In this document: positions 1 to 64,000 of the stretch, piece by piece | Layout of the letters: every line of letters starts with the position of its first letter | Numbering within the stretch: the first letter of the stretch is position 1 | From: Patescibacteria group bacterium | GTDB lineage: Bacteria; Patescibacteriota; Minisyncoccia; Phycocordibacterales; Phycocordibacteraceae | Length of the DNA: 64,000 nt | Reading direction: 5' to 3' | Assembly: GCA_004322365.1 (NCBI GenBank) | Contig: SCTS01000007.1 | Coordinates: 18,266-82,265 of the forward strand | The notes under the pieces: generated by a model | Told to the model about the DNA's origin: nothing | Database searches by the model: none | What the model saw: the letters and a program-made list of their open reading frames with translations, nothing else | Made by a program: the position numbers and the translations under genes

Positions 1-2745
1 CCCAGCTCGCGTACCACTTTAATTGGCGAACAGCCAAACCCTTGGAACCTTCTCCAGCTCCGGGATGTGGTGAGCCGACATCGAGGTGCCGAACTCCGCC
101 GTCGCTATGGACGCTTAGGCGGAACTAGCCTGTTATCCCCAGAGTAACTTTTATCCGTTGGGCTTCCCCTGCATCTAATGCATAAGGTCGGATCACTATG
201 CTCCACTTTCGTGTCTGCTCGACAAGTACGTCTCGCAGTTAAGCCAGCTTGTGCCATTACACGACCGGCACGGTTTCCATTCGCGCCTAGCTGACCTTTG
301 TAGGCTCCTCCGTTACTTTTTGGGAGGAGAGCGCCCCACTCAAACTGCCTGCCACGCACTGTCTCCCAGGTGTTTTGCCTGAGGTTAGAAATTGCAACAC
401 ATAAGAACGGTATTTCACTGATGAGTCCACGCCAACCAAGATCAGCGCTTCAACCTCTCCCGTCTATGCTACGCATATGCATCGCAATCCCAATACGAAG
501 CTACAGTAAAGCTTCTGGGGTCTTTTCGTCTAACTATGAGTAACCGGCATCTTCACCGGTATTGTATTTTCACCGAGCAAGTCCTCGAGACAGTTTCCAA
601 CTCGTTACACCATTCGTGCACGTCTGAACTTACCAGACAAGGAATTACGCTACCTTAGGACGATTATAGTTATCGCCGACATTGACCAGGGCTTATAAAG
701 TCCAGCACACAGTATTGCTACCATGCACCAACCTTAGTTGACCTTCTGGCATTGGTCAGGTGTCACCCCCTATACATCCTCTTGCGAGTTCGCAGGGAGC
801 TGTGTTTTTGATAAACAGTCGATTGGAAATCTTTCGCTGCGGCCTCCTAACTTAATAGGAGGCGGGCCTTATCCCGAAGTTACGGCCGCTGTTTTGCCGA
901 GTTCCTTGAGGACCTCTCACTCGTTCGCCTTGGTCTACTCGACCTGATCACCTGTGTTGGTTTGCGGTACGGTCTCTCGCTGGCTATAGCTTAGAAGATT
1001 TTCTTGGAAGCGTGCTCCATGGTATTCCTCCTGACGAATCAAGAAGTTTATGCTTCGCTTGGGGTAATGTATCCCGGATTTTCCTGAAGATACGCCCTCA
1101 CGCTACAAACACAAATCCAATTATGTGCACCATGTACAACCCTCCGTCTCTCCATCGCACCAGCGCGAGGTTAGGGAATATTAACCCTATGTCCATCGCG
1201 TTCGGCTTTCGCCATTTGCTTAGGCCCGACTAACCCTTGGCTGATTATCAGTGCCAAGGAAACCTCGATCTTTCGGCGTACGGGGTTCTCACCCGTATTG
1301 TGGTTACTTGTGCCGGCATTCTCACTTCCAAACGCTCCAGAATGGGTCACCCCTTATCCTTCATCGCGGTTTGGAACGCTCTCCTACCGCTCAATGCAAA
1401 CGGATTCGCATTAAGCCCTCAGTTTCGGTATCGTGCTTAGCCCCGATTATCTTCGGCGCAGAAGTTCTCGATGAGTGAGCTGTTACGCTTTCTTTAAATG
1501 GTGGCTGCTTCTAAGCCAACATCCTCACTGTCTTAGAACTTCCACTTCCTTGTGATGCACTCAGCACGAATTTAGGGACCTTAACTTGAGATCTAGGCTC
1601 TTCCCTTCTCGACATATGGAGCTTAGCCCCCATCGTCTAACTGCCTGACTGCGCTCGCCGGTATTCGGAGTTTGATAGGATCAACGAGATTGCTCCCTGT
1701 TTGATCCTTCCAGTGCTCTACCCCCGGGAGAAACATCAGACGCCAGCCCAAAAGCTGTTTCGGAGAGAACCAGCTATTACCAGGTTCGATAAGCTTTTCA
1801 CTCCTTGTCACAAGTCATCCCAAGACGTTATACGATCAACGGGTTCGGGCCTCCATCTGTCTTTCGACAAACTTCACCCTGCTCATGACAAGCTCACCTG
1901 GCTTCGGGTCTTACGCACGCGACTTTTCGCGCTATTCACACTCGGTTTCCCTTCGGCTCCGGGCTAACGCCCTTAGCCATGCCGTGTGCGTAAACTCGCC
2001 GGCTCATTCTTCAATAGGCACGCCGTCGAGGTGCATGCACCTCTTCGACTCCTTGTAGATGTGTGGTTTCAGAACTATTTCACTGTCCTCATCGGACTAC
2101 TTTTCACCTTTCCCTCACGGTACTGGTTCACTATCGATCTCTATAGATATTTAGCCTTGCCGGTTAGTCCCGGCAGATTCATCCAAGCTATTCATGTCTC
2201 GGATTACTCAAGAACGACAACAAGAAAGTGACTTTTGTTTCGCGTACGGGACCGTTACCCTCTAGGGTTCTGCTTCCCAGCAGATTCCGCTACAAAAATC
2301 ATTGATGACTTTCCTTCCATAAATGGAACGCTATCGCCTTACAACCCCCACGCATCACACTATGTACGATACTAAAACTTTTGAAGAATTTTATTTCTTC
2401 ATTTTTTTTGCATCACACACATTGTGATGCGTAGGTTTGGGCTTCTCCCGTTTCGCTCGCCGCTACTCGGGGAATTCCAGAATCCCGGTCCCTCGGCAAA
2501 AATAAATTTGCAGAGAGACCGAGATATCCTGTTGGTCTCTTTTCCTCTAGGTACTGAGATGTTTCACTTCCCTAGGTGCGCTTCTCGAACACGCGCTCGA
2601 GATATCTTCCGTAAGAAGATGGGTTTCCCCATTCGGACATTTTCGGATCAATGCTTGCTCGTCAGCTCCCCGAAACTTTTCGCAGACAGGCTACGTCCTT
2701 CATCGCTCTATAGAGTCTAGGCATCCACCACACACCCTTCAAACT
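1..2745 (-). rRNA. rrl: 23S ribosomal RNA, 3' part cut by the window edge; 5' end near 2735-2750
   Basis: The reverse complement of 1-160 matches conserved 23S domain V (GGGGATAACAGGCT ... GTTCGGCACCTCGATGTCGGCTC). The reverse complement of about 2420-2470 matches the 23S 5' region (CCCCGAGTAGCGGCGAGCGAAACGGGAGAAGCCCAAACC), and that of 2700-2735 matches the extreme 5' end (GGTGGATGCCTAG...GATGAAGGACG). ORFs predicted inside are antisense artefacts. No intron-sized insertion or internal ORF is present. Confidence 0.9.
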
Positions 2746-3043
2746 TCCACGAGGAAGCTTGAAAACCACATAACGATTCTGTTCAATTACGAACAGTGAT
2801 TTTTATTATGCTCGGTGTTCTCTTTGTGATGAGTTGTCAATGAACTGATTTCTGAGGGAACAAAAAAGGCCGCTTTTCGCGACCTCTGGTACAGGAGCTT
2901 AAAAGCTACTGTCTAGCGTCGCATTTCGCCTCTAGTGTTAGTACTCATAAACCTATGTAAGAGAATACGCCCCGAGCGAGCTTATGTCAAGGAAACGCGG
3001 GCTCGTTTGGCAAAATGAGCCCTCAGAAAGAGCTCTAAATAAA

Positions 3044-3066
3044 AAACCCTTTATTTAAAGGGTTTT
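3044..3066 (-). terminator. rho-independent terminator-like hairpin (AAAACCCTTTAAATAAAGGGTTTT followed by a T-run on the minus strand)
   Basis: Perfect 9-bp stem with a T-run on the minus strand. Confidence 0.4.
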
Positions 3067-3120
3067 ACGGCAGAGCTTCTTTGGGCTGATTACCCTATCC
3101 ACAGGATTTCCACTCCTAAT

Positions 3121-3152
3121 TAGGTGCTAGGTTTTAGGGACTAGGTTCTAGC
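3121..3152. repeat. modular intergenic repeat TAGGTGCTAGGTTTTAGGGACTAGGTTCTAGC
   Basis: Built from the same modules as 4366-4396, in permuted order (AGGTTCTAGGG, ACTAGGTTTTAGG, TGCTAG). Confidence 0.6.
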
Positions 3153-3159
3153 TTTGACA

Positions 3160-3198
3160 CAAAAATACCCCAAGGTTTTGCCTTAGGGTATTTAAATA
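3160..3198 (-). terminator. hairpin plus T-run on the minus strand, just downstream of the 3219..3434 ORF
   Basis: AAATACCC..GGGTATTT stem followed by TTTTTGTG on the minus strand. Confidence 0.4.
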
Positions 3199-3218
3199 TA
3201 AGTTACTGTTACAAAAAT

Positions 3219-3434
3219 CTAAGATTGTTGGGGCTGAGAAATACTTAGCAACATTCCAACTTCTGTCTCTACACGATTCTTGTCATCGGGTGTAAGCGGT
3301 GAAAACATTCCCACCATCTGTTCGACAAGCGCATGTAATGCTTCTGGTCGTGACTGTCGGTCATTACGAGCTGTACGTATTTTTCGCGTAAGTTGCGCGA
3401 CTGGTTTTGAAAGTGGATGCAATCCTCGTTCCAT
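3219..3434 (-). CDS. hypothetical small protein (71 aa)
   Basis: ORF lies between two minus-strand terminator-like hairpins (3160-3198 and 3471-3508). The protein is charged and non-repetitive. No clear RBS. Confidence 0.35.
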   Translation of the reverse strand: MERGLHPLSKPVAQLTRKIRTARNDRQSRPEALHALVEQMVGMFSPLTPDDKNRVETEVGMLLSISQPQQS

Positions 3435-3470
3435 ACATCAATGCTACTTTCCCATTACAAAAGAGTCAAG

Positions 3471-3508
3471 AATAAAAAAACACCCGCTCATTTCTGAGTG
3501 GGTGTTTT
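3471..3508 (-). terminator. bidirectional rho-independent terminator (A-run, 11-bp stem ACACCCGCTCA/TGAGTGGGTGT, T-run)
   Basis: Strong hairpin with flanking A- and T-runs, about 60 nt downstream of the stop of 3570..4259. Confidence 0.7.
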
Positions 3509-3510
3509 AA

Positions 3511-3568
3511 GCTGGAAGCTGTGATCCCTGCGGATCCGACGAGGCGTCGCCTGACAGCTGGAAGCTTT
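3511..3568. repeat. about 58-bp intergenic element 'A' (AGCTGGAAGCT GTGATCCCTGCGGATC CGACGAGGCGTCG CCTGACAGCTGGAAGCTTT), copy 1 of 2
   Basis: About 85% identical to 6301-6358. Contains two short hairpins (GATCC-CTGC-GGATC and CGACG-AGG-CGTCG) and an internal direct repeat GCTGGAAGCT. Confidence 0.7.
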
Positions 3569-3569
3569 C

Positions 3570-4259
3570 TTAGTTCTTGTGTCCAACTTCTGAACGAATT
3601 TTTTCGATGTAGCGAGCTGCTGCATCTTGACCACCGAGACCAAACGCAAGTCCGACTGCGAGTGATACCGCAATCACAATTCCTGTGAAGAGCGTCTGCA
3701 CAAAAGGAGTTGCGACTTGAAGTTGTGATAGAACAGCGAGGATTGTGAAAACCCAAATTGCCCACTTCGCAACATGTCCGGCAAGAGAAGCTGAGCGAAC
3801 GCCTGCTGCCTTTGCTGAACCAGTAACAATGTCTTTCGCAAATTGTGCGAGCATTGCACCAACAAGTACCATGAGTGCCGCAACAATTACTTGTGGCAAG
3901 TATGCGAGAACTACTGTCTGCAAGAAGACACTCACTTGTGTAAGTCCGAGAACTTCAAGTGCTGCCATCAAGAAGACGATAACGAAAAACCACTTCACTA
4001 AAGCACCGAGGAATGCTCCGGTATTCAATGTAAAACCAGCGCGCTCGACGAGATCGTTCAAGCCAGTCTTTTTGAGTGCTCCATCAATTTTGAGTGTACC
4101 CAAAACTTGTGAAATGACGCTACCAAGTGCTGCGCCCACAACCCATCCAAAAGCGAGAATAATAATCGCAACGAGTACATTTGGAACGAAGCTAACGAGC
4201 GTAAGCCAGAGATTCTGGAACGAATGCGTTAATACTTCTGCCCATGTTTGAATAATCAT
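3570..4259 (-). CDS. conserved TM-helix repeat membrane protein (MscS N-terminal-like, 2 repeats); ORF track extends to 4277 with a TTG start
   Basis: 229-aa polytopic protein with two copies of an amphipathic TM-helix repeat (…AFLGALVKWFFVIVFLMAALEVLGL… / …HVAKWAIWVFTILAVLSQLQV…). An in-frame ATG at 4259 gives MIIQTW. Confidence 0.75.
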   Translation of the reverse strand: MIIQTWAEVLTHSFQNLWLTLVSFVPNVLVAIIILAFGWVVGAALGSVISQVLGTLKIDGALKKTGLNDLVERAGFTLNTGAFLGALVKWFFVIVFLMAALEVLGLTQVSVFLQTVVLAYLPQVIVAALMVLVGAMLAQFAKDIVTGSAKAAGVRSASLAGHVAKWAIWVFTILAVLSQLQVATPFVQTLFTGIVIAVSLAVGLAFGLGGQDAAARYIEKIRSEVGHKN

Positions 4260-4365
4260 AGAGGTAACGTTATACAATAAATAAAATTAATAAACGGCTT
4301 TATTGCCTACTTAAAATGGTAGCACATTGTAGAGGTGCTGGAGGGTGGATGTGGATAGCAAAAGA

Positions 4366-4440
4366 AGGTTCTAGGGACTAGGTTTTAGGTGCTAGCTTTC
4401 GGATTTAAAGCTAGAAGCTAGCACCTGTAACCTGACCTCA
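4366..4440. repeat. modular intergenic repeat (AGGTTCTAGGGACTAGGTTTTAGGTGCTAGC ... AGCTAGAAGCTAGCACCTGTAACCTGACC)
   Basis: Same module vocabulary as 3121-3152 and 18504-18538. Flanks the membrane-protein gene on the side opposite 3121-3152. Confidence 0.6.
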
Positions 4441-5058
4441 ACGGCGGCCAATGATGGTACGGTGTTTGAATTCCAAGACATCGCGAAGCATTCGGTCGCG
4501 TGCCTCAAGACGCTCGGCATACTCTTCCTTTTCTAAAACAGCGTAGCGAAGTGGAAGTGCAGACATGCGCTCAACAGCTCGTACTGATGTCGCAATGCGT
4601 GGATTGTTTGGTTTTTTAGTTACAATCAAAATATCAACCACTCCTCTCTCCTCTCCAGTAAGTACACCCGCAACAACGAGGAGCGTAATACCAGAGACAC
4701 CTCTGAATGCTGACGCAATTGAAGAATCTTCAGGGAGAGTTACGGAATCAAGAAATGTACGAAAAGGAACAGCAAACGGATGCGTTGTATTCAAACTCCA
4801 CAGTATATTTTTACCCTGTGTTCGTGAAGTGAGAATCCGATAATTCTTAAGTGCGCGTAATTCACGCACTGTGACGGCTTTTGGGATGCCTGTGGTGTTT
4901 GAAGCAACAAGGGTAGTTATACGAGAATCTGGCTGAAATAAGAAAAACTTCAAAAGCTTCAAACGCGGAATCGATGAGCAGAGTTGGATGATATCTTTGA
5001 ACATGCAGAGTATTGTACCTGCACCTTTCCGAAAGACCAAAAATCGCAGAAATGACAA
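4438..5058 (-). CDS. hypothetical protein: ArsR-like winged helix followed by a degenerate Pol-beta-type nucleotidyltransferase-like segment
   Basis: 206-aa ORF. Residues about 55-90 (IPKAVTVRELRALKNYRILTSRTQGKNILWSLN) resemble a wHTH recognition helix and wing. Residues about 120-150 (ITLLVVAGVLTGEERGVVDILIV) resemble a minimal-NTase hG[GS]...D.D motif with the second Asp lost. The true start may be internal (MFKD...). Confidence 0.55.
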   Translation of the reverse strand: MSFLRFLVFRKGAGTILCMFKDIIQLCSSIPRLKLLKFFLFQPDSRITTLVASNTTGIPKAVTVRELRALKNYRILTSRTQGKNILWSLNTTHPFAVPFRTFLDSVTLPEDSSIASAFRGVSGITLLVVAGVLTGEERGVVDILIVTKKPNNPRIATSVRAVERMSALPLRYAVLEKEEYAERLEARDRMLRDVLEFKHRTIIGRR

Positions 5059-5082
5059 AAAACAGCAAAAATCTCCGTATAG

Positions 5083-5110
5083 GTATAATTTAACGGTCGT
5101 TAAATTATAC
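5083..5110. promoter_or_regulatory. 13-2-13 perfect palindrome GTATAATTTAACG-GT-CGTTAAATTATAC containing TATAAT on both arms; putative operator/promoter of 4438..5058
   Basis: Perfect inverted repeat 25 nt upstream of the ORF start. Near-identical to the palindrome at 53880-53915. Confidence 0.6.
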
Positions 5111-5198
5111 TATACAGTGCGGAGAACAACGGTGAGTGAATCGAAAAGAGGGAGTGAAAAGATCGGGAGAGCGGGTAAGAAAAAACTAATACATGAAA

Positions 5199-5230
5199 TA
5201 AAAAACGCCCCACTCGGGGCGTTTTTTATT
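5199..5230 (-). terminator. bidirectional terminator after rplL (AACGCCCC-ACTC-GGGGCGTT flanked by A- and T-runs)
   Basis: Hairpin 14 nt downstream of the rplL stop with TTTTTTATTT on the minus strand. Confidence 0.75.
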
Positions 5231-5247
5231 TCAGATTTTAGAAAAAA

Positions 5248-5610
5248 TTATGAGAGCTCAACCTTTCCGCCTGCTTCCTCAATTTTCTTCTTGAGAGCTT
5301 CAGCGTCTTCTTTCTTCACACCTTCCTTCAAGACTGAAGGAGCGGCATCAATAAGATCTTTCGCTTCTTTAAGTCCGAGGGCAAGAGCTTCCTTAACTAC
5401 TTTGATGACGGCAATCTTTGTTGCACCTGCGTCAGTAAGTTTAATGGTGAACATTGATTTCTCTTCAGCTGCTTCACCTGATACTGCAGGACCTGCGGCT
5501 GCAACTGCTGTTGCAGAAACACCCCACTTCTCTTCTATTGCCTTGACGAGTGTATTCAATTCAAGGACGGTCATCTTCTCTACTGCTTCAATAACTTGTT
5601 CTTGTGTCAT
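5248..5610 (-). CDS. rplL: 50S ribosomal protein L7/L12
   Basis: 120-aa protein with an N-terminal dimerisation helix, an Ala/Glu-rich hinge and a C-terminal domain (…[11 protein letters not shown]…KEEAEALKKKLEEAGAKVE-like). Confidence 0.95.
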
Positions 5611-5741
5611 GGTTAGATTTTGTTACGAACGGAGTGAGCTAGAAAATCTTCCACCCTGTTAAATCCCGCCTTGCGGGACGCTTGCGTACAAGCGTATTTA
5701 ACAGGGTTAACTAATTTATACTCGCTTCACTCGTTAAATTA

Positions 5742-6251
5742 CTAAACTTTGATCTTTCCTACTTCAGCAAGTGCTATCGCAAAACGCTGAATAGGAGAAT
5801 TAATAACATTGACGAACATACCTCGAAGTACCGAGACTGGAGGAATAGTAGCGACAGCAACAATTTCTGTTCCTGAGAGATACTTCCCTTCCAAGGCACC
5901 GCCGAGGAATACAAGCTTGCCCTTCAATTTCTTGACGAACGCTTGCAAACTTCTCGCTGGCGCTGTGATGTCGGACTCCACACCCTCTACTTCAGAGAGA
6001 TAGGCAAAAGCGACTTCACCAGTTAATTCTGGCATCTCACCAGAAAAACCTTTCGCATCGAGAGCCTTCTTCAAGAGCGTCTTCTTAACGACGGTGTACT
6101 TCACACCCTCGCCTTTGAGTGCATCTCGAAGTTCGTTTACTTCATGAACTGTCACTCCCCTAAAAGAAACAAAGACGATAGACACTGCTTTCGCGAGTGC
6201 GTCAGATGTTCCTTTCAAGAGTGACTCTTTTTTTGCTCGAGTAATGGCCAT
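5742..6251 (-). CDS. rplJ: 50S ribosomal protein L10
   Basis: 169-aa protein with L10 family features (…FRGVTVHEVNELRDAL…). Lies immediately upstream of rplL on the same strand. Confidence 0.9.
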   Translation of the reverse strand: MAITRAKKESLLKGTSDALAKAVSIVFVSFRGVTVHEVNELRDALKGEGVKYTVVKKTLLKKALDAKGFSGEMPELTGEVAFAYLSEVEGVESDITAPARSLQAFVKKLKGKLVFLGGALEGKYLSGTEIVAVATIPPVSVLRGMFVNVINSPIQRFAIALAEVGKIKV

Positions 6252-6300
6252 ATTGAATAGCTTTCAGCTGCCAGCTGTCGGCTTTCAGCTTTAACTTCCG

Positions 6301-6358
6301 AAAAGCTGAGTGATCCCTGCGGATCCGACGAAGCGTCGCCTAAAGACTGGGAGCTTTA
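6301..6358. repeat. about 58-bp intergenic element 'A', copy 2 (AAAAGCTGAGTGATCCCTGCGGATCCGACGAAGCGTCGCCTAAAGACTGGGAGCTTTA)
   Basis: About 85% identical to 3511-3568. Lies 50 nt upstream of rplJ and is preceded by AGCTTTCAGCT-type heptamer repeats (6253-6300). Confidence 0.7.
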
Positions 6359-6773
6359 TTGGTAATGCACAAATTTAGGAGTTTCGAGGCGGATCGACCG
6401 CACCCTCGACTTCGGTAGGTGGCTTGTGGCCATTGACCCTTTCGGGACCTACTGTCTCCAGTCGTGCTAGAAGCTAGACTACCACAAATCTAGCGATATA
6501 CGCAAACCACCCCCAGAGACAGCCCAATTCAAGCTGATTTTGCCGCTACCCCAAATACAGTAAGAAAGATGAAGCTAATTAAAATTATGACCGAAAAAGC
6601 GAGGAGGAACCGAAAGAATCCGGGGGTAAAAAACTTTTTCATCCCGTTAGAGGCAGGATGCCTCTGGCATCCGTAAATTATGCAAAGCGAGTAAAGATAG
6701 AACCGCAATCATCATTCTATTGTACGATATATTTTTCATAACGCTCAGGCCTCTAACGGGATTCATGTCCCCG

Positions 6774-7559
6774 CTACTGTGGAAGTCGTGCAATCTCTAC
6801 TCCAATCGACTCTACATGCGCAACATCATTTTGTTCTCGGGCTATTGCCAACGCTTTCGTGAATGCATCGCGCGCTTTTACCATGTCTCCAGTGTCGCGA
6901 TAATACCCTCCAAGCATTATGAGCGGATCAGGATTTGCGGGAAACTTTTTTGATGCTGAAAGTAGGATATCTACAACTAGAGTTGTATTTTGCTTGTAGA
7001 GATAGCGATAGAGTTCGTGAAGTTCGAAGTAGGGCGTAATTGAATTTGGATTTACTTGAATGGATTGCTTAAAATAACTCTCTGACTTTGGGAAATCCTT
7101 CAAATCAAACTTGTAGAGTTTGCCGAGATTGTCGTACGCCGTAGAAACTCCTGGAGCGGGGACTGCCTTCAAAAGAAATTCCCATACACCTTTTGCACCC
7201 TCGTAGTCGTTTGCACTGTGATACAAAACGCCGAGTGTAAACCAATCATCCGCCCGATTCATATCTTTCTTCAAACGAGCTATCACGCTGTCAGCATTCT
7301 TTTGAATCGCAACCCGAGCTACGGGTGGAACTGAAGCGCCAAATTGAATCCCCCGCTCAAGGCTTGGCGCCAAATCTTTTATTTGTACCTCCGATTCAAG
7401 TTCGATAGTGTAATTTGGTGTCGTCGTTGCTCCGTCAAAAGTTATCGTGCTGTCATTCGTTTCTGGACTTTTTTGTTTAGAAGCAACATAGGCAATACCA
7501 CCGAGGACAACAATAACAACAAGAACGCCTCCAATAAACAATAGTGTTTTTGATTTCAT
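6774..7559 (-). CDS. membrane-anchored tetratricopeptide-repeat protein
   Basis: 261 aa. N-terminal TM helix (LLFIGGVLVVIVVLGGIAYV) followed by TPR-like repeats (…WFTLGVLYHSANDYEGAKGVWEF…, …AHVESIGVEIARL). Confidence 0.75.
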   Translation of the reverse strand: MKSKTLLFIGGVLVVIVVLGGIAYVASKQKSPETNDSTITFDGATTTPNYTIELESEVQIKDLAPSLERGIQFGASVPPVARVAIQKNADSVIARLKKDMNRADDWFTLGVLYHSANDYEGAKGVWEFLLKAVPAPGVSTAYDNLGKLYKFDLKDFPKSESYFKQSIQVNPNSITPYFELHELYRYLYKQNTTLVVDILLSASKKFPANPDPLIMLGGYYRDTGDMVKARDAFTKALAIAREQNDVAHVESIGVEIARLPQ

Positions 7560-7630
7560 ACATTCATTCTAAACCAACGAATCCACTAATACAAAGAAAC
7601 GAAGACTGAAATCACCTTACTGAGATACGC

Positions 7631-7661
7631 AAAAACCCACCCCGTGAGGGGTGGGTTTTTG
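7631..7661 (-). terminator. bidirectional terminator (AAAAACCCACCCC-GTGA-GGGGTGGGTTTTT)
   Basis: 10-bp GC-rich stem with flanking A- and T-runs, 50 nt downstream of the 7711 stop. Confidence 0.8.
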
Positions 7662-7710
7662 TTGCTAACCCAAATGTGTTAGCTGGATTCCGAAGATTTC
7701 GGAATAAGGC

Positions 7711-10700
7711 TTAGTGCGAGCGAGTCGCAAACAAGCCACCTGCTGGAAGACCTGAGACACCGTAACCGTTTGTCCAGTCCTGATCTGCACGAACCGCTGT
7801 GGTTGTGGAGTTAGGAGACCAAACGAATACGTTATCCGATGAACTCACACCTGAAGCCGAAGCAATGAGGAGTGGGTTTGCGCCAACTGCAGCTGCAGTT
7901 GATGGGAACGCTGAAGATCCGAGAAGCTTCGTTGTTACCGACGCACCTGTAGCACTACCCGAGATCGAGCCACGGACCTCGAAGTATCGAGTACCGCCTG
8001 CAGGAATCTGGATAGATGTTGCTGTACCAGCTGATGTTGTAACACCAACTACTACATTGCCTGTACCTGGAACGGTTGCATCGTCAGTTGCCTGGAGGTC
8101 ACCGCTCGTGCTGATACCCGAAATTGCTTGCGAGTATGCAGAGTCGCTGAATCCGTAGATCGTGACGTTTGTAACCGAAGCAGTTGTTGTTGCGAGGTTA
8201 AGCGCAAACTGTGTGATGCCAAGGGGACCCTTTGCATCAGCAGTTACCTTGAATCGCATAAGGCGACCATCGGTAAGACCCGTTGTGCCGTTGATTGTTG
8301 AATCAAGAGCGAACGTTGGGAACGACTTCATGATGCGAACACCTGATGAAGCCGATGAACCTGATGGGTAGATAGTACTGCCTGAAGAAGCACCAGTACC
8401 TTCTGAGTTCAAGTAATCAACTGCCAAAAGGTGACCAGAGAATGCAACAGCTTCACCAGTGCCGACATTGTTGAGGTCAGCCTTGATGGTAAGAGTTACA
8501 TCTGTGTTCTTTTGAAGTGAGACTATTGAAGTCAATGTTGAAGTTGCCGAAGCGTTCGAACCTGAGAAGTATGCCTCGCCTACCTTTGTTGCACCATTCC
8601 AAATCGTTGCCTTTACGAGGTCAGACGATGAAGATGAAGCTGTGTTGGTAAGAGTAAGGCCGACTTTCGTCAAGTTGACTGCTTCGTTTGAAGCACGGAA
8701 CTTAAGTGCGCCGACAACTACATCAGTTGAGCCAGCTGAAACGAGCGCGAAGCTTGGGCTTGACGCATCGAGAGCAACTGTAGCAGAACCGGCAGCGACG
8801 GTCATCGTGACTCCAGAGTCAGATGTGTCAGTGCCTGTGATTGTTGTACCTGAAGTTGCACCTGTGAAGGTGTAGGCAGAAGCTGCACCTGCATCCCATG
8901 CCCATGTACCATTGTTCGTTGCCGAACCAGAGACATTACATTTGATACCGATAGTCTTAACTGTACCTTTTGCAACAGTAACAGGGTTATCAAGTGTGAA
9001 TGTCTGAGTTGCACCTGTTGAACCTGAAGGATTTACAACATTCGAACCTGTCGAAAGCTGTGTTGTACCGTCGTACGCTGCACAAGCTGTGAGTTCAGTC
9101 ACCGCTGCGCTACCACCGAAGGTGAGCGTAGTAGGAATTGAAGAGAATCGTACATCTTCACCTGACTGCGTTGCATCGTACTGGAAGTTTACAAACAAAG
9201 TTTGTGAGCCACCAGCAGTGATGTTCTGCGAAGCAGGAGATGTAGCGAGACCAACTGCAACTGCACCTGCCTTCACGGTCATGGTGTTCATAGTGAATGT
9301 ACCATTCGATGAAAGTGAGATTGTGTTGCCAGTTGTTTCACCCTTGACATTGGTCCATCCAGACGAAGGAACTGTGGTGACAATATATGTACCACCGTTT
9401 CCGATGTTTGAAGCAACCTTGCCACGGAGTGTGTAGACACCTCTTCCAACCTTGTAGGTGATTGAGTCAGTGAAGGTAGCTGTTTGAGTCGTTGCTGATG
9501 CATATACAGCATCAACAGGACCTGCAACTACTGCACCGTTCTGATCAACAATCGTAAGATTGGTGAGGAGGCCAGTACCTGAACCAGTTGTTGAAGCGAT
9601 TGTGAAGACAGTTGACTGAACAGTCATTGCCTCACCCTTCAAGTCAACTACATAACCGCCGAGAGGCTGATTAGGAAGGTTGATTGCGATGTTCTGCGCA
9701 GGAACTTCGTTTGCCTTGCCGATCGATGTAATCGATGCGCCAGAGACAGTTACCTGAGTAGCGTATACGAACGGAGTTCCGCTCGTAATGGTGATCGTAC
9801 CGCGTGATGAAGGAACAGCAGATGAACCTACTGCTGGCGAAACGCCGTAGCCGTAAGTCTCACCTGTTGCGTAGATATCTGTAGTCTTGTCAACATCGAA
9901 GACAACAGTGCGGTTAGCCGCACCTGCGCCAATGATGTCGTACTGAACATAGAGATCAACTTGATTTCCCTTTGGAATAACTACACCTGAACCGAGGTTC
10001 GTGTTGTAGTATTTTCCGTCTGAAGAAACAGTCGCTGGGTATGCTGTTCCGTTAACAACTGTCATTACATTTGCAATGTCAGTAGCTGATACGGAGCCAG
10101 TTTGATTCCAACGGATGCTCTTGAGGCGGAGATCCTCAGCAGATCCCGCTGTAAGGCGAAGACCTGTTGCCTTGAATGCGGTTGTACCAATTTCCTTCGT
10201 TTGGTTCGAGTTTGAAGCGAACGCATTTGAAGTATTCAAGGTAATTGAACCAACAGTCAAAGTTGCATTGTTTGTGTTATGAGCGCCGACGATTGGAAGT
10301 GAGCCAGAAACGGTTGCTGAAGTGTTAACTGCAACAAGCGCGAGTCCTGGAGCTTCACCTGTGTACGAAGTGAGTGACGAAGCCATGTTTCCTGCAATGA
10401 GGAAAGTCTTTGTCGTTCCCTTTGCAACAGTGAAGGTACCACCGACAACTGTCTGGTGATTTGAATTCAATGTCTTTGCGATACCAAGCTGCAAGCCAGT
10501 TGACTCATCGATGAGGACGATACCAGCAAAAGCTGCATCCTGACCGAGTCCGTCTTTCTGGACCGTAACTCCGTTCACCACTACATCGCCATCAGCGCCT
10601 GCAGTGAGTGTGAAGCGAGTAAACGGAACGCGCGATGCACCTTGTGGTGAAAGCGAGTTTGCTGGTTGTGTACCTGCTGCGACAGCAAGGCCAGTACCTG

Positions 10701-11208
10701 TTGGTGTTGTCACTACTGGAGTGGAACCACCTGAAGTCTTGCCGAATGCTGCGCGAGAGATCGCACCGAAGTAGCCAGCTGCAGGAGAAACTCCTGCTGC
10801 CTTCTGCCATGCGATAACTGCAGTCACAGTCTGGGAACCGAAGTAGCCAGTTGCGCCTGCTGGAACCGAGTAGCCAGCTGCAATGAGTGCCTTCTGAAGA
10901 CAAGTTACATCGTCACCTTTCGAGCCAACCGTGAGGTTTCTCGTGAAGGTACAACCGCCTGTCATTGAGCCGCCAGTCGAGCCCCCTGTTGGAGCTGTCC
11001 CATTGAGAGACGCACTAACGTTCGCGATAGTCGAAGCGTCAGCACCGAATGACTGCAAGAGAGAAACGATAGCTGAGATTTGCGAACTTGTGAGCGTTGC
11101 GGCTTCTGCCTTAGACGCTGTGAAAGTGAATGCAAATCCAGCTACCAACGAAACTGCAACGACGATCGCCGCAACTTTCGTGAGAGAACTGTTTACAATT
11201 GAAGTCAT
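7711..11208 (-). CDS. large secreted/cell-surface protein: N-terminal anchor, peptidoglycan-binding (PG_binding_1-like) domain, then a Thr/Ser/Gly/Val-rich beta-repeat region of about 1000 aa
   Basis: 1165-aa ORF. Signal/anchor AAIVVAVSLVAGFAF. PG-binding motif …DDVTCLQKALIAAGY…GYFGSQTVTAVIAWQKAAG. Long low-complexity T/S/G/A/V-rich stretch. Confidence 0.8.
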   Translation of the reverse strand: MTSIVNSSLTKVAAIVVAVSLVAGFAFTFTASKAEAATLTSSQISAIVSLLQSFGADASTIANVSASLNGTAPTGGSTGGSMTGGCTFTRNLTVGSKGDDVTCLQKALIAAGYSVPAGATGYFGSQTVTAVIAWQKAAGVSPAAGYFGAISRAAFGKTSGGSTPVVTTPTGTGLAVAAGTQPANSLSPQGASRVPFTRFTLTAGADGDVVVNGVTVQKDGLGQDAAFAGIVLIDESTGLQLGIAKTLNSNHQTVVGGTFTVAKGTTKTFLIAGNMASSLTSYTGEAPGLALVAVNTSATVSGSLPIVGAHNTNNATLTVGSITLNTSNAFASNSNQTKEIGTTAFKATGLRLTAGSAEDLRLKSIRWNQTGSVSATDIANVMTVVNGTAYPATVSSDGKYYNTNLGSGVVIPKGNQVDLYVQYDIIGAGAANRTVVFDVDKTTDIYATGETYGYGVSPAVGSSAVPSSRGTITITSGTPFVYATQVTVSGASITSIGKANEVPAQNIAINLPNQPLGGYVVDLKGEAMTVQSTVFTIASTTGSGTGLLTNLTIVDQNGAVVAGPVDAVYASATTQTATFTDSITYKVGRGVYTLRGKVASNIGNGGTYIVTTVPSSGWTNVKGETTGNTISLSSNGTFTMNTMTVKAGAVAVGLATSPASQNITAGGSQTLFVNFQYDATQSGEDVRFSSIPTTLTFGGSAAVTELTACAAYDGTTQLSTGSNVVNPSGSTGATQTFTLDNPVTVAKGTVKTIGIKCNVSGSATNNGTWAWDAGAASAYTFTGATSGTTITGTDTSDSGVTMTVAAGSATVALDASSPSFALVSAGSTDVVVGALKFRASNEAVNLTKVGLTLTNTASSSSSDLVKATIWNGATKVGEAYFSGSNASATSTLTSIVSLQKNTDVTLTIKADLNNVGTGEAVAFSGHLLAVDYLNSEGTGASSGSTIYPSGSSASSGVRIMKSFPTFALDSTINGTTGLTDGRLMRFKVTADAKGPLGITQFALNLATTTASVTNVTIYGFSDSAYSQAISGISTSGDLQATDDATVPGTGNVVVGVTTSAGTATSIQIPAGGTRYFEVRGSISGSATGASVTTKLLGSSAFPSTAAAVGANPLLIASASGVSSSDNVFVWSPNSTTTAVRADQDWTNGYGVSGLPAGGLFATRSH

Positions 11209-12013
11209 AGATACAATAATAATTTTCTAATTTTTGACGCCACACTCATTCACGCTTGAATTAAATAAAACGCGAGAATCAGTGGTGCGGGTGCGTGGAC
11301 GCAAATCATTCGTTCGACCGAATAATTCACGACCCGCCGCATACCTGTTAATAAGTACGACTAAGAGTCGTCCTTTCTACCGTCGCTCGTTCGGAAGAAA
11401 AATAAAATTTCTCTTCCCTCACTCGCTAGGTAGTAAGCATAACGAGATGTTATACCTCCTGTCATTTTCTGTTCGCGAAAGAAATAGAATTTCTTTCTAC
11501 TCACTTGAACGACAACAAAGAACAACTAATTTTCTGTCTTCCGTATTGAATCTAGAAAAATTTTCTAAACTTTTTTCAGAAGACAGCACAACTAAAGTCC
11601 ATCAACCCGTTCGCATTATTTCTAATGCGAACGGGACCAATGGTAAGAAGAAAAATGGTCGTGCGGGATATAGCCGTGGTGGGGTAGCGCTTCCTTACAG
11701 TGATGTACGCATGCTTCATCTATTACAACGAAACCAAGGCGCACGCTTGAGATGTATTCCGGATATGAAAGATGTCAAAGTTCTGTTCGACCGGAAGCGC
11801 GCCACACAGTGCGCAACCGAACACCCAGTATGGGAGTTCACCTATTATACGCGCCCATTCCGCTCTACATATTAGAACAGAGGGTTTATATATGTGGACA
11901 ACATAGACGACAAAAATCCCGTTTCCGGGTTTATTGCTGTCTATAGGATCGTGCCATCCACATGAGAGATACTATCTGAAATAAGGCTTAAAAGCAAGCC
12001 AAACATCTAGAGG

Positions 12014-12086
12014 CTTTCAGGTGTCAGGTTTCAGGTTTCAGGTTTCAGGTTCTAAGAAAGTTCTCTAAACGCTGACCACTAAATCC
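12014..12086. repeat. heptamer tandem repeat (CTTTCAGGTGTCAGG(TTTCAGG)x3 TTCTAAG) followed by the TTCTCTAAACGCTGACCACTAAATCC box
   Basis: Direct tandem TTTCAGG units. The box recurs at 37007-37042 and 63820-63846. Confidence 0.7.
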
Positions 12087-12089
12087 TCT

Positions 12090-12830
12090 CTATGCCTTCC
12101 TGTACGTACTCCATCTACGCTCCCCTTCCTTTATAAGGGCGCCTGACTGAACAAGAGACAGAAGCTCTCGTTGCACTGTCTTTTCGCTACAACCAACGAC
12201 TGATGCGGTAATGTCCTTTATAGAAAGTTTGTCTTTATTTTTGAAAACAGCCAGAACCAATTCCCTTCTATCGGACTGTCTTTTTTGAGGGGCGATTCTC
12301 AGAGTATTGTTTTTTATTCTGAGAGAATCTAAAGGACTTTTTGCAACATGTCCTATAGAAAAACTATTCGGAGTCTCTAGGTCAGAGAGAGCTTCTTCTA
12401 TCCGACCAACATGTTCAGAAATCTTCTCTTGATTGTCTCGGACAAAAGAAGCGAGCGAGGCATATTCATCTCCTATAAGTTTTGCATTCATCGCCGATAT
12501 CAACCCCCCAGCTTTTGCAGTCTCAAGTATTGCACCTATCTCCATGCAACGAGCACCAAAAGACTCTATGCTAGCTCCGTGAAGTTTTGCCTGATCTGTT
12601 GATCGATTAAGAAGGTCAAGTGCACATGAACGGAGACGCCCTCGTGCAGGTTCATCAGGAGACAGGAAACCAGTAATTACATATAGGGCCGAAGCGAGTC
12701 TCTCTGACTTTTTAACAACAAAAGCATGATGTCCGTTAGACAAAAGATGTCCCAAATGGAAAGAAGCGCTCACACTAAGAGGTTTCTTATTTGTCTGATT
12801 ACCTTGGTTGTCTTTTATACTATCGGACAT
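12090..12830 (-). CDS. hypothetical protein with a C-terminal winged-helix DNA-binding domain; ORF track extends to 12923
   Basis: C-terminus …SIKDITASVVGCSEKTVQRELLSLVQSGALIKEGERRWSTY resembles a wHTH. ATG at 12830 (MSDSIKD...) is the preferred start. Confidence 0.6.
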   Translation of the reverse strand: MSDSIKDNQGNQTNKKPLSVSASFHLGHLLSNGHHAFVVKKSERLASALYVITGFLSPDEPARGRLRSCALDLLNRSTDQAKLHGASIESFGARCMEIGAILETAKAGGLISAMNAKLIGDEYASLASFVRDNQEKISEHVGRIEEALSDLETPNSFSIGHVAKSPLDSLRIKNNTLRIAPQKRQSDRRELVLAVFKNKDKLSIKDITASVVGCSEKTVQRELLSLVQSGALIKEGERRWSTYRKA

Positions 12831-13130
12831 ATATAAAACGCTATCGGTCTTTAATTTCAAGGTCAGTTTACCTCTAAGACCTTGTCCTTTGCAAGGATCC
12901 GCCCATCTAAACCCCGGGACCATCTACGGAAGAAACCTCAAATTAATCGGGGCAGAAGCGAATTACATACAGAAATATAGACGCATATGTCTAGTGTAAA
13001 TATAGGAGGTTTGCATAATAAAATTTTTAAAAATAGTCTGAAGCGGTGAGTATTTAATCTCTTTATTATTCTTCGTTACTCCTGCATTTTTTTGCATAGA
13101 GTCCGTATGAGACCATGCTAAAATCCATCA

Positions 13131-15329
13131 ATGGCAAAGAAAAAAAGAGAGAAGAATGGTAAGAAAAAATCTGGTATTCCTACCCCCTCTCTTTCGCTCA
13201 ATCTGAAACCAGAAACCACGAAGAGCATCTACGGTATTCTTGCCATGGTTGCGGCGGCACTCTTTTTGTTAGGCCCTCTTGGCAAAGGTGGGCCTGCTGG
13301 CAATTTTATTTATGAAGCCCTGAGTTCTTTTTTTGGCATCGGATATTTCCTTATTCCGGTGTCATTACTTTTGTTAGGTATCGGATTATTTAGACAACGA
13401 GAGCATCCGGGCTTCGGTGGTACACGGGTCTTCGGCGCATCGATTCTTTTTCTTTCTGGCATTGCCATACTCTCACTTATTGATAACCATGGCGGACTTG
13501 CAGGACATTGGATTGCCCTCCCTTTCACTTCACTTTTTGATATCACTCTCGCCTCTATTATTCTTGGAGGTATCGCCGTTGTAGGGACTCTTCTTGCTCT
13601 TGATACACCGCTTGGTATCCCGCACTTTGCGATGCCACAATTTCAATTTCCTTGGTCAAAGAAAGTGCTTGGAGATACATCAGAAAATACGGGTGGTGGC
13701 GATGACGAAATAAAGATAGCAACCCCTGAAAATGAAGTGGAGGACGAGAAACCAATTCGAAAGGAAAAAATAAAAGAAAAGAAAATAGAAGCCGAGCCAG
13801 AGGCAAGCTTTGCCTTTGCTCCTATTGGGCAAGCATATAACCCTCCCCCACTTTCACTATTGGAACGAGATAAAGGGAAGCCCGACAATGGCGACATTAA
13901 AGCAAACGCCAATCTCATCAAACGAACACTCCAAAACTTCGGTATCACTGTAGAGATGGACGAGGTATCTATCGGCCCTACCGTGACCCGCTATGCACTC
14001 AAACCTGCGGAGGGCGTGCGTCTTCAAAAAATACTCGCTCTTCAAAATAACCTCGAACTTGCACTCGCTGCACACCCTGTCCGTATTGAAGCCCCAATAC
14101 CTGGAAAGTCTCTCGTGGGTATTGAAGTGCCTAACACTAAAAAATCAACAGTGGGCTTGGGGTCACTCCTTGGAGACACTAAGTTTGAAAGCGATAAACG
14201 ACCTCTGATGGTTGCTCTTGGGCGTGACATCGCGGGAGCATCACATTTTGCGAACATCGGTAAGATGCCTCACCTCCTCATTGCAGGTGCAACAGGTGCA
14301 GGAAAATCAGTGTCAATTCATGCACTCATTACTTCCCTACTCTACAGAAACGGCCCTTCGGCACTTCGCTTCATCATGATTGATCCAAAGCGCGTGGAAC
14401 TCACTCTCTACAACCCTATCCCCCATCTTCTTACGCCGGTCATTACCGACCCAAAGAAAGCAATCCTCTCTTTGAAGTGGGCAGCGAAAGAAATGGAACG
14501 ACGCTACACGATTCTTGAGACGCACGCAGTCCGCGATGTGCAGTCGTACCACGAAAACATCGCATCAAAATGGAAGCCTTCAGCGGGTTCGACAGCCTCA
14601 CCGCAGGCAGGAAACGAGATGCCGGATCAAATGCCCTACATCGTGATTGTTGTCGACGAGCTTGCTGACATCATGCAAACATACCCACGAGAGCTCGAAG
14701 CTGCTATTGTGCGCCTCGCTCAAATGAGCCGTGCTGTTGGTATCCACCTAATTCTTTCAACGCAACGCCCCTCAGTGAATGTCATTACAGGGCTCATTAA
14801 GGCAAACGTACCAGCGCGTATCGCCTTGCAGGTGGCTTCACAAATTGACTCACGCACCATTCTCGATGCAGCAGGCGCAGAAAAACTCCTTGGTGCTGGT
14901 GACATGCTCTTCCAATCTGCCGATATGTCAAAACCACACCGTATTCAAACTGCATTCATTTCTGAAAGCGAAGTAAAAACAGTTGTGGAATACATCAGGA
15001 AACACAACGAACCATCGCTCGACTCCATTACTCTCTCGAGCAATACACCAGATTCTCCGAATGCAATATTCTCAGCGTCGCTCGAAGACGATGATGTCGA
15101 TGACGACCTATTTGCTGAAGCAAAACAAATTGTAGAAGAAGCTGGGAAAGCTTCGACCTCATACCTGCAACGAAAACTCCGCATCGGCTATGCTCGCGCT
15201 GCGAGACTTATGGATATTCTTGAAGATAAAGGAATTATAGGAGCGGCAGATGGTGCGAGACCTCGCGATGTCCTCACTACATCGGAAGGAGAAACGACCA
15301 TGACTGAAGAAAACAATGGCACCGCGTAA
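13131..15329 (+). CDS. ftsK: DNA translocase FtsK
   Basis: 732 aa. N-terminal TM segments, Walker A GATGAGKS, Walker B VIVVDELAD, C-terminal gamma wHTH (…STSYLQRKLRIGYARAARLMDILEDKGII…). Confidence 0.9.
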   Translation: MAKKKREKNGKKKSGIPTPSLSLNLKPETTKSIYGILAMVAAALFLLGPLGKGGPAGNFIYEALSSFFGIGYFLIPVSLLLLGIGLFRQREHPGFGGTRVFGASILFLSGIAILSLIDNHGGLAGHWIALPFTSLFDITLASIILGGIAVVGTLLALDTPLGIPHFAMPQFQFPWSKKVLGDTSENTGGGDDEIKIATPENEVEDEKPIRKEKIKEKKIEAEPEASFAFAPIGQAYNPPPLSLLERDKGKPDNGDIKANANLIKRTLQNFGITVEMDEVSIGPTVTRYALKPAEGVRLQKILALQNNLELALAAHPVRIEAPIPGKSLVGIEVPNTKKSTVGLGSLLGDTKFESDKRPLMVALGRDIAGASHFANIGKMPHLLIAGATGAGKSVSIHALITSLLYRNGPSALRFIMIDPKRVELTLYNPIPHLLTPVITDPKKAILSLKWAAKEMERRYTILETHAVRDVQSYHENIASKWKPSAGSTASPQAGNEMPDQMPYIVIVVDELADIMQTYPRELEAAIVRLAQMSRAVGIHLILSTQRPSVNVITGLIKANVPARIALQVASQIDSRTILDAAGAEKLLGAGDMLFQSADMSKPHRIQTAFISESEVKTVVEYIRKHNEPSLDSITLSSNTPDSPNAIFSASLEDDDVDDDLFAEAKQIVEEAGKASTSYLQRKLRIGYARAARLMDILEDKGIIGAADGARPRDVLTTSEGETTMTEENNGTA

Positions 15330-15708
15330 ATTTATTGCATTCACTCCTAGACGCACCGTCCTCTTTATTGGCGGAGTCGCCCTTCTAATAATTCTGGGTT
15401 ATAGCGCGTACGCAGCACTTCCCCTCATTCAAGGACCCTCACTCACCGCCACGGCAACTGTAGATACAACTACAATCTTAGTAAGTGGTATGACACGCCG
15501 TGTCGCATTCTTGGAGGTAAACGGTGCACCTGTTCCTTTACAGGAAAATGGGAGTTTTTTGGCAAAGCGCGCATACCCTCCGGGGTATACTGCCATCACC
15601 GTAACGGCACGAGACCGTTTCGGGAAAGTTGTTACAAAAAAACTCTCGTTACTTAGTCCAAAGCAAGAGCATCCCTCCATTACAAAAGTAGAAGCGCCTA
15701 TTAATTAG
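15316..15708 (+). CDS. hypothetical membrane-anchored protein (130 aa)
   Basis: Overlaps the ftsK stop by 14 nt. One N-terminal TM helix followed by a beta-rich domain. Confidence 0.5.
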
Positions 15709-15727
15709 AATCAATAATCTGGTCACT

Positions 15728-16786
15728 ATGGCAATAAAAAAGAAAGCAGAAAAAGTATCCAAACCTCCCGTAACCTCAAATCAAACAGGTGGCCAGAGTA
15801 CCGTCGATAGAAAAGCTGCGATCAGTGAAGCAATCGCAAGTATAAAAACAAAATTCGGTGATGAATCAATTACAACGCTCGGTGCAAAACCAAAAGTTGG
15901 TGTTGATGCTATCCCCACAGGCTCTATTGGACTCGACTGGGCGCTCGGCATCGGCGGAGTCCCCCGAGGTCGCATCATAGAAATTTTTGGACCTGAATCA
16001 TCTGGAAAAACAACTCTTTCTTTACACATCATCGCAGAGGCTCAGAAAAAAGGTGGCATTTGCGCATTCATTGATGCAGAGCATGCGCTCGACCCAGAGT
16101 ATGCAAAAGTTCTTGGCGTTAAGATTGAAGACCTCCTCGTGTCGCAACCTGACACTGGTGAGCAATCGCTTGAAATTACTGAGAGTTTGGTACGCTCAGG
16201 AAAGATAGATGTGGTAGTCGTTGACTCTGTTGCAGCACTCACACCAAAAGATGAAATTGAAGGAGAGATGGGTCAACAACACATGGGCAAACAAGCACGA
16301 CTTATGTCGCAGGCACTTCGTAAACTCACTGCCATCGTTGCTAAATCAAAAACGACCGTTATCTTCATCAATCAGATACGCATGCAAATTGGCGTTATGT
16401 TTGGCAACCCAGAAACAACCCCGGGAGGAAAAGCCTTGAAGTTCTATACATCAGTACGTCTCGATATTCGTCGTATTGCACAAATAAAAAAAGGTGAAGA
16501 AATTGTTGGTGGGCGTGTACGAGTGAAAGTGGTAAAAAACAAAATTGCTGCGCCATTCAAAGTGACGGAGTTTGATCTCATGTACAACGAGGGTATCTCT
16601 CGTGAAGGAGAGTTAATAGCCTTGGGTGAGAAGTTTGGCCTCGTTACAAAATCTGGCGCCTCATACAAGTACGGCGAGGAGTCATTGGGTCGTGGCTATG
16701 ATGCAACACGAACCTTCCTCAAAGAAAATCCTAAAATAGCAGGAGAAATTCTTAAAGCCATTCGAGCAAAGTTCTTGGAAGCATAG
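15728..16786 (+). CDS. recA: recombinase RecA
   Basis: 352 aa with canonical RecA motifs ([10 protein letters not shown], …[23 protein letters not shown]…). Confidence 0.95.
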
Positions 16787-16816
16787 CCTCTCTAAGGAGG
16801 TACGGGAAAGTATTGA

Positions 16817-17143
16817 TTACTGCACTGAAAGCTGTGTATTCCCTGCTCGACGTACCACATCAACTCCAATCCATGCTGTGAGCAAAACGGCAACGAGAAC
16901 GCATAGTTGCACAACAAGCGTTGTTCCAACAATGGCAACAACTACAAAGTTTATAAGTCCAGAAATGCCCTCTACATTGAGGGCATTTTGTACGACATGC
17001 GGCAAAGATACCGATGAGGCAAGGGCAAAAAAGACAGTCGCAAGGGCAGCAAAGCGCACCATTGGGCTCGTAAGTTGACGCACTACATACAGGCCGTACA
17101 CACGGCGCATAATTCTTTTTCTCAATTCTTGATCTCTATCCAT
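16817..17143 (-). CDS. small membrane protein (2 TM) downstream of the ECF sigma gene; possible anti-sigma factor
   Basis: 108 aa. Starts 20 nt after the sigma-factor stop on the same strand. Two hydrophobic helices. Confidence 0.5.
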   Translation of the reverse strand: MDRDQELRKRIMRRVYGLYVVRQLTSPMVRFAALATVFFALASSVSLPHVVQNALNVEGISGLINFVVVAIVGTTLVVQLCVLVAVLLTAWIGVDVVRRAGNTQLSVQ

Positions 17144-17163
17144 ATATAAAAATAGTTACTAAA

Positions 17164-17793
17164 TTATTCTACCGAACCCATACTTTCTCGCAATACTGCT
17201 TTTGCACGATGCACCCTCGTTTTTACCGCAGGAACACTCGTGCCCAATTTCTCTGCTATCTCCGCATACGGCAAGCCTTCAATGAAAGCGAGTTTGAGTA
17301 TTTCAGCAACATGCTCTGGAACTTTAGAAAGCCCCTTCTCTATTACTTCCCTTGCGTACTCTTGGTGACCCTCTTTCGCGTGAATTGATGGATCGGCAAG
17401 AGATTCATAGTGTTCGGAAGTTAATTCGGCAAAACTTTCTCTACCACGAGCAATTTTACGATAGTGAGTTCGCGCAACATTCATAAGAATAGTAAGTGAC
17501 CATGCACGAAATGAACCCGACTCTCCCTTAAAGCGCGGAGCAAAACGGTACACACGAATGAACGCTTCTTGCACTACATCTTCAGCGGCATCCCGACTAC
17601 CAACGATTCCCTGAACTCTGCTCAAAAATTGCGACTGATAGCGAGCAACAAGAATTTCAAATGCGCTCGGGTTTGACAGCGAACGTGCAAGAAGTGCCTC
17701 ATCGGGCATACTCATAAGTTCATCCATACTGCGTATACTAAACCCTATAGGGAGAGTTTGAGCAATAGCTGTTGCTTTTGGTATAGTACTCAT
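17164..17793 (-). CDS. ECF (sigma-70 family, RpoE-like) sigma factor; probable real start at 17727 (MDELMSMPDEALLARS...)
   Basis: Region 2 (…VVQEAFIRVYR…) and region 4 HTH (…LPYAEIAEKLGTSVPAVKTRVHRAK…) motifs. Confidence 0.85.
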   Translation of the reverse strand: MSTIPKATAIAQTLPIGFSIRSMDELMSMPDEALLARSLSNPSAFEILVARYQSQFLSRVQGIVGSRDAAEDVVQEAFIRVYRFAPRFKGESGSFRAWSLTILMNVARTHYRKIARGRESFAELTSEHYESLADPSIHAKEGHQEYAREVIEKGLSKVPEHVAEILKLAFIEGLPYAEIAEKLGTSVPAVKTRVHRAKAVLRESMGSVE

Positions 17794-17832
17794 TGTTAGA
17801 CGCTTAGGCGCCTTTATTAATACTCATTAGGC

Positions 17833-17871
17833 AGGTTCTAGGTGACAGGTTCTAGGTTCTAGGTTCTAGGG
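17833..17871. repeat. heptamer tandem repeat AGGTTCTAGGTGACAGG(TTCTAGG)x3 G
   Basis: Lies in the divergent region between the ECF sigma gene and efp. Confidence 0.7.
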
Positions 17872-17924
17872 ACAGCAAACTACAATCTATACTTCTGCAT
17901 ACTACCCGCTATAATCTAACTCCC

Positions 17925-18500
17925 ATGTCTGTACTTTCATACAACGAAATCATTCCTAAGAAAATAATCGTCCACGAAGGACAGCCTTTTGAAGTGCTTT
18001 CTTCACACGTATTTCGTAAACAACAACGAAAGCCTGTAAACCAAACAAAACTCAGAAACTTGAAAACGGGGAAAGTGCTTGAAATATCATTTCATCAAGC
18101 GGAAACCGTATTGGAAGCGGACATGGAAAAACGCTCAGCAAAATTCATCTATAAAAATCGTGGCGAAGCGTGGTTTACCGATCCGGAAAATCCAAAAGAT
18201 CGTTTTGTGGTAACCGAGGGGATTCTTGGAGACAATGGACAGTATTTGAAACCTGATTTACTTGTAGAACTTTTGGTATGGAATGAAGAAATCATTGGTG
18301 CACGATTGCCAATAAAAATGGAATTCAAAGTGGTTGAGGCTCCCCCATCGGTCAAAGGTAATACAGCGCAGGGTGGTACGAAACTAGTTACACTCGAAGG
18401 TGGAGCAACGGTAAATGTGCCTATGTTCATCAACGAGGGTGACATTGTCAGAATAAATACTGAGACTGGAGAATATAACGAAAGAGTAGAGAAAGCTTAA
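17925..18500 (+). CDS. efp: translation elongation factor P
   Basis: 191 aa with three-domain EF-P similarity, including a KPGKG-type loop region (…LRNLKTGKVLE…). Confidence 0.9.
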   Translation: MSVLSYNEIIPKKIIVHEGQPFEVLSSHVFRKQQRKPVNQTKLRNLKTGKVLEISFHQAETVLEADMEKRSAKFIYKNRGEAWFTDPENPKDRFVVTEGILGDNGQYLKPDLLVELLVWNEEIIGARLPIKMEFKVVEAPPSVKGNTAQGGTKLVTLEGGATVNVPMFINEGDIVRINTETGEYNERVEKA

Positions 18501-18503
18501 GGA

Positions 18504-18538
18504 AGGTTCTAGGTGCTAGCTTCTAGGGACTAAATTTT
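18504..18538. repeat. modular repeat AGGTTCTAGGTGCTAGCTTCTAGGGACTAAATTTT
   Basis: Same modules as 4366-4396. Confidence 0.6.
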
Positions 18539-18598
18539 AATCCAAGAGATTAGCTATAAAAAAAATCCCTCTGACGAGGGATTTTTTAGTTTGGATGC

Positions 18599-18781
18599 TT
18601 ATTGTGCGATGTATGGGAGAAGTCCCATGAAGCGAGCGTGCTTGATAGCTTTCTCAATCTTGCGCTGATGGCTTGCTGGCATACTTGTTCGGCGAGCGCC
18701 TTGGATACGAGCATGTGGCGTAATAAACCCTTTAAGGTATTGGGTGTTCTTGTAATCAACGTATTTTGGAAGTGAACTCAT
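18599..18781 (-). CDS. rpsR: 30S ribosomal protein S18
   Basis: 60 aa: …YLKGFITPHARIQGARRTSMPASHQRKIEKAIKHARFMGLLPY matches the S18 core. Confidence 0.9.
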   Translation of the reverse strand: MSSLPKYVDYKNTQYLKGFITPHARIQGARRTSMPASHQRKIEKAIKHARFMGLLPYIAQ

Positions 18782-18796
18782 ATTTTTATTATTTTG

Positions 18797-18838
18797 GATT
18801 TAAAGCTGAAAGCTGGCACCTGAAACCTGAAAGCTATT
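18797..18838. repeat. AGCTGAA/ACCTGAA heptamer repeats (AAAGCTGAAAGCTGGCACCTGAAACCTGAAAGCT)
   Basis: Lies between the ssb stop and the rpsR start. Confidence 0.6.
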
Positions 18839-18840
18839 AA

Positions 18841-19293
18841 TTAAAATGGAATATCGTCAGGGCTTATTTCTTCGGCAGGATACTCGATATCGGGACCTTT
18901 GTCACTCCCCGCCTTACCAGGCTTCATTGGAGCACCATCACCGCGCACCTCGTCGCTTCCCCCACCACCAGTCTTTGAGCCAAACTGAACGCGCTCTGCA
19001 ACGATTTCTGTTCGGTACTGCTTTGCACCATCTTTGTCCCAAGAACGAGTCTGAAGTCGGCCTTCAACGAGAACCTGCTGACCCTTTTTCAAGTACTGAG
19101 CACAGGTTTCTGCCTGACGACCGAAAACAACGATGTTATGAAATTCTGTCGCCTCTTTCTTTTCACCATTCTGATCTTTCCATGTGCGATTTGTTGCAAC
19201 ACCGAATGAAGAAACATTCGCACCAGATGGGAGCGCCTTTAACTCTGGATCACGAGTGAGGTTTCCTGCGATGAAAACTTTATTGAGATACAT
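18841..19293 (-). CDS. ssb: single-stranded DNA-binding protein
   Basis: 150 aa. OB-fold N-terminus (…NKVFIAGNLTRDPELK…), Gly-rich linker and acidic tail …DDIPF. Confidence 0.95.
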   Translation of the reverse strand: MYLNKVFIAGNLTRDPELKALPSGANVSSFGVATNRTWKDQNGEKKEATEFHNIVVFGRQAETCAQYLKKGQQVLVEGRLQTRSWDKDGAKQYRTEIVAERVQFGSKTGGGGSDEVRGDGAPMKPGKAGSDKGPDIEYPAEEISPDDIPF

Positions 19294-19340
19294 GTGAGTT
19301 AGTTTCGGATGACAGGCTTCAGTTAAACATCTAACAAGAA

Positions 19341-19910
19341 CTATTCAGCAACCTTTGCGTCCTCTGTAGCAATACTTTCAAGAGCTTGATCGAGGGCAAC
19401 CTCAGACATTTCGCCTCCTACCTCAGCCTCTCGTTTTGGCTTATCAATAGAACCTGATGGACCTGCAACTGCACCACTCAAAGCTGCTGCTACTGCCTCT
19501 CTATCAGTTACTACGATGAGTGAGCGGAGAATTGATGGGTTTGCATCCAATGCTATTTTTACGCGAGCAATTGCCTCACGAGGAGCCTCAAAAGCCATCC
19601 AGCCAAAGTATGCCGCGTTAAAATTCGTCAATTTACCGTTTACACGCTTTGCGATGGTGTATGCGAGAGCAATGTTTGAAGGAAATCTGTCCCCGACAAA
19701 AGTAACACTCTCTCCCTTGAGAGTTTCCATAATTCCCTGAACCGCTACCGTAACTTCCTCCTCAGAGAGCGTTGGCAACAGGTGGTAGCCTACTTCATAG
19801 ACATTTGTGCGGACATCATCTCCTTCATCTGAAAGAGCTGGGACTCCAGCCAAATCTTCTTCCAATATCTTTGTTTCCATTGTCCGAAGAGCGTACCATG
19901 GCTCGCCCAT
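19341..19910 (-). CDS. rpsF: 30S ribosomal protein S6 with an N-terminal extension and an acidic C-terminal tail
   Basis: The core …VYEVGYHLLPTLSEEEV…FEAPREAIARVKIALDANPSILRSLIV aligns with S6. Conserved rpsF-ssb-rpsR order. Confidence 0.8.
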   Translation of the reverse strand: MGEPWYALRTMETKILEEDLAGVPALSDEGDDVRTNVYEVGYHLLPTLSEEEVTVAVQGIMETLKGESVTFVGDRFPSNIALAYTIAKRVNGKLTNFNAAYFGWMAFEAPREAIARVKIALDANPSILRSLIVVTDREAVAAALSGAVAGPSGSIDKPKREAEVGGEMSEVALDQALESIATEDAKVAE

Positions 19911-19953
19911 TGAGGCAACGGGCAGGTAGCTTACAGGTTCCAGCTGTCAGGTT

Positions 19954-20766
19954 TCAGCTTTTTGGAACAAACATCTTGAGGGCGTTTTGGACGGTAGCCT
20001 CTCTGGCCGTCTCCTCTGAAATGCCCCGAATCGAGGCAATAGCCCCAACTACGTACTTCACATATAAAGGCTCATTTCTTCTCCCCCTAAAAGGGTTCGG
20101 GGTAGCATACGGAGCATCAGTTTCAGTCATGAGCATCTCGAGTGGTGCAAATTTCACTACATCGTCGTATTCACGAGCAAAGGTAAGAACTCCGGTGAAC
20201 GATGTCGTGAAGCCTATGGTGTAAAAACGCCTCGCTATATCAACGGTGCCCACAAAAAAATGAATATTCCCTCGGAGTTTTTCACCTGCCTCTCTTTTTT
20301 TGGACTCCAACATTGCAAGCATGTCGATGTAGGTATCAACGGTACCTCGTGAAGGCCTGCCGTGAATCATTAATGGTTTGTCGTATTTAATTGCAAAATC
20401 CACGTGCTTCTCAAACTCACACATCTGACGCTTCTTCGCAATTGCTATATCGCCTGTAATTCTAAAATAATCTAAACCACACTCCCCTACCCCAACAACT
20501 TTCGGATTCAGAATAAGTGATTTATATTCAGCCTCTGAAAAAGTTTCTGACTCTGTGTCATTGGGATGAAGACCAATCGTTGAAAAGAATCCTTCTTTCC
20601 CTTCCCCAAACTTCACTGAATCTTCTGAAGTCGATTTATTAACTCCTACAGTAATAGTCCACACCGATTCATCCCGCATTCTCTGAAGGACTTCCTCAAG
20701 ATCTTGATCGTAGTCCTTAAAAGTTACGTGGGAGTGAATGTCAAAGTATTTTGGTTTCATATACAC
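19954..20766 (-). CDS. tatD: TatD-family metal-dependent DNase/hydrolase
   Basis: FDIHSH…, …GECGLDY…, MIHGR… motifs. Confidence 0.9.
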   Translation of the reverse strand: MYMKPKYFDIHSHVTFKDYDQDLEEVLQRMRDESVWTITVGVNKSTSEDSVKFGEGKEGFFSTIGLHPNDTESETFSEAEYKSLILNPKVVGVGECGLDYFRITGDIAIAKKRQMCEFEKHVDFAIKYDKPLMIHGRPSRGTVDTYIDMLAMLESKKREAGEKLRGNIHFFVGTVDIARRFYTIGFTTSFTGVLTFAREYDDVVKFAPLEMLMTETDAPYATPNPFRGRRNEPLYVKYVVGAIASIRGISEETAREATVQNALKMFVPKS

Positions 20767-20788
20767 CTACCCCGATTAATCGGGGTAC

Positions 20789-22234
20789 TTAAACGAGACG
20801 TGGAAATAGATTTTCCGGTTTTTTGTTTTCCTTGATTGCGTCGAGAATTTTTTTGCTCGTTTCGGGCATGAAGGGGCCGAGAAGATAGCCAATATTCCAT
20901 ACTTCTGCAGCAAGACCAGCAAGCATAACTCTGCCTTGAGTAGGATCGGATTTGACTACCTTGAAGGGTTCGTCCCGAGTAATACGTTCGTCAGCAATAG
21001 CTATAAGAGAGAAAACTAATTCGAGTGCCTGGTTGAAAGAAAATTCTTCGAGTGCTTTCTTGATTTCTTCTTTTCCCTGTGGCGCTTCGGGTTCAGCAAT
21101 AGGTGCGCTCAGATTATCTGCGCAGAGCTTCATTACACGTGCCACAAGGTTCCCAATCCCATTGGTGAGCCCTGCCGTATACCACTCATCTAATTTCTCC
21201 CATGTAACATCAGTGTCCTCAGTTGAATGCACATGACGGAGCAAGAGATACCGAGTTGCTTCGGTTCCGTATTTTTGAACGAGCTCATACGGGCTAATGA
21301 CATTGCCGATAGACTTCGACATCTTTTGACCACCGGAATTTATAAAGCCGTGATAGAACACTTGGTCAGTATTTTTAATATCTGCAGACATGAGCATCGC
21401 TTGCCACATGAGGGATTGGAAACGCACCTGATCCTTCCCTGCCATCTGGAGCGTGTACCCTTCTTCCCAGAACTTTTTAAAATTTCCACTCTCATCGTTA
21501 GGCCAACCAAGTGTTGAAATGTAACTTGTGAGCGCATCAAACCACACATACATCACTTGAGTATCATCTTCAGGAACAGATACACCCCATGTAAGTCTGC
21601 TTTTCTCTCTGGAAATACTAAAATCTTCTAATCCTTCTTTTACGAAATTAATGGCTTCAATCCTACGCCATTCAGGAACTATGACATTCGATTGATTTAA
21701 ATATTCAAGGAGCTTCTCTTGATACCTTGAGAATTTGAAAAAATAGTTTTCTTCTTTTAAAAGTTGTGGGGCTGTTTTATGAATGTGACAAAGATCATTA
21801 ATGATTTCTTTTTTGGTTAAAAACTTTTCACACCCTACGCAGTACAAACCCTCAAACGGTTTCTTATAAATGTCACCCTTTGCCATACATCGTTTCCACA
21901 TCTCTTCTGCTGCGAGTTTATGATGCGGGCTCGTGGTACGAATAAAATGTAAATCGTCTGATAGTCCCAATGTTCCTTTCAGTTTTTGAAATTCATTTGC
22001 GTAGTAATCAACATATTCTTGAGTACCCTTCCCTGCCTTTTGTGCAGCTTCGTATATTTTCTGTCCGTGCTCATCTGTGCCAGTGGTGAAAAATACCTCC
22101 TCGCCGAGAGACCGTCTAAAGCGAACAAGTGCATCAGCCTGCACGAGCTCTAGCGCAAATCCAATATGAGGATCGGAATTTACATAGGGCAGTGTGGTGG
22201 TGAGATAAAAAGTACGCATCGGACTATCAATCAT
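20789..22234 (-). CDS. metG: methionine--tRNA ligase (minimal form without a C-terminal tRNA-binding appendix)
   Basis: 481 aa. Zn knuckle CVGCEKF, KMSKSIGN motif. Confidence 0.9.
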   Translation of the reverse strand: MIDSPMRTFYLTTTLPYVNSDPHIGFALELVQADALVRFRRSLGEEVFFTTGTDEHGQKIYEAAQKAGKGTQEYVDYYANEFQKLKGTLGLSDDLHFIRTTSPHHKLAAEEMWKRCMAKGDIYKKPFEGLYCVGCEKFLTKKEIINDLCHIHKTAPQLLKEENYFFKFSRYQEKLLEYLNQSNVIVPEWRRIEAINFVKEGLEDFSISREKSRLTWGVSVPEDDTQVMYVWFDALTSYISTLGWPNDESGNFKKFWEEGYTLQMAGKDQVRFQSLMWQAMLMSADIKNTDQVFYHGFINSGGQKMSKSIGNVISPYELVQKYGTEATRYLLLRHVHSTEDTDVTWEKLDEWYTAGLTNGIGNLVARVMKLCADNLSAPIAEPEAPQGKEEIKKALEEFSFNQALELVFSLIAIADERITRDEPFKVVKSDPTQGRVMLAGLAAEVWNIGYLLGPFMPETSKKILDAIKENKKPENLFPRLV

Positions 22235-23289
22235 TTCAACTCAGCGAGTTCACGTGTTTTTGATTTTTCTATATCAGTTACAAATTCCTGAAGTGCAGCC
22301 GCAAGTGGCACAGCAAGAAGTATGCCGTAAAAACCGGCGAGCTGGCCTCCTGCAATCATTGCCAAAATAACCATGAGCGGAGGTACTCCCACTACTCGCT
22401 TCACTACCAAAGGATAAATAAGGTTTGACTGAAGGAGATTAATAACAAGAAAGCCTCCTGCAACAAAGAGTGCGAGCTGGGTTCCTCCTGTTGTTGCTCC
22501 TATGATAACCGCAAGTGTTCCTGAGACGAGCGAACCAAACATAGGGATAATTTCTACACAGGCTGCAAAAATAGCAATAAGAAATGCATACGGCACCTGA
22601 AGAATAGAGAGCCAAAGGTAGCCCAATACACCGATGATAAGGGAAAGAATGAGTTGTCCTTGCATCCAAAGACCAATCTTGTGACGTGATCGCTTCCATA
22701 AATCAAGTGCGTAGTGCTGATGCTTCACTGGTATAACAACCTTGAGAAAATCATCCACACCTGTTTCTTGAAATGCAAAGTAGATCGATAAAATGATTAT
22801 CAAAATAAAAGAGATGATACCGCCAAATATACTGTACACAGCTTGGAGTGCTCCTTGTCCAGTCGGGATAATGAAACTTTGCAATTGTGCTAGAAGTGCT
22901 GCAGAAAATTCGTGAGGAATAAACGGTTGCAACGCACTCACCGTAGAGCCTCCAAAAATACTCTCAATGCGGAGGGAACTCAAGAACTGCGGAAGATCAA
23001 CAATAAACCCTCGTGTCTCTTCAACAAGGGGTGGTAACAAAAGATAAATGATTCCTAAAAATACACCAACAATGAGAGCGTAGATTGATAGCACTGCAAA
23101 AGCTCGTGGGAGCTTCTTTTTCACAAACCAATGCACACCGGGCTCTACGGCTGAAGAGAGAACAATCGCTGTGAGGACAATAAGAACAAGGTCTCTGAGA
23201 AAGAAGAGCAACCATAAGAGTAGACCAATCCACACCACTGTCCAAAAAGAACCTGGGGTGATGTTAATAGTGAGAGGCCGAGTGTCCAT
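22231..23289 (-). CDS. AI-2E family (UPF0118) transporter/permease
   Basis: 352-aa polytopic protein with the AI-2E family topology. Overlaps the metG start by 4 nt. Confidence 0.8.
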   Translation of the reverse strand: MDTRPLTINITPGSFWTVVWIGLLLWLLFFLRDLVLIVLTAIVLSSAVEPGVHWFVKKKLPRAFAVLSIYALIVGVFLGIIYLLLPPLVEETRGFIVDLPQFLSSLRIESIFGGSTVSALQPFIPHEFSAALLAQLQSFIIPTGQGALQAVYSIFGGIISFILIIILSIYFAFQETGVDDFLKVVIPVKHQHYALDLWKRSRHKIGLWMQGQLILSLIIGVLGYLWLSILQVPYAFLIAIFAACVEIIPMFGSLVSGTLAVIIGATTGGTQLALFVAGGFLVINLLQSNLIYPLVVKRVVGVPPLMVILAMIAGGQLAGFYGILLAVPLAAALQEFVTDIEKSKTRELAELK

Positions 23290-23309
23290 GTGGCTATTCT
23301 AGCACCACT

Positions 23310-24647
23310 CTATTGTAGATACAGGGATACACCTCCTGCCACCATTTCTATTGCCGTATCGATAGGCATTCGCTCTTGTGAGCCAGTGTCTCTATTTCGC
23401 ACCGTAACAGTATCTTTTTGTTCAGGGTTTTCGCCGAGAGTATCGAAATCAATAGTAATACACCACGGTGTACCTATCTCATCTTGTCTACGATAGCGCT
23501 TACCAATGTTGCCATTATCGTCCCACATAACCTGAGGTACCTTCTTTTTAAGTGCCGTGTATACTTCTCGCGCTTTCTCTACAAGCTCTGGCTTATTCTT
23601 CAAAAGAGGAAACACCGCGGCTTTAATGGGAGCTATGTGAGATGGAAACGCAAGGTAAACACGCGTATCATCCCCCGTCACATCTTCCTTATACGCACTC
23701 GCGAGAATTGCGAGCACAGTACGGTCAACACCAAGCGATGGCTCAATTACATGAGGAGTAATTTTTGCGCCTTCTCCATCAGAATATTTCAACTCAACAG
23801 TTGAACCTTTTTCGTGCGCAGAAAGATCAAAGTCACCACGATACGCCAACCCCCAGAGCTCACCTCGCCCAAAAGGAAAATCAAATTCAAAATCGATTGT
23901 CTTTTTACTGTAGTGTGCCAAATCCCCTGCTTCTATATCTTTAGAATGAAAGGAATCCATTGATAAACCGCACGCTTCCGCAAAGTGCACCATATCTTTT
24001 CTCCATTCCTCAAAAGCACCCTCCCATGAATTTTCATTAACAAAGTATTCAAGTTCCATCTGCTCAAACTCTCTTGAACGAAATACAAAGTCGCGTGGTG
24101 CAATTTCATTCCTAAATGCCTTCCCAATTTGCGCTATACCAAACGGTAGCTTTGGATGAAATGTATCAATGATATTTTTAAAATTAACAAAAATTCCTCC
24201 CGCTGTTTCAGGCCGAAGATACACCACTGACGATTCATCTTCGGTGGCACCTGCGTGTGTCTTGAACATCATGTTGAACTGGCGCGCTTCGCCGAGCTCA
24301 CCCCCACACTCAGGACACTTCTTCCCACCTTCAAGATGATCGGCACGAAAACGTCGTTTACATTTTTTACATTCAACCAATGGGTCTGAGAAACCAGAAA
24401 CATGTCCTGACGCTTCCCACGCTTTTGAATTCATTAAAATTGCAGCATCAACTCCATACACATCATCACGACTATCAACAAACATCCTCCACCAAAGATT
24501 CTTTACATTATTCTTCAGCGCAACACCTAACGGGCCGTAGTCGTAGGTACCCGAAAGACCTCCATATATCTCCGAGCCTGGAAAAATAAAACCTCGTCGC
24601 TTTGCAAGCGATGTAATCTTCTCCATCAGTCCTTCTTCTTTTTGCAT
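23310..24647 (-). CDS. glyQS: glycine--tRNA ligase (dimeric class II, GlyQS type)
   Basis: 445 aa: …RRGFIFPGSEIYGG…GPLGVALKNN…. GGAGG box 13 nt upstream of the ATG. Confidence 0.92.
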   Translation of the reverse strand: MQKEEGLMEKITSLAKRRGFIFPGSEIYGGLSGTYDYGPLGVALKNNVKNLWWRMFVDSRDDVYGVDAAILMNSKAWEASGHVSGFSDPLVECKKCKRRFRADHLEGGKKCPECGGELGEARQFNMMFKTHAGATEDESSVVYLRPETAGGIFVNFKNIIDTFHPKLPFGIAQIGKAFRNEIAPRDFVFRSREFEQMELEYFVNENSWEGAFEEWRKDMVHFAEACGLSMDSFHSKDIEAGDLAHYSKKTIDFEFDFPFGRGELWGLAYRGDFDLSAHEKGSTVELKYSDGEGAKITPHVIEPSLGVDRTVLAILASAYKEDVTGDDTRVYLAFPSHIAPIKAAVFPLLKNKPELVEKAREVYTALKKKVPQVMWDDNGNIGKRYRRQDEIGTPWCITIDFDTLGENPEQKDTVTVRNRDTGSQERMPIDTAIEMVAGGVSLYLQ

Positions 24648-24685
24648 TGAATGATTGTATCCTCCCTGAAAGCTGAAAGCTATAT

Positions 24686-26539
24686 CTACGGCACCACAAC
24701 GCCTCCGCTCGGTACGCCTGAAGCTGAGCCTGTTGTTAGTGGTCCTGCTGTAGCCTCAATCTGACCTCTTACAAATCGATCATAGGCAGACACTCGCTGA
24801 CTACCGACTATCGTTGGTACATTTCCTACTTGAGTGAGAGACGGAGTCATTCCTACTTTGAATGAAGCATTTTTTGTTTGCCCCCCTGCCACATCTCCAA
24901 TAGTCCAAGTGACAATACGGCCAGAGGCATTGAAAGAGATATTTGACCCAGCTTCGGGCGCAATGAAACGCACATAACTTGGCAATATCGCGCTCACAGA
25001 AGTATTAGCTAATGCATTGGCCGAATTCAAAACGATCCAGGTGACAGTGTAGGTTGTCTCCTTATCGGCCTTTGGCGATACAGGTCCCGCCATATTCGTT
25101 ATTGATGGAGAAAGCTTCACATCCGTTGCAACAACGGCATTTGTTGTAGCGGATGACTTAACGATAACGGGAACATTTGATTCACTCTGTCGCTCTGCCT
25201 CCACGTTGACCGACAGACGCACCGTCGAATTTTTAAAGTCACCCTTATCTAAAGGAAGTGTCTTGAATGAAAACGAAAGTGTCTCCGAGTCCCCTGGAGC
25301 AACATTTGAAAGATTTGGATTAGTTGCCTTACTCCAAAGTATTGAGGAATTATTTGAACTATAGAATCCTTTTTCTGCTTGCACCGTACTTCGATCTAAA
25401 ATAGCTCCATCTAAGGTAAGTGTGATAGCAACATTTTGAACCTTCACTGGAAGGTTGTTTGTCCATGTCACCTGCCCTCGCACTTCTCGTCCACGAATAA
25501 TTGTATGTGTGTCAGAAGTAGAACCTTCAAGCGAAAGTGCAACGGAAACGAAAGGCTTTGTTACGGTAAGTGAAAGTTCAGATGCCGCGAGCGGAGCTAT
25601 GATTGCATCACTATTATCTATCTTCTGAGTTCCCGTATTAAAACGAAGTACCCTGCTCTCGCCATCTTCACCAACAAAAACACCTTTCACTTCCACGGTG
25701 CGTGTACCGCCTGCTTCTATGTCTCCAAGTGCCCACGATGCAGTACCTACCGTAGGCGCTGGCTTTGAAGATTCAAAAGAAAAGCCCGGAGGATAATTTG
25801 CGACAAGAAGCATGTCTTTCAAAACCCCTGGAGCATTCGATACTACCGACACGGAGAATGTGACAGGTTGTCCTGATACTGCCTCCTTGAGGGCATCAAT
25901 AGTAATAGATGCCGGTGACTGATTAACTTTTGTCACATACGTAGTTTCGCTCACGAAAATAGCATTCGAAGAAGGTACACGATATTCCGCCGAAGCTTTG
26001 ATGGAGAGATCCTGTCCTGACTCACCAAAAACAACAGCACGGATTGTACGATTAATACTCTCACCGGATTTAATAGTCCCTAGCGACTCTCGAATGCGTG
26101 GAAGTTCACGAGAAATATCTGTATCTGACCGCGTACCTGCGGGGAACTCTATAATTAAGTCAGTGAGTTCCATCGGCACAGCGTTTCTGTTTGTTATAAC
26201 AACCTGCAAAGAAAGTGTGCTCCCGGCACCAATTTCTGTCGGACCAGTCACCTGAACATCAACGTTCTTAGTTGAGATTGTGTTATTGCCAGCAAACAAA
26301 ATTACTCCTGCGACTGCAACAGCGAGAAAGAAAAAGATGACCGAGCCACCAAAAAGTATTTCAGGGATCTTCATACGTCGCCCCTTTGGCCTAGTCGATG
26401 CATCGCCCCCTTCCTGTTTCTGCCACCCCTTAGGAGCACGCGAACTGCGTGAGAAAAGAGTTGAGCGATGAATGCTTCCATCGACTAACCCGCTGTCTAG
26501 TTTTTTTGAAAGATTTTCGAGTGCACCGTTGTCAGACAT
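24686..26539 (-). CDS. membrane-anchored cell-surface protein with repeated beta-sandwich (DUF11/CARDB-like) domains
   Basis: 617 aa. A cytoplasmic N-terminus and one TM helix (VIFFFLAVAVAGVILFA) are followed by repeated T/S/V-rich domains. Confidence 0.7.
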   Translation of the reverse strand: MSDNGALENLSKKLDSGLVDGSIHRSTLFSRSSRAPKGWQKQEGGDASTRPKGRRMKIPEILFGGSVIFFFLAVAVAGVILFAGNNTISTKNVDVQVTGPTEIGAGSTLSLQVVITNRNAVPMELTDLIIEFPAGTRSDTDISRELPRIRESLGTIKSGESINRTIRAVVFGESGQDLSIKASAEYRVPSSNAIFVSETTYVTKVNQSPASITIDALKEAVSGQPVTFSVSVVSNAPGVLKDMLLVANYPPGFSFESSKPAPTVGTASWALGDIEAGGTRTVEVKGVFVGEDGESRVLRFNTGTQKIDNSDAIIAPLAASELSLTVTKPFVSVALSLEGSTSDTHTIIRGREVRGQVTWTNNLPVKVQNVAITLTLDGAILDRSTVQAEKGFYSSNNSSILWSKATNPNLSNVAPGDSETLSFSFKTLPLDKGDFKNSTVRLSVNVEAERQSESNVPVIVKSSATTNAVVATDVKLSPSITNMAGPVSPKADKETTYTVTWIVLNSANALANTSVSAILPSYVRFIAPEAGSNISFNASGRIVTWTIGDVAGGQTKNASFKVGMTPSLTQVGNVPTIVGSQRVSAYDRFVRGQIEATAGPLTTGSASGVPSGGVVVP

Positions 26540-26551
26540 ACTGAACAGCTT

Positions 26552-26654
26552 AGCAGGTTATAGGTTATAGGTTCCAGTTTTTAATAGGGACAAAAAGAGA
26601 TTTCTTCGCTTTTCTATTCCCTATAACCTAAAACCTCGCACCTAGAACCTGACC
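26552..26654. repeat. inverted array of heptamer repeats (AGGTTATAGGTTATAGGTTCC ... central TAGGGA/TCCCTA hairpin ... CCTATAACCTAAAACCTCGCACCTAGAACCTGACC)
   Basis: The left and right arms are reverse-complementary heptamer arrays. Lies between the recO stop and the surface-protein gene start. Confidence 0.65.
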
Positions 26655-27239
26655 TCAAAGTCCACTCTCAGAAATAGCTTCGTTAATAAGGCGAACAAGT
26701 GTATTGCGAGATTCACGCACTGCTTTCAAAGTCGGCATATCGTACGAAATATCTAAAAATAACTTCATTATGGGATCCTCCCGCACATACCCTAACGCTG
26801 CGAGTACCCGAAGCACCGCAACGCATTCCGCTTCAAGTACATACTCCTCATCGATGTTCGGAAGAATGCGAAAGAATCCAAACAGTGCACTAAAAAGATA
26901 TGGATCACTGCCTTCTCCCCGAATAAACTGCCTAACTATTGTGATAACACGGGCCGTAACTTCTTGAGCTTTTGTATTACCTGAAAGCGCAAAGTGAGAA
27001 TTCTCAGTTTTTGTAGCGCCGATAACACGCCACACATCACGACCTTTCACCAACACAAAAACGCCCGTTGTCCCAACCTGTAGGTGCGGGCGAAGCTTTG
27101 ATCGCTCTTCACGGGCACTTTTAGCGAGAGCAGAAACAAGTCCTAACGAGTCCGTATATATAGAAATACGCACACTACCCTCTCCGGCTGAGCGCCTAGC
27201 AACTATAATCCCTCGAGCTGTTACTTCACGAACGGACAT
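26655..27239 (-). CDS. recO: DNA repair protein RecO
   Basis: 194 aa: an N-terminal OB fold (…ARGIIVARRSAGEGSVRISIYT…) and a C-terminal helical domain. Confidence 0.75.
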   Translation of the reverse strand: MSVREVTARGIIVARRSAGEGSVRISIYTDSLGLVSALAKSAREERSKLRPHLQVGTTGVFVLVKGRDVWRVIGATKTENSHFALSGNTKAQEVTARVITIVRQFIRGEGSDPYLFSALFGFFRILPNIDEEYVLEAECVAVLRVLAALGYVREDPIMKLFLDISYDMPTLKAVRESRNTLVRLINEAISESGL

Positions 27240-30200
27240 TGAACCTAAATGTCATTCCATCAAACACCAATTCACTAGTGCCACCGCCAATCTCATACGC
27301 TGACAACTTAGCGGTGGTACTGAGTACCTCCCAGTGTTTCTCCAAAAACCTTTCAACTTCTGCATCAGAGGAAACAACGAGTATTGCGGGGTCGTGCGGT
27401 GTAAGACCCGCGCCCTTACGAAGTTCTTGTATAAAGCGTAGGACCTCTCGTACATTTCCCTCTTCCTTCAGAGCATCAGAAATACTTGTGTCGAGGAGTA
27501 CCTCTCCTTTCGCCACAGACTCATCAATCACCACCTCCTTCACATTTAACTCATCTTTAATAAGTTCTAAAAGTTCTCCCTTTCCTGAAAGCTCCGAGCT
27601 GAAAGCTGAAAGTTTCTGAAGTGGTTGTCTCACCTTTATATCCGCCCTCTGCCGAGCTTCTAATCCCAATGAAACAATGCGTCGCACCTCCTCCATGTCG
27701 TGAAGCAGTTTCTCATCAATCGAATCTATATGAGGCCAAACACACAAGTGCACACTTAGGGGTGCGCCACTCTTTTTAACTTTTTGATATGCGTACTCAG
27801 CAGTAAATGGAATGAATGGCGCCGACACTTTTGTAAATTCTTCGATAATCGTTCGGAATGTTCGAAGTGCGTCCCCTGTATTTGAACCACCCTCTTTTAA
27901 ACGATCCCGCGAACGCCTCAGATACCATGTTGAAAAATCTTCAACAAACGAAAGTAAGGGGCGTGTCGCCTTATCAAGCTCATACGATTCCATTCCTGCG
28001 GTGACCTCTACAACCGTTTGATTCAAGCACGCAACTATCCACCTATCAAGCACATGCTCAGATGAACGAGCCTTCAGGTCATTCACAGTGAGGTCAGCGT
28101 AGAGCTCGTAGAAAGAAAGCACATTGAGGAATCTGCCAATAAGTTTTGAGGCAATTTCCCCCACCCCTTTTTCAGAGAAGTTCAAATCTTCCGCACGCAT
28201 CAACGGCGAAGCTAGGAGGTAATAACGGATAGCATCAGCGCCATATTTCTCTAATACGGTGACTGGATCAGGGTAATTTTTCAAACGTTTCGACATCTTT
28301 TGCCCATCTTCTGCCAAAACAATACCGTTCACAATTACATTCTTATAGGTTGCTCTGCCAAAAAGTCCGACACCTAAAACGAGGAGCGAATAAAACCAAC
28401 CCCTTGTTTGGTCTAATCCCTCAGCAATAAAATCCGCTGGGTAGCCACGAGATTTCTTGAGCCACCCCGGCTTCGGGTCGAACCTGTCTTTGTTTTCGAA
28501 TGGATAATGATTCTGAGCATACGACATTGAGCCCGACTCAAACCAGCAATCAAAAACATCATGTACACGCTCCAACCTTGTACCATCGGTGTCTATAAGC
28601 ACCACGTCATCGATGTATGGACGGTGATAATCGAGTTCATAATTTTTATTATGAGGGAGAGGAATGAAAGGAAGACTAACTATCTCGGCTGGCTTGAGCA
28701 TCGCGTGGTCGGCAAGAACAGATAGTGCTTCTTTTGCAGTGCTTCCTTTTGAAACTGCCACGAGTGCAGCTACTGGCCAGCCATGAGAAACAAACAATAT
28801 ATTTTTTCCTGCATATTTGTGTTCACATTCATAGAGAAGCGCTCCAACGCGACGACGCATATCATTAATGCTTTCGCCTTCTTCAGGACCTTTTTCAAAA
28901 AGTGGTGCTATTTCCTTAAAATGCTCTGCCCACTCACTGTCGGGACGACCATTGAAGACACCGTGATTGTATTCATTCAAACGTGAATCAGTCGATACAG
29001 CCGACACTTCAAGACCAAGAGTTTCTCGTGCTATCTCAGCAGTTTGTGTTGCCCTCAGAAGCTCCGAATGGATAATGATATCTATGTGTACTCCTAAATT
29101 TTGAGTAGATTTTTTTGCCTCCGCCTTTCCTTTTTCAGTAAGAGAGACGCCATCATCAGGCTTATAACTTATGACTTTTTTAACATTCTTCTCTGACTCT
29201 CCGTGACGCATTGCAAAATATGTATTGCCTGATTTTTTCGTGTATGACTTTAGTTCATCCAGTGAGCCAATAAAAACATTCTCTTTAGCCTTGTGGTTAC
29301 GCCACACGGGAATTGGTGCACCCCAATACCGAGCACGTGAAATTGCCCAATCCCGGGCATTGAGAAGCCAATTTCCGAACCTCTTCTCCCCTACTTCTTT
29401 GGGCACCCAATTAATGTTTTTATTTTCCGCTACAAGTTTGTTTTTAAACTTCGTGACTTCCACAAACCACGACGACGAAGCGTAATTTAACAACGGAGTA
29501 TCACACCGCCAACAATGCGGATACGAGTGTATTATTTTTTCTTTAGCAAAGAGCAATCCTTTTCCTGCAAGATATTTAATGACCGCAACATCTGTGGATT
29601 GCGAATCGTCTTTCGGTTTCGCCTGAAGTCCTTTGAAATCTGAAACGACATCGACAAAAAACCCATCCTTATCGACGTGATGCACTATCGGAATCCCTTC
29701 TTTTTGTGCGAGCTCTAAGTCTTCTGCACCAAACGCAGGAGCAAGATGCACTAACCCTGTTCCACTATCCATCGTCACATACGGAGCGTGATACACCTTC
29801 CATGCTTTTTCTTTGCCTTTTATATTGTGATCAGCAAAATACGAAAACGGAGGCTTGTATGATTTACCAACAAGTTCACTCCCAAGAAATTCTTTTTCTA
29901 CTTCATAGTCAACTTTAATTACTTCCAATCTGTCTTTAGCGAGAATGTATTTTTCATTTCCTGAGACAATTTTTACATAGGTCATATCTTTATGAACTGC
30001 AGCAGCCATGTTGCCAGGCAAGGTCCACGGCGTTGTTGTCCACGCAAGAAGAAAAGTTCCGGGTTCATCAACAAGCTCAAGTTTTGCGGTGACAGAAATA
30101 TCGGTAATGTCTTTGTATCCTTGCGCTACTTCAAAGTTAGAGAGCGTGGTGCCACAACGAGGGCACAAATGCATCGCTTTAAATCCTTCATATACCAATC

Positions 30201-30714
30201 CCTTTTTATGAAGATCATTAAATGCCCACCATACGCTTTCGGTGTAGGTGGCATCCATCGTCCTATAGTCATTCTCCATATCTACCCATCTACCGAAACG
30301 AGGAATGATAGCTTTCCAGTCATCCGAATAACGGAGGACTGCTTTGCGAGCCGCTTCATTAAATGTCGCAACCCCTAGAGTTTCAATATCTCGTTTCGTT
30401 GCAAGTCCGAGCTCTTTCTCTATCTGATTCTCTAGAGGTAATCCATGGCAATCCCAACCCCAACGGCGTGGTACATGGTAGCCCTGCATCGTTTTGTAAC
30501 GCGGGATAGCATCTTTAATGGTGCCCGCGAGAATGTGACCGTAATGTGGCAAACCTGTGGCAAATGGAGGACCATCATAAAAAACAAACTCTCCCTTTGG
30601 AGCCTCTTTGGAAAGGGTTTTTTCAAAAATCTCGTTTTTTTGCCAAAAAGCTAGGATTTCTTCCTCACGCTTGGCAGGCTCGCTTTTAGTATCTGCATCC
30701 ATAAACTTCATCAC
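27226..30714 (-). CDS. ileS: isoleucine--tRNA ligase (type 2) with an embedded histidine-phosphatase (PGAM-like) domain
   Basis: 1162 aa. HIGH region (PHYGHILAG), WCISR-like AISRARYWGAPIP, KMSKRL. Residues about 496-683 (YFAMRHGESEKN … FVSHGWPV) form a complete RHG histidine-phosphatase domain inserted before DCWFESGS. Confidence 0.9.
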   Translation of the reverse strand: MMKFMDADTKSEPAKREEEILAFWQKNEIFEKTLSKEAPKGEFVFYDGPPFATGLPHYGHILAGTIKDAIPRYKTMQGYHVPRRWGWDCHGLPLENQIEKELGLATKRDIETLGVATFNEAARKAVLRYSDDWKAIIPRFGRWVDMENDYRTMDATYTESVWWAFNDLHKKGLVYEGFKAMHLCPRCGTTLSNFEVAQGYKDITDISVTAKLELVDEPGTFLLAWTTTPWTLPGNMAAAVHKDMTYVKIVSGNEKYILAKDRLEVIKVDYEVEKEFLGSELVGKSYKPPFSYFADHNIKGKEKAWKVYHAPYVTMDSGTGLVHLAPAFGAEDLELAQKEGIPIVHHVDKDGFFVDVVSDFKGLQAKPKDDSQSTDVAVIKYLAGKGLLFAKEKIIHSYPHCWRCDTPLLNYASSSWFVEVTKFKNKLVAENKNINWVPKEVGEKRFGNWLLNARDWAISRARYWGAPIPVWRNHKAKENVFIGSLDELKSYTKKSGNTYFAMRHGESEKNVKKVISYKPDDGVSLTEKGKAEAKKSTQNLGVHIDIIIHSELLRATQTAEIARETLGLEVSAVSTDSRLNEYNHGVFNGRPDSEWAEHFKEIAPLFEKGPEEGESINDMRRRVGALLYECEHKYAGKNILFVSHGWPVAALVAVSKGSTAKEALSVLADHAMLKPAEIVSLPFIPLPHNKNYELDYHRPYIDDVVLIDTDGTRLERVHDVFDCWFESGSMSYAQNHYPFENKDRFDPKPGWLKKSRGYPADFIAEGLDQTRGWFYSLLVLGVGLFGRATYKNVIVNGIVLAEDGQKMSKRLKNYPDPVTVLEKYGADAIRYYLLASPLMRAEDLNFSEKGVGEIASKLIGRFLNVLSFYELYADLTVNDLKARSSEHVLDRWIVACLNQTVVEVTAGMESYELDKATRPLLSFVEDFSTWYLRRSRDRLKEGGSNTGDALRTFRTIIEEFTKVSAPFIPFTAEYAYQKVKKSGAPLSVHLCVWPHIDSIDEKLLHDMEEVRRIVSLGLEARQRADIKVRQPLQKLSAFSSELSGKGELLELIKDELNVKEVVIDESVAKGEVLLDTSISDALKEEGNVREVLRFIQELRKGAGLTPHDPAILVVSSDAEVERFLEKHWEVLSTTAKLSAYEIGGGTSELVFDGMTFRFNVRS

Positions 30715-30756
30715 ATACTAACATTGTCACCCAACAGTAATTCAATAGGAGAATAT

Positions 30757-30936
30757 TTAGCCCTGTCTCACTCTCCCACTACCGTCACACCGTATGCAAG
30801 ATTTTTCTTCAAAAACATTGCGTAACCCAAGTGCAGCAAGGAGCTCTTTACCCATTCCACTACAAGAAGGACACGGCTGAGTTGTTTCACTATAATCTCT
30901 ATAATTAAATGATGTTGTTGGTTGGCTTTCGGACAT
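30757..30936 (-). CDS. hypothetical small protein (59 aa) with two DnaJ-type CxxCxGxG zinc-finger motifs
   Basis: MSESQ…PCPSCSGMGKELLAALGLRNVFEEKSCIRCDGSGRVRQG. Lies 42 nt upstream of ileS on the same strand and is not in the ORF track (<60 aa). Confidence 0.35.
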   Translation of the reverse strand: MSESQPTTSFNYRDYSETTQPCPSCSGMGKELLAALGLRNVFEEKSCIRCDGSGRVRQG

Positions 30937-30950
30937 ATATTTTAGTTAAA

Positions 30951-30990
30951 AGAAAACCCCTTCTTTCGAAGGGGTTTTGTATGTTTTTGT
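30951..30990 (-). terminator. bidirectional terminator hairpin AAAACCCCTTC-TTTC-GAAGGGGTTTT
   Basis: 11-bp stem with a T-rich tract on the minus strand. Confidence 0.6.
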
Positions 30991-31315
30991 AATTTGTTCT
31001 TATGCGTTCACTACAAAACCCCTTCGCTTGGAAAAGCGCTTTGTAATCTTAATGATGGTCGTACCTCGTGCCATGTGTTTAAGAATATTCTAAAAATGAA
31101 CACTGTCAAGCTGAAAATGGAATCTCTATGCCTGACTCTTTTAATCGAGCTTTTGCACCAGCTACTATTTTCCCCAAATTATTTTTAAGAACCTCAGATG
31201 AGCGATTTAAATTTATTCTTGCACCGGGATAACCGCGCCTCCCTAACCCATCTTCTCTTAACCCTTCGTTGTATGTCATACCAATACATACTACTGAGAC
31301 TATGAGCAGGTTTCA

Positions 31316-33091
31316 CTACATCGCCTCAGGGGCACGGATACCTAAAATAGTGAGGCCATTTTGCATCGTTAATGCAAAGACTCGCGTTAATGCGACCTTG
31401 TAAGGAGACAAGGTATCTGTAGAATCAACAATTTTCCCTGTTGCATACCAACTATTGAATGCGGAAGCCAGCTCTGTCAAAAATGTGGTTATGTGATGCG
31501 GTTCACGATCCACTTGTGCTCGCTCTACTATTTCAGGAAACCGATAGAGTGTTCGCTCTAGCTCGCTAACCTCAGGAATGAGTTCGCTGATTTGATATAT
31601 CAAATCACTTGCAAGCGCGGGTATTTTTTCTGCTCTCGCTTTTCGAAGGACTGCCCGCGCTCGCACATAGGAATATTGTAAATACGGACCTGAATCACCT
31701 TCAAATGAAAGCGAGGCCTCAGGATCGAAAATAATATTTTTTCCTGTCGACTGTTTCAAAATGGAATATTTAATTCCAGCAATAGCAACTGAATCAGCAA
31801 CATCTTGTTTTATTTCTTCAGACTCAAATACACGCCCCTCCATTTTTGCTAGTGCCTTAGCGCGCATGTCTTCTATCAATGACTCGCCCGTTATGATGTT
31901 GCCCTTTCTTGATGACATCTTTCCGCTCGTCAACTGCATCATGCCGAATGCCGTGTGCGTGTACTTCCCTGCCATATCAGGCCACAATTCTGCCATAGCA
32001 GCCTCCACCACTTTGAAATAACCATCCTGCTCCACTGCGATTGTCGTCACGTTGAGATCAAATGGGAACGATTGTTGTTTCATCTGGGCCAACCCCAACT
32101 CTTTTGCTTCATAGGTCGGCGTTCCTTTCGAAGTGACAAATACACGAGTGTGAAGCCCTACCTTTTCCCCCTTAAATACTGTGGCTCCGTCACTCTCTTC
32201 AAAAATTCCACGAGACTTTCCCTCTTCTACAATTTTGAGACCTACACGCCACGCATTACTTTCAAAGAAATATTCATCGAACTTCGTTCCAAGAACTCTA
32301 TACAAATCCTCAAAATGCGCGAGCGATGCTTTGCGACCTTTGTCATATATATCTTGAAGCGACGCATCGCCTTCGTAGAGTCTTTTGTTAATTGAATCAA
32401 TCTCAGCTTTCGAAGCGGGATCATCTTCATAGGCAGTATTTCCAATAACATATGCGTCACCGAGGTCCTGAATATTTGAGGGATTAAGGTTATTTTTCTG
32501 CAATCCCCAAATTCCTTTCGCCACATGCGGACCAATGTCTCCCTGATAGTTGGCTCGGTATATGTCAGCGCCCGACCATTCAACAAGACGAGAAATGGCT
32601 TCTCCAACGGTAGTCGACATTAAGTGCCCAATGTGGAATGGCTTAAAGGGATTTGGCTGTGAGTACTCAACAATTATCTTCTTTCCTTTCAGGGTTGCAT
32701 TACTACCCCACGACTCCCCGCTCTCAGTAATTGCTGAGATACTTTCAGAAAAGAACGAGCGTGTGAGATGAAAGTTAATGAATCCAGCCCCTGCTGTTTC
32801 TATTTTCTGAACTCCATCTATAGAACCAAGACTTTGCACAATCTCCTCGGCAAGCACACGGGGGTTCTTCCCAGCTTTTTTTGCAACAGCAAGCGCAATG
32901 TTCGTTGAATAATCCCCGTGAGATAAATCCCCTGGGTGCTCCAAAACAACCACACCTTCAAGACCGAGGGTCGTGAGTGCTCCCTGTATTGCTTCAATAA
33001 TTCGCTCAGAAATCATACTTTCGTCATCATACCTCGCCAAATACTGGTACAGAAAGACCCCATTCTCACCTCTGAAACCAATTAAGGACAC
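31316..33091 (-). CDS. argS: arginine--tRNA ligase
   Basis: HIGH motif PNPFKPFHIGH and KMSK-like region. An alternative start at 33016 (MISERIIEAIQ) fits the usual N-terminus. Confidence 0.9.
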   Translation of the reverse strand: MSLIGFRGENGVFLYQYLARYDDESMISERIIEAIQGALTTLGLEGVVVLEHPGDLSHGDYSTNIALAVAKKAGKNPRVLAEEIVQSLGSIDGVQKIETAGAGFINFHLTRSFFSESISAITESGESWGSNATLKGKKIIVEYSQPNPFKPFHIGHLMSTTVGEAISRLVEWSGADIYRANYQGDIGPHVAKGIWGLQKNNLNPSNIQDLGDAYVIGNTAYEDDPASKAEIDSINKRLYEGDASLQDIYDKGRKASLAHFEDLYRVLGTKFDEYFFESNAWRVGLKIVEEGKSRGIFEESDGATVFKGEKVGLHTRVFVTSKGTPTYEAKELGLAQMKQQSFPFDLNVTTIAVEQDGYFKVVEAAMAELWPDMAGKYTHTAFGMMQLTSGKMSSRKGNIITGESLIEDMRAKALAKMEGRVFESEEIKQDVADSVAIAGIKYSILKQSTGKNIIFDPEASLSFEGDSGPYLQYSYVRARAVLRKARAEKIPALASDLIYQISELIPEVSELERTLYRFPEIVERAQVDREPHHITTFLTELASAFNSWYATGKIVDSTDTLSPYKVALTRVFALTMQNGLTILGIRAPEAM

Positions 33092-33349
33092 ACGATGGCC
33101 TATCGTGACTTACAACTCCGGCAATATTTATTTTTGACTGATCTGGCAATAGTGGTTCCCCACACCCCCTACATACGGGATACTGCTCGACACGAACGCC
33201 TGTTGATTTTTCTTCTGAGGACCCAATCATTCCTAGGAGCATACTCAAATTCAATTTGGTAAGTGGCCACTCTACAATGACAGGGAATTGTTCATGATTT
33301 TTTTCTTTCATATTTTTTTATTCTTGTACGCAATAAGTTTGGAGATGTT

Positions 33350-33502
33350 TTATCTCACATCGAATTTCTCAACAGTTTCTTTAACCATCTTCTGCAATTT
33401 TTCAATTACCCCTTCTTTACCTATTTCCCTAATAAGCTTAGCTATTTCAACAGCATAGAAGGTGATTTCAAGTGGAGGATTTTCTTTGTTTTGTTGTTCC
33501 AT
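33350..33502 (-). CDS. hypothetical small helical protein (50 aa)
   Basis: MEQQNKENPPLEITFYAVEIAKLIREIGKEGVIEKLQKMVKETVEKFDVR. Not in the ORF track. No SD. Confidence 0.3.
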   Translation of the reverse strand: MEQQNKENPPLEITFYAVEIAKLIREIGKEGVIEKLQKMVKETVEKFDVR

Positions 33503-33694
33503 AGTTTTAGATTGAATGTGTACATAAGAAAAAACAGCCTCGTTTGAGACTGTTTGGGAAATTTCGTTATGTACAAAAACTCGCAGACAATCTCAAACAG
33601 AATGTCTACGGCGACGCACCTGAATTAATACAACGTGTGTATTCATAGAATTAATACTAACAATCATTTTAGTTAAGTCAATAGCCGTAGATAC

Positions 33695-33738
33695 CCCCCA
33701 CACATCCCTAATTCGCACGAATTAGGGATGTGTGGGGG
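33695..33738. promoter_or_regulatory. 21-bp perfect inverted repeat CCCCCACACATCCCTAATTCG-CA-CGAATTAGGGATGTGTGGGGG
   Basis: Perfect 21-bp arms with a 2-nt spacer. No U-tract follows on either strand. Confidence 0.5.
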
Positions 33739-33748
33739 CGAGAAAAAA

Positions 33749-34123
33749 TTAAAGGATTTTTAAGAGAGCAAACTTTTCATTGTTGAATGTTCCGAAGCCA
33801 TGTTTATCAAACAAAGCAGGTACACCAGTAACACTCAAAAGTTCATAAATATCTTTTTTCTTCGCGAAGGTTATGCATGCATCAATCAATGCCGTTGCAA
33901 TACCTCTGTGCTGAAAATCTTTAGAAACCGCAAGACTTCTAATTTCACCAAGACGCTTTGAATAAATCACCAGTGCGCAACACCCAACTATCTTCCCGTC
34001 CTCTATGGCAACAAAAAATTCGCTCGCTTTCGGCAAATGCTTTTGCAAAAGTGTATCGGGATATTCTTTGATGAGTTTCTTGATGCCAAGAAAATCCTTG
34101 AGCGATGCCCTTCTTATTTTCAC
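33749..34123 (-). CDS. GNAT-family N-acetyltransferase
   Basis: 124 aa with the acetyl-CoA binding motif …QHRGIATALIDACITFA…. Confidence 0.85.
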   Translation of the reverse strand: MKIRRASLKDFLGIKKLIKEYPDTLLQKHLPKASEFFVAIEDGKIVGCCALVIYSKRLGEIRSLAVSKDFQHRGIATALIDACITFAKKKDIYELLSVTGVPALFDKHGFGTFNNEKFALLKIL

Positions 34124-34137
34124 GATAGTACCAACGC

Positions 34138-35397
34138 TTACACAAAGGACTCAGGAATTGGGAACTGCCCCGCAAGCTCTTTGACTTCTTCATGCACCGC
34201 ACGCTTTGTATCCGCATTATCTTTATTTTTCAGTGTTTGAATCATAAGCTCAGCAACGCGCGCGCACTCCACCTCTTTAAATCCACGAGTCGTTATTGCG
34301 GGAGAACCAAAGCGTATACCAGATGGATCGAGAGGTTTCCGTGTATCCCCTGCAATCGAGTTCATGTTGAGTGTAATACCAACTTCATCCAAGACCGTCT
34401 GTGATTCTTTTCCTGTCACCCCTAAAGAGCCGAATACATCCGCAAGAATCAAATGGTTGTCCGTGCCCCCTCCAATCATACGCACCCCCTCTCGTCGAAG
34501 CACATGCTCCATTGCTTTAGCATTTTTCAAAATTTGTTGCGCATACTCTTGAAACGCAGGGGTTGATGCTTCGCCAAACGCAACTGCCTTCGCGGCGATA
34601 GTGTGCATGTGAGGCCCTCCTTGAATGCCTGGGAAAATTGCTTTATCTATCTTGGTTGCGATTTCCTCGTTTTCACGCGTGAGAATAATGCCACCACGAG
34701 GCCCTCGAAGTGTCTTGTGTGTCGTTGAAGTAATGATGTCGAAGCCGTCATCGAAAGGATTCCTCAGTGCCTTGCCAGCAATAAGGCCGGCAATGTGTGC
34801 CATGTCTGCCATCGTTATTGCCCCCACTTCATGCGCAATATCAACAAACTTTTTGTAGTCGAGTGTGCGTGAATATGCACTGAAGCCTGCAAGAATAATT
34901 TTAGGTTTCGTTTCAATTGCAACTCGGCGGAGTTCGTCATAATCTATCTCCCCTGTCTCAGGGTCTTTCATTTTGTAGGTAACGAACTTGTAGACTTTCG
35001 CAGGGAGTGTCATTGGGTGTCCGTGCGTAAGGTGCCCGCCGTGTGACAAATCCATACCAAGAACTGTGTCACCAGGATTCAAAAGCGCTGCGTACACCGC
35101 TAAGTTTGCAGGTGCTCCCGAGTGAGGCTGTACATTCGCAAATTTACAATTAAAAAGAGCCTTCACACGCTCAATAGCAAGACGCTCCACAATATCCGTA
35201 TACATCTGTCCGCCGTAGTAACGCTTACCTGGATACCCTTCTGAATATTTGTTTGTAAATACTGAGCCATTCGCTTCAAGAACCGCACGGGATACATAAT
35301 TTTCAGAAGGAATAAGCTCTAAGCCCTCTTCCTCTCGCTTTTGCTCGCCTGCAATCGCTGCCGCTACTTCTACATCCTGTTTTTCTATGTATGCCAT
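34138..35397 (-). CDS. glyA: serine hydroxymethyltransferase
   Basis: 419 aa: …LIPSENYVS…, PLP-lysine region …TTHKTLRGPRGG…. Confidence 0.95.
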   Translation of the reverse strand: MAYIEKQDVEVAAAIAGEQKREEEGLELIPSENYVSRAVLEANGSVFTNKYSEGYPGKRYYGGQMYTDIVERLAIERVKALFNCKFANVQPHSGAPANLAVYAALLNPGDTVLGMDLSHGGHLTHGHPMTLPAKVYKFVTYKMKDPETGEIDYDELRRVAIETKPKIILAGFSAYSRTLDYKKFVDIAHEVGAITMADMAHIAGLIAGKALRNPFDDGFDIITSTTHKTLRGPRGGIILTRENEEIATKIDKAIFPGIQGGPHMHTIAAKAVAFGEASTPAFQEYAQQILKNAKAMEHVLRREGVRMIGGGTDNHLILADVFGSLGVTGKESQTVLDEVGITLNMNSIAGDTRKPLDPSGIRFGSPAITTRGFKEVECARVAELMIQTLKNKDNADTKRAVHEEVKELAGQFPIPESFV

Positions 35398-35401
35398 TGT
35401 G

Positions 35402-36133
35402 TTATTTCTTACCCTTAATAACTTTTAAAACAGTGCCATAAATTTGCTCGTGTATCTCTTCTCTCGGAAGAATACCATTTTTGTTTCCGCACTCAATCTT
35501 CTTCCAATTTCCTTTTTGGCTAATAAGTTTTAAGGCGCTTTTCTGTGCTGCCTCAAGATACTTCGCATCCCCTTCTACAATATCCTTTCCTCTATGGGCA
35601 TAGCGTTTTTTATCCTCCCGATCCTTATTCTTCAAAAGCTTCAATACCTCTTTCATGGGGAGATGGAGGTACACAATCAAATCAGGTCGCGGGAGCCCAA
35701 ATACTCCATGCTCCATGGTGTCGAGCCACTTTAAAAATGCGCGACGCTTCTTCGCATCATTTATTTTTCCTCCCTGATGGAGCTGATTCGCCGACACATA
35801 ACGATCAAGAACAACTGTTTTCCCTTCTTTTAGCCAATCATCCAATTTTTCTTTGGATTCAAAACGGTCAGCTGCATACATAACTGAGGCGATGTAGGGG
35901 TCAATATGCAAAAAATCGCCATACTCCCCCGTGAGCATGGCACCTATGAAGTGACCGAAGAAATTCTTGTAGTACTGCGGAAAATCGAGCGTTTCAACCT
36001 TCACTCCTTCTCGTTTTAAGCGTGCAACCAAGAGCTTTGTTTGGGTTGCTTTACCTACCCCATCGGTACCATCTATTACTATGAGTCTTCCCTTTTTACT
36101 CCTCATTATCCCCAGTATATCGCGAGCTTTCAT
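35402..36133 (-). CDS. tmk: thymidylate (dTMP) kinase
   Basis: P-loop IVIDGTDGVGKATQ, DRY-like motif LDRYVSANQ. Confidence 0.85.
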   Translation of the reverse strand: MKARDILGIMRSKKGRLIVIDGTDGVGKATQTKLLVARLKREGVKVETLDFPQYYKNFFGHFIGAMLTGEYGDFLHIDPYIASVMYAADRFESKEKLDDWLKEGKTVVLDRYVSANQLHQGGKINDAKKRRAFLKWLDTMEHGVFGLPRPDLIVYLHLPMKEVLKLLKNKDREDKKRYAHRGKDIVEGDAKYLEAAQKSALKLISQKGNWKKIECGNKNGILPREEIHEQIYGTVLKVIKGKK

Positions 36134-36137
36134 TTTT

Positions 36138-36176
36138 CCCCTAAACGCTATACGCTATAGGCTATACGCTCTCTAT
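36138..36176. repeat. CTAAACGCTATACGCTATAGGCTATACGCT repeat in the tmk/thyA divergent region
   Basis: Tandem GCTATAC/CTAAACGCT units, related to 37007-37042. Confidence 0.6.
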
Positions 36177-37004
36177 ATGAAGCAATACAACAACCTCCTC
36201 AAGAAAGTTTTAGAAGAAGGCGCAGACCGTGAGACACGAAACGGAAAAACCCGTGCACTCTTTGGACTCCAAATGCGCTTCAACATGGCAGACGGATTTC
36301 CTGCCGTCACCACAAAAAAATTAGCATTCAAAGCAGTGAAGAGTGAACTTTTGTGGTTCATTGAAGGCTCAAACGACGACAACCGTTTGAAAGAATTAAA
36401 TAGTAGTGAGCGCACCATCTGGACCGACAATGCTGAAGCTCCGTACTGGGCACCAAAAGCAAAATTTCCTGGCGATTTAGGTCGCGTCTATGGAGTGCAG
36501 TGGAGAAAATGGCAAGGACCAAACGGTAAGGTCGTCGACCAACTTGCAGAAGTCATCGAGAAAATAAAAACGGATCCAACTAACCGCAGACTCATCGTCT
36601 CTGCATGGAATCCAGGGGAGCTCGATCAAATGGCATTACCTCCGTGCCACATGTTCTTCCAGTTTTTCGTGGCGGATGGAAAACTTTCGCTTCTCATGCA
36701 TCAACGCTCATGCGACATGTTTCTTGGCGTGCCATTCAACATCGCCTCGTACTCCTTACTCCTCGCAATGGTGGCGCAAGTAACAAACCTCGTTCCTCAC
36801 GAATTCGTACACTCACTTGGCGATGCGCACATCTATCACGATCACTTGGATGCAGTGAAAGAACAACTTTCGCGTGAGCCATTAGCTCTCTGCTCTTTGA
36901 AATTGAATCCATCTGTGAAAAATATTAACGACTTCAAAATGGAAGATATAGAGCTCGAAAATTACCAGTCCCACCCACCAATAAAAGCGAAGATGGCTGT
37001 GTAA
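36177..37004 (+). CDS. thyA: thymidylate synthase ThyA; the ORF track start at 36081 overlaps tmk, so the ATG at 36177 is preferred
   Basis: MKQYNNLLKKVLEEG…, active-site …PPCHMFFQF…. Confidence 0.93.
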   Translation: MKQYNNLLKKVLEEGADRETRNGKTRALFGLQMRFNMADGFPAVTTKKLAFKAVKSELLWFIEGSNDDNRLKELNSSERTIWTDNAEAPYWAPKAKFPGDLGRVYGVQWRKWQGPNGKVVDQLAEVIEKIKTDPTNRRLIVSAWNPGELDQMALPPCHMFFQFFVADGKLSLLMHQRSCDMFLGVPFNIASYSLLLAMVAQVTNLVPHEFVHSLGDAHIYHDHLDAVKEQLSREPLALCSLKLNPSVKNINDFKMEDIELENYQSHPPIKAKMAV

Positions 37005-37006
37005 TG

Positions 37007-37042
37007 TTGCTGGTTTTCTCTAAACGCTATACTCTAAACACT
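37007..37042. repeat. TTCTCTAAACGCTATACTCTAAACACTAACCACTAC box
   Basis: Shares TTCTCTAAAC…CCACTAA with 12061-12086 and 63820-63846. Confidence 0.6.
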
Positions 37043-37053
37043 AACCACTACTT

Positions 37054-37749
37054 ATGGCTTTATCTGACAAAAAAATCCTCGAGCACATGAAGGCAGGTAC
37101 TGTGGTTATTGAACCGTTTCAGCGTGAAAACCTCGCAACATCAAGCTACGACGTAACTTTGGGCGAATGGTACTTCAAAGAACAACCACCTCAAGGCCAC
37201 AAGAAAATCTACAATGTATACAGCAAGTCAGACACAGAAGTTGTCTGGGACACTAAGCCTCGCCGAGCAAAAACAGCCAAGGAGGAGCTTAAAAACTTCA
37301 ACTTTTCTTTTGACGGCATCCGCCCTGACGACAAGGTTATTTTGATGGAACCGGGCGAAACTATTCTTGCGCACACACAGGAGTTCATTGGCGGTAGAGA
37401 GTCCGTGACAACCATGATGAAGGCCCGCTCTTCAATGGGCAGAAATTTCATCAATGTCTGTAAATGTGCAGGTTGGGGAGATGTAGGGTACACCAACCGC
37501 TGGGTTATGGAAATTTCAAACGCCTCTCAGCACTACATAATCCCCCTCGTTGTTGGGCGTAGAATTGCGCAATTAGTATTTTTTGAAACTGGCCCTATTC
37601 TTGCAGGTGACTATACAAAAACTGGTAAATACCAAACGACCACCGATGTCGCGAAACTAAAGAAGACATGGAAACCGGAAACGATGTTGCCAAAACTTTG
37701 GGCTGATAGGGACATCAAAAAGCACCACCCATGGCACAAGCAAAAATAA
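37054..37749 (+). CDS. dcd: dCTP deaminase (Dcd/dUTPase-fold) family protein
   Basis: 231 aa, N-terminus MALSDKKILEHMKAGTVVIEPF…SYDVTLG…. Lies between thyA and folA. Confidence 0.8.
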   Translation: MALSDKKILEHMKAGTVVIEPFQRENLATSSYDVTLGEWYFKEQPPQGHKKIYNVYSKSDTEVVWDTKPRRAKTAKEELKNFNFSFDGIRPDDKVILMEPGETILAHTQEFIGGRESVTTMMKARSSMGRNFINVCKCAGWGDVGYTNRWVMEISNASQHYIIPLVVGRRIAQLVFFETGPILAGDYTKTGKYQTTTDVAKLKKTWKPETMLPKLWADRDIKKHHPWHKQK

Positions 37750-38216
37750 TTGCTATCGCTGCAATCGGCAGGAATCGAGGTTTGGGTAAGGACAATAATC
37801 TTATCTATAAGATTCCTGAGGATATGAAACACTTCCGTGATGCCACGATGGGGCATCCCATAGTCACTGGGCGCAAAAACTTTGAATCGATGGGCCGTGC
37901 CTTACCGGGGCGTCCCACCATTGTTGTAACGAGGGACACTACATATATGTCAGAGGGAGTTATCGTAGTGCACGCAATCGAAGATGCGCTAGCGAAAGCG
38001 CGCGAGTTAGACACTGAAAAAATCTTTATCATTGGTGGCGGTGAAATATATAAAGCGGCACTCCCCTATACAGACCAGCTTGACCTCACATTGATTGACG
38101 ACGAAAAAGAGGCTGACGTGTTTTTCCCTGAATACTCAGAATTTACTAAAGTGATTTCGGAAGAAAAAAAAGAGCACGAAGGAACTTCGTACTCTTTTGT
38201 CACTCTCACGCGCTGA
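37731..38216 (+). CDS. folA: dihydrofolate reductase
   Basis: …IIAIAAIGRNRGLGKDNNL…, …IIGGGEIY…. Confidence 0.93.
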   Translation: MAQAKIIAIAAIGRNRGLGKDNNLIYKIPEDMKHFRDATMGHPIVTGRKNFESMGRALPGRPTIVVTRDTTYMSEGVIVVHAIEDALAKARELDTEKIFIIGGGEIYKAALPYTDQLDLTLIDDEKEADVFFPEYSEFTKVISEEKKEHEGTSYSFVTLTR

Positions 38217-38228
38217 ACAACCTAAATT

Positions 38229-38438
38229 TTAGGACACCGGCGTATAGGTTAATTTCTTACACTTTCGATGTCTACAAACATTGGTGATTGCATGCCCCCC
38301 TCCTTCAACGTCAACTGTCGCAGTGGCCTTCCAATAATGATTTCCACCATCTGCACACTGCCCACGATATTCAGTCAACCCAACATCTACCTGCTCCAAA
38401 GGAACCATTTTCCTAAGTATGCGTACTTCTTTATTCAT
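38229..38438 (-). CDS. hypothetical small Cys-containing protein (69 aa)
   Basis: ORF only; no RBS or homolog recognised. Confidence 0.25.
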   Translation of the reverse strand: MNKEVRILRKMVPLEQVDVGLTEYRGQCADGGNHYWKATATVDVEGGGHAITNVCRHRKCKKLTYTPVS

Positions 38439-38790
38439 CTTTTAAGAATACAACACAAAAATATACAAGTCAATGCCCTGGGAAATTCACTGTATTTAGC
38501 AGAGCGAACCTAATCGTTATAGTCACCGAGCTCGTTACAGTGTATACATTGCTTCCTTGCCTTAAGACTCAATGCAGGATTCGCACCAAAATACCTCCAC
38601 TCGTGTTTACCATTCTCTGACCGTTTACTTGAACACTTTGATTCAGATTCTTTACCTCGACCCCTTCGAACACCTACCCCCGAGGCCTCATGTGCTGATA
38701 GATTCATATACATTAGTAGTAAATAATAAAGTCTACTAATTACTCTAATAACTACCCTATATACATAAGTACTCCTCAAAAGATGGCTCG

Positions 38791-39531
38791 TCAACTCTTT
38801 CTCTTTTCACCTTTCTGCCACCCTACATTTTTCAAAAAAGGCTCAAAAAGGTCTTCCTCTATAGCCGAGGAGAAAGAATCAGTACTTACATGCTCCTTGT
38901 TACCAATGAAAGGCGCATTCCGAATACGCACAATTGGTGTCTGCTCATTCGCCTCCCCCATCACAAATGACGCGGCGGCTGCTAACGAGTCTGGAATATT
39001 TGTTTGGCTTCCTCCTGATGGAGTGCCTAAAATATCAATACGATTTTTATTACTGAAGAGTGGTTCAAACCCCGCCCATGCGAGTGCGATACCCACGACA
39101 CCTTTTCGAAGAAATACACTCCGCGAGTCCGTCATGATGAGATACAAATTTTTGATCTTGTATGTTTCTTTAAACCAAGCCAAAAGTTCTTCGGCAGATT
39201 TTTGTGGATTTTCAGGCCATAGGACATAAAACTTTCCTAGTGGGTCAATACCAGCCGAGGGAATAAGAATCCCATTCGTGATGGTGTGCACTACGGCACC
39301 GTCTCGCATATCTTCTCGAGGGATGTACCAATCGGCTTCTTGCTTCACCAATTCATCTTTCTTCGTAAAGTCACGCTCTACACACCTGCCTTCAGATATA
39401 GAAACAACCTTGGATGAAATTGCCACAACATCGCCCTCTTCGAGCGTAAGTGTCGAAGCTTTTATTTTTGAAAATAAATCATCCTTTGGCGGATGGAGAA
39501 TATCAATAGAAAATGCGGTGACGTCCATCAC
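38791..39531 (-). CDS. CofE-like gamma-glutamyl ligase family protein (F420-0:gamma-glutamyl ligase fold), paralog 1
   Basis: 246 aa. …GDVVAISSKVVSISEGR…, …NLYLIMTDSR…GVVGIALAWAGF… match the CofE/F420-ligase fold. Paralogous to 53943..54650. Confidence 0.8.
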   Translation of the reverse strand: MMDVTAFSIDILHPPKDDLFSKIKASTLTLEEGDVVAISSKVVSISEGRCVERDFTKKDELVKQEADWYIPREDMRDGAVVHTITNGILIPSAGIDPLGKFYVLWPENPQKSAEELLAWFKETYKIKNLYLIMTDSRSVFLRKGVVGIALAWAGFEPLFSNKNRIDILGTPSGGSQTNIPDSLAAAASFVMGEANEQTPIVRIRNAPFIGNKEHVSTDSFSSAIEEDLFEPFLKNVGWQKGEKRKS

Positions 39532-39662
39532 CGCATTGTGCCCTGAAAAGTTCGAACCGAAAAGCTAAATACCGCTTCACATCAACTCACACATACTTTT
39601 CTGCTGAAAAGTTGCGCGAGCCCGCCTCGACGCCTTCGCGCCTCCGGCTGATCGACGTTGCA

Positions 39663-40082
39663 CTACTTCACGTCGATCCCCATGGAGCGAGCCGTACCGG
39701 CAATGATTTTCATTGCTTGCTCAGTATCTTTTGTATTCAAGTCAGGCATCTTCTTCTCAGCAATCTCTTTGAGTTGCGCCTTTGTGATTGAACCTGCTTT
39801 TACTGTTGGAACCTTTCCAGAACCCTTCTCCAAACCTGCCCATTTCAAAAGGAGACGTGATGCTGGAGACACCTTAACAATAAAGGTGAACGAACGATCG
39901 TCCATGACCGAAATCTCAACAGGAAGGATGTCGCCCATTCTGTCTTGGGTTGCGGCATTGAACTGCTGAACAAACTGGCCAATGTTTACACCGGCTGGAC
40001 CGAGAGCTGTTCCCACTGGAGGCGCAGGAGTTGCCTTACCGCCTGGAACCTGAAGCTTAATTTTCTTTACTACTTTTGCCAT
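39663..40082 (-). CDS. rplK: 50S ribosomal protein L11
   Basis: …[26 protein letters not shown]…. Confidence 0.95.
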
Positions 40083-40097
40083 ATGCGTTGATGATAC

Positions 40098-40640
40098 TTA
40101 TATTTTCTTAACTTGCAAAAAATCGAGCTCAACTGGTGTCTCACGACCGAACATAGACACTAACACTTTTACCTTACCCTTCTCCTCGTCAATCTCACCA
40201 ATGCGACCCTCCAAATCCTTGAAGGGACCATCCGCAACAATAACAGGCTCCCCGACAGCAAAGTCAATTTTATGCTTTGCAATATCGGTCGACATGCGCT
40301 TGAAGAGAATGTTCATTTCATCCTCCGTCAAAGGCACTGGAGTAACACCAGATCCCACGAAGCCCGTCACGCGAGGAGTGTTACGAACAATGTACCAACT
40401 CTCATCGTCAACAATCATGTCAACCAAGATGTAGCCTGGGTAAATTTTCTCTTCAACGGTATTTCGCTTACCACCCACTACCTTAATTTTCTTTTCAGTT
40501 GGGATAACCACATTAAAGATCTTGTCCTGCATGTTCAGGGAATCAATACGCTGTTTTAAGTTACGAAGAACAGCGTTCTCATATCCTGAGTATGTGTGTA
40601 CTGCGTACCAACCTCGTGTTCCTTCTGTTTGTTTTGCCAT
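40098..40640 (-). CDS. nusG: transcription antitermination factor NusG
   Basis: …[14 protein letters not shown]…, KOW …[18 protein letters not shown]…. Confidence 0.95.
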
Positions 40641-40645
40641 ACAAA

Positions 40646-40837
40646 TTATTTCTTAAGAAGGATAAGTTGCTCTAGTCCTAATGTGAAAATGAAATCAAAA
40701 GCGCCGAGCATAAGTGCGACACTGATAGAAATAACAATAACGAGCAATGTATAGAGAATTGCTTGATTTCGAGTTGGCCACGACACATGCGTGAGCTCAT
40801 TTCGTACTGCCTTGATGTATTCAATGAATTTTTTCAT
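40646..40837 (-). CDS. secE: preprotein translocase subunit SecE
   Basis: 63 aa. A …[15 protein letters not shown]… segment is followed by a single TM helix. Upstream of nusG. Confidence 0.9.
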
Positions 40838-40866
40838 AAAAAAAGCCCTGCTGGGGCTTTGATTAA
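40838..40866 (-). terminator. terminator hairpin AAAGCCC-TGCT-GGGGCTTT immediately upstream of the secE ATG
   Basis: Hairpin with a T-run on the minus strand that ends at the secE start codon. Confidence 0.55.
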
Positions 40867-40911
40867 GATATCAAATTGAGACTGCCGGGTCAAGGGTGGG
40901 CTAAAAGCCTA

Positions 40912-41391
40912 CTAGCGACGAGGCGTACAGCTCCGTACACGCTCATCAGCAATGTGGTATGCCATAGCCAAGCGAGATCGTGCGTCGTTCAATGCACTAA
41001 GTCTATTTGTCTGCACTCTGCGTTCCTCAATGTCTCGAGCTCGGGGTGTAAGATCAGTACGATGACTCAGCGATTCAAGGGCACTGTCAGCATTCTCATG
41101 TGCTCGCGCGGTGGCAGTCTCAAACTCATTTTCAGCATTAAAAACAAGCTCCTCAGCTGAGGGTATTTGTGTTTGAAGGCATCGCTCTTGACCTTCTCGC
41201 TCACGCTGACCTTGAACAAGGCCACCTACCAGACCTCGCCCAAACTGACCCCAGTTAAAATCTTGCGCGTCTGCAGAAGCGGGTGCTGTTCCAGCCAATG
41301 CGCCGGCAATACCCAAAGTAGCCCAAATAGAGCCTTTCTTTCGAGGTCTTCCTGAAACAGACGCTCCTTCAATTGATGATATTTCTCCCAT
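40912..41391 (-). CDS. hypothetical secreted protein (159 aa)
   Basis: Signal-peptide-like SIWATLGIAGALAGTAPASA, then a charged helical region. Confidence 0.45.
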   Translation of the reverse strand: MGEISSIEGASVSGRPRKKGSIWATLGIAGALAGTAPASADAQDFNWGQFGRGLVGGLVQGQREREGQERCLQTQIPSAEELVFNAENEFETATARAHENADSALESLSHRTDLTPRARDIEERRVQTNRLSALNDARSRLAMAYHIADERVRSCTPRR

Positions 41392-41445
41392 AATTTTTAT
41401 ATGATAACACTTCTGAGCTATCCTGTCAATGGCATATTCCCCCTA

Positions 41446-41476
41446 CAAAAAATCCCAGCTTTTGCTGGGATTTTTT
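41446..41476 (-). terminator. bidirectional terminator AAAAAATCCCAGC-TTTT-GCTGGGATTTTTT
   Basis: 9-bp stem with an A-run and a T-run. Followed by the (CCTAGAA)x3 repeat at 41477-41502. Confidence 0.8.
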
Positions 41477-41504
41477 CCTAAAACCTAGAACCTAGAACCT
41501 AGTC

Positions 41505-42329
41505 TTACCGTATTTCGTACGTCACCGAAACATTCACGATAATTTCATTCTGCCCTGTTGGTACAGAAACTTCTGGCCGTGCAGGTGCTGACGATGCGCC
41601 CATCGCCATGTCTTTTGAATAGTACATCGGAGGATACCCACCTCCTTCAGAGTAATTTACTACACGGACCAAACGAACACCGAGGTCCCCTGCAAGCCCT
41701 TTCGCCTGCGCGCGAGCCTTCTCTATTGCCTCTTTCCGAGCCTCTGCCTTCAAAGCATCGGGATCATCAACGGAAAAGTTAGGTCCGTAGAGATTGGTAA
41801 CTCCTGCTTCACCGAGAGCCGAAAGCACTTTGCCTGTGTCATCAATCTTGCGTACTTTTACTTCAACAGTCTCTGAGACGGTAAAGCCGATAATTTTTTG
41901 CTCCTGATTATAGACACAAGGAACTGCTCCGTAACATGGAGTTGGTTGTGAATAACGAGGTGAAATGTTGTATGAACTCGTCTTAATGTCCTTCTCGCTA
42001 ATTTTTAGGTCTTTCAATAGCGCGAGGGCAACATTGATTTTCTTTGCGGCAGCATCTTGTGCGTGCGCAGAAGTATCAGCGTCTTCAGAGATACCGAAAG
42101 AAACTGTGGCAATGTCTGGCGATGCAGAAACCTTTCCTTCCCCAGTGACAGTTATGACATTGGTCGGAGGTTGTGTGAGAGTGTCAAAATTAACAATGGC
42201 ATTAACTGCCTTTGCTCCAACAAAAATCGTTGCAACAACAAGGAACGCTGCAAATAATTTCATAACCAAACGGCTTTTCAAAAGTCCGTGGTGATGTAAG
42301 TGATCGTGAGTATCTTTAAGTTCATCCAT
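41505..42329 (-). CDS. SIMPL (DUF541) domain periplasmic protein
   Basis: 274 aa. N-terminal TM/signal, then …ITVTGEGKVSASPDIATVSFGI…. C-terminal …NEIIVNVSVTYEI is typical of the SIMPL family. Confidence 0.8.
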   Translation of the reverse strand: MDELKDTHDHLHHHGLLKSRLVMKLFAAFLVVATIFVGAKAVNAIVNFDTLTQPPTNVITVTGEGKVSASPDIATVSFGISEDADTSAHAQDAAAKKINVALALLKDLKISEKDIKTSSYNISPRYSQPTPCYGAVPCVYNQEQKIIGFTVSETVEVKVRKIDDTGKVLSALGEAGVTNLYGPNFSVDDPDALKAEARKEAIEKARAQAKGLAGDLGVRLVRVVNYSEGGGYPPMYYSKDMAMGASSAPARPEVSVPTGQNEIIVNVSVTYEIR

Positions 42330-42634
42330 AGAAACGAATATATTACTGCTATGAGCCTAGTATATCACTAGGCATATTTAATAAGATCGGCATGAAGCTC
42401 TTACTAAGACGAAGATCTGACCTTATCCTTACGGGCGCGAACAAGAAGGAAAGTGTCTGCGAAGTAGTGTTTTTGGGGCGAAGAGACGGAGGAAAGTTTT
42501 ACTTTCATTCTGGCTCGACGAAGCAAAAACAAGAGCGCTAGCGAACTTTCTTCGAGTGACCTGCCCGAAAGGTTTCCTTACGCGCACTGGTAACAAGTAC
42601 ATAAGTGGCAATCATGGTGGCGATGTCGTGTCCC

Positions 42635-42669
42635 CTATTCTACTTGCAAATAAATTGCAAGTAGAATAG
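42635..42669. promoter_or_regulatory. 35-bp perfect palindrome CTATTCTACTTGCAA-ATAAA-TTGCAAGTAGAATAG; putative Fur/Zur-box-like autoregulatory operator overlapping -35/-10-like hexamers
   Basis: 15-5-15 perfect inverted repeat that ends 5-10 nt before the start of the Fur-family gene. Confidence 0.6.
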
Positions 42670-42673
42670 TATA

Positions 42674-43093
42674 GTGACTATGATCGTCATCGCAGACGCC
42701 CTCAAAAAAAGAGGGTTCCGAGTAACCGCACCGCGCGTTAGCATCTTCAATGTCTTACAGAAGGCGTCGTATCCTATGAGTGTGCAGGAGGTAAAAATGG
42801 GAACGAAAGGTGTGGATACAGTGACGGTGTACCGGACACTCGAGGCGTTCAAGCAGGCAGGGCTAGTTGTACAAGTTGATCTCCAACGGGGACATGCCCT
42901 CTATGAACTTAAGGAGGGTAAAAGCGACCACCACCACATCGTGTGCATGAGTTGCAAAAAGATAGAAGATTTCACTGGATGCGATTACCAGCCGATCGCA
43001 CAGCAAGCCCTAAAAAAGTCAAAAGGATTCGCCAAGATTATCAGCCATTCACTAGAACTTTTTGGTCTCTGCGCACTATGCGCGACTAAATAA
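42674..43093 (+). CDS. zur: Fur-family metalloregulator (probably Zur)
   Basis: 139 aa: DNA-binding helix …TVYRTLEAFKQAGLV…, HHHIVCMSCKK…C..C metal sites. Lies immediately upstream of the ZIP transporter. Confidence 0.85.
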   Translation: MTMIVIADALKKRGFRVTAPRVSIFNVLQKASYPMSVQEVKMGTKGVDTVTVYRTLEAFKQAGLVVQVDLQRGHALYELKEGKSDHHHIVCMSCKKIEDFTGCDYQPIAQQALKKSKGFAKIISHSLELFGLCALCATK

Positions 43094-43101
43094 CTAACAC
43101 T

Positions 43102-43875
43102 ATGGGAACAATTGCCTACATATTTATAAGTATCAGTGCGGTGAGCTTAGTATCATTCGCCGGCATCGCCGCATTCTCGATGAGGGCAGAAATGATGAAA
43201 AAGATGCTCTTCGTTCTCGTAGGGCTCGCCGCTGGAACATTAATCGGAGACGCGGTGATACACCTAATACCTGAGGCGCTCGAAAAGATCGGTGATGAGC
43301 GAGCGTTCGGTCTTGCGCTTTTAGCAGGCGTCGTGGTCTTTTTCATCCTTGAAAAATATTTGCGCTGGCATCACGCTCATCACGGAGCCGAGGAAGATCA
43401 CGAAACGGAAGAAGCCCTTCACCACCCTAAACATCTTGCGCCGATGGTTTTATTCGCGGACGGCATCCACAATCTGCTTGACGGGGCAGTAATTGCCGCA
43501 GGGTTCCTCATCTCTCCAGTCGTCGGATTCGCAACTGTGGTCGCTGTATTCCTTCATGAGATCCCGCAGGAAATCGCTGACTACGCACTCCTCGTGCACA
43601 GCGGATTCTCACGCACGAAAGCTCTTTTCTTCAATTTTCTTTCAGCACTGACGGCATTTCTCGGAGCAGGACTCCTCCTTCTACTCCACTCCGCATTTGA
43701 GCTGGTCGGAGCATTTGCTGGAGCATTCACGGCAGGTGCATTCATCTACATCGCCGCGACAGATCTCATCCCCGAACTACATAAAACAAAAGGAGCGATG
43801 CGTGGCGCGATTGAACTTGGTGCATTCATCATCGGTATCGCACTGATGTTCTTGTTGACCTTCCTTGAAGCGTAA
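43102..43875 (+). CDS. zupT: ZIP-family (ZupT-like) divalent metal transporter
   Basis: His-rich loop HHAHHGAEEDHETEEALHH and the ZIP signature HEIPQEIADY. Confidence 0.9.
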   Translation: MGTIAYIFISISAVSLVSFAGIAAFSMRAEMMKKMLFVLVGLAAGTLIGDAVIHLIPEALEKIGDERAFGLALLAGVVVFFILEKYLRWHHAHHGAEEDHETEEALHHPKHLAPMVLFADGIHNLLDGAVIAAGFLISPVVGFATVVAVFLHEIPQEIADYALLVHSGFSRTKALFFNFLSALTAFLGAGLLLLLHSAFELVGAFAGAFTAGAFIYIAATDLIPELHKTKGAMRGAIELGAFIIGIALMFLLTFLEA

Positions 43876-43880
43876 GAATC

Positions 43881-44471
43881 TCATCCTGCAACCCGCTCGC
43901 GATACATTTGCCCTACAGAAACCCACCCTGATGCCTCACCTCGAAGTGGTATCGAGGTCATCACCTTCCATACCCCCTCTTCTTTTTTCAGGATTACTAT
44001 AGTATCGAGAGTTGATTCGAAACGAGGTCGTAGCACTCGAAGTTCGCGCCATATTCTGCGAAATTGTTTACGATTTAAAAAACGCGCCACGGACGCATGG
44101 AGCTTGTTCCCTTCAAGTGGATACGCTGGCATCCACGCAATGTTTGTGTTCAGTGCATGAATGAGACGACGCACTAAGGACACTGCTTCCGCACCCTTAT
44201 ATACATCCATATACACAGTACGAAAACCGAAGCGCCCAAATCCATCTATAACCAAAGGAGTGGATCGCTCATTCCCTGCAAACGATCGCAATACCCGCTC
44301 AACTTCCTTAATGCCTGATTCATCAGTCTCAAAAGGAGGCTTGATGGTGATGTGTGGCGGAATCCTGTCGTGGAGAGGGATGACGCGATACTTCAATGCA
44401 AGCTCGCGAGTTAATCCCGAATGATACTGTCTTGCATCCCCCGAAAGGAGGTGGGCAATGAAGTACTTCAC
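43881..44471 (-). CDS. 2H phosphoesterase (LigT / 2'-5' RNA ligase-like)
   Basis: Two H-x-T/S-x motifs (HITIK, HASVA). Confidence 0.75.
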   Translation of the reverse strand: MKYFIAHLLSGDARQYHSGLTRELALKYRVIPLHDRIPPHITIKPPFETDESGIKEVERVLRSFAGNERSTPLVIDGFGRFGFRTVYMDVYKGAEAVSLVRRLIHALNTNIAWMPAYPLEGNKLHASVARFLNRKQFRRIWRELRVLRPRFESTLDTIVILKKEEGVWKVMTSIPLRGEASGWVSVGQMYRERVAG

Positions 44472-44525
44472 TAACGACAGTATAGCAAATGCGAGACCGA
44501 GTCAGTTCTACCTCGGGGAATAAAT

Positions 44526-45524
44526 TTAAGACTTCGCTTTATTGAAACGGAGTGAGGAATAGTATGCAGCGAGAACAAACGCAAGACCAATGGTTCCAGT
44601 GATTATTTCCGGTACATCAGTAAGTAGGCTAACCCACATACTCACCGCAAGTCCAAATATTGCCCAATGAGCGCCGTGCTCCAAAAACACGAGAGTATCG
44701 AGAGTGCGTTCTCTCACCATAAAAATGGTCAGGGATCGTACAAAATAAGCGCCGATACCCAAACCTACCGCAATTACCGGCAACGCTGAGGTAAGCGCAA
44801 ACGCACCAACAACACCATCGAGTGAGAATGCGGTATCCAAAACTTCAAGATATAGGAACAGTGCAACACTGCCAGATGCCCCCACTTTTGTCTCGACAGA
44901 AAAAGCGCTCGTGATTCCTTCCATCACAATAAATACAATGACTCCAAAAACACCGGCCAATAGCACAGAGGTCTGTTCTGCGGCCGGAACAAAAAATGAA
45001 ACGGTAGCGACAGCGACGAGTGCAAGAAATATTTCTAATGCCTCAATTCTGCCCCAGCTCACCAAGTGTCTCTCAATAAACTGAATCCAGTGTTTTGTTT
45101 TATTGCTATCAAGAAAATATTTGAGAGCAACCAACATAAGAAACACTGCGCCGAACGAATGGATTGCAGGAGCAACACTTTCTAGCAACTCCCCATAGTG
45201 AGTAGGGTCAAACAAGGCCATGTGACCAATTAGCCATGGAGACATGCCTGCAATCGCTGAAACAATAATGACGGGGAGGAGGATGCGCGTACCAAATACT
45301 GCAATAAATATTCCCCATGTAAGGAAGCGTTTCTGCCACTTCTCATTCATCTTCGCAAGTACTCGCGCATTCACAACGGCATTATCAAAAGAAAGAGTTA
45401 CTTCAAGAAGTACCAACAGCACTGCGGTTATAAAAGCTGCAAGGCCGAGATAGTAATACACGAGGCCAAGGCCAATGAGAGAAATAAGAACTGAGACTCC
45501 GAAAAATTTGATTATGCTGTTCAT
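44526..45524 (-). CDS. TerC/DUF475-family integral membrane protein
   Basis: 332-aa polytopic protein with LSFDNAVVNA and …AFSLDGVVGAF… motifs. Confidence 0.75.
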   Translation of the reverse strand: MNSIIKFFGVSVLISLIGLGLVYYYLGLAAFITAVLLVLLEVTLSFDNAVVNARVLAKMNEKWQKRFLTWGIFIAVFGTRILLPVIIVSAIAGMSPWLIGHMALFDPTHYGELLESVAPAIHSFGAVFLMLVALKYFLDSNKTKHWIQFIERHLVSWGRIEALEIFLALVAVATVSFFVPAAEQTSVLLAGVFGVIVFIVMEGITSAFSVETKVGASGSVALFLYLEVLDTAFSLDGVVGAFALTSALPVIAVGLGIGAYFVRSLTIFMVRERTLDTLVFLEHGAHWAIFGLAVSMWVSLLTDVPEIITGTIGLAFVLAAYYSSLRFNKAKS

Positions 45525-45541
45525 ATATTAAAGATTTTTTA

Positions 45542-46561
45542 CTAAATCGCTTCTCTGCTTTCAGAAAAATAAACCTGTCGAGGAGGAATACCTAACATCT
45601 TTAGTCGTGTAGTGAGAAAATGCTTCATTTCTTTTTCTCCCTTGAATGCTCGAACTTTCCCTCCGATGAGCACAGCCCACTCACCAACGTCTCGCATTAC
45701 ATCTGTTTTATTAAAAACGAGATGCGTGACGCCATTCACACGAACTGCTTGCTCTATCAAATCAACATTCATCCAATTACACTGGCGTGGTCTCCCTGTC
45801 GTAGAACCATACTCTTCACCTACTCGCCGAAGCTCTTCGAATACAGGATTTTTTGGTTCAAACTTCTTGGTACCGACATAGGTCTCATACATTTTTGCGA
45901 CACCCCATACGTGGCGAACTGATTGTGGCGGCACACCATTCAAGAGGGCCCCAGCGGTGGTGCAGTGACTCGAGGTAACAAATGGGTAATCTCCCCAATC
46001 AATGTCGAGCCCGAAGCCTTGTGCTCCTTCACCTAATATGACGACCTTTTTTTTATTTTCATGAAACTCTTCGTAGAGATCGATGAGGTACGGCTTTAAT
46101 ACCTTTACATGCTCCGCACGCACACCAATGCGGGCGTACTTATCGCGATAGGCTGGACCGTTTCCTCGCTTTGTCGTGCCAATTGCCACATCAACAGAGT
46201 CTTCGTTTCTATGTGATGCAGTTATGACGTGGGTGTTTTTTGCAATAAAAATTTTACCCTTAGTCTTGATACCTCCATCCTCAAGCATCTTAATTTCTTT
46301 CAGAAATTGAATAGGGTCAACAACACATCCTGGCCCTATTATGGATTTAATGCCCCAAAAAACTCCCGCAGGGATGTGGTGCGTTATAAACTTCTTACCT
46401 TTATGAAAAATAGTATGCCCAGCGTTACATCCTCCGTTGTACCGAAGCACGTGTGTGTACTTCTTTGTCTTACACAAAAAATGAGCTACTTTGCCCTTTC
46501 CTGAATCTCCGTATTGTAAGTCAACAATTATATCAGTCTCCACTTTTGAAAATGATATCAC
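45542..46561 (-). CDS. purA: adenylosuccinate synthetase (short form, 339 aa)
   Basis: P-loop QYGDSGKGK, …GCNAGHT…, …TTGRPRQC…. Confidence 0.85.
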   Translation of the reverse strand: MISFSKVETDIIVDLQYGDSGKGKVAHFLCKTKKYTHVLRYNGGCNAGHTIFHKGKKFITHHIPAGVFWGIKSIIGPGCVVDPIQFLKEIKMLEDGGIKTKGKIFIAKNTHVITASHRNEDSVDVAIGTTKRGNGPAYRDKYARIGVRAEHVKVLKPYLIDLYEEFHENKKKVVILGEGAQGFGLDIDWGDYPFVTSSHCTTAGALLNGVPPQSVRHVWGVAKMYETYVGTKKFEPKNPVFEELRRVGEEYGSTTGRPRQCNWMNVDLIEQAVRVNGVTHLVFNKTDVMRDVGEWAVLIGGKVRAFKGEKEMKHFLTTRLKMLGIPPRQVYFSESREAI

Positions 46562-46582
46562 TGTTTTCCGAATGATGCGATG

Positions 46583-47665
46583 TTATTCAAGAATTTTCTC
46601 AACAGTCACCGGTGGGGTTTTGACCTGCTCCACGATAAGAGACATCCGTGAAATAACAGCTCCATCGGGGGTCTTAATAGAAATTCGCCAACGGCCGGAG
46701 GTAGGGTTATCCATAAATGAGTACCCTCGGTACCCTTCTGGTCGTCCCCCAAGAATTGGGAAACTCACTCTATTTTTAATCACCCACGTACCGAGCTCTG
46801 GCTCAAATAATTCCCATTGATGTACAACTCCCGCACCAAAATGCGCAGGGGCAAAAATAGAACTGAACACATATGCCGACTCCCCTGGTGAAAGATGAAG
46901 TGTCACTCCTTGGATATCAAAAAAGCGTTCGTACCACGAACGGACTTCGTCTGTTGCTACATATGTATCAGCTACCTTTACCACCGAATGGTACGCATCA
47001 ATACTTTTTGCAGAAAGTGGAATTGGAGGGATAAGGTGCGTTACATAGAGGAGTACTACAACGACGACGACACCAAGGACGCCTCCCGCTATCCGTGATG
47101 CGTTATGTAAAAATGCGCTCGGAGCCAAAAATCTGCCGAGGAGAAAAAACAAAATAAAAAATGCAATAGCAACCCCGACACTAGAGAGAAAAGTGAGGAG
47201 CCCAAGAGAGCCAAGAGCGATGGGCGTTGCGAGCGCAAAGAACAGCACGAGATTCAAGAAAAAAAGTGTTGTTTGAAATGGGAGACGGTATTTCTCAATA
47301 AAAAATGTCTCGTTACTAAACGCAGCAAGCGCTACGACAATAAGAAACGGCCAACTCTGGGAGAGCGAACCGCTTGAGAAGTACAGAACGAGAAAAGCAG
47401 ACAATAAATTACCAGCAACATACTGATGGATAATAGGAAGCCACGCACGCATTGATTTATCTATTTTTGAGGCTCCTACATGCAGAGGGCTCGCGAGCAC
47501 AAGTATCGAACCTCCAACGATAAGAAGGTACCCTGTAAGAATTATTTGACTGACTGTGAGGTTGATAGTCCTGAATGTGATGATGTCTACCAAGAAACCC
47601 ACCACAAAAGCTGTGGTGGCGAGATGATGTTTGTGACGACTAAAAAATTGGCTTAGTTTCTTCAT
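46583..47665 (-). CDS. polytopic membrane protein with a C-terminal DUF2914-like beta domain
   Basis: 360 aa. About 6 TM helices, then …WVIKNRVSFPILGGRPEGYRGYSFMDNPTSGRWRISIKTPDG…. Confidence 0.7.
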   Translation of the reverse strand: MKKLSQFFSRHKHHLATTAFVVGFLVDIITFRTINLTVSQIILTGYLLIVGGSILVLASPLHVGASKIDKSMRAWLPIIHQYVAGNLLSAFLVLYFSSGSLSQSWPFLIVVALAAFSNETFFIEKYRLPFQTTLFFLNLVLFFALATPIALGSLGLLTFLSSVGVAIAFFILFFLLGRFLAPSAFLHNASRIAGGVLGVVVVVVLLYVTHLIPPIPLSAKSIDAYHSVVKVADTYVATDEVRSWYERFFDIQGVTLHLSPGESAYVFSSIFAPAHFGAGVVHQWELFEPELGTWVIKNRVSFPILGGRPEGYRGYSFMDNPTSGRWRISIKTPDGAVISRMSLIVEQVKTPPVTVEKILE

Positions 47666-47906
47666 ATATAAAAGTAAGGAGACTCTCTACTCTACAATAT
47701 CAAAAAAAATAAACTATCCTCGCCTATACATTTTATACATACGATGCTTCACTCGAGCACTGTAAGCATCGCCTAGCTGATACGGCTTAGTTAGTGATGG
47801 CTGTAGCTGAATCTACGCACCTTTTATAAAGGTAGATTCTGGGTCGCCTCGTCATCACTACTTGCCAGATAAAAATATCTCTATAAAAATACTTAAAATA
47901 AAAAAT

Positions 47907-48602
47907 ATGACAAAAACATTGACCGTGCTCCAGCGCAATATTATTGCACTATCTGCACTATTTGCCCTTTCGCTTATCGGAATACTCTTCATGCTTCCTG
48001 CCTCAGTTCATGCAGCATCCATTGATAGCCAACTCTCCCCTGGAGATAACAATGCAAACGTAACAATTCTACAAACATACCTTGCGTTGGACACAAGCAT
48101 CTACCCACAAGGCTTAGTTACAGGATTCTATGGAACCCTTACTACATCTGCAGTACAGCGCTTCCAGTGTGCATACAGCATCATCTGCACAGGGAGTGTT
48201 GCAACAACTGGATACGGACGAGTGGGGCCTATGACCTTGGCTTCAATTAATTCAAAAATGGGCGGTGTATCTTCCCCAGATACACAGGTGCCACTTATCT
48301 CATCTGTTGGGGTAAGCACGGCAAGCAACACTGCAAACATTTCTTGGAATACCAACCAGATGACACAAGGAGTTGTTCGTTATAGCGTTTCTCCTATTGT
48401 CTTAAATGAAGGGAATGGAATTTCAGGTAGCGTTGGCGTGAGTGGAGATACGGCATTTACCGACTCATCATTCCGTGCATCACAGAATGTTCTCATCTCA
48501 AACCTACAGAAAAACACACAGTACTACTACGTAGTCTACACAACAAACGCCGCAGGACATGTGAGCATCACATGGCCAGCAACATTCACTACAAAGCCAT
48601 AA
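47907..48602 (+). CDS. secreted protein with a peptidoglycan-binding (PG_binding_1-like) domain and a C-terminal FN3-like domain; ORF track starts at a TTG at 47862
   Basis: The ATG at 47907 gives the signal peptide MTKTLTVLQRNIIALSALFALSLIGILFMLPASVHA. …ANVTILQTYLALDTSIYPQGLVTGFYGTLTTSAVQRFQ…. Confidence 0.75.
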   Translation: MTKTLTVLQRNIIALSALFALSLIGILFMLPASVHAASIDSQLSPGDNNANVTILQTYLALDTSIYPQGLVTGFYGTLTTSAVQRFQCAYSIICTGSVATTGYGRVGPMTLASINSKMGGVSSPDTQVPLISSVGVSTASNTANISWNTNQMTQGVVRYSVSPIVLNEGNGISGSVGVSGDTAFTDSSFRASQNVLISNLQKNTQYYYVVYTTNAAGHVSITWPATFTTKP

Positions 48603-48635
48603 GTAAAAGATTTACTAAAGCAAACTAGTGAAAAT

Positions 48636-48664
48636 AAAAATCCACCCATATGGGTGGATTTTTA
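48636..48664 (+). terminator. bidirectional terminator AAAAATCCACCC-ATAT-GGGTGGATTTTT
   Basis: 8-bp stem with a T-run, 34 nt after the stop. Confidence 0.8.
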
Positions 48665-48671
48665 TTTTTGG

Positions 48672-48880
48672 GTGGCTACAGGGAGTCGGTCACGAGTCAC
48701 TAAATATTTTGCTCCAAGTTTTCGCTTACACTCGACAGTGCGACGAGGCGTCGAACACTAAGTGCTCTCGACCCCAGCTCGTAGTCGCGAAGCGACATAC
48801 TCCGCTTTTCGATTCCCTGACGCAAGCAAAATCATTTGCTTGCTTAGCAACCCAACAATGACAAAACCCGCACAAGGCGG
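48672..48880 (-). mobile_element. tRNA-3'-end cassette (His copy): about 190-bp hairpin-rich module plus a 21-bp partial duplicate of the tRNA-His T-loop-to-3'-end segment (48672-48693, 20/21 identical)
   Basis: TTGGGTGGCTACAGGGAGTCG at 48672-48693 matches 48878-48898 inside tRNA-His. The interior is homologous to the Arg and Ser cassettes and ends in TTAGTGACTCGTGAC. Hairpin stems show compensatory changes between copies. Confidence 0.7.
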
Positions 48881-48953
48881 GTGTCATTGTTGGGTGGCTA
48901 CAGGGAATCGAACCCTGATCGAGAGCTCCACAAGCTCCAGTGTTAACCGTTAC
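48881..48953 (-). tRNA. tRNA-His (anticodon GTG) with an encoded G-1; no CCA encoded
   Basis: GGTGGCTATGGTGTAACGGTTAACACTGGAGCTTGTGGAGCTCTCGATCAGGGTTCGATTCCCTGTAGCCACCC. 7-bp acceptor plus G-1:C73, anticodon loop TTGTGGA, T-loop TTCGATT. Confidence 0.9.
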
Positions 48954-49025
48954 ACCATAGCCACCATATACTCCGTCCCGCTCGCTTTGTGCGCGCTTGC
49001 ACAAAGCGAGCCTGCGAATCGAAGT

Positions 49026-49109
49026 GTGCCCAGGAGAGGACTCGAACCTCCACGCCCTTGCGGGCTTCACCACCTCAAGGTGAAATGTCTACCAGTTTCA
49101 ACACCTGGG
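49026..49109 (-). tRNA. tRNA-Leu (anticodon GAG), class II with a long variable arm; no CCA encoded
   Basis: GCCCAGGTGTTGAAACTGGTAGACATTTCACCTTGAGGTGGTGAAGCCCGCAAGGGCGTGGAGGTTCGAGTCCTCTCCTGGGCA. Confidence 0.85.
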
Positions 49110-49119
49110 CAAATACTTT

Positions 49120-49779
49120 TTAAGTTCCCTGTGCAAAAAGAGCTTTGAAAATCTTAGTTCTTTTTCGCTTGAGGCAAGGAACCGTAGGAGAATAATACAT
49201 GTTTTTGATAATTTTTAAAGACTCTGCCTTAGCATATTTTAATTGATATACAGATGCAGTTCTGCCATGTGTAATATGTCCGTGCACATTTAGAAGGTGC
49301 CCTAATTTTGAACGAATCCAATCGATGTGCTCTTTACTTGCACTCACAAAGACTAAATAAAACATAAAGCTTGATTTCCAGCGTTTATCCCAATATGAAT
49401 GGAAGCTTCCATCTCCATCATGATGCCCGCGCAAAAAATCAAAGAAGTATTTATCGGGAATATTTAACAATCCAATAGTTCTCGTTTTGTTCGGAGTAAG
49501 TCCAATACTTAAAAGAAATTTATACAAAATAACATCTCCAAATTGAATACGACCTGTCATCGCATTAGTGGAGCCCGATTTTTTTGTTCCAATTTTCACC
49601 TTTATATCGAGACACTTCATAAAAGTCTCCCGCTGTGCACGGTCTTTTGAAGTTAACTCAATATGTCGGCCATCATTAGAAAGAGACCCGTCTGTAGCAA
49701 TAAGCCCAATGGCATAGCCCAAGTTAGAAGACCACACGATAGGTACTTTTCTTTTTGGTGGTGACCCTGGCTTGCCCAT
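49120..49779 (-). CDS. free-standing LAGLIDADG homing endonuclease (two-motif, single-chain)
   Basis: Motif 1 GYAIGLIATDGSL, motif 2 DFLRGHHDGDGSF. The gene ends 10 nt before the tRNA-Leu 5' end on the same strand. Confidence 0.85.
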   Translation of the reverse strand: MGKPGSPPKRKVPIVWSSNLGYAIGLIATDGSLSNDGRHIELTSKDRAQRETFMKCLDIKVKIGTKKSGSTNAMTGRIQFGDVILYKFLLSIGLTPNKTRTIGLLNIPDKYFFDFLRGHHDGDGSFHSYWDKRWKSSFMFYLVFVSASKEHIDWIRSKLGHLLNVHGHITHGRTASVYQLKYAKAESLKIIKNMYYSPTVPCLKRKRTKIFKALFAQGT

Positions 49780-49814
49780 ACCTCAAGTATATAGCGTCTA
49801 CCAATTTATTTTAA

Positions 49815-49845
49815 AGAAAAACTGTGCATTTTGCACAGTTTTTCT
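49815..49845 (-). terminator. terminator after rplS (ACTGTGC-ATTTT-GCACAGT plus T-run)
   Basis: 7-bp stem with TTTTTCT on the minus strand. Confidence 0.65.
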
Positions 49846-49864
49846 AACTTCTTGTCGTTAAAAT

Positions 49865-50428
49865 TTATGACGCCTCTTTTGCTGCTTCTATTTCTTCAGG
49901 AGTAACAGGTTCAGAAACTTCTATAGGAGCCTCATCAACTACTTCAGATGCTTTCGCTTGTTCTGCTCGGAGTGCCTCTTCTGCAGCGGCGTCTTCAGCT
50001 GCCTTTGCTTCAGCGAGAGATGCTGCCTCAGCCATTTCGCGATCACTGCCTGTCGTCAAAGACACGAGGCTCATCTTACGAAGCTGGCGACGCATTTCAC
50101 GAGAGACTTTATCGCGGATGTAATAGAGTTTTGCGCGTCGCACTTTTGAACGACGAACAATGTCTATTTTGTCGATCATCGGAGAATAGAGGGGGAAGAT
50201 TTTTTCAACACCAACGCCAGAAAGAGTAGCGCGGACAGTGAATGTCGCACCAGCTTCAGTGCCGTGTTTTCGTGCAAGCACAAGCCCTTCGTACATCTGA
50301 ATACGGGTTTTGCCTTTTTCCTGAATTTTCTGATGAACACGAACAACGTCTCCAGCTCGAATATCAAGCTTTTTACGCTCATCCACGTTCACTGAAGAAA
50401 TAGTTTTGAGGTCAATTGCTACTACCAT
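49865..50428 (-). CDS. rplS: 50S ribosomal protein L19 with an Ala/Glu-rich C-terminal extension; ORF track extends to a GTG at 50446
   Basis: …RAGDVVRVHQKIQEKGKTRIQMYEGLVLARKHG…FTVR…GVEKIFPLYSP…KLYYIR…. Confidence 0.88.
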   Translation of the reverse strand: MVVAIDLKTISSVNVDERKKLDIRAGDVVRVHQKIQEKGKTRIQMYEGLVLARKHGTEAGATFTVRATLSGVGVEKIFPLYSPMIDKIDIVRRSKVRRAKLYYIRDKVSREMRRQLRKMSLVSLTTGSDREMAEAASLAEAKAAEDAAAEEALRAEQAKASEVVDEAPIEVSEPVTPEEIEAAKEAS

Positions 50429-50474
50429 AGTGACGAAAAATAACACGGGGGCGCCATTTTAGCAACGGGGAGAG

Positions 50475-51197
50475 TTATTTTGGCTTTTCTAGCTCCTTTT
50501 CCGCATGTATGAAGTCAGCGGGTAGTGTGGCCTCGAAAGTACGCAGTTCCCCACTTGGAAGCGTAAGAGTTAGGGAGAGTGCGTGCAGTGCCAATCTCTC
50601 AAAACCAAGTGCCTTGTCTCGCCTAGGAGCATACAAGGAGTCGGATACTAATGGATATTGAAGTGCTTTAAAATGAACACGAATTTGATGCATCCTTCCT
50701 GTTTTTGGCTTTACTTCAACATAGGTAAATCCCCCACCCACCTTTAACCGTGTCCATGCGGTTATTGCATCTCGAAGAGGTTCTTTAGCGCCTCGTTCAG
50801 CAGAGCGACGCCTGAAATCAGTTTTCGATCGTCCGATAGGAAGCGTAATAATTCCAGTGGGTTCTTTTAATTCTCCCCACAAAAACGCACGGTACGTTTT
50901 TTCTGTTTCTCGTTCTTTAAATTGTTCCTTCAAAAAAAGAAATGCTTCCTGGTTTTTTGCGAGGATAATCACCCCTGAAGTTTCTTTATCTAGACGATGA
51001 ACAATGCCTGGACGATTGATGACCACACCATTGGTAAGGACTAACGGCTCACCCACTTCTTTTGCGCTCGGCACATGCAGGACAAACCAATCTGCAAGTG
51101 TCTCTTCCTCTCGCCTTCCATCTTTATGCACAGACATACCGGCAGGTTTGTTTGCCACCAGCACATCATCATCTTCAAAAATTATTTCGGGCATCAT
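50475..51197 (-). CDS. RluA-family pseudouridine synthase
   Basis: Catalytic motif HRLDKETSG. 240 aa. Confidence 0.88.
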   Translation of the reverse strand: MMPEIIFEDDDVLVANKPAGMSVHKDGRREEETLADWFVLHVPSAKEVGEPLVLTNGVVINRPGIVHRLDKETSGVIILAKNQEAFLFLKEQFKERETEKTYRAFLWGELKEPTGIITLPIGRSKTDFRRRSAERGAKEPLRDAITAWTRLKVGGGFTYVEVKPKTGRMHQIRVHFKALQYPLVSDSLYAPRRDKALGFERLALHALSLTLTLPSGELRTFEATLPADFIHAEKELEKPK

Positions 51198-51203
51198 GGA
51201 TAC

Positions 51204-51881
51204 TCAAACGCCGCGTCGCTGTTCTCGTAGAGCATATTCTGCAAGAATTGAGTCAAATTCAGCCTTCTCAAAAGCAGGCCACTTAGTGTCAGTGAAGAAA
51301 AGTTCGCTATACACTGACTGCCACGTGAGAAAATTAGAAAGACGTTTATCTCCTCCTGTTCTGATGATCAGATTGGGATCACTAAACTCGCCACCCCAAA
51401 GCGCTTTGCGAAATGAAGCCTCATCCACCCGCTCAACCTTCTCTGATAACAGTGTATTCACTCCCTGAAGAATCTCCGCTCGCCCTCCGTAGGACAACGC
51501 AATGATGAGTGTCCCGCTCACTCCTCCTTTTGTTCGCTCCTCAACTTCATTCATTTTTTTCTGCAAACTCAAAGGTAAGCGCTCGCGTTGTCCTATAAAT
51601 TTTACGCGTACATTTTTCTGTACGATGTCATCTACATCCTTACCAAAAGTCATTTCAAAAAGATTCATCAGGTAATTAACCTCTTCTGGACTGCGGTTCC
51701 AATTCTCTGTAGAGAATGCATATAAAATTAACTCTTTAATTCCTGCATCCTGCACCCACGAAACTAAATCTTTCACTTTGTCTAAGCCTCGTCGATGCCC
51801 CTCAAGGCTTGGCAGTCCCTGTTCTTTGGCGAAGCGGCGATTGCCGTCCATGATAACTCCAACTGATTGAATAGATTTCAT
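51204..51881 (-). CDS. uppS: undecaprenyl diphosphate synthase (cis-isoprenyl transferase)
   Basis: IMDGNRRFAKE, …ALSYGGRAEI…, …IRTGGDKRLSNFL…. Confidence 0.9.
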   Translation of the reverse strand: MKSIQSVGVIMDGNRRFAKEQGLPSLEGHRRGLDKVKDLVSWVQDAGIKELILYAFSTENWNRSPEEVNYLMNLFEMTFGKDVDDIVQKNVRVKFIGQRERLPLSLQKKMNEVEERTKGGVSGTLIIALSYGGRAEILQGVNTLLSEKVERVDEASFRKALWGGEFSDPNLIIRTGGDKRLSNFLTWQSVYSELFFTDTKWPAFEKAEFDSILAEYALREQRRGV

Positions 51882-52004
51882 GAAATGTTAGTGATGGTAG
51901 CAAATAGAGAAACTCCTATGCGTGGCAGTTAGTTTCATGCACTCTACTAGAATAGTGCCGACCGGAGCAAGGAGTAAGCCTGCATTGCAAATTGTATCGC
52001 GGTA

Positions 52005-52349
52005 TCATTTTTTATCTTTAAAACGAGAGAGGCACTCGTACGAATAGGTGATAACAATAGAAGCGGCACCCCACAGAAAAGGAAGCCAGAGAGGAAGGCC
52101 GAAAAAATCTGGCGATTCGTAATGCCATACTCCTTTCCCAATTGCGATAGCCTCCGTGAGAGGGCCCCACAGCGCTACAAACACATAGACCGCTGTGATT
52201 TTTTTACTCCTGAGAACCACAAGCATCAGTGCTGAAATCACAAAAAGCGTGAGCGTGAGTATAAAAGACTCACGCCATAGCAGTACCACAGCACTTACAG
52301 ATCCTATGTATCCTAGGACAACGCTCGCTGTTTTAAGGCTCAGTTTCAT
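52005..52349 (-). CDS. hypothetical small membrane protein (114 aa, 3-4 TM)
   Basis: Hydrophobic ORF with no recognisable family. Confidence 0.5.
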   Translation of the reverse strand: MKLSLKTASVVLGYIGSVSAVVLLWRESFILTLTLFVISALMLVVLRSKKITAVYVFVALWGPLTEAIAIGKGVWHYESPDFFGLPLWLPFLWGAASIVITYSYECLSRFKDKK

Positions 52350-52439
52350 AACAAAACGGTATCATAAAAAAATAGAGGGGGAAGAATATCTTAGGTGTGA
52401 TTGGAATAAAAAAAACTTTTAGTGTACTCTGAGCAATTC

Positions 52440-52515
52440 GGGCGATTAGCTCAGTTGGTAGAGCGCTTCATTTACACTGAAGATGTCGCAGGTTCAAGTC
52501 CTGCATCGCCCACCA
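52440..52515 (+). tRNA. tRNA-Val (anticodon TAC) with an encoded CCA
   Basis: GGGCGATTAGCTCAGTTGGTAGAGCGCTTCATTTACACTGAAGATGTCGCAGGTTCAAGTCCTGCATCGCCCACCA. Confidence 0.9.
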
Positions 52516-52674
52516 CAATATAATTTCTTGTTATTATGAGAACCATGCGTTTTATAAAAACACTATGATTCACAGTCGCCACAAAAAAAGTTGGTCTGGG
52601 TTTAACTAAAGTCTTTCATTTGAGGCAGTTGGAATACTGCTAATTTTTATTTTTTAACTAACCACTAACGAACC

Positions 52675-53337
52675 ATGCTCCAATTTACTGAATCATCACT
52701 TAAAAAACTTCTCTTAGCTCTTGCCATTTATCTTGCATCTCTTTTCGCCGCAAACACTCTCGGACTTAAAATCATGCCGTTTCTTTTCGGTACCGGTCTT
52801 TCTGTGGCTGTTTTCTCTTTCCCTATTGTATTTCTCATGACCGATGTCATTGGCGAAGTGTATGGAAAGCGAGTTGCAAAACTCTTCGTACTTGCAGGAT
52901 TCATTGCAACAGCACTCTTCATCCTGTACTCATTCATTTCAATTGCAATGCCGTGGTCTCCAAGAGGCTTGTGGGTAAGCGAAGGATATAACCAAGTCTT
53001 CGGTATTTCCGTCAGAATGGCAATCGCATCTCTAGTCGCATTCGCTATTGCTCAATACCAGGATGTTATTTCATTCTTCTTCTTCAAAAAGATCTTAGGA
53101 AAATCTGGATTCTGGCTTCGTTCAACACTCTCAAATATGTGGTCACAATTTCTCGACACAGTAATTTTTATGGTAATCGCATTTGCAGGCGTGTACTCAA
53201 CATCAACACTTATAGGCATCATGTTTAGTTGGTGGCTCTACAAGGTTGCTATGGGCTTCCTCTATACTCCACTCTCCTACATCGCAATACGCCTACTCAA
53301 AGACAAGAATGAAACCAAAGACCCAGCCTCTGCCTAA
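52675..53337 (+). CDS. queuosine-precursor transporter family (YhhQ/VUT, DUF165) membrane protein
   Basis: 220-aa polytopic protein with the characteristic N-terminal region …LFAANTLGLKIMPF…SFPIVFLMTDVIGEVYGK…. Confidence 0.75.
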   Translation: MLQFTESSLKKLLLALAIYLASLFAANTLGLKIMPFLFGTGLSVAVFSFPIVFLMTDVIGEVYGKRVAKLFVLAGFIATALFILYSFISIAMPWSPRGLWVSEGYNQVFGISVRMAIASLVAFAIAQYQDVISFFFFKKILGKSGFWLRSTLSNMWSQFLDTVIFMVIAFAGVYSTSTLIGIMFSWWLYKVAMGFLYTPLSYIAIRLLKDKNETKDPASA

Positions 53338-53842
53338 AACACGCTTCGTTGCCTATGTAGCAACATCCATCGATGGACGCATCTCACTTGAAAAAAGGAA
53401 GCTTCCTGATTGGACTAGCAAGGAAGATTGGAAGTTCTTCCAGAGCGAACTCGCGCATGCTGATGCAGTTGTTGTAGGAAGAAATACATACCTATCTGCT
53501 CAAAGTCGTCTCCAGAAACGCACAACTTTCGTGCTATCGAGTAGAGTAAAAAATAAGCTCAAAAAAGGTACAGTCACCTTCATCAATCCAGCATGCAACG
53601 ATCTTAAGAAGCTCTTCTCAGTGTATAAGACAGTCGCCATAGTTGGTGGTGTACGGGTCTACCAAACAATGCTCGACAGCAATCTCCTCCACGAGCTCTA
53701 TGTAACTATTGAACCTCTAGTGTTTGGACGAGGAGTTCCAATGTTTTCCGGTGGTTCAAAAACAAAGCAGTTCGAACTCGTCTCCGTAAAAAAACTTAAT
53801 ACAACGAGCACACTTCTTCTTCACTACAAGGTAAAGAAGTAA
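53309..53842 (+). CDS. RibD C-terminal/DHFR-fold reductase family protein; ORF track starts at 53246
   Basis: MKPKTQ…FVAYVATSIDGRISL…WTSKEDWKFF…ADAVVVGRNTY… typical of RibD_C. Overlaps the previous gene by 29 nt. Confidence 0.8.
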   Translation: MKPKTQPLPKTRFVAYVATSIDGRISLEKRKLPDWTSKEDWKFFQSELAHADAVVVGRNTYLSAQSRLQKRTTFVLSSRVKNKLKKGTVTFINPACNDLKKLFSVYKTVAIVGGVRVYQTMLDSNLLHELYVTIEPLVFGRGVPMFSGGSKTKQFELVSVKKLNTTSTLLLHYKVKK

Positions 53843-53879
53843 CCCTCACTCAATTATTAAATGTGTAAAAAATAATCGA

Positions 53880-53915
53880 TATAGTATAATCTAACGATCG
53901 TTAGATTATACTATA
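53880..53915. promoter_or_regulatory. 17-2-17 perfect palindrome TATAGTATAATCTAACG-AT-CGTTAGATTATACTATA; putative operator/promoter of the CofE-like gene 53943..54650
   Basis: Perfect 36-bp palindrome 28 nt upstream of the ATG. The core GTATAAT[T/C]TAACG..CGTTA[A/G]ATTATAC is shared with 5083-5110. Confidence 0.6.
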
Positions 53916-53942
53916 CAGCTATCCTTAACCTACCTAGGGCAT

Positions 53943-54650
53943 ATGCATGTGCAAGCAATCAAAACACGGGTGTTCAAAAAAGACGAGGATCTTTCTCTGT
54001 TCATTTTTGAATATCTAAAAAAAATCCCGGAGCGTTCAGTACTTGTAATTGCCTCAAAAATTGTCGCGCTCTCCGAAGGACGCACTGCACAGATATCTGA
54101 AAAAAATAAACTAATAAAAAGAGAGAGTTCGTGGGCACTTAAGACGGGAAAAGTTTGGCTCACTGAAAAGAGTGGAATGATTATGGCGAATGCTGGCATT
54201 GATGAATCAAATGCCCAAGGAGAATTGGTACTTCTACCAAAAGACAGTTTTGCTTCAGCGGAGCGTTTGCGAAAAATGTTGCAAAAAAAATACCGAGTGA
54301 AAAACCTCGGCATCGTAATTACCGATAGCGCGCTCATGCCCCTCAGAGCTGGTGTAGTGGGTGCCGCGCTTGGATATGCAGGCTTTAAGGGGGTGCGAGA
54401 TTACCGAGGAAAGAAAGACGTCTTTGGAAGAAAAATGGAAATGTCGCGTACCAATGTTACTGATAGCCTAGCTACCGCCGGCACGCTCGTTATGGGTGAG
54501 GGAGCAGAACAACAACCACTGGCGCTTATTACTGAAGCTCCTGTTGAGTTTGTAGAAAAAACAAATAAGAAAGAACTAAAGATTGCAGCGAAGGAGGATA
54601 TTTTTTGGCCGTTGTTGAAACGGTACATTCAAAAAACGGGTCGAGACTGA
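53943..54650 (+). CDS. CofE-like gamma-glutamyl ligase family protein, paralog 2
   Basis: 235 aa: …SVLVIASKIVALSEGR…, …NLGIVITDSALMPLRAGVVGAALGYAGF…. Same fold as 38791..39531. Confidence 0.8.
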   Translation: MHVQAIKTRVFKKDEDLSLFIFEYLKKIPERSVLVIASKIVALSEGRTAQISEKNKLIKRESSWALKTGKVWLTEKSGMIMANAGIDESNAQGELVLLPKDSFASAERLRKMLQKKYRVKNLGIVITDSALMPLRAGVVGAALGYAGFKGVRDYRGKKDVFGRKMEMSRTNVTDSLATAGTLVMGEGAEQQPLALITEAPVEFVEKTNKKELKIAAKEDIFWPLLKRYIQKTGRD

Positions 54651-62854: not shown

Positions 62855-63778
62855 ATGAACTTCTTTAAAAAATACGCGCCATTCCTCGTTCTTTTTGCAG
62901 CAATGTTATGGGCAACAGATGCCCCCTTTCGCCTCCACTTAACAGAAGGGCTTTCCAGTAACTTTATTGTTCTTGGAGAGCATTTCATTGCAATCCTATT
63001 TGTCTTGCCAATATTACTTCTCAACTGGAGAGAACTAAAAAAACTGAAACTAAAGGAATGGCTCGCTGTTCTTTTCATTGCTATCGGCGGAAGTGCTCTT
63101 GCTTCAGTTGCCTTTACGCAAGCATTTCATTACCTCAACCCATCAGTAGCTATTCTTCTACAGAAACTTCAACCATTTATGGTAATCGGCTTAGCGGCAG
63201 TTGTCCTTAAAGAAACTCTTGGTCGCAGGTTTTGGCTTTTCGCCGTTGTATCGATTATAGGAGCGTACCTAATCTCATTCCCAAACTTCATTCCTCAAAC
63301 CTATCCAGGGGAGACATTTAATGCAAACCTGCTTGGTGTAGGACTTGCACTCATCGCTGCATTCTTCTGGGGTGCATCGACGGTGTTTGGAAAATTGGTA
63401 CTCAACAAAACAAACTTCAAGGTAATGACGGGATTACGATTTTCCGTTGCGTTTATCTTTCTTATTTTCTTGAACCTATTTCAGCAATCATTCCCCGATT
63501 GGAGCACCGTCACCTCTACTGACTACCTCTTCATCGGTATCATCGGTATCACCTCAGGTGTAGTATCTCTCTTCATTTACTACAAAGGTCTCGAAAACAC
63601 GAGTGCATCTGTCGCAACAATGGCAGAGCTCGGATTCCCTCTTGGAGCGGTCGTTGTGAATTGGATATTTTTGGGCGCCATATTACTCCCTATGCAAATT
63701 TTTGGCATGGCAATTCTGCTCTTGGGTGTATACGGGCTCGCAAAATATAACGGCGAGGTTAAAGGGGTTAGCGTTTAG
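62855..63778 (+). CDS. EamA/DMT-family transporter (10 TM)
   Basis: Two EamA-like halves. 307 aa. Confidence 0.8.
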   Translation: MNFFKKYAPFLVLFAAMLWATDAPFRLHLTEGLSSNFIVLGEHFIAILFVLPILLLNWRELKKLKLKEWLAVLFIAIGGSALASVAFTQAFHYLNPSVAILLQKLQPFMVIGLAAVVLKETLGRRFWLFAVVSIIGAYLISFPNFIPQTYPGETFNANLLGVGLALIAAFFWGASTVFGKLVLNKTNFKVMTGLRFSVAFIFLIFLNLFQQSFPDWSTVTSTDYLFIGIIGITSGVVSLFIYYKGLENTSASVATMAELGFPLGAVVVNWIFLGAILLPMQIFGMAILLLGVYGLAKYNGEVKGVSV

Positions 63779-63780
63779 GA

Positions 63781-63853
63781 TTTAGGGAGCTCGAAGCTAG
63801 GGGGCTTCTGAATTTATTTCTCTAAACACTGGCCACTAACCCCTCGCCCCTAG
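63781..63853. repeat. modular repeat block TTTAGGGAGCTCGAAGCTAGGGGGCTTCTG … TTCTCTAAACACTGGCCACTAACC
   Basis: Shares the CTAGGG and TTCTCTAAAC…CCACTAAC modules with other intergenic sites. Confidence 0.6.
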
Positions 63854-64000
63854 TTTTTCTATTTCCTCAATTGATTTATTGCGGTGTATGATTTCGTCAT
63901 TTCTCACTGACCTGAAAAAATCATATTGGTTCGAAGCTTCCCTGCCGTACCATTCAAGATATTTGCTTGCCATCGGTTTCTTTTTCAATTCTTCCGCATT
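63850..64000 (-). CDS. possible 3' end of a minus-strand gene continuing beyond the window (…SIEEIEKLGARG*), or a short ORF starting at 63973
   Basis: Open reading frame to the window edge. Charged helical sequence. Confidence 0.25.

Follow-up and report, generated by a model that had tools for sequence, protein, structure and literature searches.

The double hairpin that occurs twice in the 64-kb stretch of DNA analysed here (the window) is a real, lineage-specific repeat family, and neither a ribosomal-protein regulatory element nor a segmental duplication. Its repeat unit is a 27-nt core, CGACG-YYY-CGTCG|GATCC-GNAG-GGATC in minus-strand reading, which was found at about 40 distinct sites (after removal of duplicates) in at least seven related Paceibacterota genomes or metagenome bins. 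The family is polymorphic for presence and absence, and its pairing has been kept by compensatory changes.

The repeat unit and its two sites in the window

The two copies lie on either side of rplJ and rplL, in the following setting:

1-2751, minus strand: 23S rRNA gene (Rfam search)
3473-3508, minus strand: hairpin with U-tract resembling an intrinsic terminator, downstream of copy 1 (fold -18.4 kcal/mol, z = -6.1)
3507-3522, minus strand: heptamer spacer 3' of copy 1 (ACAGCTTCCAGCTTAA), with AGCTNNN periodicity; 9/19 aligned columns match VMHB01
3523-3549, minus strand: core of copy 1 (CGACGCCTCGTCG|GATCCGCAGGGATC); exact pattern match, 53.2 bits with model R1
3550-3569, minus strand: heptamer spacer between the stop codon of the MscS-like gene and copy 1; 10/20 identical to the VMHB01 ortholog
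3570-4277, minus strand: MscS-like membrane protein gene upstream of copy 1 (open reading frame; syntenic orthologs carry PF05552)
5248-5610, minus strand: rplL (open reading frame)
5742-6251, minus strand: rplJ, ribosomal protein L10 (open reading frame; homologs carry PF00466)
6252-6311, minus strand: partly self-complementary heptamer array from copy 2 to the rplJ ATG (lag-7 array at 6257-6295)
6312-6338, minus strand: core of copy 2 (CGACGCTTCGTCG|GATCCGCAGGGATC) in the rplJ 5' UTR; exact pattern match, 60.6 bits with model R1
6339-6358, minus strand: heptamer-type flank 5' of copy 2 (AAAGCTCCCAGTCTTTAGG), which the left flank of copy 1 and the empty site of the related locus L003 match almost exactly
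6359-6479, minus strand: divergent L10 leader candidate, apart from the repeat (Rfam RF00557 aligns over its full length, its 20.6 bits falling short of the gathering score)

The initial annotation described two copies of a 58-bp element, about 85% identical and each carrying two hairpins. Both look-alike stretches are real: a repeat search of the window recovered 3521-3574 and 6310-6363 as a two-copy family with 85% identity over 54 nt, and a pattern search gave exact matches to the 32-nt stretch GTGATCCCTGCGGATCCGACGA[G/A]GCGTCGCCT at 3521-3552 and 6310-6341 and none in 100 shuffled sequences. Structure prediction likewise folds both hairpins in each copy, on either strand. The unit size, by contrast, did not hold, as the homologous part of the two window copies is the 27-nt core plus 2-5 nt of flank and not 58 nt. 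Strain alignments isolate the 27-nt core, so that the likeness of the 58-mers comes down to this core plus generic AGCTNNN heptamers, and the family unit measures 27-34 nt set in generic heptamer spacers. A search with model R1 returned only these two full copies in the window.

The placement given for the copies, downstream of a membrane-protein gene and upstream of rplJ, is refined in that the genes are encoded on the minus strand and the copies thus lie in a 3' UTR and a 5' UTR, respectively. On the minus strand the copy 1 locus reads TAA-GAAAGCTTCCAGCTGTCAGG-[CGACGCCTCGTCGGATCCGCAGGGATC]-ACAGCTTCCAGCTTAA, followed by the terminator hairpin with its U-tract. Since the flanking genes are all on this strand, copy 1 is a 3' UTR element between a stop codon and a conserved terminator, the latter being kept in L005, L008 and L023. 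The core itself is absent downstream of the MscS-like gene in the relatives L005 and L008, and is present at the orthologous position in the sister genome VMHB01 (L023), where 26/27 nt of the core are identical. The adjacent coding sequence is 96% identical between the window and VMHB01 (290/301), whereas the heptamer spacers of 20 nt and 16 nt beside copy 1 have diverged with no change in length. Copy 1 is further bracketed by an 11-nt direct repeat, AGCTTCCAGCT. Elsewhere in the comparison with VMHB01, the 23S rRNA gene is 100% identical apart from three short indel patches at ~692-771, ~1452-1491 and ~2372-2442 (minus strand).

Copy 2 lies in the 5' UTR of rplJ, 50-107 nt upstream of the ATG and between the L10 leader and the start codon. 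Syntenic rplJ loci were collected via L10 homologs, the names of which place the window near the Kaiserbacteria/Paceibacterota, and aligned. The core is absent from this site in L003 and L004, the L10 proteins of which are 97% identical, and in the more distant L005, L007 and L008. L003 and L004 have retained the leader and the AGCTNNN array, and the 27-29-nt block that they lack is exactly the double hairpin; the array at 6252-6311, which includes the repeat families D3 and I2, is present without the core in L003, L004 and L005. As both 97%-identical strains and outgroups lack the core, copy 2 is most simply explained, as far as the alignments go, as a recent insertion at rplJ. L002 and L023 contain a quite different structured element of ~140 nt in the rplJ spacer.

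These alignments also bear on the association with ribosomal-protein leaders that the initial annotation had suggested checking. The leader region at 6359-6479 is strongly conserved across eight relatives, and RF00557 also matches L007 upstream of rplJ (26.2 bits). The L10 leader adjoins copy 2 as a separate structure, with the repeat outside the Rfam match, which stops at 6359, and relatives keep the leader without the core; the core was therefore rejected as a part of the leader, and most family copies flank unrelated genes. The rplJ copy would thus be a recent passenger between leader and start codon and not a component of L10 autoregulation, and the element beside rplJ should not be annotated as part of the autoregulatory leader. 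Further upstream, between a TPR gene and the L10 leader, a small hydrophobic ORF (6529-6708, minus strand) with a 37-aa core, MKKFFTPGFFRFLLAFSVIILISFIFLTVFGVAAKSA, is conserved in all aligned relatives, and a 37-aa gene is called there in L003, L005 and L008.

Distribution, sequence context and fold of the family

When one representative genome per species was searched with the pattern CGACGNNNCGTCGGATCCNNNNGGATC, 27 loci were returned, 23 of which are family members in five Paceibacterota/Parcubacteria MAGs (VMHB01, JBBAAE01, JAZJYZ01, JAGOSG01 and CAYNOO01). CAYNOO01 is labelled Saccharibacteria, and its S16 protein is 90% identical to that of JAZJYZ01. The 23 members share their flanks and the loop variants CTT, CCT, CCC and TTT in hairpin 1 and GAAG, GCAG and GTAG in hairpin 2; no family flanks accompany the four remaining matches, which come from GC-rich Actinobacteria, Clostridiales and Caulobacterales and are attributed to chance. 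Copy number is low, with 10, 6, 5, 3 and 1 copies per MAG in the exact-pattern scan and about 3-10 detected per genome. Further copies came from metagenomes, searched with transitions permitted in hairpin 1, and brought the family to its ~40 sites. The shared small structured repeat family anticipated by the initial annotation is thus borne out, and its refuting case of only two copies produced by a simple segmental duplication is ruled out by the occurrence of the core at so many distinct sites with unrelated flanks. Model R1 found no further full copies in the fetched loci of relatives, the phage, plasmid and viral-contig collections contained no family members, and no Rfam 15 family overlaps either window copy at the gathering threshold or at E<=10.

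The core is extragenic at all ~40 sites except for an in-frame copy in rpsP of JAZJYZ01, and the copy in L021 may overlap the end of an ORF. The insertion lies within the C-terminal tail of rpsP and is made up of 42 nt in frame: GCAGG, the core and a second AAAAAGTGAA. This 10-nt sequence therefore stands as a direct repeat on both sides of the insert. The 14 inserted residues are missing from 11/11 of the closest S16 orthologs, and the flanks of this copy resemble typical donor flanks, e.g. those in L022. The genomic contexts are otherwise mixed and comprise 5' UTRs, 3' UTRs and spacers between divergent genes (three sites). Based on crude ORF calls, about 14-17 sites are sense to their neighbouring genes, some 14 of them located behind or between genes of the same strand, and 4-5 independent sites are antisense (~3:1), the latter including the lemA-htpX spacer and a copy between ybeY and ftsA that is conserved in three genomes. 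Several copies are kept at orthologous sites in three species-level genomes.

Nearly all of the ~40 sites lie in heptamer arrays, directly after AGG. These arrays fill many intergenic regions with a 7-nt period and the consensus YAGSKTN (Y-A-G-[G/C]-[T/G]-T-N), and no lag other than 7 shows periodicity in the window, where degenerate arrays were identified as follows:

3118-3157, 4362-4441, 6251-6295, 12006-12098, 17829-17882, 18500-18539 and 18792-18843: degenerate arrays with a 7-nt period
19927-19970, 26551-26658, 36134-36176, 37015-37054, 41464-41502 and 63817-63855: further arrays of the same type

Strong heptamer arrays numbered 62 in the Paceibacterota loci versus 0 in five non-CPR control loci. 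The core is usually bounded by YAGG on its 5' side and AY(T)TAG on its 3' side; among the 23 members from the unbiased genome scan, it directly follows AGG in 20 and is followed by A in 22, commonly as AYTTAG. Preference for AGG and preference for the array are inseparable, since AGG also occurs in the heptamer consensus. Core orientation is constant relative to the G-rich reading of the array, and the cores therefore occur in both orientations relative to genes because the arrays do.

The arrays resemble the cyanobacterial STRR heptamers, which are tandem 7-bp repeats restricted to non-coding DNA, can form hairpins and have no known function (PMC2670836). They differ from STRR sequences in their consensus, their degeneracy and short length (3-8 units), their CPR host and the structured core embedded in them. 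Arrays of the YAG[G/C][T/G]TN type or its reverse (e.g. CTAAACG) are often paired in inverted orientation and give long hairpins, and the TAG-type units place stop codons in all three frames. Some arrays were wholly replaced between the window and VMHB01 where the neighbouring sequence is 95-100% identical. Binding of the HutP-like (UAG-N4)n type was also considered for these arrays.

For both strands, and for RNA as well as single-stranded DNA, the core is predicted to form two directly abutting hairpins of 5 bp. Across 40 distinct copies, 99% of stem cells form standard pairs. In hairpin 1, 29 copies have C-G at pair 4-10, nine have U-A, and single copies show the intermediates U.G and C.A; in hairpin 2, 38 copies have A-U at pair 15-26, with a single G-C and a single G.U making up the rest. 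None of 500 shuffles equalled the observed covariation score or the count of double-sided cells, a result subject to ascertainment in that most stem bases were fixed by the search patterns, and to the U-A subfamily possibly going back to a single event. Between orthologous sites (L014/L019 vs L058), changes are found in loops or are compatible with wobble pairing, and conservation of the core across genomes is very high, non-stem bases included. We conclude from these comparative data that the maintained form of the core is probably a folded single strand, either RNA or single-stranded DNA.

Two further candidates were rejected. An outer closing stem formed by the flanks is predicted for copy 1 only and was discarded because it is built on CAGCTG-type heptamers missing from the other copies. 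A Shine-Dalgarno or start-codon role of GGGATCATG was likewise dismissed, as ATG follows in only ~7/40 copies and the ATG in L017, L028 and L031 is not a gene start.

Origin and possible roles of the core

On balance, the core appears to be a lineage-specific REP-like element, i.e. a non-autonomous or recombining palindromic intergenic repeat of a narrow clade of Paceibacterota (CPR). It occurs in several copies, nearly all of them outside genes, in both orientations, and is subject to gain and loss at individual sites between close strains. Like the REP/REPIN-RAYT systems of Enterobacteria and Pseudomonas, it is a short (20-40 nt) extragenic palindromic sequence that forms hairpins, occurs in multiple copies and either orientation, often occupies 3' UTRs and operon spacers, and is vertically retained yet polymorphic; both also carry a short conserved 5' head, YAGG in the core and GTAG in the REP of E. 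coli. REPINs are described as non-autonomous elements that require a single-copy RAYT. Unlike REP sequences, the core consists of two distinct abutting 5-bp hairpins and not of one imperfect palindrome, reaches only the low copy numbers given above, and is embedded in 7-nt arrays. Regular inverted doublets as in REPINs were not found, most copies being solitary, and the few close pairs are direct repeats (L055, L026, L051) or flank housekeeping genes at a distance of ~1 kb. Neither a transposase nor a RAYT was identified in the sampled loci, where the ORFs between inverted copies encode LemA and YbeY/S21. Literature searches returned nothing relevant on CPR intergenic repeats, heptamers, or REP/RAYT in Patescibacteria, and to our knowledge no REP system has been described in CPR.

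Signatures of other mobile or repetitive elements were also sought. Flanking direct repeats average 7.05 nt, compared with 7.09 nt in shuffled flank pairings, and a general target-site duplication is thus not indicated; clear repeats were confined to two copies, that in rpsP (10 nt) and copy 1 of the window (11 nt). Terminal inverted repeats are absent, as the ends CGACG... and ...GGATC are not mutually complementary, and a MITE was rejected, the core having neither such repeats nor a target-site duplication of fixed length. PATEs derived from IS200/IS605 elements carry hairpins at their ends and insert 3' of a specific tetra- or pentanucleotide without duplicating it. The core shares with them the lack of terminal inverted repeats and of regular target-site duplication and a hairpin at each end; its position right 3' of a short conserved sequence (AGG) would be comparable, AGG being also part of the heptamer consensus. 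In contrast to PATEs, it is several-fold shorter at 27-34 nt, its hairpins are unrelated in sequence, and its strand shows no bias relative to the sign of the local GC skew (23:17, a weak test with skew taken over 8 kb only). TnpA of the IS200/IS605 type was not seen in the sampled loci, and a reading of the core as a miniature of this type is possible but unsupported. An intrinsic terminator was not indicated either, as no T-run follows the core and copy 1 has a separate terminator, and the singly dispersed copies do not form a regular array as in CRISPR.

If the core is such a REP-like repeat, it could spread by recombination or gene conversion between similar heptamer arrays, with core and heptamers supplying the homology, or a hairpin-recognising enzyme might copy the cores. 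At rplJ, the L003 sequence without the core (AAAGCTTCCAGCTTTCAGG|TTCCAGCTTTT) hardly differs from the flanks of window copy 1, and the copy 1 flanks were exchanged in full between the window and VMHB01 with the core retained. Together with the flanks of the rpsP copy, these observations are compatible with array-to-array copying by homologous or microhomology-mediated recombination, and we infer from them that recombination between arrays may be the copying mechanism. Where transcribed, the core would add two short stable hairpins to UTRs.

A tenable but less probable explanation is that the core is a host-selected cis-acting RNA motif, whose hairpins, located in UTRs and operon spacers, would block exonucleases or be recognised by an RNase or RNA-binding protein particular to the clade, and would so tune mRNA stability, processing or translation of adjacent genes. 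Compensatory changes maintain both stems, and orthologous-site copies are kept across genomes while the flanking heptamers turn over. The sense orientation prevails by ~3:1, often with the core 1-46 nt past a stop codon or just before a start codon; this lean and the orthologous retention accord with a host function no less well than with selfish spread. At least four independent sites are nevertheless antisense to the surrounding operon, the contexts are heterogeneous and include coding sequence, and the rplJ copy is dispensable in 97%-identical strains. Single-sided changes are often G.U on the CGACG...GGATC strand, but counts of wobbles and mismatches do not separate the two strands, and a 5-bp stem falls below the length that RNase III requires.

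Quite unlikely is a function as a double-stranded DNA site, in which dimeric DNA-binding proteins would recognise the palindromes GATCC-N4-GGATC and CGACG-N3-CGTCG; examples would be a regulator, a nucleoid protein, or a protein related to restriction-modification systems or recombinases. Such a site would work in either orientation and would account for the very high conservation across genomes, which extends to non-stem bases, and the core does contain GGATCC and two GATC sites. Symmetric compensatory and canonical forms co-exist within single genomes (L051, L055), however, a pattern more readily explained by base pairing than by base-specific recognition through a single protein, and the positions in 3' UTRs and coding tails are not operator-like. 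Within the window, the distribution of GGATCC, GATC and related words is unremarkable, and restriction-site avoidance or a decoy function was rejected on the same grounds. A local segmental duplication, chance similarity of spacers or a part of the L10 autoregulatory leader, for which the restriction of full copies to two in the window, their similar flanks and the abutment of copy 2 on the leader might have spoken, is already refuted by the ~40 sites elsewhere with unrelated flanks, the zero matches expected by chance and the conservation of the leader, with its Rfam match ending at 6359, in relatives without the core.

Other structured elements and implications for the clade

The initial annotation also placed one hairpin of the repeat inside the tRNA-His cassette. 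The hairpin is present, one nucleotide off the position first given, and lies outside the tRNA itself, 139 nt past its 3' end:

48741-48753, minus strand: isolated hairpin 1 (CGACGCCTCGTCG) in a tRNA-linked element (partial R1 match of 13.5 bits, model positions 8-20)
48892-48964, minus strand: tRNA-His

The recurring 13-nt hairpin (CGACGAGGCGTCG) is located within a strongly structured 220-nt region (z = -5.6) downstream of tRNA-His; the region closes with a duplicated tRNA 3' end. Behind tRNA-Ser, at ~59565-59690, lies a paralogous segment in which the hairpin reads TGATGCCTCATCA (TGATG-CCT-CATCA) and the second, abutting hairpin changes from CACT-GTCG-AGTG in the tRNA-His element to CCCT-GTCG-AGGG. 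Model R1 covers only hairpin 1 in the tRNA-linked elements (13.5 and 8.3 bits). Membership in the family thus did not hold beyond this hairpin: the tRNA-linked element is a different repeated element of ~130 nt, which has in common with the core the 13-nt hairpin and the layout of two abutting hairpins, and homology of its hairpin with the 27-nt family is possible. The structured paralogs extend directly downstream of tRNA-His and tRNA-Ser at 48672-48890 (minus strand) and 59522-59700 (plus strand). Each opens with a long, perfectly paired hairpin at the 3' end of the tRNA, continues with covarying hairpins and the conserved block AAAATAYTTAGWGACTCGTGACCGA, and finishes with a degenerate copy of the T-arm/acceptor 3' strand of its own tRNA. 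They have no Rfam match and look like att-site remnants of a tRNA-targeting integrative element, or like a tRNA-linked small RNA.

A structured leader of ~140 nt that ends at the start codon precedes rplL in the window (5604-5745, minus strand), and was also found in L023 (1603-1745 and 2245-2385), L002 (5617-5758), L021 (70-214), L036 (9814-9958) and L055 (3885-4065). It consists of TTAACCCTGTTAAAT, two abutting hairpins, ATTTAACAGGG and a hairpin TAAGATTTT...AAAATCTAA-NN-ATG. Before rplJ in L002 and L023 it replaces the heptamer/double-hairpin spacer, and in L036 it precedes an L27-like gene. Ten of its 34 predicted pairs covary (fold z = -4.7) and it has no Rfam match, making it a candidate ribosomal-protein leader or MITE. 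Furthermore, a 35-nt near-perfect palindrome, GTATAATTTAACGGTCGTTAAATTATACTATACAG, occurs in intergenic DNA at 5083-5117 and 53884-53918, 48.8 kb apart and with 91% identity. The hairpin CTAGG-CGATGCTT...AAGCATCG at 47730-47778 (minus strand) combines the left flank of the family and the start of hairpin 1 with a longer stem and loop, and may be a diverged relative of the core (R1 11.7 bits).

A triloop hairpin abutting a tetraloop hairpin is also found in the tRNA-linked element and in the ~140-nt leader before ribosomal-protein genes. It is conceivable, if rather doubtful, that core and heptamer arrays form a previously undescribed, CPR-specific system of intergenic cassettes, in which STRR-like arrays are rapidly overwritten or homogenised and a dedicated hairpin-recognising enzyme or RNA-binding protein uses the core to copy, anchor or process the cassettes. 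Were this so, a single protein could read the double hairpin, the tRNA-linked element and the ~140-nt leader.

The genomes of CPR/Patescibacteria are tiny and usually held to be poor in repeats and mobile DNA. The narrow Paceibacterota clade studied here contains at least three families of small structured intergenic elements, together with 7-nt arrays that are specific to the lineage and change far more rapidly than the DNA around them. The double hairpin provides a concrete marker for strain-level insertion polymorphism, for recombination of spacers and possibly for a hairpin-binding activity in these unculturable organisms.

What the first reader, a model, noticed from the sequence alone, without database searches (positions are those of the whole stretch)
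4438..5058. wHTH plus degenerate minimal-nucleotidyltransferase architecture in the putative regulator
The protein combines an ArsR-like recognition helix and wing with a segment matching the Pol-beta NTase hG[GS]…D.D motif. The second carboxylate is replaced (VDILIV). This suggests a ligand-sensing or inactivated NTase domain recruited as a regulatory module.
Basis: inference. Interest (0 to 1): 0.5.

Follow-up and report, generated by a model that had tools for sequence, protein, structure and literature searches.

The report
Winged-helix protein with dead nucleotidyltransferase domain
This gene encodes a small, probably DNA-binding protein whose second half is a nucleotidyltransferase fold that has lost its catalytic residues; it is a toxin-less, core-genome relative of a known winged-helix/nucleotidyltransferase partner of HEPN toxins and is conserved across one class of ultra-small (Patescibacteria) bacteria.

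Summary

The architecture is not new. All 84 family members examined match the PADLOC candidate-defence protein PDC-M05A, described in the literature as ArsR-like HTH plus KNTase-like NTase and paired with a HEPN protein. A profile-profile comparison with five plasmid PDC-M05A proteins gives 99.6% probability (E 1e-24).

Those relatives keep FGS and DxD. This family has a hydrophobic residue in place of the Ser in 84/84 members and lacks the first Asp in 83/84, half of them with Lys/Arg there.

No HEPN gene is present. In about 76 of 80 species genomes the gene sits between rplJ-rplL and a conserved 229-aa MscS-TM-like membrane protein gene. No CofE-like gene lies nearby.

The most likely function is a domesticated, catalytically dead antitoxin-type regulator. 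Its target is not established.

The parts
4438..5004 (-). CDS of the wHTH + pseudo-NTase protein (188 aa plus stop).
   Evidence: ORF list. Homolog N-termini all align to ATG 5004. 268 species genomes encode relatives, and 846 50%-identity clusters score E<=1e-10.
4741..5004 (-). N-terminal ArsR/SmtB-like winged helix-turn-helix domain (residues 1-88; a1-a2-a3-aR-wing-a5).
   Evidence: Median net charge is +8, with conserved basic positions 14, 16, 19, 37, 39, 42, 46, 47 and 59-61. There are no conserved Cys/His.
4441..4740 (-). C-terminal minimal Pol-beta nucleotidyltransferase-fold domain (residues 89-188), catalytically degenerate.
4663..4671 (-). Codons A112-G113-V114, the remnant of hG[GS]. 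G113 is invariant (84/84). The Ser/Gly position is hydrophobic or otherwise never S/G in 84/84.
4627..4641 (-). Codons V122-V-D124-I-L126, the remnant of DxD. Position 122 (first Asp) is K/R in 42/84 and acidic in 1/84. D124 (second Asp) is D in 82/84 and E in 2/84.
4465..4512 (-). Codons R165-K180, which hold the five invariant charged residues of the family-specific C-terminal block (R165, D170, R171, R174, D175; motif YR....DRLLRD..[DE][YF]). The conserved H181 codon (4462-4464) lies just outside this range.
   Evidence: Only D170 and the following P-H are shared with PDC-M05A.
5012..5040 (-). Own promoter: -35-like TTGGTC (5035-5040), a 17-nt spacer, then -10 TACAAT (5012-5017) ending 7 nt before the ATG. 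This implies a leaderless or near-leaderless mRNA.
   Evidence: Read from the sequence. A -10-like box ends 4-12 nt before the ATG in 67/82 orthologs against 2.5% of random positions.
5194..5233 (-). Intrinsic terminator of the upstream rplL gene, which separates this gene from the rplJL transcript.
   Evidence: Equivalent terminators are present in most orthologous loci.
4380..4433 (-). Stable hairpin starting 5 nt after the stop codon. It is probably a 3'-end or terminator-like structure with no U-tract.
   Evidence: RNA fold gives -27.1 kcal/mol, z -4.3.
3570..4259 (-). Conserved downstream neighbour: a 229-aa membrane protein with two MS_channel_1st_1 (PF05552) TM-helix units. It lies immediately downstream in about 76/80 orthologous loci.
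   Evidence: Pfam. NCBIfam 'msc' gives a partial match below cutoff. Synteny table.

Best explanation
The gene encodes a 188-aa two-domain protein: an ArsR-type winged helix-turn-helix followed by a minimal Pol-beta nucleotidyltransferase (MNT) fold that can no longer catalyse nucleotidyl transfer.

It belongs to the same superfamily as PDC-M05A, the wHTH-MNT component of HEPN/MNT toxin-antitoxin-like (candidate defence) gene pairs. In Paceibacteria (Parcubacteria) the branch has lost the HEPN partner, the Ser of hG[GS] and the first Asp of DxD. It has become a single, vertically inherited core gene fixed between rplJ-rplL and a conserved MscS-TM-like membrane protein gene.

Shown: both folds, the homology, the loss of catalytic residues, the absence of HEPN, the synteny, and the gene's own leaderless-type promoter.

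Inferred: it acts as a nucleic-acid-binding regulator, most likely a transcriptional repressor acting through the basic wHTH. The dead NTase domain would serve as an oligomerisation, ligand-binding or partner-binding module through its family-specific invariant charged residues (E145, R165, D170-R171, R174-D175, H181). Its most plausible targets are its own promoter and/or the adjacent membrane-protein gene.

The confidence given (0.55) is for the whole statement including the inferred regulator role; the structural and evolutionary part alone I would put at about 0.9.
For: - Homology to PDC-M05A: window protein E 3.3e-10 over residues 14-187. 84/84 family members hit, best E 1.9e-23. hhalign to five plasmid M05A proteins gives 99.6%, E 1.2e-24.
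- The M05A proteins keep FGS and [ST]DID, 3/5 pass Pfam Polbeta/NTP_transf_2, and each has an overlapping HEPN/M05B gene downstream.
[quoted passage not shown] PDC-M05 = NTase + HEPN (PMC12988326).
- Inactivation: the Ser position is never S/G (84/84), and the first-Asp position is K/R in 42/84 and acidic in 1/84.
- No HEPN-like gene in the window or in 90 loci.
- Synteny L10-L12-[this]-MS-like holds in about 76/80 species genomes down to 24% identity.
- Own promoter.
Against: - No DNA target has been identified. No operator-like motif is conserved family-wide upstream of the gene.
- The conserved motifs in front of the neighbouring membrane gene look like a DnaA box plus an extended -10, not a dimer operator.
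- The only palindrome near the gene is a dispersed repeat.
- The NCBIfam ArsR model scores far below its cutoff (18.6 vs 55 bits).
- Dimerisation, DNA binding and ligand binding are untested.
- Conserved adjacency may reflect frozen gene order in reduced genomes rather than a functional link.
- D124, and in most of the family E151, are retained, so some residual metal or nucleotide binding cannot be excluded.
Confidence: 0.55

Rival explanations
1. Non-transcriptional adaptor. The wHTH and dead-NTase domains bind RNA or protein rather than an operator. One version is a ribosome-associated factor, given the fixed position after rplJ-rplL and by analogy with the inactive NTase-fold ribosome silencing factor RsfS/MALSU1. 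Another is a cytoplasmic partner or gate of the adjacent MscS-TM-like membrane protein.
For: - Invariant position after rplJL and before the membrane gene in about 76/80 genomes.
- The strongest conservation is in a charged C-terminal surface, not in the recognition helix.
- No operator was found.
Against: - The rplL terminator and the gene's own promoter uncouple it from the ribosomal operon.
- The basic ArsR-like wHTH is typical of DNA binders.
Confidence: 0.2
2. It is still an active nucleotidyltransferase that uses a non-canonical active site, for example D124, E151/E145 and basic residues.
For: D124 is retained in 82/84 members, E151 in 56/84, and E145 is invariant. The fold is intact with high model confidence.
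Against: - The first Asp of DxD is absent in 83/84 members and is Lys/Arg in half.
- The Ser/Gly that contacts the phosphate is never S/G.
- In the window's own clade E151 is Pro.
- Every intact homolog examined keeps GS and DxD.
- No Pfam NTase model is matched.
Confidence: 0.07
3. It is an orphan antitoxin or part of a mobile defence/toxin-antitoxin module (a PDC-M05-like system), with the downstream membrane protein acting as the toxin or effector. Hailong's NTase plus ion-channel pair is a loose precedent.
For: - Clear homology to PDC-M05A.
- An antitoxin-like wHTH plus neutralising-domain layout, upstream of a small membrane protein.
Against: - No HEPN/M05B-like gene is present.
- The membrane protein has no PADLOC hit.
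- The pair is universal, syntenic and vertically inherited next to ribosomal genes in 268 species genomes. The membrane protein is 44-100% identical. That is the opposite of the patchy, mobile distribution of TA and defence modules.
- The NTase is dead, whereas HalB and MNT antitoxins need activity.
Confidence: 0.05
4. It is the dedicated regulator of the CofE-like (F420-0:gamma-glutamyl ligase family) gene, acting through the shared 36-bp palindrome found upstream of both genes. This is the link the first reader implied.
For: The same palindrome, TATAGTATAAT.TAACG-NN-CGTTA.ATTATACTATA, lies upstream of this gene (5078-5116) and of the CofE-like gene (53880-53915). It recurs at both places in two related genomes.
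Against: - The palindrome has 46 distinct copies in two related metagenome genomes and is always intergenic.
- 12/40 copies sit between convergent genes, usually 20-90 nt after a stop codon.
- It is absent from most of the family's loci and from the CofE upstream region in L092.
- No CofE-like gene lies within 5 kb of any ortholog.
Confidence: 0.05

Closest known systems
PDC-M05A (PADLOC candidate defence system PDC-M05: wHTH-nucleotidyltransferase M05A + HEPN protein M05B)
   Same: Both have about 190-200 aa and the same two-domain order (ArsR-like wHTH, then minimal NTase). Homology is detectable over the full length (hhalign 99.6%, E 1.2e-24, 188 columns; 84/84 members hit the PADLOC models). 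They share the N-terminal LF.S..R..LL motif, the Y..N..(F)P motif and the C-terminal P-H.
   Different: - M05A keeps FGS and [ST]DID, passes the Pfam Polbeta/NTP_transf_2 models (3/5 tested) and is followed by an overlapping HEPN gene on plasmids and in archaea.
- The window family has lost the Ser and the first Asp and has no HEPN partner.
- It has gained invariant R165, R171, R174 and D175.
- It is a core chromosomal gene of Paceibacteria next to rplJL and a membrane-protein gene.
MNT antitoxins of type VII HEPN-MNT toxin-antitoxin systems (MntA SO_3166 / 5yep, HI0073 / 1no5, 7ae2, 8xeh)
   Different: Those proteins are active AMPylating enzymes with GS, DxD and a third Asp, and they are paired with a HEPN RNase toxin. 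Here the catalytic residues are lost, HEPN is absent and a wHTH is fused.
ArsR/SmtB family metalloregulators (SmtB, CzrA, CadC)
   Different: There are no conserved Cys/His/Asp metal sites (a3N, a5). The match is below the NCBIfam family cutoff. An NTase-fold domain follows a5, whereas ArsR/SmtB proteins end there.
Catalytically inactive NTase-fold binding proteins (RsfS/Iojap/MALSU1; MafI2 immunity protein)
   Different: There is no detectable sequence relationship and no wHTH, and their partners differ (ribosomal uL14; MafB toxin).
Hailong (HalB nucleotidyltransferase + HalA DNA-gated ion channel)
   Different: HalB is an active, protein-primed poly-dA synthase. HalA is unrelated to the MS_channel_1st_1 protein by any test run here. 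Hailong is a sporadic defence system, not a core syntenic pair.

Membership tests
Pol-beta superfamily nucleotidyltransferase (minimal NTase / MNT) | alpha-beta-alpha-beta-alpha-beta NTase core fold | tested here: met
Pol-beta superfamily nucleotidyltransferase (minimal NTase / MNT) | hG[GS] motif at the end of strand 1 | tested here: not met
   G113 is invariant, but the following [GS] position is L/I/V/A/T/M/F/H/P in 84/84 members. Register taken.
Pol-beta superfamily nucleotidyltransferase (minimal NTase / MNT) | [DE]h[DE]h pair of metal-binding carboxylates on strand 2 | tested here: not met
   The first position is K/R in 42, S in 16, other residues in the rest, and acidic in only 1/84. 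Only the second (D124) is retained.
Pol-beta superfamily nucleotidyltransferase (minimal NTase / MNT) | Third carboxylate on strand 3 | tested here: inconclusive
   The E of the M05A 'rEhN' motif aligns to position 151, which is E in 56/84 but Pro in the window and its clade. The equivalent residue in M05A itself is not uniformly acidic.
Pol-beta superfamily nucleotidyltransferase (minimal NTase / MNT) | Match to Pfam NTP_transf_2 / Polbeta above threshold | tested here: not met
   No hit for the window protein. 1/84 members hits NTP_transf_2, at E 0.025.
PDC-M05 (PADLOC candidate system) | M05A-type protein (wHTH + NTase) matching the PADLOC M05A models | tested here: met
   Window protein E 3.3e-10 over residues 14-187. 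84/84 members match. hhalign 99.6%.
PDC-M05 (PADLOC candidate system) | Adjacent M05B / HEPN-domain gene | tested here: not met
   The downstream gene is an MS_channel_1st_1 membrane protein with no PADLOC hit. tblastn with an M05B protein finds nothing at E<3 in the window or 90 loci. By contrast 5/5 plasmid M05A genes have an overlapping ~150-aa gene downstream. One of these was tested against the PADLOC M05B models and matches, and one (Rhodococcus) is both annotated as HEPN and passes Pfam HEPN.
PDC-M05 (PADLOC candidate system) | Anti-phage or toxin-antitoxin activity | not testable with these tools
   Only literature on other members is available. One PDC-M05 gave some protection in E. 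coli.
ArsR/SmtB family transcriptional repressor | Winged-helix a1-a2-a3-aR-b1-b2-a5 fold | tested here: met
ArsR/SmtB family transcriptional repressor | Family model above curated cutoff | tested here: not met
   NCBIfam NF033788 scores 18.6 bits against a cutoff of 55. There is no Pfam HTH_5/HTH_20 hit for the window protein.
ArsR/SmtB family transcriptional repressor | Inducer (metal or thiol) sensing residues in a3N or a5 | tested here: not met
   No conserved Cys/His in residues 1-88. The only exception is a His at position 77 in 40% of members.
ArsR/SmtB family transcriptional repressor | Binding to an inverted-repeat (12-2-12-type) operator at a regulated promoter | tested here: inconclusive
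   A 13-2-13 (up to 23-2-23) palindrome lies upstream in the close clade only, and it is a dispersed repeat. No family-wide operator was found.

The most novel reading that the evidence does not exclude
A toxin-antitoxin or defence-derived wHTH-MNT protein has been domesticated into a core, class-wide factor of Paceibacteria. In this reading its dead NTase domain still binds a nucleotide or small ligand, or the cytoplasmic face of the neighbouring MscS-TM-like channel protein. It would thereby couple a cellular signal to expression or gating of that membrane protein. That would be a conserved pseudoenzyme-channel module in organisms with very few regulators.
Probability: 0.15. Interest if true: 0.6.

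Novelty: new variant of a known kind. Interest (0 to 1): 0.35.

Why it matters
Patescibacteria have very small genomes and few recognisable regulators, so a regulator-like gene kept in the same place in hundreds of species is likely to matter for their biology. This family shows a concrete evolutionary route. The wHTH-nucleotidyltransferase half of a HEPN/MNT toxin-antitoxin-type pair lost its toxin partner and its catalytic residues and was kept as a core gene.

It also gives annotators a name for a currently 'hypothetical' family with no Pfam model for its C-terminal domain. That family has 846 50%-identity clusters at E<=1e-10. The result warns that PADLOC PDC-M05A-type hits in Patescibacteria are not defence systems.

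The finding does not reveal a new fold, a new architecture or a new mechanism.

Tried and rejected
1. Direct sequence searches of the C-terminal domain against Pfam, NCBIfam and PDB (single sequence and profiles of 23 and 84 sequences) gave nothing meaningful. The only PDB 'hits' were designed TIM barrels, which are spurious.

2. hhalign against a four-sequence MNT alignment built from PDB alignments was weak (P 0.015, probability 3%). The bridge came only through PADLOC PDC-M05A.

3. The whole-protein fold searches were swamped by wHTH hits. The C-terminal domain had to be modelled alone.

4. I considered the upstream palindrome as an autoregulatory ArsR-type operator and as a link to the CofE-like gene. 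I rejected it as specific evidence after the metagenome scan showed a dispersed REP-like repeat in all gene orientations.

5. I looked for a family-wide operator upstream of the gene. Only rplL terminators and the promoter turned up.

6. A k-mer search of the intergenic region before the membrane gene found a DnaA-box-like TATCCACA and an extended -10, not a dimer operator.

7. I checked whether the locus is near a replication origin. The window shows no GC-skew switch, and the locus is far from the sequence start in three complete or chromosome-level records, which is only a proxy for the origin.

9. A Hailong-like relationship was considered. It is only a loose analogy.

Full report
**What is at the coordinates.** The finding's ORF lies on the minus strand. 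The mechanical ORF runs 5058..4438 from a TTG (206 aa). All 27 close homologs begin at the equivalent of the ATG at 5004 (MF[KQ]D...). A -10-like TACAAT (5012-5017) ends 7 nt before that ATG, with a TTGGTC 17 nt further upstream. A -10-like hexamer ending 4-12 nt before the start codon is present in 67 of 82 orthologous loci against 2.5% of random positions. The protein is therefore most likely 188 aa and translated from a leaderless or near-leaderless mRNA. A strong intrinsic terminator (5194-5233) ends the upstream rplL transcript. A stable hairpin (4380-4433, -27 kcal/mol, z -4.3) follows the stop codon. The organism is a member of the Patescibacteria (Paceibacteria/'Parcubacteria'), judged from the names of the closest genome records.

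- GlnE and kanamycin NTase.

**The bridge to a known family.** A scan of the PADLOC library showed that the window protein matches PDC-M05A over nearly its whole length (E 3.3e-10, residues 14-187). All 84 family members do so, with a best E of 1.9e-23. The literature describes PDC-M05 as a nucleotidyltransferase (M05A) plus a HEPN-domain protein, typical of toxin-antitoxin modules and enriched in archaea (PMC12988326). [quoted passage not shown]

I retrieved five M05A genes from plasmids of Mycobacterium, Burkholderia, Legionella, Bradyrhizobium and Rhodococcus. Each is followed by an overlapping ~150-aa gene. The Mycobacterium partner, the one tested, matches the PADLOC M05B models. The Rhodococcus partner is annotated as HEPN and passes Pfam HEPN. 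Three of the five M05A proteins pass the Pfam Polbeta and NTP_transf_2 thresholds. A profile-profile comparison of the window's family with these five gives 99.6% probability, E 1.2e-24, over 188 columns spanning both domains. Against the M. avium protein alone it gives 97.5%, E 8.6e-12. The two-domain architecture is thus inherited, not newly assembled.

**Which catalytic residues are lost.** All five M05A proteins have hFGS and [ST]DID. In the alignments (hmmsearch and hhalign, MAFFT) the correspondences are:
- G113 of the window protein aligns with the Gly of GS;
- V114 aligns with the Ser;
- V122 aligns with the first Asp;
- D124 aligns with the second Asp;
- L126 is the normal hydrophobic residue after DxD, and the strand then ends in the shared Gly (IVG / VIG).

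Across 84 members:
- the Ser position is never S or G;
- the first-Asp position is K or R in 42, S in 16, and acidic in only one;
- D124 is D in 82 and E in 2;
- the position aligned to the Glu of the M05A 'rEhN' strand is E in 56 but Pro in the window and its close relatives.

The NTase centre is therefore disabled throughout the family, and more so in the window's clade. The family has instead acquired an invariant charged block near the C-terminus: R165, D170, R171, R174 and D175, plus E145 and a mostly conserved H181. Only D170 and the P-H are shared with M05A.

**Distribution and context.** A scan of one genome per species found 268 genomes encoding a relative. The named records are almost all Patescibacteria lineages, apart from a few unclassified MAGs and two very short contigs under other names. 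An exhaustive profile search found 846 50%-identity clusters at E<=1e-10. In the 80 loci retrieved, the order ribosomal protein L10 - L7/L12 - this gene - a 229-aa membrane protein is kept in about 76, down to 24% identity of the wHTH-NTase protein. The membrane gene stays immediately downstream even in the few genomes where rplJL is elsewhere. The membrane protein carries two PF05552 'MS channel conserved TM helix' units. It matches half of an NCBIfam mechanosensitive-channel model below cutoff and is 44-100% identical across the set. No HEPN/M05B-like gene is detectable in the window or in any locus, and the membrane protein has no PADLOC match. This universal, syntenic, single-locus pattern is the opposite of what mobile toxin-antitoxin or defence modules show.

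**The CofE suggestion and the palindrome.** No CofE-like gene lies within 5 kb of any ortholog. The window does contain a CofE-like gene (53943-54650, Pfam F420_ligase). A near-identical 36-bp perfect palindrome lies upstream of it (53880-53915) and upstream of the finding's gene (5078-5116). The same pairing holds in two related genomes. This looked like a shared operator.

A scan of metagenome contigs then found 46 distinct copies in two related genomes. All are intergenic. Of the 40 with neighbours on both sides, 23 lie between co-directional genes, 12 between convergent genes and 5 between divergent genes. They usually sit 20-90 nt after a stop codon. The palindrome is also confined to the window's close clade. 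It is therefore a dispersed REP-like or 3'-end hairpin element (RNA fold about -19 kcal/mol, z -6), not evidence for a regulator-target link.

**How it most likely works.** The folds, the homology, the loss of catalytic residues and of HEPN, the synteny and the gene's own promoter are shown. The function is inferred. The basic ArsR-type wHTH, and descent from a family in which the wHTH-MNT protein is the antitoxin-side, presumably autoregulating component, make a nucleic-acid-binding regulator the best reading. The dead NTase domain would then serve as an oligomerisation, ligand-binding or partner-binding module through its new invariant charged surface. The adjacent membrane-protein gene and the gene's own promoter are the obvious candidate targets.

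I found no operator, however. The conserved elements in front of the membrane gene are a DnaA-box-like TATCCACA (35/79 loci against 0/79 controls) about 29 nt upstream of an extended -10. These point to other factors.

The rivals are:
- a non-transcriptional adaptor, ribosome- or channel-associated;
- a residual non-canonical enzyme;
- an orphan antitoxin or defence module;
- a dedicated CofE regulator.

**Novelty and verdict.** The architecture is already known and annotated in its active, HEPN-linked form. What is new is modest: a large, Pfam-less, catalytically dead, HEPN-less branch that has become a core syntenic gene of Paceibacteria. I rate it a new variant of a known kind, interest 0.35.

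Noticed in passing
window 5078-5116 and 53880-53915; loci L094-L135: A dispersed 36-bp perfect palindrome, TATAGTATAAT[CT]TAACG-NN-CGTTA[AG]ATTATACTATA. It has 2 copies in the window and 46 distinct copies in two related metagenome genomes. All copies are intergenic and occur in all gene orientations, mostly 20-90 nt after stop codons. It is REP-like, and neither its function nor any binding protein is known.
   Followed up: partly
window 4350-4357 (minus strand TATCCACA) and 4316-4324 (TGCTACCAT): A DnaA-box-like TATCCACA lies about 29 nt upstream of an extended -10 in front of the MS_channel_1st_1 membrane-protein gene. The TATCCACA motif is present in 35/79 orthologous intergenic regions and 0/79 control regions, and some loci have 2-3 boxes. 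This suggests DnaA-dependent control of that gene. A small covarying hairpin follows in the 5' UTR.
   Followed up: partly
window 5005-5017 and orthologous loci: The gene appears leaderless: the -10 box ends 7 nt before the ATG and there is no Shine-Dalgarno. This is conserved in 67/82 orthologs.
   Followed up: yes
window 4260-4275 and orthologous loci: In many genomes the start codon of the membrane-protein gene is preceded by ACCTC[TC]. This resembles the anti-Shine-Dalgarno sequence rather than a Shine-Dalgarno.
   Followed up: no
window 52675-54650: A cluster of a Vut_1 vitamin-uptake transporter, a RibD_C/DHFR-like reductase and a CofE-like ligase, conserved in three related genomes (L091-L093). 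The best NCBIfam match of the ligase is TIGR04132, 'putative folate metabolism gamma-glutamate ligase' (below cutoff), not F420 CofE. That points to folate-type rather than F420 chemistry.
   Followed up: partly
window 59517-59563, 33695-33738, 48631-48668: Three further long perfect palindromes (19-23-nt arms, 0-2 nt spacer). One abuts the tRNA at 59434-59520 and one looks like a bidirectional A-run/T-run terminator.
   Followed up: no
window 1-2751 (minus strand): The 5' part of a 23S rRNA gene lies about 800 nt downstream of the membrane-protein gene. Many orthologous contigs end about 2 kb beyond this locus, probably because the rRNA breaks assemblies.
   Followed up: no
window 7711-11208 and 6774-7559 (minus strand): A 1165-aa protein with an N-terminal peptidoglycan-binding domain and a TPR protein are kept upstream of rplJ in the closer relatives. 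This extends the conserved block.
   Followed up: no

Follow-up and report, generated by a model that had tools for sequence, protein, structure and literature searches.

Dispersed intergenic palindromes of Patescibacteria and their association with a minimal PaaX-like gene family

Patescibacteria (CPR) have tiny genomes with very few recognizable regulators, and to our knowledge very little has been established about their transcriptional control. A 64,000-nt stretch of one such genome (the whole of the DNA analyzed here, referred to as the window) contains two near-identical long palindromes located ahead of two unlinked genes, which raises the question of what these sequences are and which protein, if any, acts on them. 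A preliminary description took them for a shared operator, with the ORF beside one copy as the candidate gene for a repressor of both. The presence of the two palindromes is confirmed, and part of the interpretation stands: that the two share a protein-binding site is plausible, is the best reading and is likely, and the proposed regulator and the proposed regulon size are wrong. The analysis ties a well-delimited DNA site, about 40 bp long, to one small protein family, and thus points to a directly testable regulator-site pair.

The two palindromes and their neighbors

The source genome is small, with a G+C content of about 45%, and the closest relatives of the window among the loci compared are Paceibacterota/Parcubacteria MAGs. 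The window contains rplJ-rplL, five tRNA genes and a 23S rRNA gene (1-2751, minus strand) that extends past the window edge; no 16S rRNA was found by Rfam elsewhere in the window, including the region upstream of the 23S gene, and the rRNA genes may therefore be unlinked. The features surrounding the palindromes are listed in Table 1.

Table 1. Coordinates of the palindromes and adjacent features in the window
Feature	Position	Strand	Remarks
Neighboring ORF, 188 aa	4438..5004	-	ATG 5004; weak ArsR/SmtB-like wHTH and uncharacterized C-terminal half
-10-like box GGTACAAT	5012..5019	-	7 nt before ATG of 188-aa ORF
Palindrome copy 1, full extent	5076..5117	.	perfect 13-2-13 core 5083-5110
Bidirectional intrinsic terminator after rplL	5194..5233	.	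GC-rich, ordinary, separate from palindrome
RibD_C/DHFR-like gene	53309..53842	+	stop 34 nt before copy 2
Palindrome copy 2, full extent	53877..53918	.	perfect 17-2-17 over 53880-53915
CofE-like gene (F420_ligase family)	53943..54650	+	start 24 nt past copy 2

On re-reading the sequence, both palindromes are perfect: copy 1 is GTATAATTTAACG-GT-CGTTAAATTATAC and copy 2 is TATAGTATAATCTAACG-AT-CGTTAGATTATACTATA. As described previously, TATAAT is present inside every arm of both, and both are followed by ATTATACTATACAG, the latter because ATTATACTATACAG belongs to the right arm of the palindrome. Copy 1 reaches its full extent once a single bulged G is permitted, the outer arm re-pairing past the 1-nt bulge, and its half-sites are TATAGGTATAA (with one inserted base) and TTATACTATA, separated by a 16-bp spacer; its orthologues have a perfect CTGTATAGTATAAT...ATTATACTATACAG and a perfect 20-2-20 form, CTGTATAGTATAATTTAACG-RY-CGTTAAATTATACTATACAG. 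Copy 2 is an exact match to TATAGKATAA-N16-TTATMCTATA, which is the invariant part of the site in the clade of the window (two 10-bp half-sites located 16 bp apart); the spacer is mostly palindromic as well, with the form T-YTA-ACG-RY-CGT-TAR-A.

A degenerate pattern allowing for up to three mismatches has two matches in the whole window, copies 1 and 2, and none in 100 dinucleotide-preserving shuffles of it; no copy is expected by chance, and no further degenerate copies were found in the window with either the core or the half-site pattern at up to three mismatches. Neither palindrome matches any Rfam family at the gathering threshold, and the sole match in a permissive Rfam scan around copy 1 is the neighboring terminator hairpin. 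Both are predicted to fold as stable single-strand hairpins (as RNA, -18.6 to -18.8 kcal/mol and z of about -6 to -7). The scan found no sense-strand intrinsic terminator at the window palindromes, the single call being antisense at copy 2, and no sigma-70-type -35/-10 pair overlaps them, -10-like hexamers being present in both arms.

Copy 1 has the rplL terminator on one side and the 188-aa ORF promoter on the other. Copy 2 takes up most of a 100-nt gap ahead of the CofE-like gene and, because the RibD_C/DHFR-like gene ends shortly before it, lies between co-directional genes; its spacing to ATG 53943, previously given as 28 nt, is 24 nt at full extent. The window encodes a second CofE-like (F420_ligase) paralogue at 38833-39438 (minus strand), 38% identical to the product of 53943-54650, and two CofE-like genes in one small genome are unusual.

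The preliminary description had the product of ORF 4438..5058 regulate its own gene through copy 1 and the distant CofE-like gene through copy 2, in a small regulon of two genes. Several features bear on this model. First, the ORF almost certainly starts at ATG 5004 and not at TTG 5058, because its homologues are all about 188 aa long and a conserved GGTACAAT precedes this ATG by 7 nt; the gap from copy 1 to the start codon is thus 71 nt rather than 25 nt. Second, the GGTACAAT box is conserved in all aligned orthologous loci and in two palindrome-free loci (L042 and L047), with a variant box, GGTACACT, in the palindrome-free L168; the box implies a short-leader or leaderless transcript that is independent of the palindrome. 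Since the ORF has this separate box about 60 nt away, copy 1 does not overlap the -10 that is likeliest to be used, as a repressor site had been supposed to do. Third, the winged helix attributed to the product holds up as an ArsR/SmtB-like match, although a weak one (E 0.001 to 0.008), and the product has no match in Pfam.

Fourth, the association of this ORF with the palindrome is confined to the clade of the window. It adjoins a palindrome in the window as well as in L011, L028, L029 and L045, from four related genomes, and this adjacency together with the weak winged helix is what speaks for the two-gene model. More distant orthologues in the same rplJ-rplL-ORF-MscS synteny (L042-L044, L047 and L168) have an ordinary terminator and no palindrome, and among the 120 listed metagenome matches just one locus (L158) has a homologue of the 188-aa ORF beside the site, and this locus agrees with the JBBAAE locus L011 in coordinates and score. 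Finally, a genome-wide motif search of the kind that the preliminary description suggested found many unrelated sites in sister genomes. The exact core is present at 8-13 unrelated intergenic sites in each, some of them between convergent genes, so this is neither an operator private to two genes nor a two-gene regulon, and the constant partner of the sites is a different gene, of a PaaX-like family described below. The copy-number and phyletic tests already contradict the two-gene model, and we regard it as extremely improbable.

Two further stretches flanking copy 1 are conserved. The spacer between copy 1 and the ORF (5005-5075, minus strand) is conserved even where the ORF orthologue is just 73% identical in protein; it has T-tracts every 9-10 nt or so and then GGTACAAT, 7 nt from the ATG, a pattern suggestive of curved DNA upstream and of an mRNA with no leader or almost none. 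On the other side, between copy 1 and the rplL terminator, there is a purine-rich stretch (5118-5193, plus strand) that is kept in three sister genomes and not in L045, and that has no match in Rfam; if the palindrome were to fire rightward, the result would be a terminated RNA of about 110 nt.

Distribution and symmetry of the site family

The sequence ATAATNTAACGNNCGTTANATTAT, with the central dinucleotide left free, was scanned against 185,579 genomes, one per species. It is present at 41 loci, of which 38 are listed as Patescibacteria-type MAGs or flank-identical contamination. Chance or contamination seems to account for a few hits, namely a Thiobacillus locus, a Haloplasma locus in which the match is intragenic, and a 'Simkania' contig that has the same flanks as a Parcubacteria locus. 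The central dinucleotide is purine-pyrimidine in all matches except that of Haloplasma. Exact core matches number 13, 10 and 8 in the sister MAGs JBBAAE01, JAGOSG01 and VMHB01 (Paceibacterota), and two in each of three remoter Patescibacteria MAGs; most lineages apparently have two or three strict copies per genome, corresponding to a pair bracketing one gene plus a few others. The looser pattern ATAATNNNACGRYCGTNNNATTAT, run on metagenome contigs and viral contigs, matched at least 120 metagenome stretches, showing that the family is widespread in metagenomes, and no viral contig. A phage origin was considered and rejected (no viral-contig matches for the site pattern and no PHROG hits), as was adjacency to tRNA genes as a general feature, a single site being near a tRNA-Leu gene. 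Literature searches with the motif strings of the site, and for PaaX with CPR, found no report; the site and the protein-site pairing are without description in Rfam or the literature searched, which, as the outcome of a limited search, is not proof of novelty.

Every copy in the Patescibacteria-type loci is intergenic. The flanking genes in the species scan, which we recognized from their sequences and take to be ordinary housekeeping genes, include gltX, pheS, glmS, fmt, murG, polA, parB, recR, alkA, ahcY and genes for a HolA-like protein, RNase R, a DnaQ-like exonuclease and a NUDIX hydrolase. Among the gene contexts of 36 sites, 23 are co-directional, 8 convergent and 5 divergent, with two of the divergent calls being artefacts of a spurious ORF opposite rplL. 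Sister genomes share several orthologous site positions, including those of the window copies (L011, L028 and L029 for copy 1, L008 for copy 2). The finding of only two copies in 64 kb fits a picture of many sites per genome because the other flanking genes lie outside the window.

Across unrelated lineages, members of the family are also present next to DNA-repair genes: uvrA/uvrB (L055, L076/L080/L111, L096, L124 and L130), polA (L075/L136 and L013/L017) and recR (L001). This hints at a repair-related regulon, although the cases are few and not every one of these sites is palindromic throughout. A LexA/SOS box was rejected as an explanation, given weak statistics and a site much longer than a LexA box; the site core has AAC-N4-GTT in common with Gram-positive SOS boxes.

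The sites are symmetric, about 36-42 bp in overall length with a median palindrome of 38 bp. Symmetry was tested in an ungapped alignment of the 147 distinct sites among the matches listed, at mirror positions outside the fixed letters. Mirror cells are paired in 76.5% of cases, compared to 61% in shuffles and 32-43% when partner columns are slid, and the covariation score is 0.399 versus 0.142, a value reached by none of 500 shuffles; the two positions immediately beyond the core are paired in 87% of sites, with all four Watson-Crick pair types represented. Symmetry across the 147 sites is thus far above chance. Arm variation is chiefly between lineages, with copies inside one genome having the same arms, and several further features stand out. 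First, in the JAWVGZ genome (L045 and L173) the half-sites are unchanged and the spacers differ (TATGACGACCGTCATA versus AATCACGGTAGCGATT), one spacer having a non-palindromic center. Second, two half-site variants are combined in L172 to give hybrid, non-complementary sites. Third, there are within-genome variants that alter both arms symmetrically, such as TATAGC...GCTATA and TTTAAT...ATTAAA. Fourth, GC-rich stems lengthen the palindrome at some loci, where flanking A- and T-runs add to a terminator-like appearance; T-runs are present on 17% of site sides family-wide compared to a 7% background, so the terminator look is limited to a minority of copies. The asymmetry of G-U and A-C mismatches, which bears on RNA versus DNA pairing, gives mixed signals, with too few oriented imperfect copies.

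These observations bear on whether the palindrome could itself be the active element, as a source of outward- or inward-facing -10 boxes on both strands or as a hairpin terminator, with no dedicated binding protein. TATAAT is found in both arms, with TATACT read in the outward arm, the outer arm in another clade is TGATAYAAT (an extended -10) located directly before leaderless PaaX-like genes, and T-runs follow some copies. However, the TTTAAT...ATTAAA variant loses the key A of the -10 box while keeping its symmetry, there is no -35 at the proper spacing, and the 188-aa ORF has a promoter box of its own. Moreover, the ordinary terminators of this genome, exemplified by that of rplL, are GC-rich and their sequence is not conserved, and this explanation leaves the invariable bracketing of one gene family unaccounted for. 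We therefore consider it very improbable.

A PaaX-like gene bracketed by the sites

There are seven loci in which two copies of the site lie 480-740 nt apart, and the gene between them always belongs to one family of proteins of about 190 aa, with similarity to PaaX. Among the matches listed for the pattern-selected loci, this is the top recurrent neighbor, with 27 adjacent ORF records that span 12 outer-arm types, compared to at most six adjacent ORF records for each other neighbor family, and 20 of the 22 PaaX-like ORFs have a strict site match within 300 nt. All 24 distinct PaaX-like genes examined have a palindrome of 36-48 bp on both sides, upstream and downstream. These include the eight PaaX-like genes at seven loci selected by the protein only (L168-L174), some of which have differing central letters (TCCTATAGGA, AGCTATAGCT, ACGCTATAGCGT and the non-palindromic ACGGTAGC); in L173 the bracketing copies are in mutually inverted orientation, and the gene neighborhood is partly conserved. 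There is no PaaX-like gene in the window by tblastn. One is present in the nearest sister genome (L036), with an upstream site nearly identical to window copy 2. The contig L171 has two PaaX-like genes (9165-9740 and 16096-16662), each with a palindrome type of its own (TCCTAYAGGA and ACGCTATAGCGT), which suggests parallel protein-site pairs of different specificity in one genome.

The PaaX-like proteins are 177-205 aa long and combine a winged helix at the N terminus with a Cas2-like PaaX_M domain. The match to Pfam PaaX_M (PF20803) is strong (E 6e-20 to 1e-23), and there is no match to the PaaX_C effector domain or to Y1_Tnp. The NCBIfam PaaX and Cas2 models match in part: scores for the PaaX equivalog are 27-48 bits, its cut-off being 264, and for Cas2 the match exceeds the cut-off of the model. 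The best sequence match is the E. coli PaaX structure 8a39 (phmmer E 7e-4, residues 50-150), and this is also the best Foldseek match (E 1.6e-7) to a predicted model with a mean pLDDT of only 66. Next in the fold search come winged-helix folds (AspA, SqrR, PadR and MarR), which cover the N-terminal half, and Cas2/VapD folds, which cover the C-terminal half. The Cas2-like FDI motif has an Asp that is invariant in the family and absent from E. coli PaaX, and therefore leaves room for a catalytic role. The family is large (412 representatives at 50% identity with E <1e-30, and 2,729 with E <1e-10), and its public annotation as 'Cas2' or 'phenylacetic acid degradation repressor' is wrong. A defense system was also considered and rejected: PADLOC gave partial Cas2 matches only, and no cas1 gene or CRISPR array is listed in the protein-selected loci.

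There are similarities to PaaX itself. The operator reported for E. coli PaaX is a 39-bp inverted repeat, TGATTC-N27-GAATCA, and PaaX represses its own promoter; those PaaX proteins that have been characterized act as repressors, and a dimerization motif is how their Cas2-like domain is described (PMC9493321). The family described here has the two N-terminal domains of PaaX. Its putative sites are of similar geometry, spanning 36-42 bp with a 16-bp spacing between 10-bp half-sites, and each of the 24 PaaX-like genes examined has one upstream. There are also clear differences. The proteins are about 190 aa compared to 316 aa and are without the C-terminal phenylacetyl-CoA effector domain, no paa catabolic genes appear in any PaaX-like neighborhood listing, the gene has a site on both sides, the clade of the window has many extra sites at housekeeping genes, and the FDI Asp is kept where E. 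coli PaaX lacks it.

Binding sites, hairpins or chromosomal landmarks

The reading that we favor, with little better than even confidence, is that the sites are bound by a minimal PaaX-family dimer acting as a local repressor or roadblock. Both window palindromes would be members of a genome-wide family of sites, each with two half-sites 16 bp apart, and a protein comprising a winged helix and PaaX_M, but no effector domain, would bind them as double-stranded DNA. This protein would be encoded elsewhere in the genome by a gene that itself lies between two copies of the site, and once bound would probably repress or block transcription locally. The constancy of half-sites with differing spacers, and the hybrid sites, fit protein recognition better than base pairing, and together with the approximately PaaX-like geometry favor a dimer on duplex DNA that contacts two widely spaced half-sites. 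We infer the binding, the duplex rather than hairpin form of the bound DNA, and the regulatory outcome; the protein is linked to the sites through gene-neighborhood association. In the clade of the window the candidate regulon would include gltX, pheS, ychF, parB, holA, polA, recR, an exonuclease gene and the CofE-like gene, among others.

Several features weigh against this reading. First, at least 8 of the 36 sites lie between convergent genes, where a promoter is unexpected. Second, ordinary autoregulated repressors do not typically have a site on each side of their own gene. Third, the variants in which both arms change symmetrically are not predicted by a dimeric binder alone, and hairpin selection or inter-arm conversion is therefore needed to account for them. 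Finally, there are the terminator-like extensions of some copies, the invariant FDI Asp, and the lack of a sigma-70-type -35/-10 pair at the window sites. The convergent sites, stem extensions, symmetric variants, bracketing and FDI Asp thus keep alive a second possibility, in which the palindromes would act as DNA or RNA hairpins (stabilizers of mRNA 3' ends, terminator tops or cruciforms) and the bracketed protein would be a nuclease that maintains, processes or spreads them in the manner of a REPtron.

This possibility gains from analogy with REP/RAYT systems, in which the palindromes are likewise dispersed and extragenic with lineage-specific sequences and some copies at terminator positions, and in which a single-copy gene likewise lies between two of them. 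The sites here are multi-copy, strictly extragenic and found in all three gene-orientation contexts; the bracketing (24 of 24 genes, with mutually inverted copies in L173), the strength of pairing and covariation, the stable predicted hairpins and the Cas2 match above the NCBIfam cut-off are all consistent with it, and palindromes flanking genuine Y1-transposase genes are present in the same lineages. There are, though, important differences from REP/RAYT. The partner protein does not belong to the HUH/Y1 transposases, there is no 5' GTAG tetranucleotide in the arms, and copy numbers are low (2 to about 16 in general, and apparently 2-3 strict copies in most genomes). Also weighing against it are the repressor function and dimerizing Cas2-like domain of characterized PaaX proteins, the conservation of site positions between sister genomes and of part of the PaaX-like gene neighborhood, the tolerance of hybrid half-sites and a non-palindromic spacer center, the absence of copies from the viral contigs, and the fact that no signs of recent mobility were seen. 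We judge a role as hairpins with a nuclease partner to be unlikely, though far from negligible; if true, it would define a new kind of palindrome-maintaining gene. A more specific version, which we think rather unlikely, is a new REPtron-like system in which a Cas2-fold protein with the FDI Asp, and not an HUH transposase, would recognize hairpin palindromes and cut or copy them, thereby keeping the arms symmetric and seeding new intergenic copies. This would represent a previously unknown palindrome-associated gene class, with a free-standing Cas2-like domain coupled to palindromic-repeat recognition.

A third possibility, which is quite improbable, is that the sites, like those of parS/ParB, matS/MatP or NBS/Noc, serve to structure the nucleoid, to insulate or to segregate it, rather than in gene-specific regulation. 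As in those systems and that of AspA, there would be a handful to tens of palindromic sites and one dedicated protein. About 10-20 sites per genome with placement independent of gene orientation, a site upstream of parB, the uneven distribution of hits among the contigs of a MAG, and the weak resemblance in fold searches between the N-terminal domain and the AspA centromere-binding winged helix could be accommodated in this way. But parS, matS and NBS sites tolerate coding sequence whereas the sites described here are strictly intergenic, far longer, unrelated in sequence and associated with another protein family, and most lineages apparently have only the two gene-bracketing copies and a few others. 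The comparison with parS was made by eye against what we take to be its 16-bp consensus, TGTTNCACGTGAAACA, and shows no resemblance.

Several other palindromes are present in these genomes. A family with the sequence CAAGGTCSGACCTTG, different from that of the PaaX-associated sites, flanks a Y1_Tnp gene (IS200/RAYT-like; 1028-1729) in L171, at 998-1010 and 1754-1766, and looks like a genuine REP/RAYT-type system in Patescibacteria; solo copies are present in L020, L023, L029, L036 and L169, which include sister genomes of the window, and there are none in the window. A further unrelated family is represented in the window by a perfect 21-2-21 palindrome at 33695-33738, CCCCCACACATCCCTAATTCG-CA-CGAATTAGGGATGTGTGGGGG, and its core CCTAATTCGNNCGAATTAGG is also present in two sister-genome loci, at L023:4279-4298 and L036:1672-1691, each about 100-130 nt from a palindrome of the PaaX-associated family. 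The window also contains a 23-1-23 palindrome, TCCGCAAATACAAAATGGCGCC-T-GGCGCCATTTTGTATTTGCGGA, at 59517-59563, which starts within the 3' end of a tRNA-Ser gene (59434-59521), and a 15-5-15 palindrome, CTATTCTACTTGCAA-ATAAA-TTGCAAGTAGAATAG, at 42635-42669.

Follow-up and report, generated by a model that had tools for sequence, protein, structure and literature searches.

Polarised arrays of a degenerate heptamer at gene edges in a Patescibacteria genome, with a putative role at gene boundaries

Tandem arrays of one degenerate heptamer, 5'-N-Y-A-G-S-K-K-3', occupy the spacers at about one third of the gene boundaries in the 64,000-nt stretch of DNA analyzed here (hereafter referred to as the window), which comes from a small-genome Paceibacterota (Patescibacteria/CPR) bacterium. 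The AG strand of an array reads from the edge of the neighboring gene into the spacer. This edge-to-spacer polarity rule is new here; the convergent arm order has already been reported for Xanthomonas. The reading toward which we lean, tentatively and from sequence, is that the arrays are a putative transcript-level gene-boundary cassette that is made and rewritten by slippage. Intergenic heptanucleotide repeats have been noted for decades in cyanobacteria, Xanthomonas, Burkholderia and Beggiatoaceae, and their function is unsettled. Literature text searches returned no report of them in CPR/Patescibacteria, so that the present case adds this lineage together with comparative data that constrain the possible explanations. 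Small, gene-dense, apparently leaderless genomes with a few hundred spacers, as in this clade, would make a tractable study system, and the arrays may in addition influence how gene starts are called in CPR MAGs.

The window contains 21 arrays of 3–7 units each. The unit is loosely conserved, its common forms being CTAGGTT, TCAGGTT, CTAGCTT, CTAGGTG, CTAGGGA and ATAGCGT, and a search for (YAGSKKN)x3 with at most one mismatch gives 33 matches where 0.16 are expected, a number that none of 100 shuffles reaches. The 7-nt period is also recovered by an autocorrelation scan, with 13 arrays at period 7 vs. 0–3 at periods 4–13 and 0.44 in shuffles, and it accounts for 14 of the 38 rows reported by Tandem Repeats Finder. 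AG or CT occurs four times at 7-nt spacing in 35 chains, compared with 0–5 at spacings of 5, 6, 8, and 9, and 28 of the 35 lie in non-coding DNA, which makes up 14% of the window. Among 53 arrays detected without reference to AG, 42 had AG as the dinucleotide conserved in phase. As in heptanucleotide LSSRs of the STRR-like kind, units follow one another head to tail beyond chance, and they do so at many dispersed, mainly non-coding loci.

A sequence-only reading of this DNA had described short tandem arrays drawn from six words, and all 14 of the sites that it listed contain what it described. The small vocabulary, shared by both orientations, is real, but the six words are all rotations, variants or the reverse complement of NYAGSKK; CTAAACGCT and CCTAGAA are both this unit read on the other strand. 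The expected difference between coding and intergenic DNA is also borne out within the window, where the words are much scarcer in coding DNA (3.4- to >100-fold denser in non-coding DNA, with CCTAGAA at 10 vs. 0 and AGGTTCT at 13.6-fold). “Pervasive” overstates the distribution, as only 13 of about 40 spacers are occupied and no array lies between 41.5 and 63.7 kb of the window. “Intergenic” holds for the 20 arrays found in those spacers and fails for one, which lies within the IleRS coding sequence (27589–27609, AG strand −; TCAGCTT TCAGCTC GGAGCTT). Strict polarity and hairpin pairing had both been missed in that reading.

The placement of the arrays at gene edges, claimed earlier in terms of transcription units, is confirmed for ORF edges: they typically lie 0–16 nt from a stop or start codon, where distances to starts are approximate because gene starts were taken from the longest ORF. 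Given the fixed polarity, the sense strand shows AG-type (G/T-rich) units in an array just past a stop codon and CT-type (C/A-rich, G-poor) units in one that closely precedes a start codon, and two arrays that share a spacer are always convergent. Sense-strand CT at period 7 is present upstream of 20 of 168 starts vs. 0–3 at other periods, and sense-strand AG at period 7 is present downstream of 27 of 172 stops vs. 1–4 at other periods. Within their spacers, all 10 minus arrays lie to the right of the midpoint and 6 of the 8 plus arrays lie to its left (Fisher p of about 0.0015, from a hand count). All six same-spacer pairs in the window are ordered plus then minus, as is every pair in five related species (L001–L005), and the order is likewise plus then minus in the distant lineages L062, L025, L042, and L044. 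A metagenome scan for AGGTT arrays gave a mixed set of 120 loci without homology to the window, which were used for the polarity count and for a few gene contexts; pairs on these unrelated contigs are ordered plus-minus in 20 cases and minus-plus in 4.

Many arrays are solitary, and these illustrate both sense-strand types. Past stop codons, an array at 18502–18536 (+) begins 1 nt after the EF-P stop and one at 18803–18844 (−) abuts the SSB stop, 21 nt before the S18 start, while a third at 41475–41502 (−), made of (CTAGGTT)x3 and TTAGGAA, lies 2 nt past the stop of the SIMPL gene; all three are AG-type on the sense strand. A 3-unit array at 24663–24683 (−) lies 2 nt past the stop of a DUF11 gene, and its last unit enters the SD-like GGAGG of the next gene. 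Before start codons, the solitary array at 6257–6291 (+), with AGCTT/AGCTG units, is found 5 nt upstream of the L10 start (5742–6251, −); the array at 19926–19967 (+) fills the TatD-S6 spacer and lies 15 nt ahead of the S6 start as called; and the array at 37017–37051 (−) in the thyA-dcd spacer ends 2 nt before the dcd start. Each of these is CT-type on the sense strand. The tmk/thyA divergent spacer is filled by an array at 36138–36172 (−), which is CT-type on the plus strand and stops 4 nt short of the thyA start (36177).

The array originally flagged, at 17831–17872 (+), consists of the units GCAGGTT CTAGGTG ACAGGTT CTAGGTT CTAGGTT CTAGGGA, which at 17833–17871 can be read as AGGTTCT AGGTGAC AGGTTCT AGGTTCT AGGTTCT AGGG. 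It lies 37 nt upstream of the start of an ECF sigma gene (17164–17793, −), in a divergent spacer shared with EF-P. On the other side of this spacer is a degenerate right-hand array at 17899–17919 (−; score 11.3), CT-type on the plus strand, which holds a TATAAT box and is 5 nt upstream of the EF-P start. The earlier statement that some arrays abut terminators or divergent promoters is thus correct, as exemplified by the canonical terminator at 18556–18588, next to the array after EF-P, and by the divergent promoters of 17794–17924.

Where the spacer is of the tandem or convergent type, most pairs of arms are specifically complementary and form imperfect hairpins of about 20–40 paired bases; in short spacers between tandem genes the hairpin fills the spacer, from 0–5 nt past the stop to about 2–16 nt before the next start. 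The left arm at 4364–4405 (+) and the right arm at 4408–4435 (−), the latter 2 nt past the stop of an ORF at 4438–5058 (−), fold to −27.1 kcal/mol (z −3.5) with a cognate duplex of −33.1 kcal/mol. The strongest folding z-score in the window, −5.2, belongs to the RecO-DUF11 spacer, whose left arm at 26553–26580 (+) is 13 nt from the DUF11 gene start and whose right arm at 26611–26659 (−) overlaps the RecO stop. A left arm at 63754–63788 (+), overlapping the stop of an ORF at 62855–63778 (+), pairs with a right arm at 63819–63853 (−) with a z of −2.8 and a duplex of −31.2 kcal/mol, the best of 17 partners; this is a convergent-gene spacer, since the gene that follows is on the minus strand. An exact-protein look-up aimed at sequence beyond the window yielded only a 2.6-kb contig. 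In another convergent-gene spacer, the left arm at 12010–12058 (+), which includes (TCAGGTT)x5, and the right arm at 12062–12089 (−), which abuts the stop of an ORF at 12090–12923 (−), give a weak hairpin in the window (z −0.7 / −2.0), whereas the orthologous site folds strongly in L002–L004 (z −3.5 to −7.9). A more distant pair is formed by 3120–3154 (+; TTAGGTG CTAGGTT TTAGGGA CTAGGTT CTAGCTT), in the spacer upstream of the 23S rRNA 5' end, and a weak 3-unit array at 3548–3568 (−; score 12.7), which lies 1 nt past the stop of an ORF at 3570–4277 (−).

Cognate arms pair better than non-cognate ones (−23.3 vs. −18.7 kcal/mol, p = 0.02). In nine of 17 cases the cognate arm ranks 0–2 among 17 partners, and all nine come from tandem or convergent spacers. 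Orthologous spacers of other species fold with different unit sequences at z values of −3 to −8. In divergent-promoter spacers, on the other hand, the flanking arms are not complementary (z +1.1; −9 to −11 kcal/mol). The array hairpins are followed by no U tract, in contrast to intrinsic terminators, and among the terminator-like matches within 2.7–20.7 kb none coincides with an array. Since the hairpins lack a U tract and canonical terminators adjoin the arrays (as at 18556–18588), the arrays are not simply terminators.

The gene-boundary cassette that we tentatively favor has an origin and a use. Replication slippage, as proposed for other bacterial heptanucleotide repeats, and template switching between arms would make the arrays and continually rewrite them, which would explain whole-unit turnover, the loss of arrays as blocks and the joint change of arms described below. 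They would be retained because the transcript uses them at gene boundaries: the hairpin would insulate, end, process or stabilize the upstream message, and the CT tract, poor in G and free of an SD, would leave the following start without structure. The setting for such a tract is a genome in which an SD-like tetramer is found in only about 10 of 64 ORFs and TANNNT peaks at −12/−13, so that it is mostly SD-poor and apparently leaderless. Precedents for this reading exist in the convergent heptamer pairs of Xanthomonas and in the heptamers that replace the RBS upstream of starts in Beggiatoaceae. Against it, divergent promoters too are flanked by arrays, whose arms there lack complementarity; many arrays stand alone; the hairpins have no U tract; the arrays are dispensable, given block loss in L002/L003, a spacer that has them in relatives and not in the window, and near absence both in L006 and in 41.5–63.7 kb of the window; and a pure hairpin role predicts neither the fixed AG nor the fixed arm order.

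Comparison of orthologous intergenic regions, which had been put forward as a check on the pattern, finds that the corresponding spacers of the five related species carry arrays, with polarity unchanged. Array identity among relatives is 43–59% where the flanks retain 87–92%, with position, polarity and AG register kept, so that AG every 7 nt stays fixed while the rest of the unit is largely rewritten between species. The two arms of a pair change together. Species whose coding DNA is about 25% different share a vocabulary of AGGTT, AGCTT, AGGTG, AGGGT, AGCGT, and AGGGA; orthologous loci are, of course, not independent observations. Sites orthologous to the degenerate array at 17899–17919 carry clearer arrays in L001, L002, L004, L005, and L006, while L003 scores none on that side. 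L002 and L003 lack the array at 18803–18844 as a single block, one spacer that is free of arrays in the window has them in relatives, and L006 has almost none. Most other Paceibacterota are likewise array-poor, and L025, L044, L057, and L062 are array-rich independently of this clade. The stretch of IleRS that corresponds to 27589–27609 has equal length in the relatives, with its sequence replaced. The description of the family as genome-specific does not hold, as it is common to the L001–L005 clade and its units recur in unrelated metagenome contigs, identical and with the same polarity, at 42% and 66% GC. The arrays also coincide with alignment breaks between close relatives.

Such turnover raises the possibility that the arrays are functionless by-products, in which slippage-prone heptamers seed in weakly selected spacers, are homogenized by slippage and quasi-palindrome correction, and decay by point mutation. 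Heptamers are the commonest class of long simple-sequence repeat in many bacteria and polymerase slippage has been proposed as their source (Mrazek 2007). This explanation agrees with a turnover far quicker than that of the flanks, with polymorphism in the presence of arrays and with their patchy distribution, and the rewriting of the IleRS array at constant length shows a process that acts regardless of function. Neutral slippage, however, predicts neither a strict arm order nor the invariance of AG across independent arrays, nor does it predict a vocabulary common to several species or retention at the same spacer edges across lineages about 25% apart in coding DNA. Better pairing of cognate arms is likewise not predicted, although template switching could produce it. 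We consider a wholly functionless origin possible but rather unlikely.

The gene-boundary reading must also be weighed against mobility, since the family had been called REP-like. The behavior fits, as both the arrays and REP/REPIN sequences are found between genes, frequently close behind a gene end, form hairpins and come as inverted doublets. The structure does not: REPs are a constant 20–40 nt palindrome mobilized by a RAYT transposase, whereas the arrays have a 7-nt period, sit at orthologous positions and have no constant palindrome. If paired arrays were miniature mobile elements (REP/REPIN- or MITE-like) with heptamer-built terminal inverted repeats, the fixed inverted arrangement would follow automatically, and would be the same, as observed, whatever the orientation of the flanking genes; REPINs are likewise inverted REP doublets (PMC3116915). 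Yet copies share no constant sequence beyond the heptamer vocabulary, which recurs in permuted order only, and the loop that separates the arms changes from one site to the next. Arrays at orthologous spacers in five species, rather than at scattered insertion sites, and differing inter-arm interiors speak against a MITE as well. No target-site duplications were evident on inspection by eye, and no RAYT or other transposase was found among the window ORFs. Mobility thus seems very improbable and is largely refuted. The arrays are also not CRISPR, in agreement with the sequence-only reading; instead of a constant 24–48 nt repeat with unique spacers they consist of contiguous 7-nt units.

A third possibility is that a multimeric factor acting in trans uses the arrays as binding platforms and reads YAG (or CTR) once per 7 nt, either on double-stranded DNA in the manner of omega or on RNA in the manner of HutP. 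The omega repressor of pSM19035 is a ribbon-helix-helix dimer that binds cooperatively to contiguous WATCACW heptads in direct or inverted orientation, and HutP binds three NAG triplets 4 nt apart in the 5' arm of a terminator, thereby controlling hairpin formation. In both, as in the arrays, there is one recognition per 7 nt; both are single-operon regulators, unlike a system spread over dozens of spacers. Two WATCACW variants, AATCACA and TATCACT, have no tandem copies in the window, and the HutP-type spacing of three NAG triplets 4 nt apart is present by construction, so that it is a resemblance only.

Several observations would be expected of such platforms. AG hardly varies, in contrast to the remaining positions, which differ within arrays, from spacer to spacer and from species to species; the restricted vocabulary is kept across species about 25% apart in coding DNA; the register is exactly 7 nt; polarity is strict, which could reflect protein-protein geometry or a need to transcribe the bound arm first; and arrays adjoin promoters in divergent spacers, where no hairpin is predicted. 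On the other hand, protein binding has no need of arm-to-arm complementarity, and even close relatives differ through gain and loss of arrays. The units, with their polarity, recur in contigs of 42% and 66% GC, which speaks against a protein confined to one lineage, unless such a factor is widespread. Among about 60 window ORFs no candidate binding protein (HutP [PF09021], ribbon-helix-helix, CsrA or comparable) was found, and Pfam scans of almost all called window ORFs detect housekeeping genes only. By analogy with omega and HutP, a role as binding platforms may be envisaged, though we regard it as doubtful.

The gene-boundary cassette model does not by itself account for the fixed AG every 7 nt, which hints at an additional sequence reader. 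One form that this reader might take, for which our expectation is low and which is drawn from the analogy with HutP, is a multimeric (ring or filament) protein for which YAG per 7 nt would be the code on the first-transcribed, G/U-rich arm, amounting to a genome-wide anti-termination or processing switch. Such a protein would decide whether the spacer hairpin forms, and would thereby set gene boundaries in a leaderless, SD-poor CPR genome. If true, this would explain the fixed AG, the 7-nt register, the shared vocabulary and the position of the AG arm first on either strand.

Among known systems, the arrays are closest to the intergenic heptanucleotide repeats of Xanthomonas and Nostoc and to the TAACTGA repeats of Beggiatoaceae. 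Intergenic heptameric simple-sequence repeats were described with the unit GGGAATC in Xanthomonas and GGGGAYT in Nostoc PCC 7120 (Rehm et al., 2015; PMC4692102), and Xanthomonas has 70–75 close convergent array pairs, one array per strand, that are able to form stem-loops (PMC4692102). The arrays share with both the tandem heptamers, the strong over-representation in intergenic DNA and the genome-wide dispersal, and with Xanthomonas the convergent inverted pairs that make up every same-spacer pair in the window, which places them alongside that system in this respect. They differ in that the Xanthomonas and Nostoc unit is near-constant, G-tract-based and a proposed G-quadruplex former, whereas here the unit is degenerate around AG and the host phylum is CPR. 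GGGAATC and GGGGAYT have no tandem copies in the window, and it contains no G4 motif. Persistence at orthologous sites together with turnover of the units is worked out here. That the same convergent arm order is found in Xanthomonas, in unrelated metagenome contigs and in the window suggests that the mechanism is general and not a local peculiarity.

TAACTGA direct repeats occur in marine Beggiatoaceae and in some Cyanobacteria and Bacteroidetes (MacGregor, 2015; PMC4679880), where they point toward the start codon, often ending a few nt away, in spacers without an SD (PMC4679880). Like them, the arrays are direct heptamer repeats (2–6 copies in the TAACTGA case) and mostly intergenic, and the CT-type arrays (CTGAAAG, CTGAAAC, CTAGAAC, CTAAACG) sit likewise before starts, with rotations that resemble CTGATAA. 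Placement of the TAACTGA type, just upstream of a start (2–16 nt) with no SD-like tetramer, is found for CT-type arrays only, namely those at L10, EF-P, thyA, dcd, DUF11, and S6; AG-type arrays past stop codons have no counterpart in that system. The TAACTGA unit is single and fixed, with inverted pairs almost absent (1 of 170; PMC4679880), while the present units are degenerate, half of the arrays follow stop codons and are on the opposite strand, and paired arrays fold into hairpins. The window has six single copies of TAACTGA and none in tandem.

The cyanobacterial STRR sequences are more remote. Their consensus heptanucleotides in Calothrix and Anabaena are CCCCAGT, TTGGTCA, and CAACAGT. 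The likeness lies in tandem heptanucleotides at many dispersed, mainly non-coding, lineage-specific loci, and the difference in a host that is not a cyanobacterium; none of the three units (STRR1-3) occurs in tandem in the window, nor does the ctx unit TTTTGAT. Known DNA uptake sequences are single 9–12-mers, unlike the tandem degenerate heptamers described here.

Several other candidate explanations were considered and set aside. Providing stop codons in all three frames was rejected as a purpose, as the share of units with a CT-strand stop (about 54%) equals the expectation from independent base frequencies and TCAG-type arrays have no sense-strand stop at all (a hand calculation from unit counts). 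Tandem mimics of the −10 promoter element find no support as a general explanation, as the critical A position is G in about one third of units and arrays past stop codons would drive antisense transcription. A G-quadruplex is not supported, with no G3+N1-7 x4 motif on either strand of the window. SD-like ribosome binding could apply to AGGTG-type units, which are a minority, and AGCTT-type units do not fit. A role as preferred primase initiation sites (CTG/CTA) was likewise set aside: in every spacer arrays are carried by both strands, whatever the direction of replication, and GC skew is monotonic across the window. Known RNA families cover no array, with Rfam at its gathering threshold detecting the 23S rRNA and tRNAs only. 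The −10 element of the genome, which resembles GCTAnnnT at −14 to −7, coincides with some of the terminal units (at thyA, DUF11, and EF-P).

The plus strand at 17833–17871 reads AGGTTCT AGGTGAC AGGTTCT AGGTTCT AGGTTCT AGGG, and short runs of related heptamers are present at all 14 of the sites for which the sequence-only reading had listed coordinates. Period-7 entries account for 14 of the 38 Tandem Repeats Finder rows for the window, and an autocorrelation scan that is blind to the repeat unit detects 13 period-7 arrays, against 0–3 at periods 4–13 and 0.44 in block shuffles, with 10 at period 14, the double of 7. With gene calls taken as the longest ORF, gene starts included (86% of the window being coding or RNA on these calls), non-coding DNA holds 11 of these 13 arrays, or 12 of 13 with the thyA start set at 36177. 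A k-mer census of the words proposed in that reading bears out their intergenic bias, as they are 3.4- to >100-fold denser in non-coding than in coding sequence of the window. The proposed vocabulary of six words holds in part: the shared repeats are real, and they constitute one heptamer family rather than six words. When the arrays are phased on their most conserved columns a single unit, N-Y-A-G-S-K-K, emerges, of which CCTAGAA, CTAAACGCT and AGCTGAA are the opposite-strand reading. Its A and G are present at 97–98%, position 2 is a pyrimidine in 90%, position 5 is G/C in 85%, position 6 is G/T in 94% and C hardly ever occupies position 7. When one mismatch is allowed, (YAGSKKN)x3 has 33 matches, compared to an expectation of 0.16 based on dinucleotide-preserving shuffles. 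Phasing does not create the AG core, since 42 of the 53 arrays picked out by autocorrelation alone have AG/CT as their in-phase conserved dinucleotide (the next class reaching at most 18); AG or CT repeated four times at 7-nt spacing occurs 35 times in the window vs. 0–5 times at spacings of 5, 6, 8 and 9. A tandem position-weight scan places 21 arrays of 3–7 units each in the window, 20 of them in 13 of the ~40 intergenic spacers and one in coding sequence. The same scan finds none in the 22-kb stretch from 41.5 to 63.7 kb (41500–63750) even though 17 spacers there are 30 nt or longer and several of them reach 300–600 nt.

This one degenerate heptamer family has a strict polarity, in that the AG strand always points away from the edge of the neighboring gene and into the spacer. 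The order is plus-then-minus in all six two-array spacers of the window (left/right arrays at 3120/3548, 4364/4408, 12010/12062, 17831/17899, 26553/26611 and 63754/63819), two of which are defined with the small S18 ORF and a minus-strand gene past the window end. This 60-aa ORF (18599–18781, minus strand) encodes ribosomal protein S18 and completes the usual rpsF-ssb-rpsR operon; it falls under the 80-aa ORF-calling cutoff, and its inclusion alters the classing of the adjacent spacers. By hand count, all 10 minus arrays occupy the right half of their spacer, and 6 of 8 plus arrays sit in the left half (Fisher p ~0.0015). On the sense strand of the neighboring gene, arrays just after stop codons are AG-type and lie 0–5 nt from the stop (EF-P, SSB, RecO, SIMPL, DUF11, and ORFs 4438, 12090, 3570 and 62855), and arrays just before start codons are CT-type and lie 2–16 nt from the start (L10, EF-P, thyA, dcd, DUF11 and S6). 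In a clade sample of 64 kb plus five orthologous stretches of 12–20 kb, whose orthologous loci are not independent tests, CT recurs at period 7 upstream of 20 of 168 starts (0–3 at other periods) and AG downstream of 27 of 172 stops (1–4 at other periods). Plus-then-minus order also holds for every pair in five related-species loci around EF-P (L001–L005), for the pairs of the more distant L062, and for a different heptamer dialect in L002 and L005, while in the distant lineages L025, L042 and L044 a CT-type array of other units again precedes EF-P. Among 120 unrelated metagenome loci, chosen solely for the presence of an AGGTT array, neighboring opposite-strand arrays are convergent in 20 cases vs. 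divergent in 4. Three of the metagenome contigs, L169 (66% GC; 3267–3353, 7159–7239), L185 (42%; 4333–4429) and L177 (48%; 12 arrays), carry the units CTAGGTT/CTAGGGG/CTAGGGA/TTAGCTG as in the window, the L169 and L185 arrays being convergent pairs that begin at the upstream gene's stop codon.

Convergent pairs form predicted hairpins, and their arms change together. Long imperfect hairpins are predicted for the close pairs at 4360–4440 (−27.1 kcal/mol, z −3.5), 26548–26660 (−41.2 kcal/mol, z −5.2) and 63750–63856 (−41.4 kcal/mol, z −2.8), and the predicted folding of orthologous spacers in other species is equal or better (z down to −7.9) with different units in both arms; the RecO-DUF11 spacer uses AGGTT in the window, AGCTT in L002, AGCGT in L003 and AGTGG in L004. 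Because the vocabulary is common to all arrays, left and right arms pair fairly well in any combination, yet cognate arms from the same spacer pair better (mean −23.3 vs. −18.7 kcal/mol, p = 0.02), and for 9 of 17 pairs, all nine from tandem or convergent spacers, the cognate ranks 0–2 among 17 possible partners. In the divergent sigma/EF-P spacer the arms show no specific complementarity, whether in the window, L001 or L002 (−9 to −11 kcal/mol; window z +1.1). We rejected the explanation that the arrays are simply intrinsic terminators, since no U tract follows the array hairpins and canonical bidirectional terminators occur separately in the genome, one of them directly adjoining an array. 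Two such terminators, each with an A tract, a GC stem and a T tract, lie at 5194–5233 and at 18556–18588, the latter flanked by the EF-P array and the stop codon of S18 and conserved in L002/L003.

The arrays are rewritten fast, yet position, polarity and AG are retained. EF-P, the gene adjoining the flagged array, retrieves Paceibacterota, Parcubacteria and Patescibacteria MAGs with protein identities of 99% (L001–L003), 97% (L004), 87% (L005) and 80% (L006); gene order is conserved between these six loci and the window, and nucleotide identity is 87–95% for L001–L003 and ~70–80% for L004–L006. Coding flanks in L001–L003 are 87–92% identical to the window and arrays 43–59%; despite this low identity the arrays keep their spacer edge and polarity, and their AG columns align. 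At 26553–26580, three species agree in each of the four AG columns, and positions 3, 4 and 7 are never identical. The comparison with orthologous intergenic regions suggested earlier thus finds arrays there too, matching in edge and polarity. Array density at period 7 is 2.4–5.8 per 10 kb in L001–L005, L006 has zero in the period-7 scan, and 74 other Paceibacterota loci have them sporadically (L025, L044, L057 and L062 with different units), such that arrays are dense in the closest relatives only. The core vocabulary AGGTT, AGCTT, AGGTG, AGGGT, AGCGT and AGGGA is common to all six genomes in differing proportions.

Individual arrays are also gained and lost: L002/L003 lack the SSB-S18 array as one block, and spacer 12924–13130, which has no array in the window, holds a convergent pair of the CAAGATT dialect in L002. 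A mobile element as the source of the arrays is largely excluded. A purely neutral by-product of slippage would account for turnover and patchiness; it fails on polarity, AG invariance and shared vocabulary, and we consider it unlikely. The second dialect (CAAGATT/CAAGAAA with partner GAATCTT/TTGGCAT) sits as a convergent pair at both edges of the divergent spacer orthologous to 12924–13130 (L002 4975–5143, L005 3804–3949, L001 483–681). The EF-P/S18 spacer carries up to several hundred extra nt in L001 (~6130–6680) and L002 (~10660–10910) that are absent from the window and L003. The array at 27589–27609 (minus strand) is in frame within the IleRS linker; over a ~35-nt stretch there the relatives have a weaker ACAGTGA/ATAGTGA array where the window has TCAGCTT-type units, at unchanged length.

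Judging from its start sites, the genome appears to be mostly leaderless and poor in SD sequences. Only ~10 of 64 ORFs in the window have an SD-like tetramer, and 19 of 64 contribute to a TANNNT peak with its first T at −12/−13 from the start codon, often as GCTAnnnT (17909–17914, TATAAT before EF-P; 61516; 43881; 42674). TANNNT near the start with few SD sites is the leaderless-transcription signature of the “group C” class of GeneMarkS-2. CT-type arrays are themselves G-poor and SD-free. We tentatively favor, as a possibility somewhat short of even, a joint model in which slippage and template switching between arms would generate and homogenize arrays that would be retained as transcript-level boundary cassettes, where the hairpin would insulate, process or stabilize the upstream message and an unstructured G-poor tract would sit ahead of the next start. 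This model leaves the fixed AG and fixed arm order unexplained. Both are better fitted by a reader of DNA or RNA that recognizes YAG at 7-nt intervals, although a candidate protein was not found in the window and unit sequences and polarity recur in contigs of 42% and 66% GC; such a reader seems rather improbable.

Among long simple-sequence repeats, heptanucleotides are the most common class in many bacteria, according to a summary of Mrazek (2007). Xanthomonas has hundreds of intergenic GGGAATC arrays, with 70–75 convergent inverted pairs per genome (PMC4692102), and in Beggiatoaceae TAACTGA repeats point toward start codons without an RBS (PMC4679880). The window arrays resemble these in period, intergenic bias, convergent pairing and start-proximal placement, but differ in that the window contains no known heptamer unit in tandem and no G4 potential. 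Our text searches of the literature turned up no description of such repeats from Patescibacteria. Their interest lies mainly in the comparative rules of fixed AG, fixed arm order and co-varying arms, which a general account of heptamer repeats in bacteria has to satisfy.

The gene content of the window is housekeeping (23S rRNA, L10, L11, NusG, EF-P, S6-SSB-S18, RecA, RecO, FtsK, several aminoacyl-tRNA synthetases, thyA/dcd/tmk/DHFR and PilM/N). The isoleucyl-tRNA synthetase ORF (27226–30714, minus strand) has a His_Phos_1 histidine-phosphatase domain at residues 501–662, inside the synthetase, an unusual insertion or fusion. A LAGLIDADG-like homing-endonuclease ORF (49120–49779, minus strand) adjoins tRNA-Leu and tRNA-His, and two F420-0:gamma-glutamyl ligase-family ORFs (38791–39531, minus strand; 53943–54650, plus strand) lie within 64 kb of this CPR genome.

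Follow-up and report, generated by a model that had tools for sequence, protein, structure and literature searches.

The ileS locus

The window, the 64-kb stretch of DNA that we analysed as a whole, carries on its minus strand a complete ileS gene between argS and recO (Table 1). The product has the 1162 aa of the original prediction, compared with chains of about 920–1060 aa in the solved type-2 isoleucyl-tRNA synthetases (IleRS), to which it is 31–34% identical. It scored 884.2 bits with the ileS model TIGR00392 (cut-off 621.4) in two stretches that flank an insert, and the other Pfam matches of the protein, besides the one to the insert itself, were tRNA-synt_1, Anticodon_1 and DUF5915. The full-length AF2 model (pLDDT 91.4, pTM 0.85) predicted a confident fold that continues unbroken through both insert junctions. 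Its best Foldseek matches were P. megaterium IleRS2 (8C9D, E = 3.9e-86) and yeast IleRS (8WND, E = 3e-82), and type-1 IleRS structures ranked lower than type-2 structures. With the type-2 enzymes (Priestia megaterium IleRS2, 8C8V/8C9D; yeast and Candida cytoplasmic IleRS) the window protein has in common the fold (TMt 0.83) and the order of domains, i.e. Rossmann fold, CP core, CP1 editing, CP2, CP3, anticodon-binding and C-terminal domains, as well as the HIGH, KMSKS and editing motifs and the CP2-3 linker motif ARDW.(I/V)SR.RYWG. We know of no solved IleRS with an enzyme domain of ∼190 aa inside CP3.

Conservation of HIGH, KMSKS and other host elements was judged over 118 homologues. W225, T226–T228, W230, T231, P233, G234 and N235 of the Thr-rich CP1 editing motif were all invariant, as were G318, G320, H323, A325, P326, G329 and D332 of the second CP1 editing motif (GTG.VH.AP..G..D). 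The host is a fully equipped type-2 IleRS, with HIGH, KMSKS, CP1 editing and anticodon-binding elements all intact. It fell far below the cut-off of 1900 bits of the MupA and MupB mupirocin-resistance IleRS models (NF000257 and NF000258; 686.7 and 688.2 bits respectively). The argS-ileS-recO synteny, which is common with insert-less orthologues, argues for orthology, and Ile-specific aminoacylation is predicted. Among the 80 genome loci, recO was found in 60.

Table 1. Features of the ileS locus, in the direction of transcription (window coordinates; residues of the ileS product).
Feature	Residues	Coordinates	Strand	Basis and remarks
argS, conserved upstream neighbour		31316..33091	minus	Synteny in L001, L003, L085, L089, L093
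argS-ileS spacer, 601 bp		30715..31315	minus	Low GC, 0.35–0.39; the place of the free phosphatase gene in other lineages
ileS, complete type-2 isoleucyl-tRNA synthetase		27226..30714	minus	ORF list; 1162 aa, GTG start, phosphatase embedded
HYGH (HIGH signature), synthetic site, intact	57–60	30535..30546	minus	H57, G59 invariant; H60 ≥ 90% conserved
Recombination tract		28650..30500	minus	Against near-identical strain L003; sliding DNA identity, region-wise dS and dN
CP1 editing Thr-rich motif WTTTPWTLPGN, intact	225–235	30010..30042	minus
CP2-CP3 linker ARDWAISRARYWG	453–465	29320..29358	minus	Homologous to yeast IleRS 453-ARDWNVSRNRYWG-465
CP3 N-terminal piece APIPVWRNHKAKENVFIGSLDELKSY, ahead of insert	466–491	29242..29319	minus	Alignment with insert-less relatives
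Inserted branch-1 histidine phosphatase, discrete alpha/beta domain	492–683	28666..29241	minus	PF00300, AF2, Foldseek
Catalytic R503-H504-G505 (RHG); H504 predicted phospho-acceptor	503–505	29200..29208	minus	R, H 118/118; G 115/118
R554, second phosphate-binding Arg, motif S550-x3-R554-x3-T-A	554	29053..29055	minus	118/118
E581, predicted general acid/base	581	28972..28974	minus	E 115/118, D 3/118
H644, second catalytic His, in VSH644G/VSHGW	644	28783..28785	minus	118/118
CP3 return segment IPLPHNKNYELDYHRPYIDDVVLIDTDGTRLERVHDVF	684–721	28552..28665	minus	Near-invariant P687-H688-N689 linker
DCWFESG, Rossmann fold resumes	722–728	28531..28551	minus	D722, W724, E726, S727, G728 invariant
KMSKR (KMSKS signature), intact	806–810	28285..28299	minus	K806, K809 invariant
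recO, conserved downstream neighbour		26655..27239	minus	Overlaps ileS stop by 14 nt; RecO_N in syntenic loci

The insert lies in the CP3 subdomain

The spacing from W464-G-A-P-I-P to D722-C-W-F-E-S-G is 258 aa in this IleRS versus 65–75 aa in insert-less relatives, so that about 185–195 residues are extra. Motif spacing, the TIGR00392 match and the AF2 model all agree with the ∼190 extra residues originally noted between AISRARYWGAPIPVW and DCWFESGS in an otherwise complete IleRS; the stretch first delimited, 28666–29229, corresponds to residues 496–683. The phosphatase had been placed in the catalytic core. It does sit inside the synthetase body, but in the variable CP3 subdomain and not in the Rossmann core itself, when the CP boundaries are taken from PMC7955072 and PMC7191050. 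According to the same papers CP3 is a variable, structurally permissive subdomain, and yeast IleRS residues 453–465, the counterpart of the CP2-CP3 linker, line the tRNA 3′-end/reveromycin pocket. CP3 follows this linker; the paper on the yeast complex mentions no contact between CP3 and tRNA.

Ahead of the insert, the N-terminal piece of CP3 is modelled by AF2 as two strands and one helix. Behind it, the return segment has a cognate (LPRN...VDVHRPYID) even in P0031, an insert-less relative. The position of the insert is constant: 31–32 aa past WGxPIP in 68 of the 75 loci where that motif was found. A Cys4 zinc knuckle is absent from insert-bearing CP3 and is present in the CP3 of IleRSs encoded beside free phosphatase genes.

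The insert is a branch-1 histidine phosphatase

Pfam His_Phos_1 (PF00300) matched residues 501–662 of the full protein (E = 7.9e-31, 107.7 bits, cut-off 21.7) and matched the excised segment alone with E = 2.8e-32 (112.4 bits, same cut-off), E-values that exclude a chance resemblance. The segment is thus His_Phos_1 and not a variant of the IleRS editing domain. Modelled alone it folds confidently (pLDDT 96.7, pTM 0.92), in line with a discrete insertion, and in Foldseek it matched more than 50 members of the histidine phosphatase superfamily with probability 1.00 and TM 0.70–0.80, among them PspA (4IJ5/4IJ6), PhoE (1H2E/1EBB) and GpgP (4QIH) with TM 0.75–0.80. The full branch-1 signature that had been read from the sequence, with the catalytic RHG and the second His, is there (Table 1), and a motif scan showed that R503, H504, R554, E581 and H644 are kept in nearly all tandem, non-CP3, ValRS and free copies described below. 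Sequence and modelled fold identify a genuine branch-1 histidine phosphatase domain with its catalytic residues intact, closest to the small enzymes of the PhoE/PspA/CobC type.

The earlier label 'PGAM/SixA-like' therefore stands as far as the branch-1 superfamily is concerned but fails for both named families. Scores were well short of the cut-offs for the dPGMs (NF038349 dPGM_arch, 78.7 versus 225; TIGR01258 pgm_1, 41.8 versus 81.7; GpmB, 61.2 versus 261), and sequence-search matches to dPGM structures spanned only the N-terminal ∼100 residues. For SixA (TIGR00249) the score was 35.5 bits versus 74.5, with a match limited to insert residues 5–75. Likewise, PspA phosphoserine phosphatase (55.7 bits, cut-off 350) and CobC α-ribazole phosphatase (TIGR03162, 68.3 versus 162.9; PRK15004, 46.2 versus 250) were rejected. 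Because every curated phosphatase equivalog fell far under its cut-off, specificity is not transferable by homology. NCBIfam holds no curated model for a phosphatase-bearing IleRS.

The closest solved relatives, PspA of Hydrogenobacter (4IJ5), PhoE of Geobacillus (1H2E/1EBB), mycobacterial GpgP Rv2419c (4PZ9/4QIH) and CobC (6E4B), resemble the insert in fold (TM 0.70–0.80), in their ∼200 aa class, in the missing dPGM C-terminal tail and in the R-H...R...E...H set. They are only 22–28% identical to it, and are free-standing metabolic proteins, whereas this phosphatase lies inside, or is encoded next to, a class Ia synthetase. Its second-best NCBIfam match, at 70 bits (cut-off 326), was NF005567, the RNase H/acid phosphatase of the Rv2228c type, in which a CobC/PhoE-like His_Phos_1 domain is joined to a nucleic-acid enzyme; there, however, the fusion is C-terminal to RNase H and not internal to a synthetase.

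The architecture is widespread in Patescibacteria

The same insertion point was common to 119 of the 120 closest homologues. The architecture and site recurred in at least 574 species-level Patescibacteria genomes, and 493 representative clusters matched at E ≤ 1e-30. Assemblies of many different samples (NCBI, JGI, ENA, Logan) showed the same in-frame arrangement; all 80 loci examined from species-representative genomes had it, as did one closed genome of 693 kb. Public databases have contained it since 2013 at the latest (RAAC4_OD1_1 genome). The GC content of the insert, 0.40–0.46, is like that of the rest of the gene. Recurrence in so many independent assemblies and genomes, hundreds in all, rules out a chimera or mis-join; with the AF2 fold continuous and confident across both junctions, we regard the probability that misassembly put a phosphatase gene inside ileS as negligible.

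P0031, an orthologue that is 81% identical and in the same synteny, has no such insert, nor is there a free copy of the phosphatase within 18 kb, so that at least one lineage can do without the domain; the contig of P0031 also has several split genes. In full-text literature searches nothing was found on a phosphatase embedded in IleRS, as had been supposed from the start.

Free-standing, multicopy and ValRS forms

The phosphatase occurs in four arrangements: (a) a free gene of ∼190 aa immediately upstream of an insert-less ileS, (b) a single copy in CP3, as in the window, (c) two to four copies, in CP3 or in other loops that surround the catalytic core, and (d) a copy inside ValRS; one such ValRS reached 849 bits (cut-off 704). 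Copies occupy at least three distinct sites. The multidomain contexts checked among the 150 best representative hits were all class Ia synthetases. In Patescibacteria (Paceibacteria/Parcubacteria) this phosphatase subfamily is a dedicated companion of class Ia synthetases.

Free genes lie 1–10 nt from the ileS start; three (P0190, P0166 and P0216) are directly upstream of an insert-less ileS and one (P0229) is convergent to one. In a metagenome scan with a narrow stand-alone profile, 37 of 45 testable loci had the N-terminus of ileS −60 to +200 nt downstream of the free phosphatase gene, and the 28 full-length ileS genes adjoining free genes encode 935–1025 aa, i.e. are insert-less. None of 21 generic His_Phos_1 genes had ileS nearby. 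On the other side, argS was directly upstream of 38 of the 43 free phosphatase genes, so that in these lineages the phosphatase gene stands between argS and ileS. These neighbour statistics are weakened by the possibility that a single synteny block, passed on by descent, and not many independent events, accounts for most of the argS-phosphatase-ileS adjacency.

An extra free copy within 4 kb was seen at none of the 80 embedded loci; at no sampled locus did a free form and an embedded form occur together. In the window, the argS-ileS spacer held no phosphatase remnant in a maximum-sensitivity hmmsearch with the insert profile (best E about 1), and all its Rfam matches were far under gathering scores. 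Free and embedded forms are interleaved in an unbootstrapped NJ tree of the domain. When net charge was taken as a proxy for nucleic-acid binding, the free forms came out strongly basic (pI 9.8), and so did the neighbouring IleRS and ArgRS (pI 8.4 and 9.2 respectively).

ileS is a recombination mosaic

DNA identity to strain L003 is 97–100% in the flanks, 82–93% in the 5′ half of ileS and 50–63% in the insert. Several pairs have hosts that are 97–98% identical and inserts that are only 46–53% identical, and the Spearman correlation of host and insert identity is 0.19. The window ileS is a recombination mosaic in which the history of the insert differs from that of its flanks. Insert alleles have probably been shuffled between lineages by homologous recombination in the conserved IleRS flanks. 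A donor for gene conversion is absent from the 64-kb window, which contains no other His_Phos_1 domain. Diversifying selection as the source of the host/insert discordance was not supported: the dN/dS of the insert (0.05 versus P0004, 0.17 versus P0002) indicates purifying selection, and recombination with sharp breakpoints explains the pattern. A diversity-generating retroelement was set aside, since divergence covers the whole domain and includes indels.

Alternative explanations

We consider it probable that this phosphatase is active, as predicted, and serves class Ia synthetases as a dedicated accessory enzyme, either embedded in them or encoded beside ileS. Rather unlikely, in our view, is an unrelated housekeeping phosphatase or mutase of the phosphoserine, sugar-phosphate or phosphoglycerate type that is fused or co-transcribed with ileS for co-expression only. 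The nearest solved relatives are metabolic small-molecule phosphatases (PspA, PhoE, GpgP, HFP, CobC, dPGMs), the window offers no second His_Phos_1 domain, the domain can be lost (P0031), CP3 is permissive and variable, and adjacency may come from one inherited operon. Against such a hitchhiker stand the exclusively class Ia contexts among the 150 best representative hits, the spread over at least three sites, tandem arrays of two to four copies and ValRS copies with retained catalytic residues, the mutual exclusion of free and embedded forms in the sampled loci together with the tight spacing of free genes to ileS, the lack of generic His_Phos_1 genes beside ileS (0 of 21) and the failure of all curated metabolic equivalog cut-offs. 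Of the three roles first guessed, regulatory, proofreading-related or pure hitchhiker, the last has the least in its favour, given that several independent arrangements link the subfamily to IleRS and ValRS.

A ligand-sensing or structural module, which would bind a phospho-metabolite or buttress CP3 and act allosterically on IleRS with no turnover, would fit the fact that the conserved residues double as phosphate-binding residues; embedded regulatory domains are common among enzymes, and the domain might replace a structural element, the Cys4 zinc knuckle being missing from insert-bearing CP3. Yet H504, E581 and H644 are kept over about 60% divergence and in nearly all tandem copies, which exceeds binding needs, the free-standing forms likewise keep their equivalents, and two to four tandem copies bring no obvious benefit to a sensor, so that we think this explanation improbable. 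More improbable still is a selfish or mobile, intein- or cassette-like insertion that recombination spreads among IleRS genes and that lasts because an essential gene does not easily lose it by excision. The mosaic of near-identical hosts and divergent inserts, the several insertion sites, the variation in copy number, the presence/absence polymorphism and one IleRS (P0214) that also has a transposase-like segment would suit it. Pfam, however, gave His_Phos_1 alone for the insert, with no Hint/splicing, homing-endonuclease or transposase domain there or elsewhere in the window protein; purifying selection is strong and the phosphatase catalytic residues are invariant; GC is uniform; position and synteny are stable over hundreds of species; and ordinary homologous recombination in conserved flanks accounts for the mosaic.

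A predicted accessory phosphatase

If the domain acts as the predicted accessory phosphatase, IleRS would still be a normal working synthetase, and the phosphatase would stay with it, either covalently tethered or as a co-translated partner, where it could hydrolyse a phosphomonoester on some molecule dealt with at the aminoacylation site or adjacent to it. Our likeliest candidates for the substrate are a small molecule that resembles an adenine nucleotide and a tRNA 3′ end that carries a phosphate. By the standard two-step histidine-phosphatase mechanism, H504 would attack the phosphate held by R503, R554 and H644, E581 would protonate the leaving group, and water would then free the phosphate.

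A more specific and quite doubtful version of this idea is a built-in enzyme for repair of, or immunity at, the tRNA 3′ end (or adenylate site), with a predicted tether beside the pocket that receives A76. It might strip a blocking 2′/3′-phosphate or pyrophosphate from tRNA-Ile or tRNA-Val, or else dephosphorylate a toxic phospho-nucleotide or the phosphorylated synthetase; such lesions could be the work of toxins that phages, hosts or competitors direct at tRNA. If true, IleRS and ValRS would be self-repairing synthetases, and cassette exchange, copy-number variation and presence/absence polymorphism would be signatures of an arms race, although dN/dS is low in the one close pair measurable.

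Relation to known synthetase modules and significance

Few enzymes have been studied as closely as the aminoacyl-tRNA synthetases, whose accreted domains (editing, WHEP, GST, EMAPII) have repeatedly uncovered new biology. Modules that are either embedded or free are familiar from the ProRS INS domain and YbaK/ProX, the AlaRS editing domain and AlaX, and the split ThrRS editing proteins of some archaea. The phosphatase appears to follow the same pattern of a catalytic module that is inserted in the synthetase or separately encoded and acts with it; those modules, however, are aminoacyl-ester hydrolases with a known proofreading role, whereas the insert has a phosphomonoesterase fold that is not known to play a part in aminoacylation. 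A curated precedent for an IleRS with an extra, unrelated enzyme domain is NF040702 (ileS_w_GNAT), but it concerns a GNAT fold in another IleRS lineage, and the window protein scored 308.6 bits against its cut-off of 1999. Phosphatase-in-IleRS is thus an undescribed pairing within an already known kind, the synthetase with an accreted domain.

IleRS is also a widely used phylogenetic marker, and its mosaic structure around the insert has consequences for marker-gene trees of Patescibacteria. To our knowledge, no phosphatase participates in tRNA charging. This phosphatase is linked to IleRS, and sometimes to ValRS, across a whole class of ultra-small bacteria, whether inserted, arrayed in tandem or encoded by an adjoining gene with translational coupling, and insert-less orthologues, free-standing partners and multicopy forms provide natural controls. 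Collectively, this link implies an unrecognized phospho-substrate or regulatory step tied to class Ia aminoacylation in these bacteria.

Domain organization of the phosphatase-bearing IleRS

The 1162-aa product of the window's ileS gene matches isoleucine--tRNA ligase (NCBIfam TIGR00392) with 884 bits against a cut-off of 621, in two stretches separated by the insert (aa 492-683). Searched with the full protein, Pfam placed His_Phos_1 at aa 501-662 (E 7.9e-31) with tRNA-synt_1 on either side, and the excised segment alone returned the same family with E 2.8e-32. From W464-GAPIP to D722-CWFESG the protein spans 258 residues, compared with 65-75 in insert-less relatives; the extra phosphatase segment of the original prediction is thus real. 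GC content is uniform across the insert. The HYGH, KMSKR, WTTTPWTLPGN and GTG.VH.AP..G..D motifs are (near-)invariant across the family, and the window IleRS has intact synthetic and editing sites.

Features of the window discussed in the text
Feature	Position	Strand	Detail
ileS ORF	27226-30714	minus	1162 aa (ORF listing of the window)
Phosphatase segment	28666-29229		aa 496-683 of the ileS product
CP3 region of ileS	28552-29319		zinc-knuckle cysteines absent
Mosaic part of ileS	28650-30500		three-part
recO-ileS overlap	27226-27239		14 nt; recO start ATG at 27239
argS-ileS spacer	30715-31315	minus	601 bp; low GC, 0.35-0.39
1165-aa ORF	7711-11208	minus	sole Pfam match a short PG_binding_1 repeat, aa 98-141

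An AlphaFold2 model of the full-length protein, computed from a 118-sequence alignment, reached a pLDDT of 91.4 (87-97 in the insert region) and a pTM of 0.85. A model of the insert by itself had a pLDDT of 96.7, and the phosphatase is a discretely folded domain. The host part superposes on type-2 IleRS, i.e. P. megaterium IleRS2 (8C9D, E 4e-86) and also yeast IleRS. In the yeast enzyme the CP2-3 linker, 453-ARDWNVSRNRYWG-465, lines the tRNA 3'-end/reveromycin pocket, and CP3 starts directly after it (PMC7955072, PMC7191050); the window IleRS reads ARDWAISRARYWG at 453-465. Linker position and published domain boundaries together identify the phosphatase as an insertion within CP3, which published domain descriptions give as a subdomain variable between IleRSs. 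No contact between CP3 and tRNA is described in the paper on the yeast IleRS-tRNA complex.

In insert-less IleRSs that adjoin a free phosphatase gene (loci L129, L130, L135, L137 and L147), CP3 is short and shows the four-cysteine pattern of a zinc knuckle, CxxC...CxC/CxxC. These cysteines are absent from the same region of insert-bearing IleRSs, including that of the window, and phosphatase insertion and loss of the zinc motif from CP3 are thus correlated (n = 5 motif-matched loci).

The insert is a distinct histidine phosphatase

The predicted catalytic residues R503, H504, R554 and H644 are conserved in 118/118 aligned homologues and E581 in 115; S550, G529, E614 and R622 are likewise (near-)invariant. 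Mean identity to the window across these homologues is 41% for the insert and 64.5% for the host. Comparison with two related IleRSs, P0004 and P0002, gives the insert a dN/dS of 0.05 and 0.17, respectively. To judge from its sequence, the insert is an intact histidine phosphatase that selection maintains as an enzyme. Its closest solved proteins, by sequence and fold, are the small phosphatases PspA (4IJ5/4IJ6), PhoE (1H2E/1EBB), GpgP, a riboflavin-pathway HFP and CobC; dPGM structures are matched less completely. Every curated equivalog model (NCBIfam), those for dPGM, SixA, PspA and CobC included, scored far under its cut-off; the insert forms a distinct subfamily. Hence the predicted PGAM/SixA-type assignment stands for the histidine phosphatase catalytic signature, but not for dPGM or SixA as such. 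Charge, as a proxy for RNA binding, is confounded by Lys-rich proteomes.

The embedded form is widespread in Patescibacteria

A 5.8-billion-sequence collection (NCBI, JGI, ENA and Logan assemblies) was searched with the protein; of its 120 nearest matches, at 55-100% identity, 119 share the tRNA-synt_1 + His_Phos_1 architecture. The suspicion of a chimeric assembly or mis-join was not borne out by an architecture so common across many assemblies, and we consider an artefact practically out of the question. Profile searches with the insert returned 493 representative clusters at E ≤ 1e-30, and the embedded form was found in at least 574 species-representative genomes. The best 80 of these all belong to Patescibacteria of the Parcubacteria/Paceibacteria type, with Nomura-, Kaiser-, Yonath-, Adler- and Wolfebacteria and the closed 693-kb RAAC4_OD1_1 genome among them. 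Each of these 80 loci holds the domain within a single long ORF and in one embedded copy, and none has an additional free copy within 4 kb. A survey of the insertion point in related IleRSs placed RHG 31-32 aa past WGxPIP in 68 of the 75 loci matched by the WGxPIP pattern. Many species-representative MAGs with the embedded form (L007, L008, L014 and others) bear the title 'uncultured Candidatus Saccharibacteria bacterium', which may be a generic pipeline name; in IleRS and insert they are similar to Paceibacteria.

Free-standing relatives adjoin insert-less ileS genes

An exhaustive profile search also recovered genuine free proteins of ~190 aa that span the whole domain. The P0190 locus reads argS - phosphatase - ileS (984 aa, insert-less, 1-nt gap) - recO - CLIPPER-like, and P0166 has the same arrangement with an ileS of 931 aa; this is the gene order of the window. 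An IleRS N-terminus begins 10 nt downstream of P0216; P0229 follows argS and faces an insert-less ileS in convergent orientation, and P0176 has a class II (ProRS-like) synthetase as its neighbour. Metagenomes scanned with a stand-alone profile yielded 50 free high-scoring genes, 45 of them testable (≥ 400 nt of downstream sequence). In 37 of the 45, a same-strand ileS N-terminus begins -60 to +200 nt downstream, and in a further two ileS lies no more than 600 nt away; the adjacent ileS, where full length (n = 28), encodes 935-1025 aa and is insert-less. The gene directly upstream is argS in 38/43 cases. By contrast, ileS was absent from the loci of all 21 generic His_Phos_1 genes with lower scores.

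In the sampled loci the embedded and the adjacent form thus exclude each other, the classical fusion/neighbour signature of functional partnership. The adjacency may largely reflect inherited synteny rather than independent events. Free and embedded forms are interleaved in a neighbour-joining domain tree, which points to neither direction of evolution.

The order argS-ileS-recO-CLIPPER-like-proS-like is kept in most related loci, and the overlap of the recO start with the ileS end suggests translational coupling. In the argS-ileS spacer, where the free phosphatase gene resides elsewhere, neither a phosphatase remnant nor an Rfam match above gathering was found (best, BTnc231, 29 bits versus 80.4). 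One reading frame of it holds two DnaJ-like CxxCxGxG motifs (CPSCSGMG...CIRCDGSG), and two small ORFs of 57 and 59-60 aa are called at this position in contigs L003 and L093. The 1165-aa protein encoded elsewhere in the window is possibly cell-envelope related.

Additional copies, other sites and ValRS

Two tandem CP3 copies occur in the IleRSs P0157, P0195, P0169 and P0197. A copy lies between DxWFxSG and KMSKS in P0131 and P0140, and past KMSKS in P0140 (found in six assemblies), P0184 and P0193. P0263 (1538 aa) is a bona fide ValRS (849 bits, cut-off 704) with copies at aa 441-625 and 915-1101, and P0121 (1161 aa) is an N-terminal ValRS fragment with at least four tandem copies; the ValRS copies group together in the domain tree. 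Essentially every copy keeps the catalytic residues, exceptions being E581 to A in P0263 copy 1 and E614Q and R622Q in P0131 copy 1. All multidomain contexts checked among the 150 best matches are class Ia synthetases. In P0214, a 1066-aa IleRS that also has the phosphatase insert, a CP1-region segment (aa 326-472) matches the REP-associated tyrosine transposase NF047646 (81.3 bits, cut-off 80); this would be a further IleRS insertion, unrelated to the phosphatase.

Loss and recombination of the domain

P0031 is 81% identical with the same argS-ileS-recO synteny, and the domain is cleanly absent. Its retained return linker, LPRN...VDVHRPYID, fits a secondary deletion, and no free copy was found within 18 kb. 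On its contig, L001, several genes (SHMT, class II aaRS, AI-2E transporter) each appear as a pair of neighbouring ORFs, suggesting frameshift-prone assembly or pseudogenization; the contig should therefore be cited with caution for dispensability of the insert.

Insert and host identities are decoupled (Spearman 0.19). In the pairs window-P0002, P0076-P0117 and P0003-P0007 the hosts are 94-98% identical and the inserts 46-53%; the window insert is 91-92% identical (aa) to those of P0003, P0004 and P0005, with hosts at 83-86%. Against L003, the contig of the near-identical P0002 strain, DNA identity is 97-100% in the flanks and 3' part of ileS (dS 0.11), 50-63% in the insert (dN 0.47) and 82-93% in the 5' half (dS 0.80). 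The 3' breakpoint is the insert edge, and the N-terminal half is equidistant (dS about 0.8) from the P0002 strain and the P0003/P0004/P0005 lineage (versus L003 and L093). The window ileS is a three-part recombination mosaic, which, because dN/dS is low, results from allele exchange and not from positive selection. Because IleRS frequently serves as a phylogenetic marker, the mosaic bears on trees of these lineages.

Proposed role

Collectively, this phosphatase subfamily is coupled tightly and repeatedly, at the genetic level, to IleRS and ValRS. We propose an accessory hydrolase that acts at the synthetase, to which it is tethered or with which it is co-translated as a partner. By the canonical phospho-enzyme mechanism, through H504, it would hydrolyse a phosphomonoester connected with the aminoacylation cycle. 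The tether sites are all located around the catalytic body, where ATP and the tRNA 3' end are bound. With CP3 lying behind the A76-pocket linker, this favours an adenine-nucleotide-like molecule or a phosphorylated tRNA 3' end as the most likely substrate class, a speculation to which we give a low probability; we know of no activity on such substrates for the histidine phosphatase fold.

A co-expressed housekeeping phosphatase has a low probability as an alternative; it is consistent with the metabolic nearest relatives and the loss in P0031, but at odds with a pattern that is synthetase-exclusive, multi-site and multi-copy. A non-catalytic sensor or structural module seems quite improbable, and a selfish cassette more improbable still.

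In line with the original prediction, searches across the full texts of 8 million papers and preprints turned up no histidine phosphatase described within or next to an aaRS. Among the NCBIfam exception models there is one for GNAT-bearing IleRS and none for the phosphatase-bearing form, and the proteins go under generic names in databases ("class I tRNA ligase family protein", "isoleucine--tRNA ligase", "hypothetical protein"). The components and aaRS domain accretion are already known; the phosphatase-IleRS combination is undescribed, widespread and well supported, and the phosphatase-bearing IleRS is experimentally tractable.
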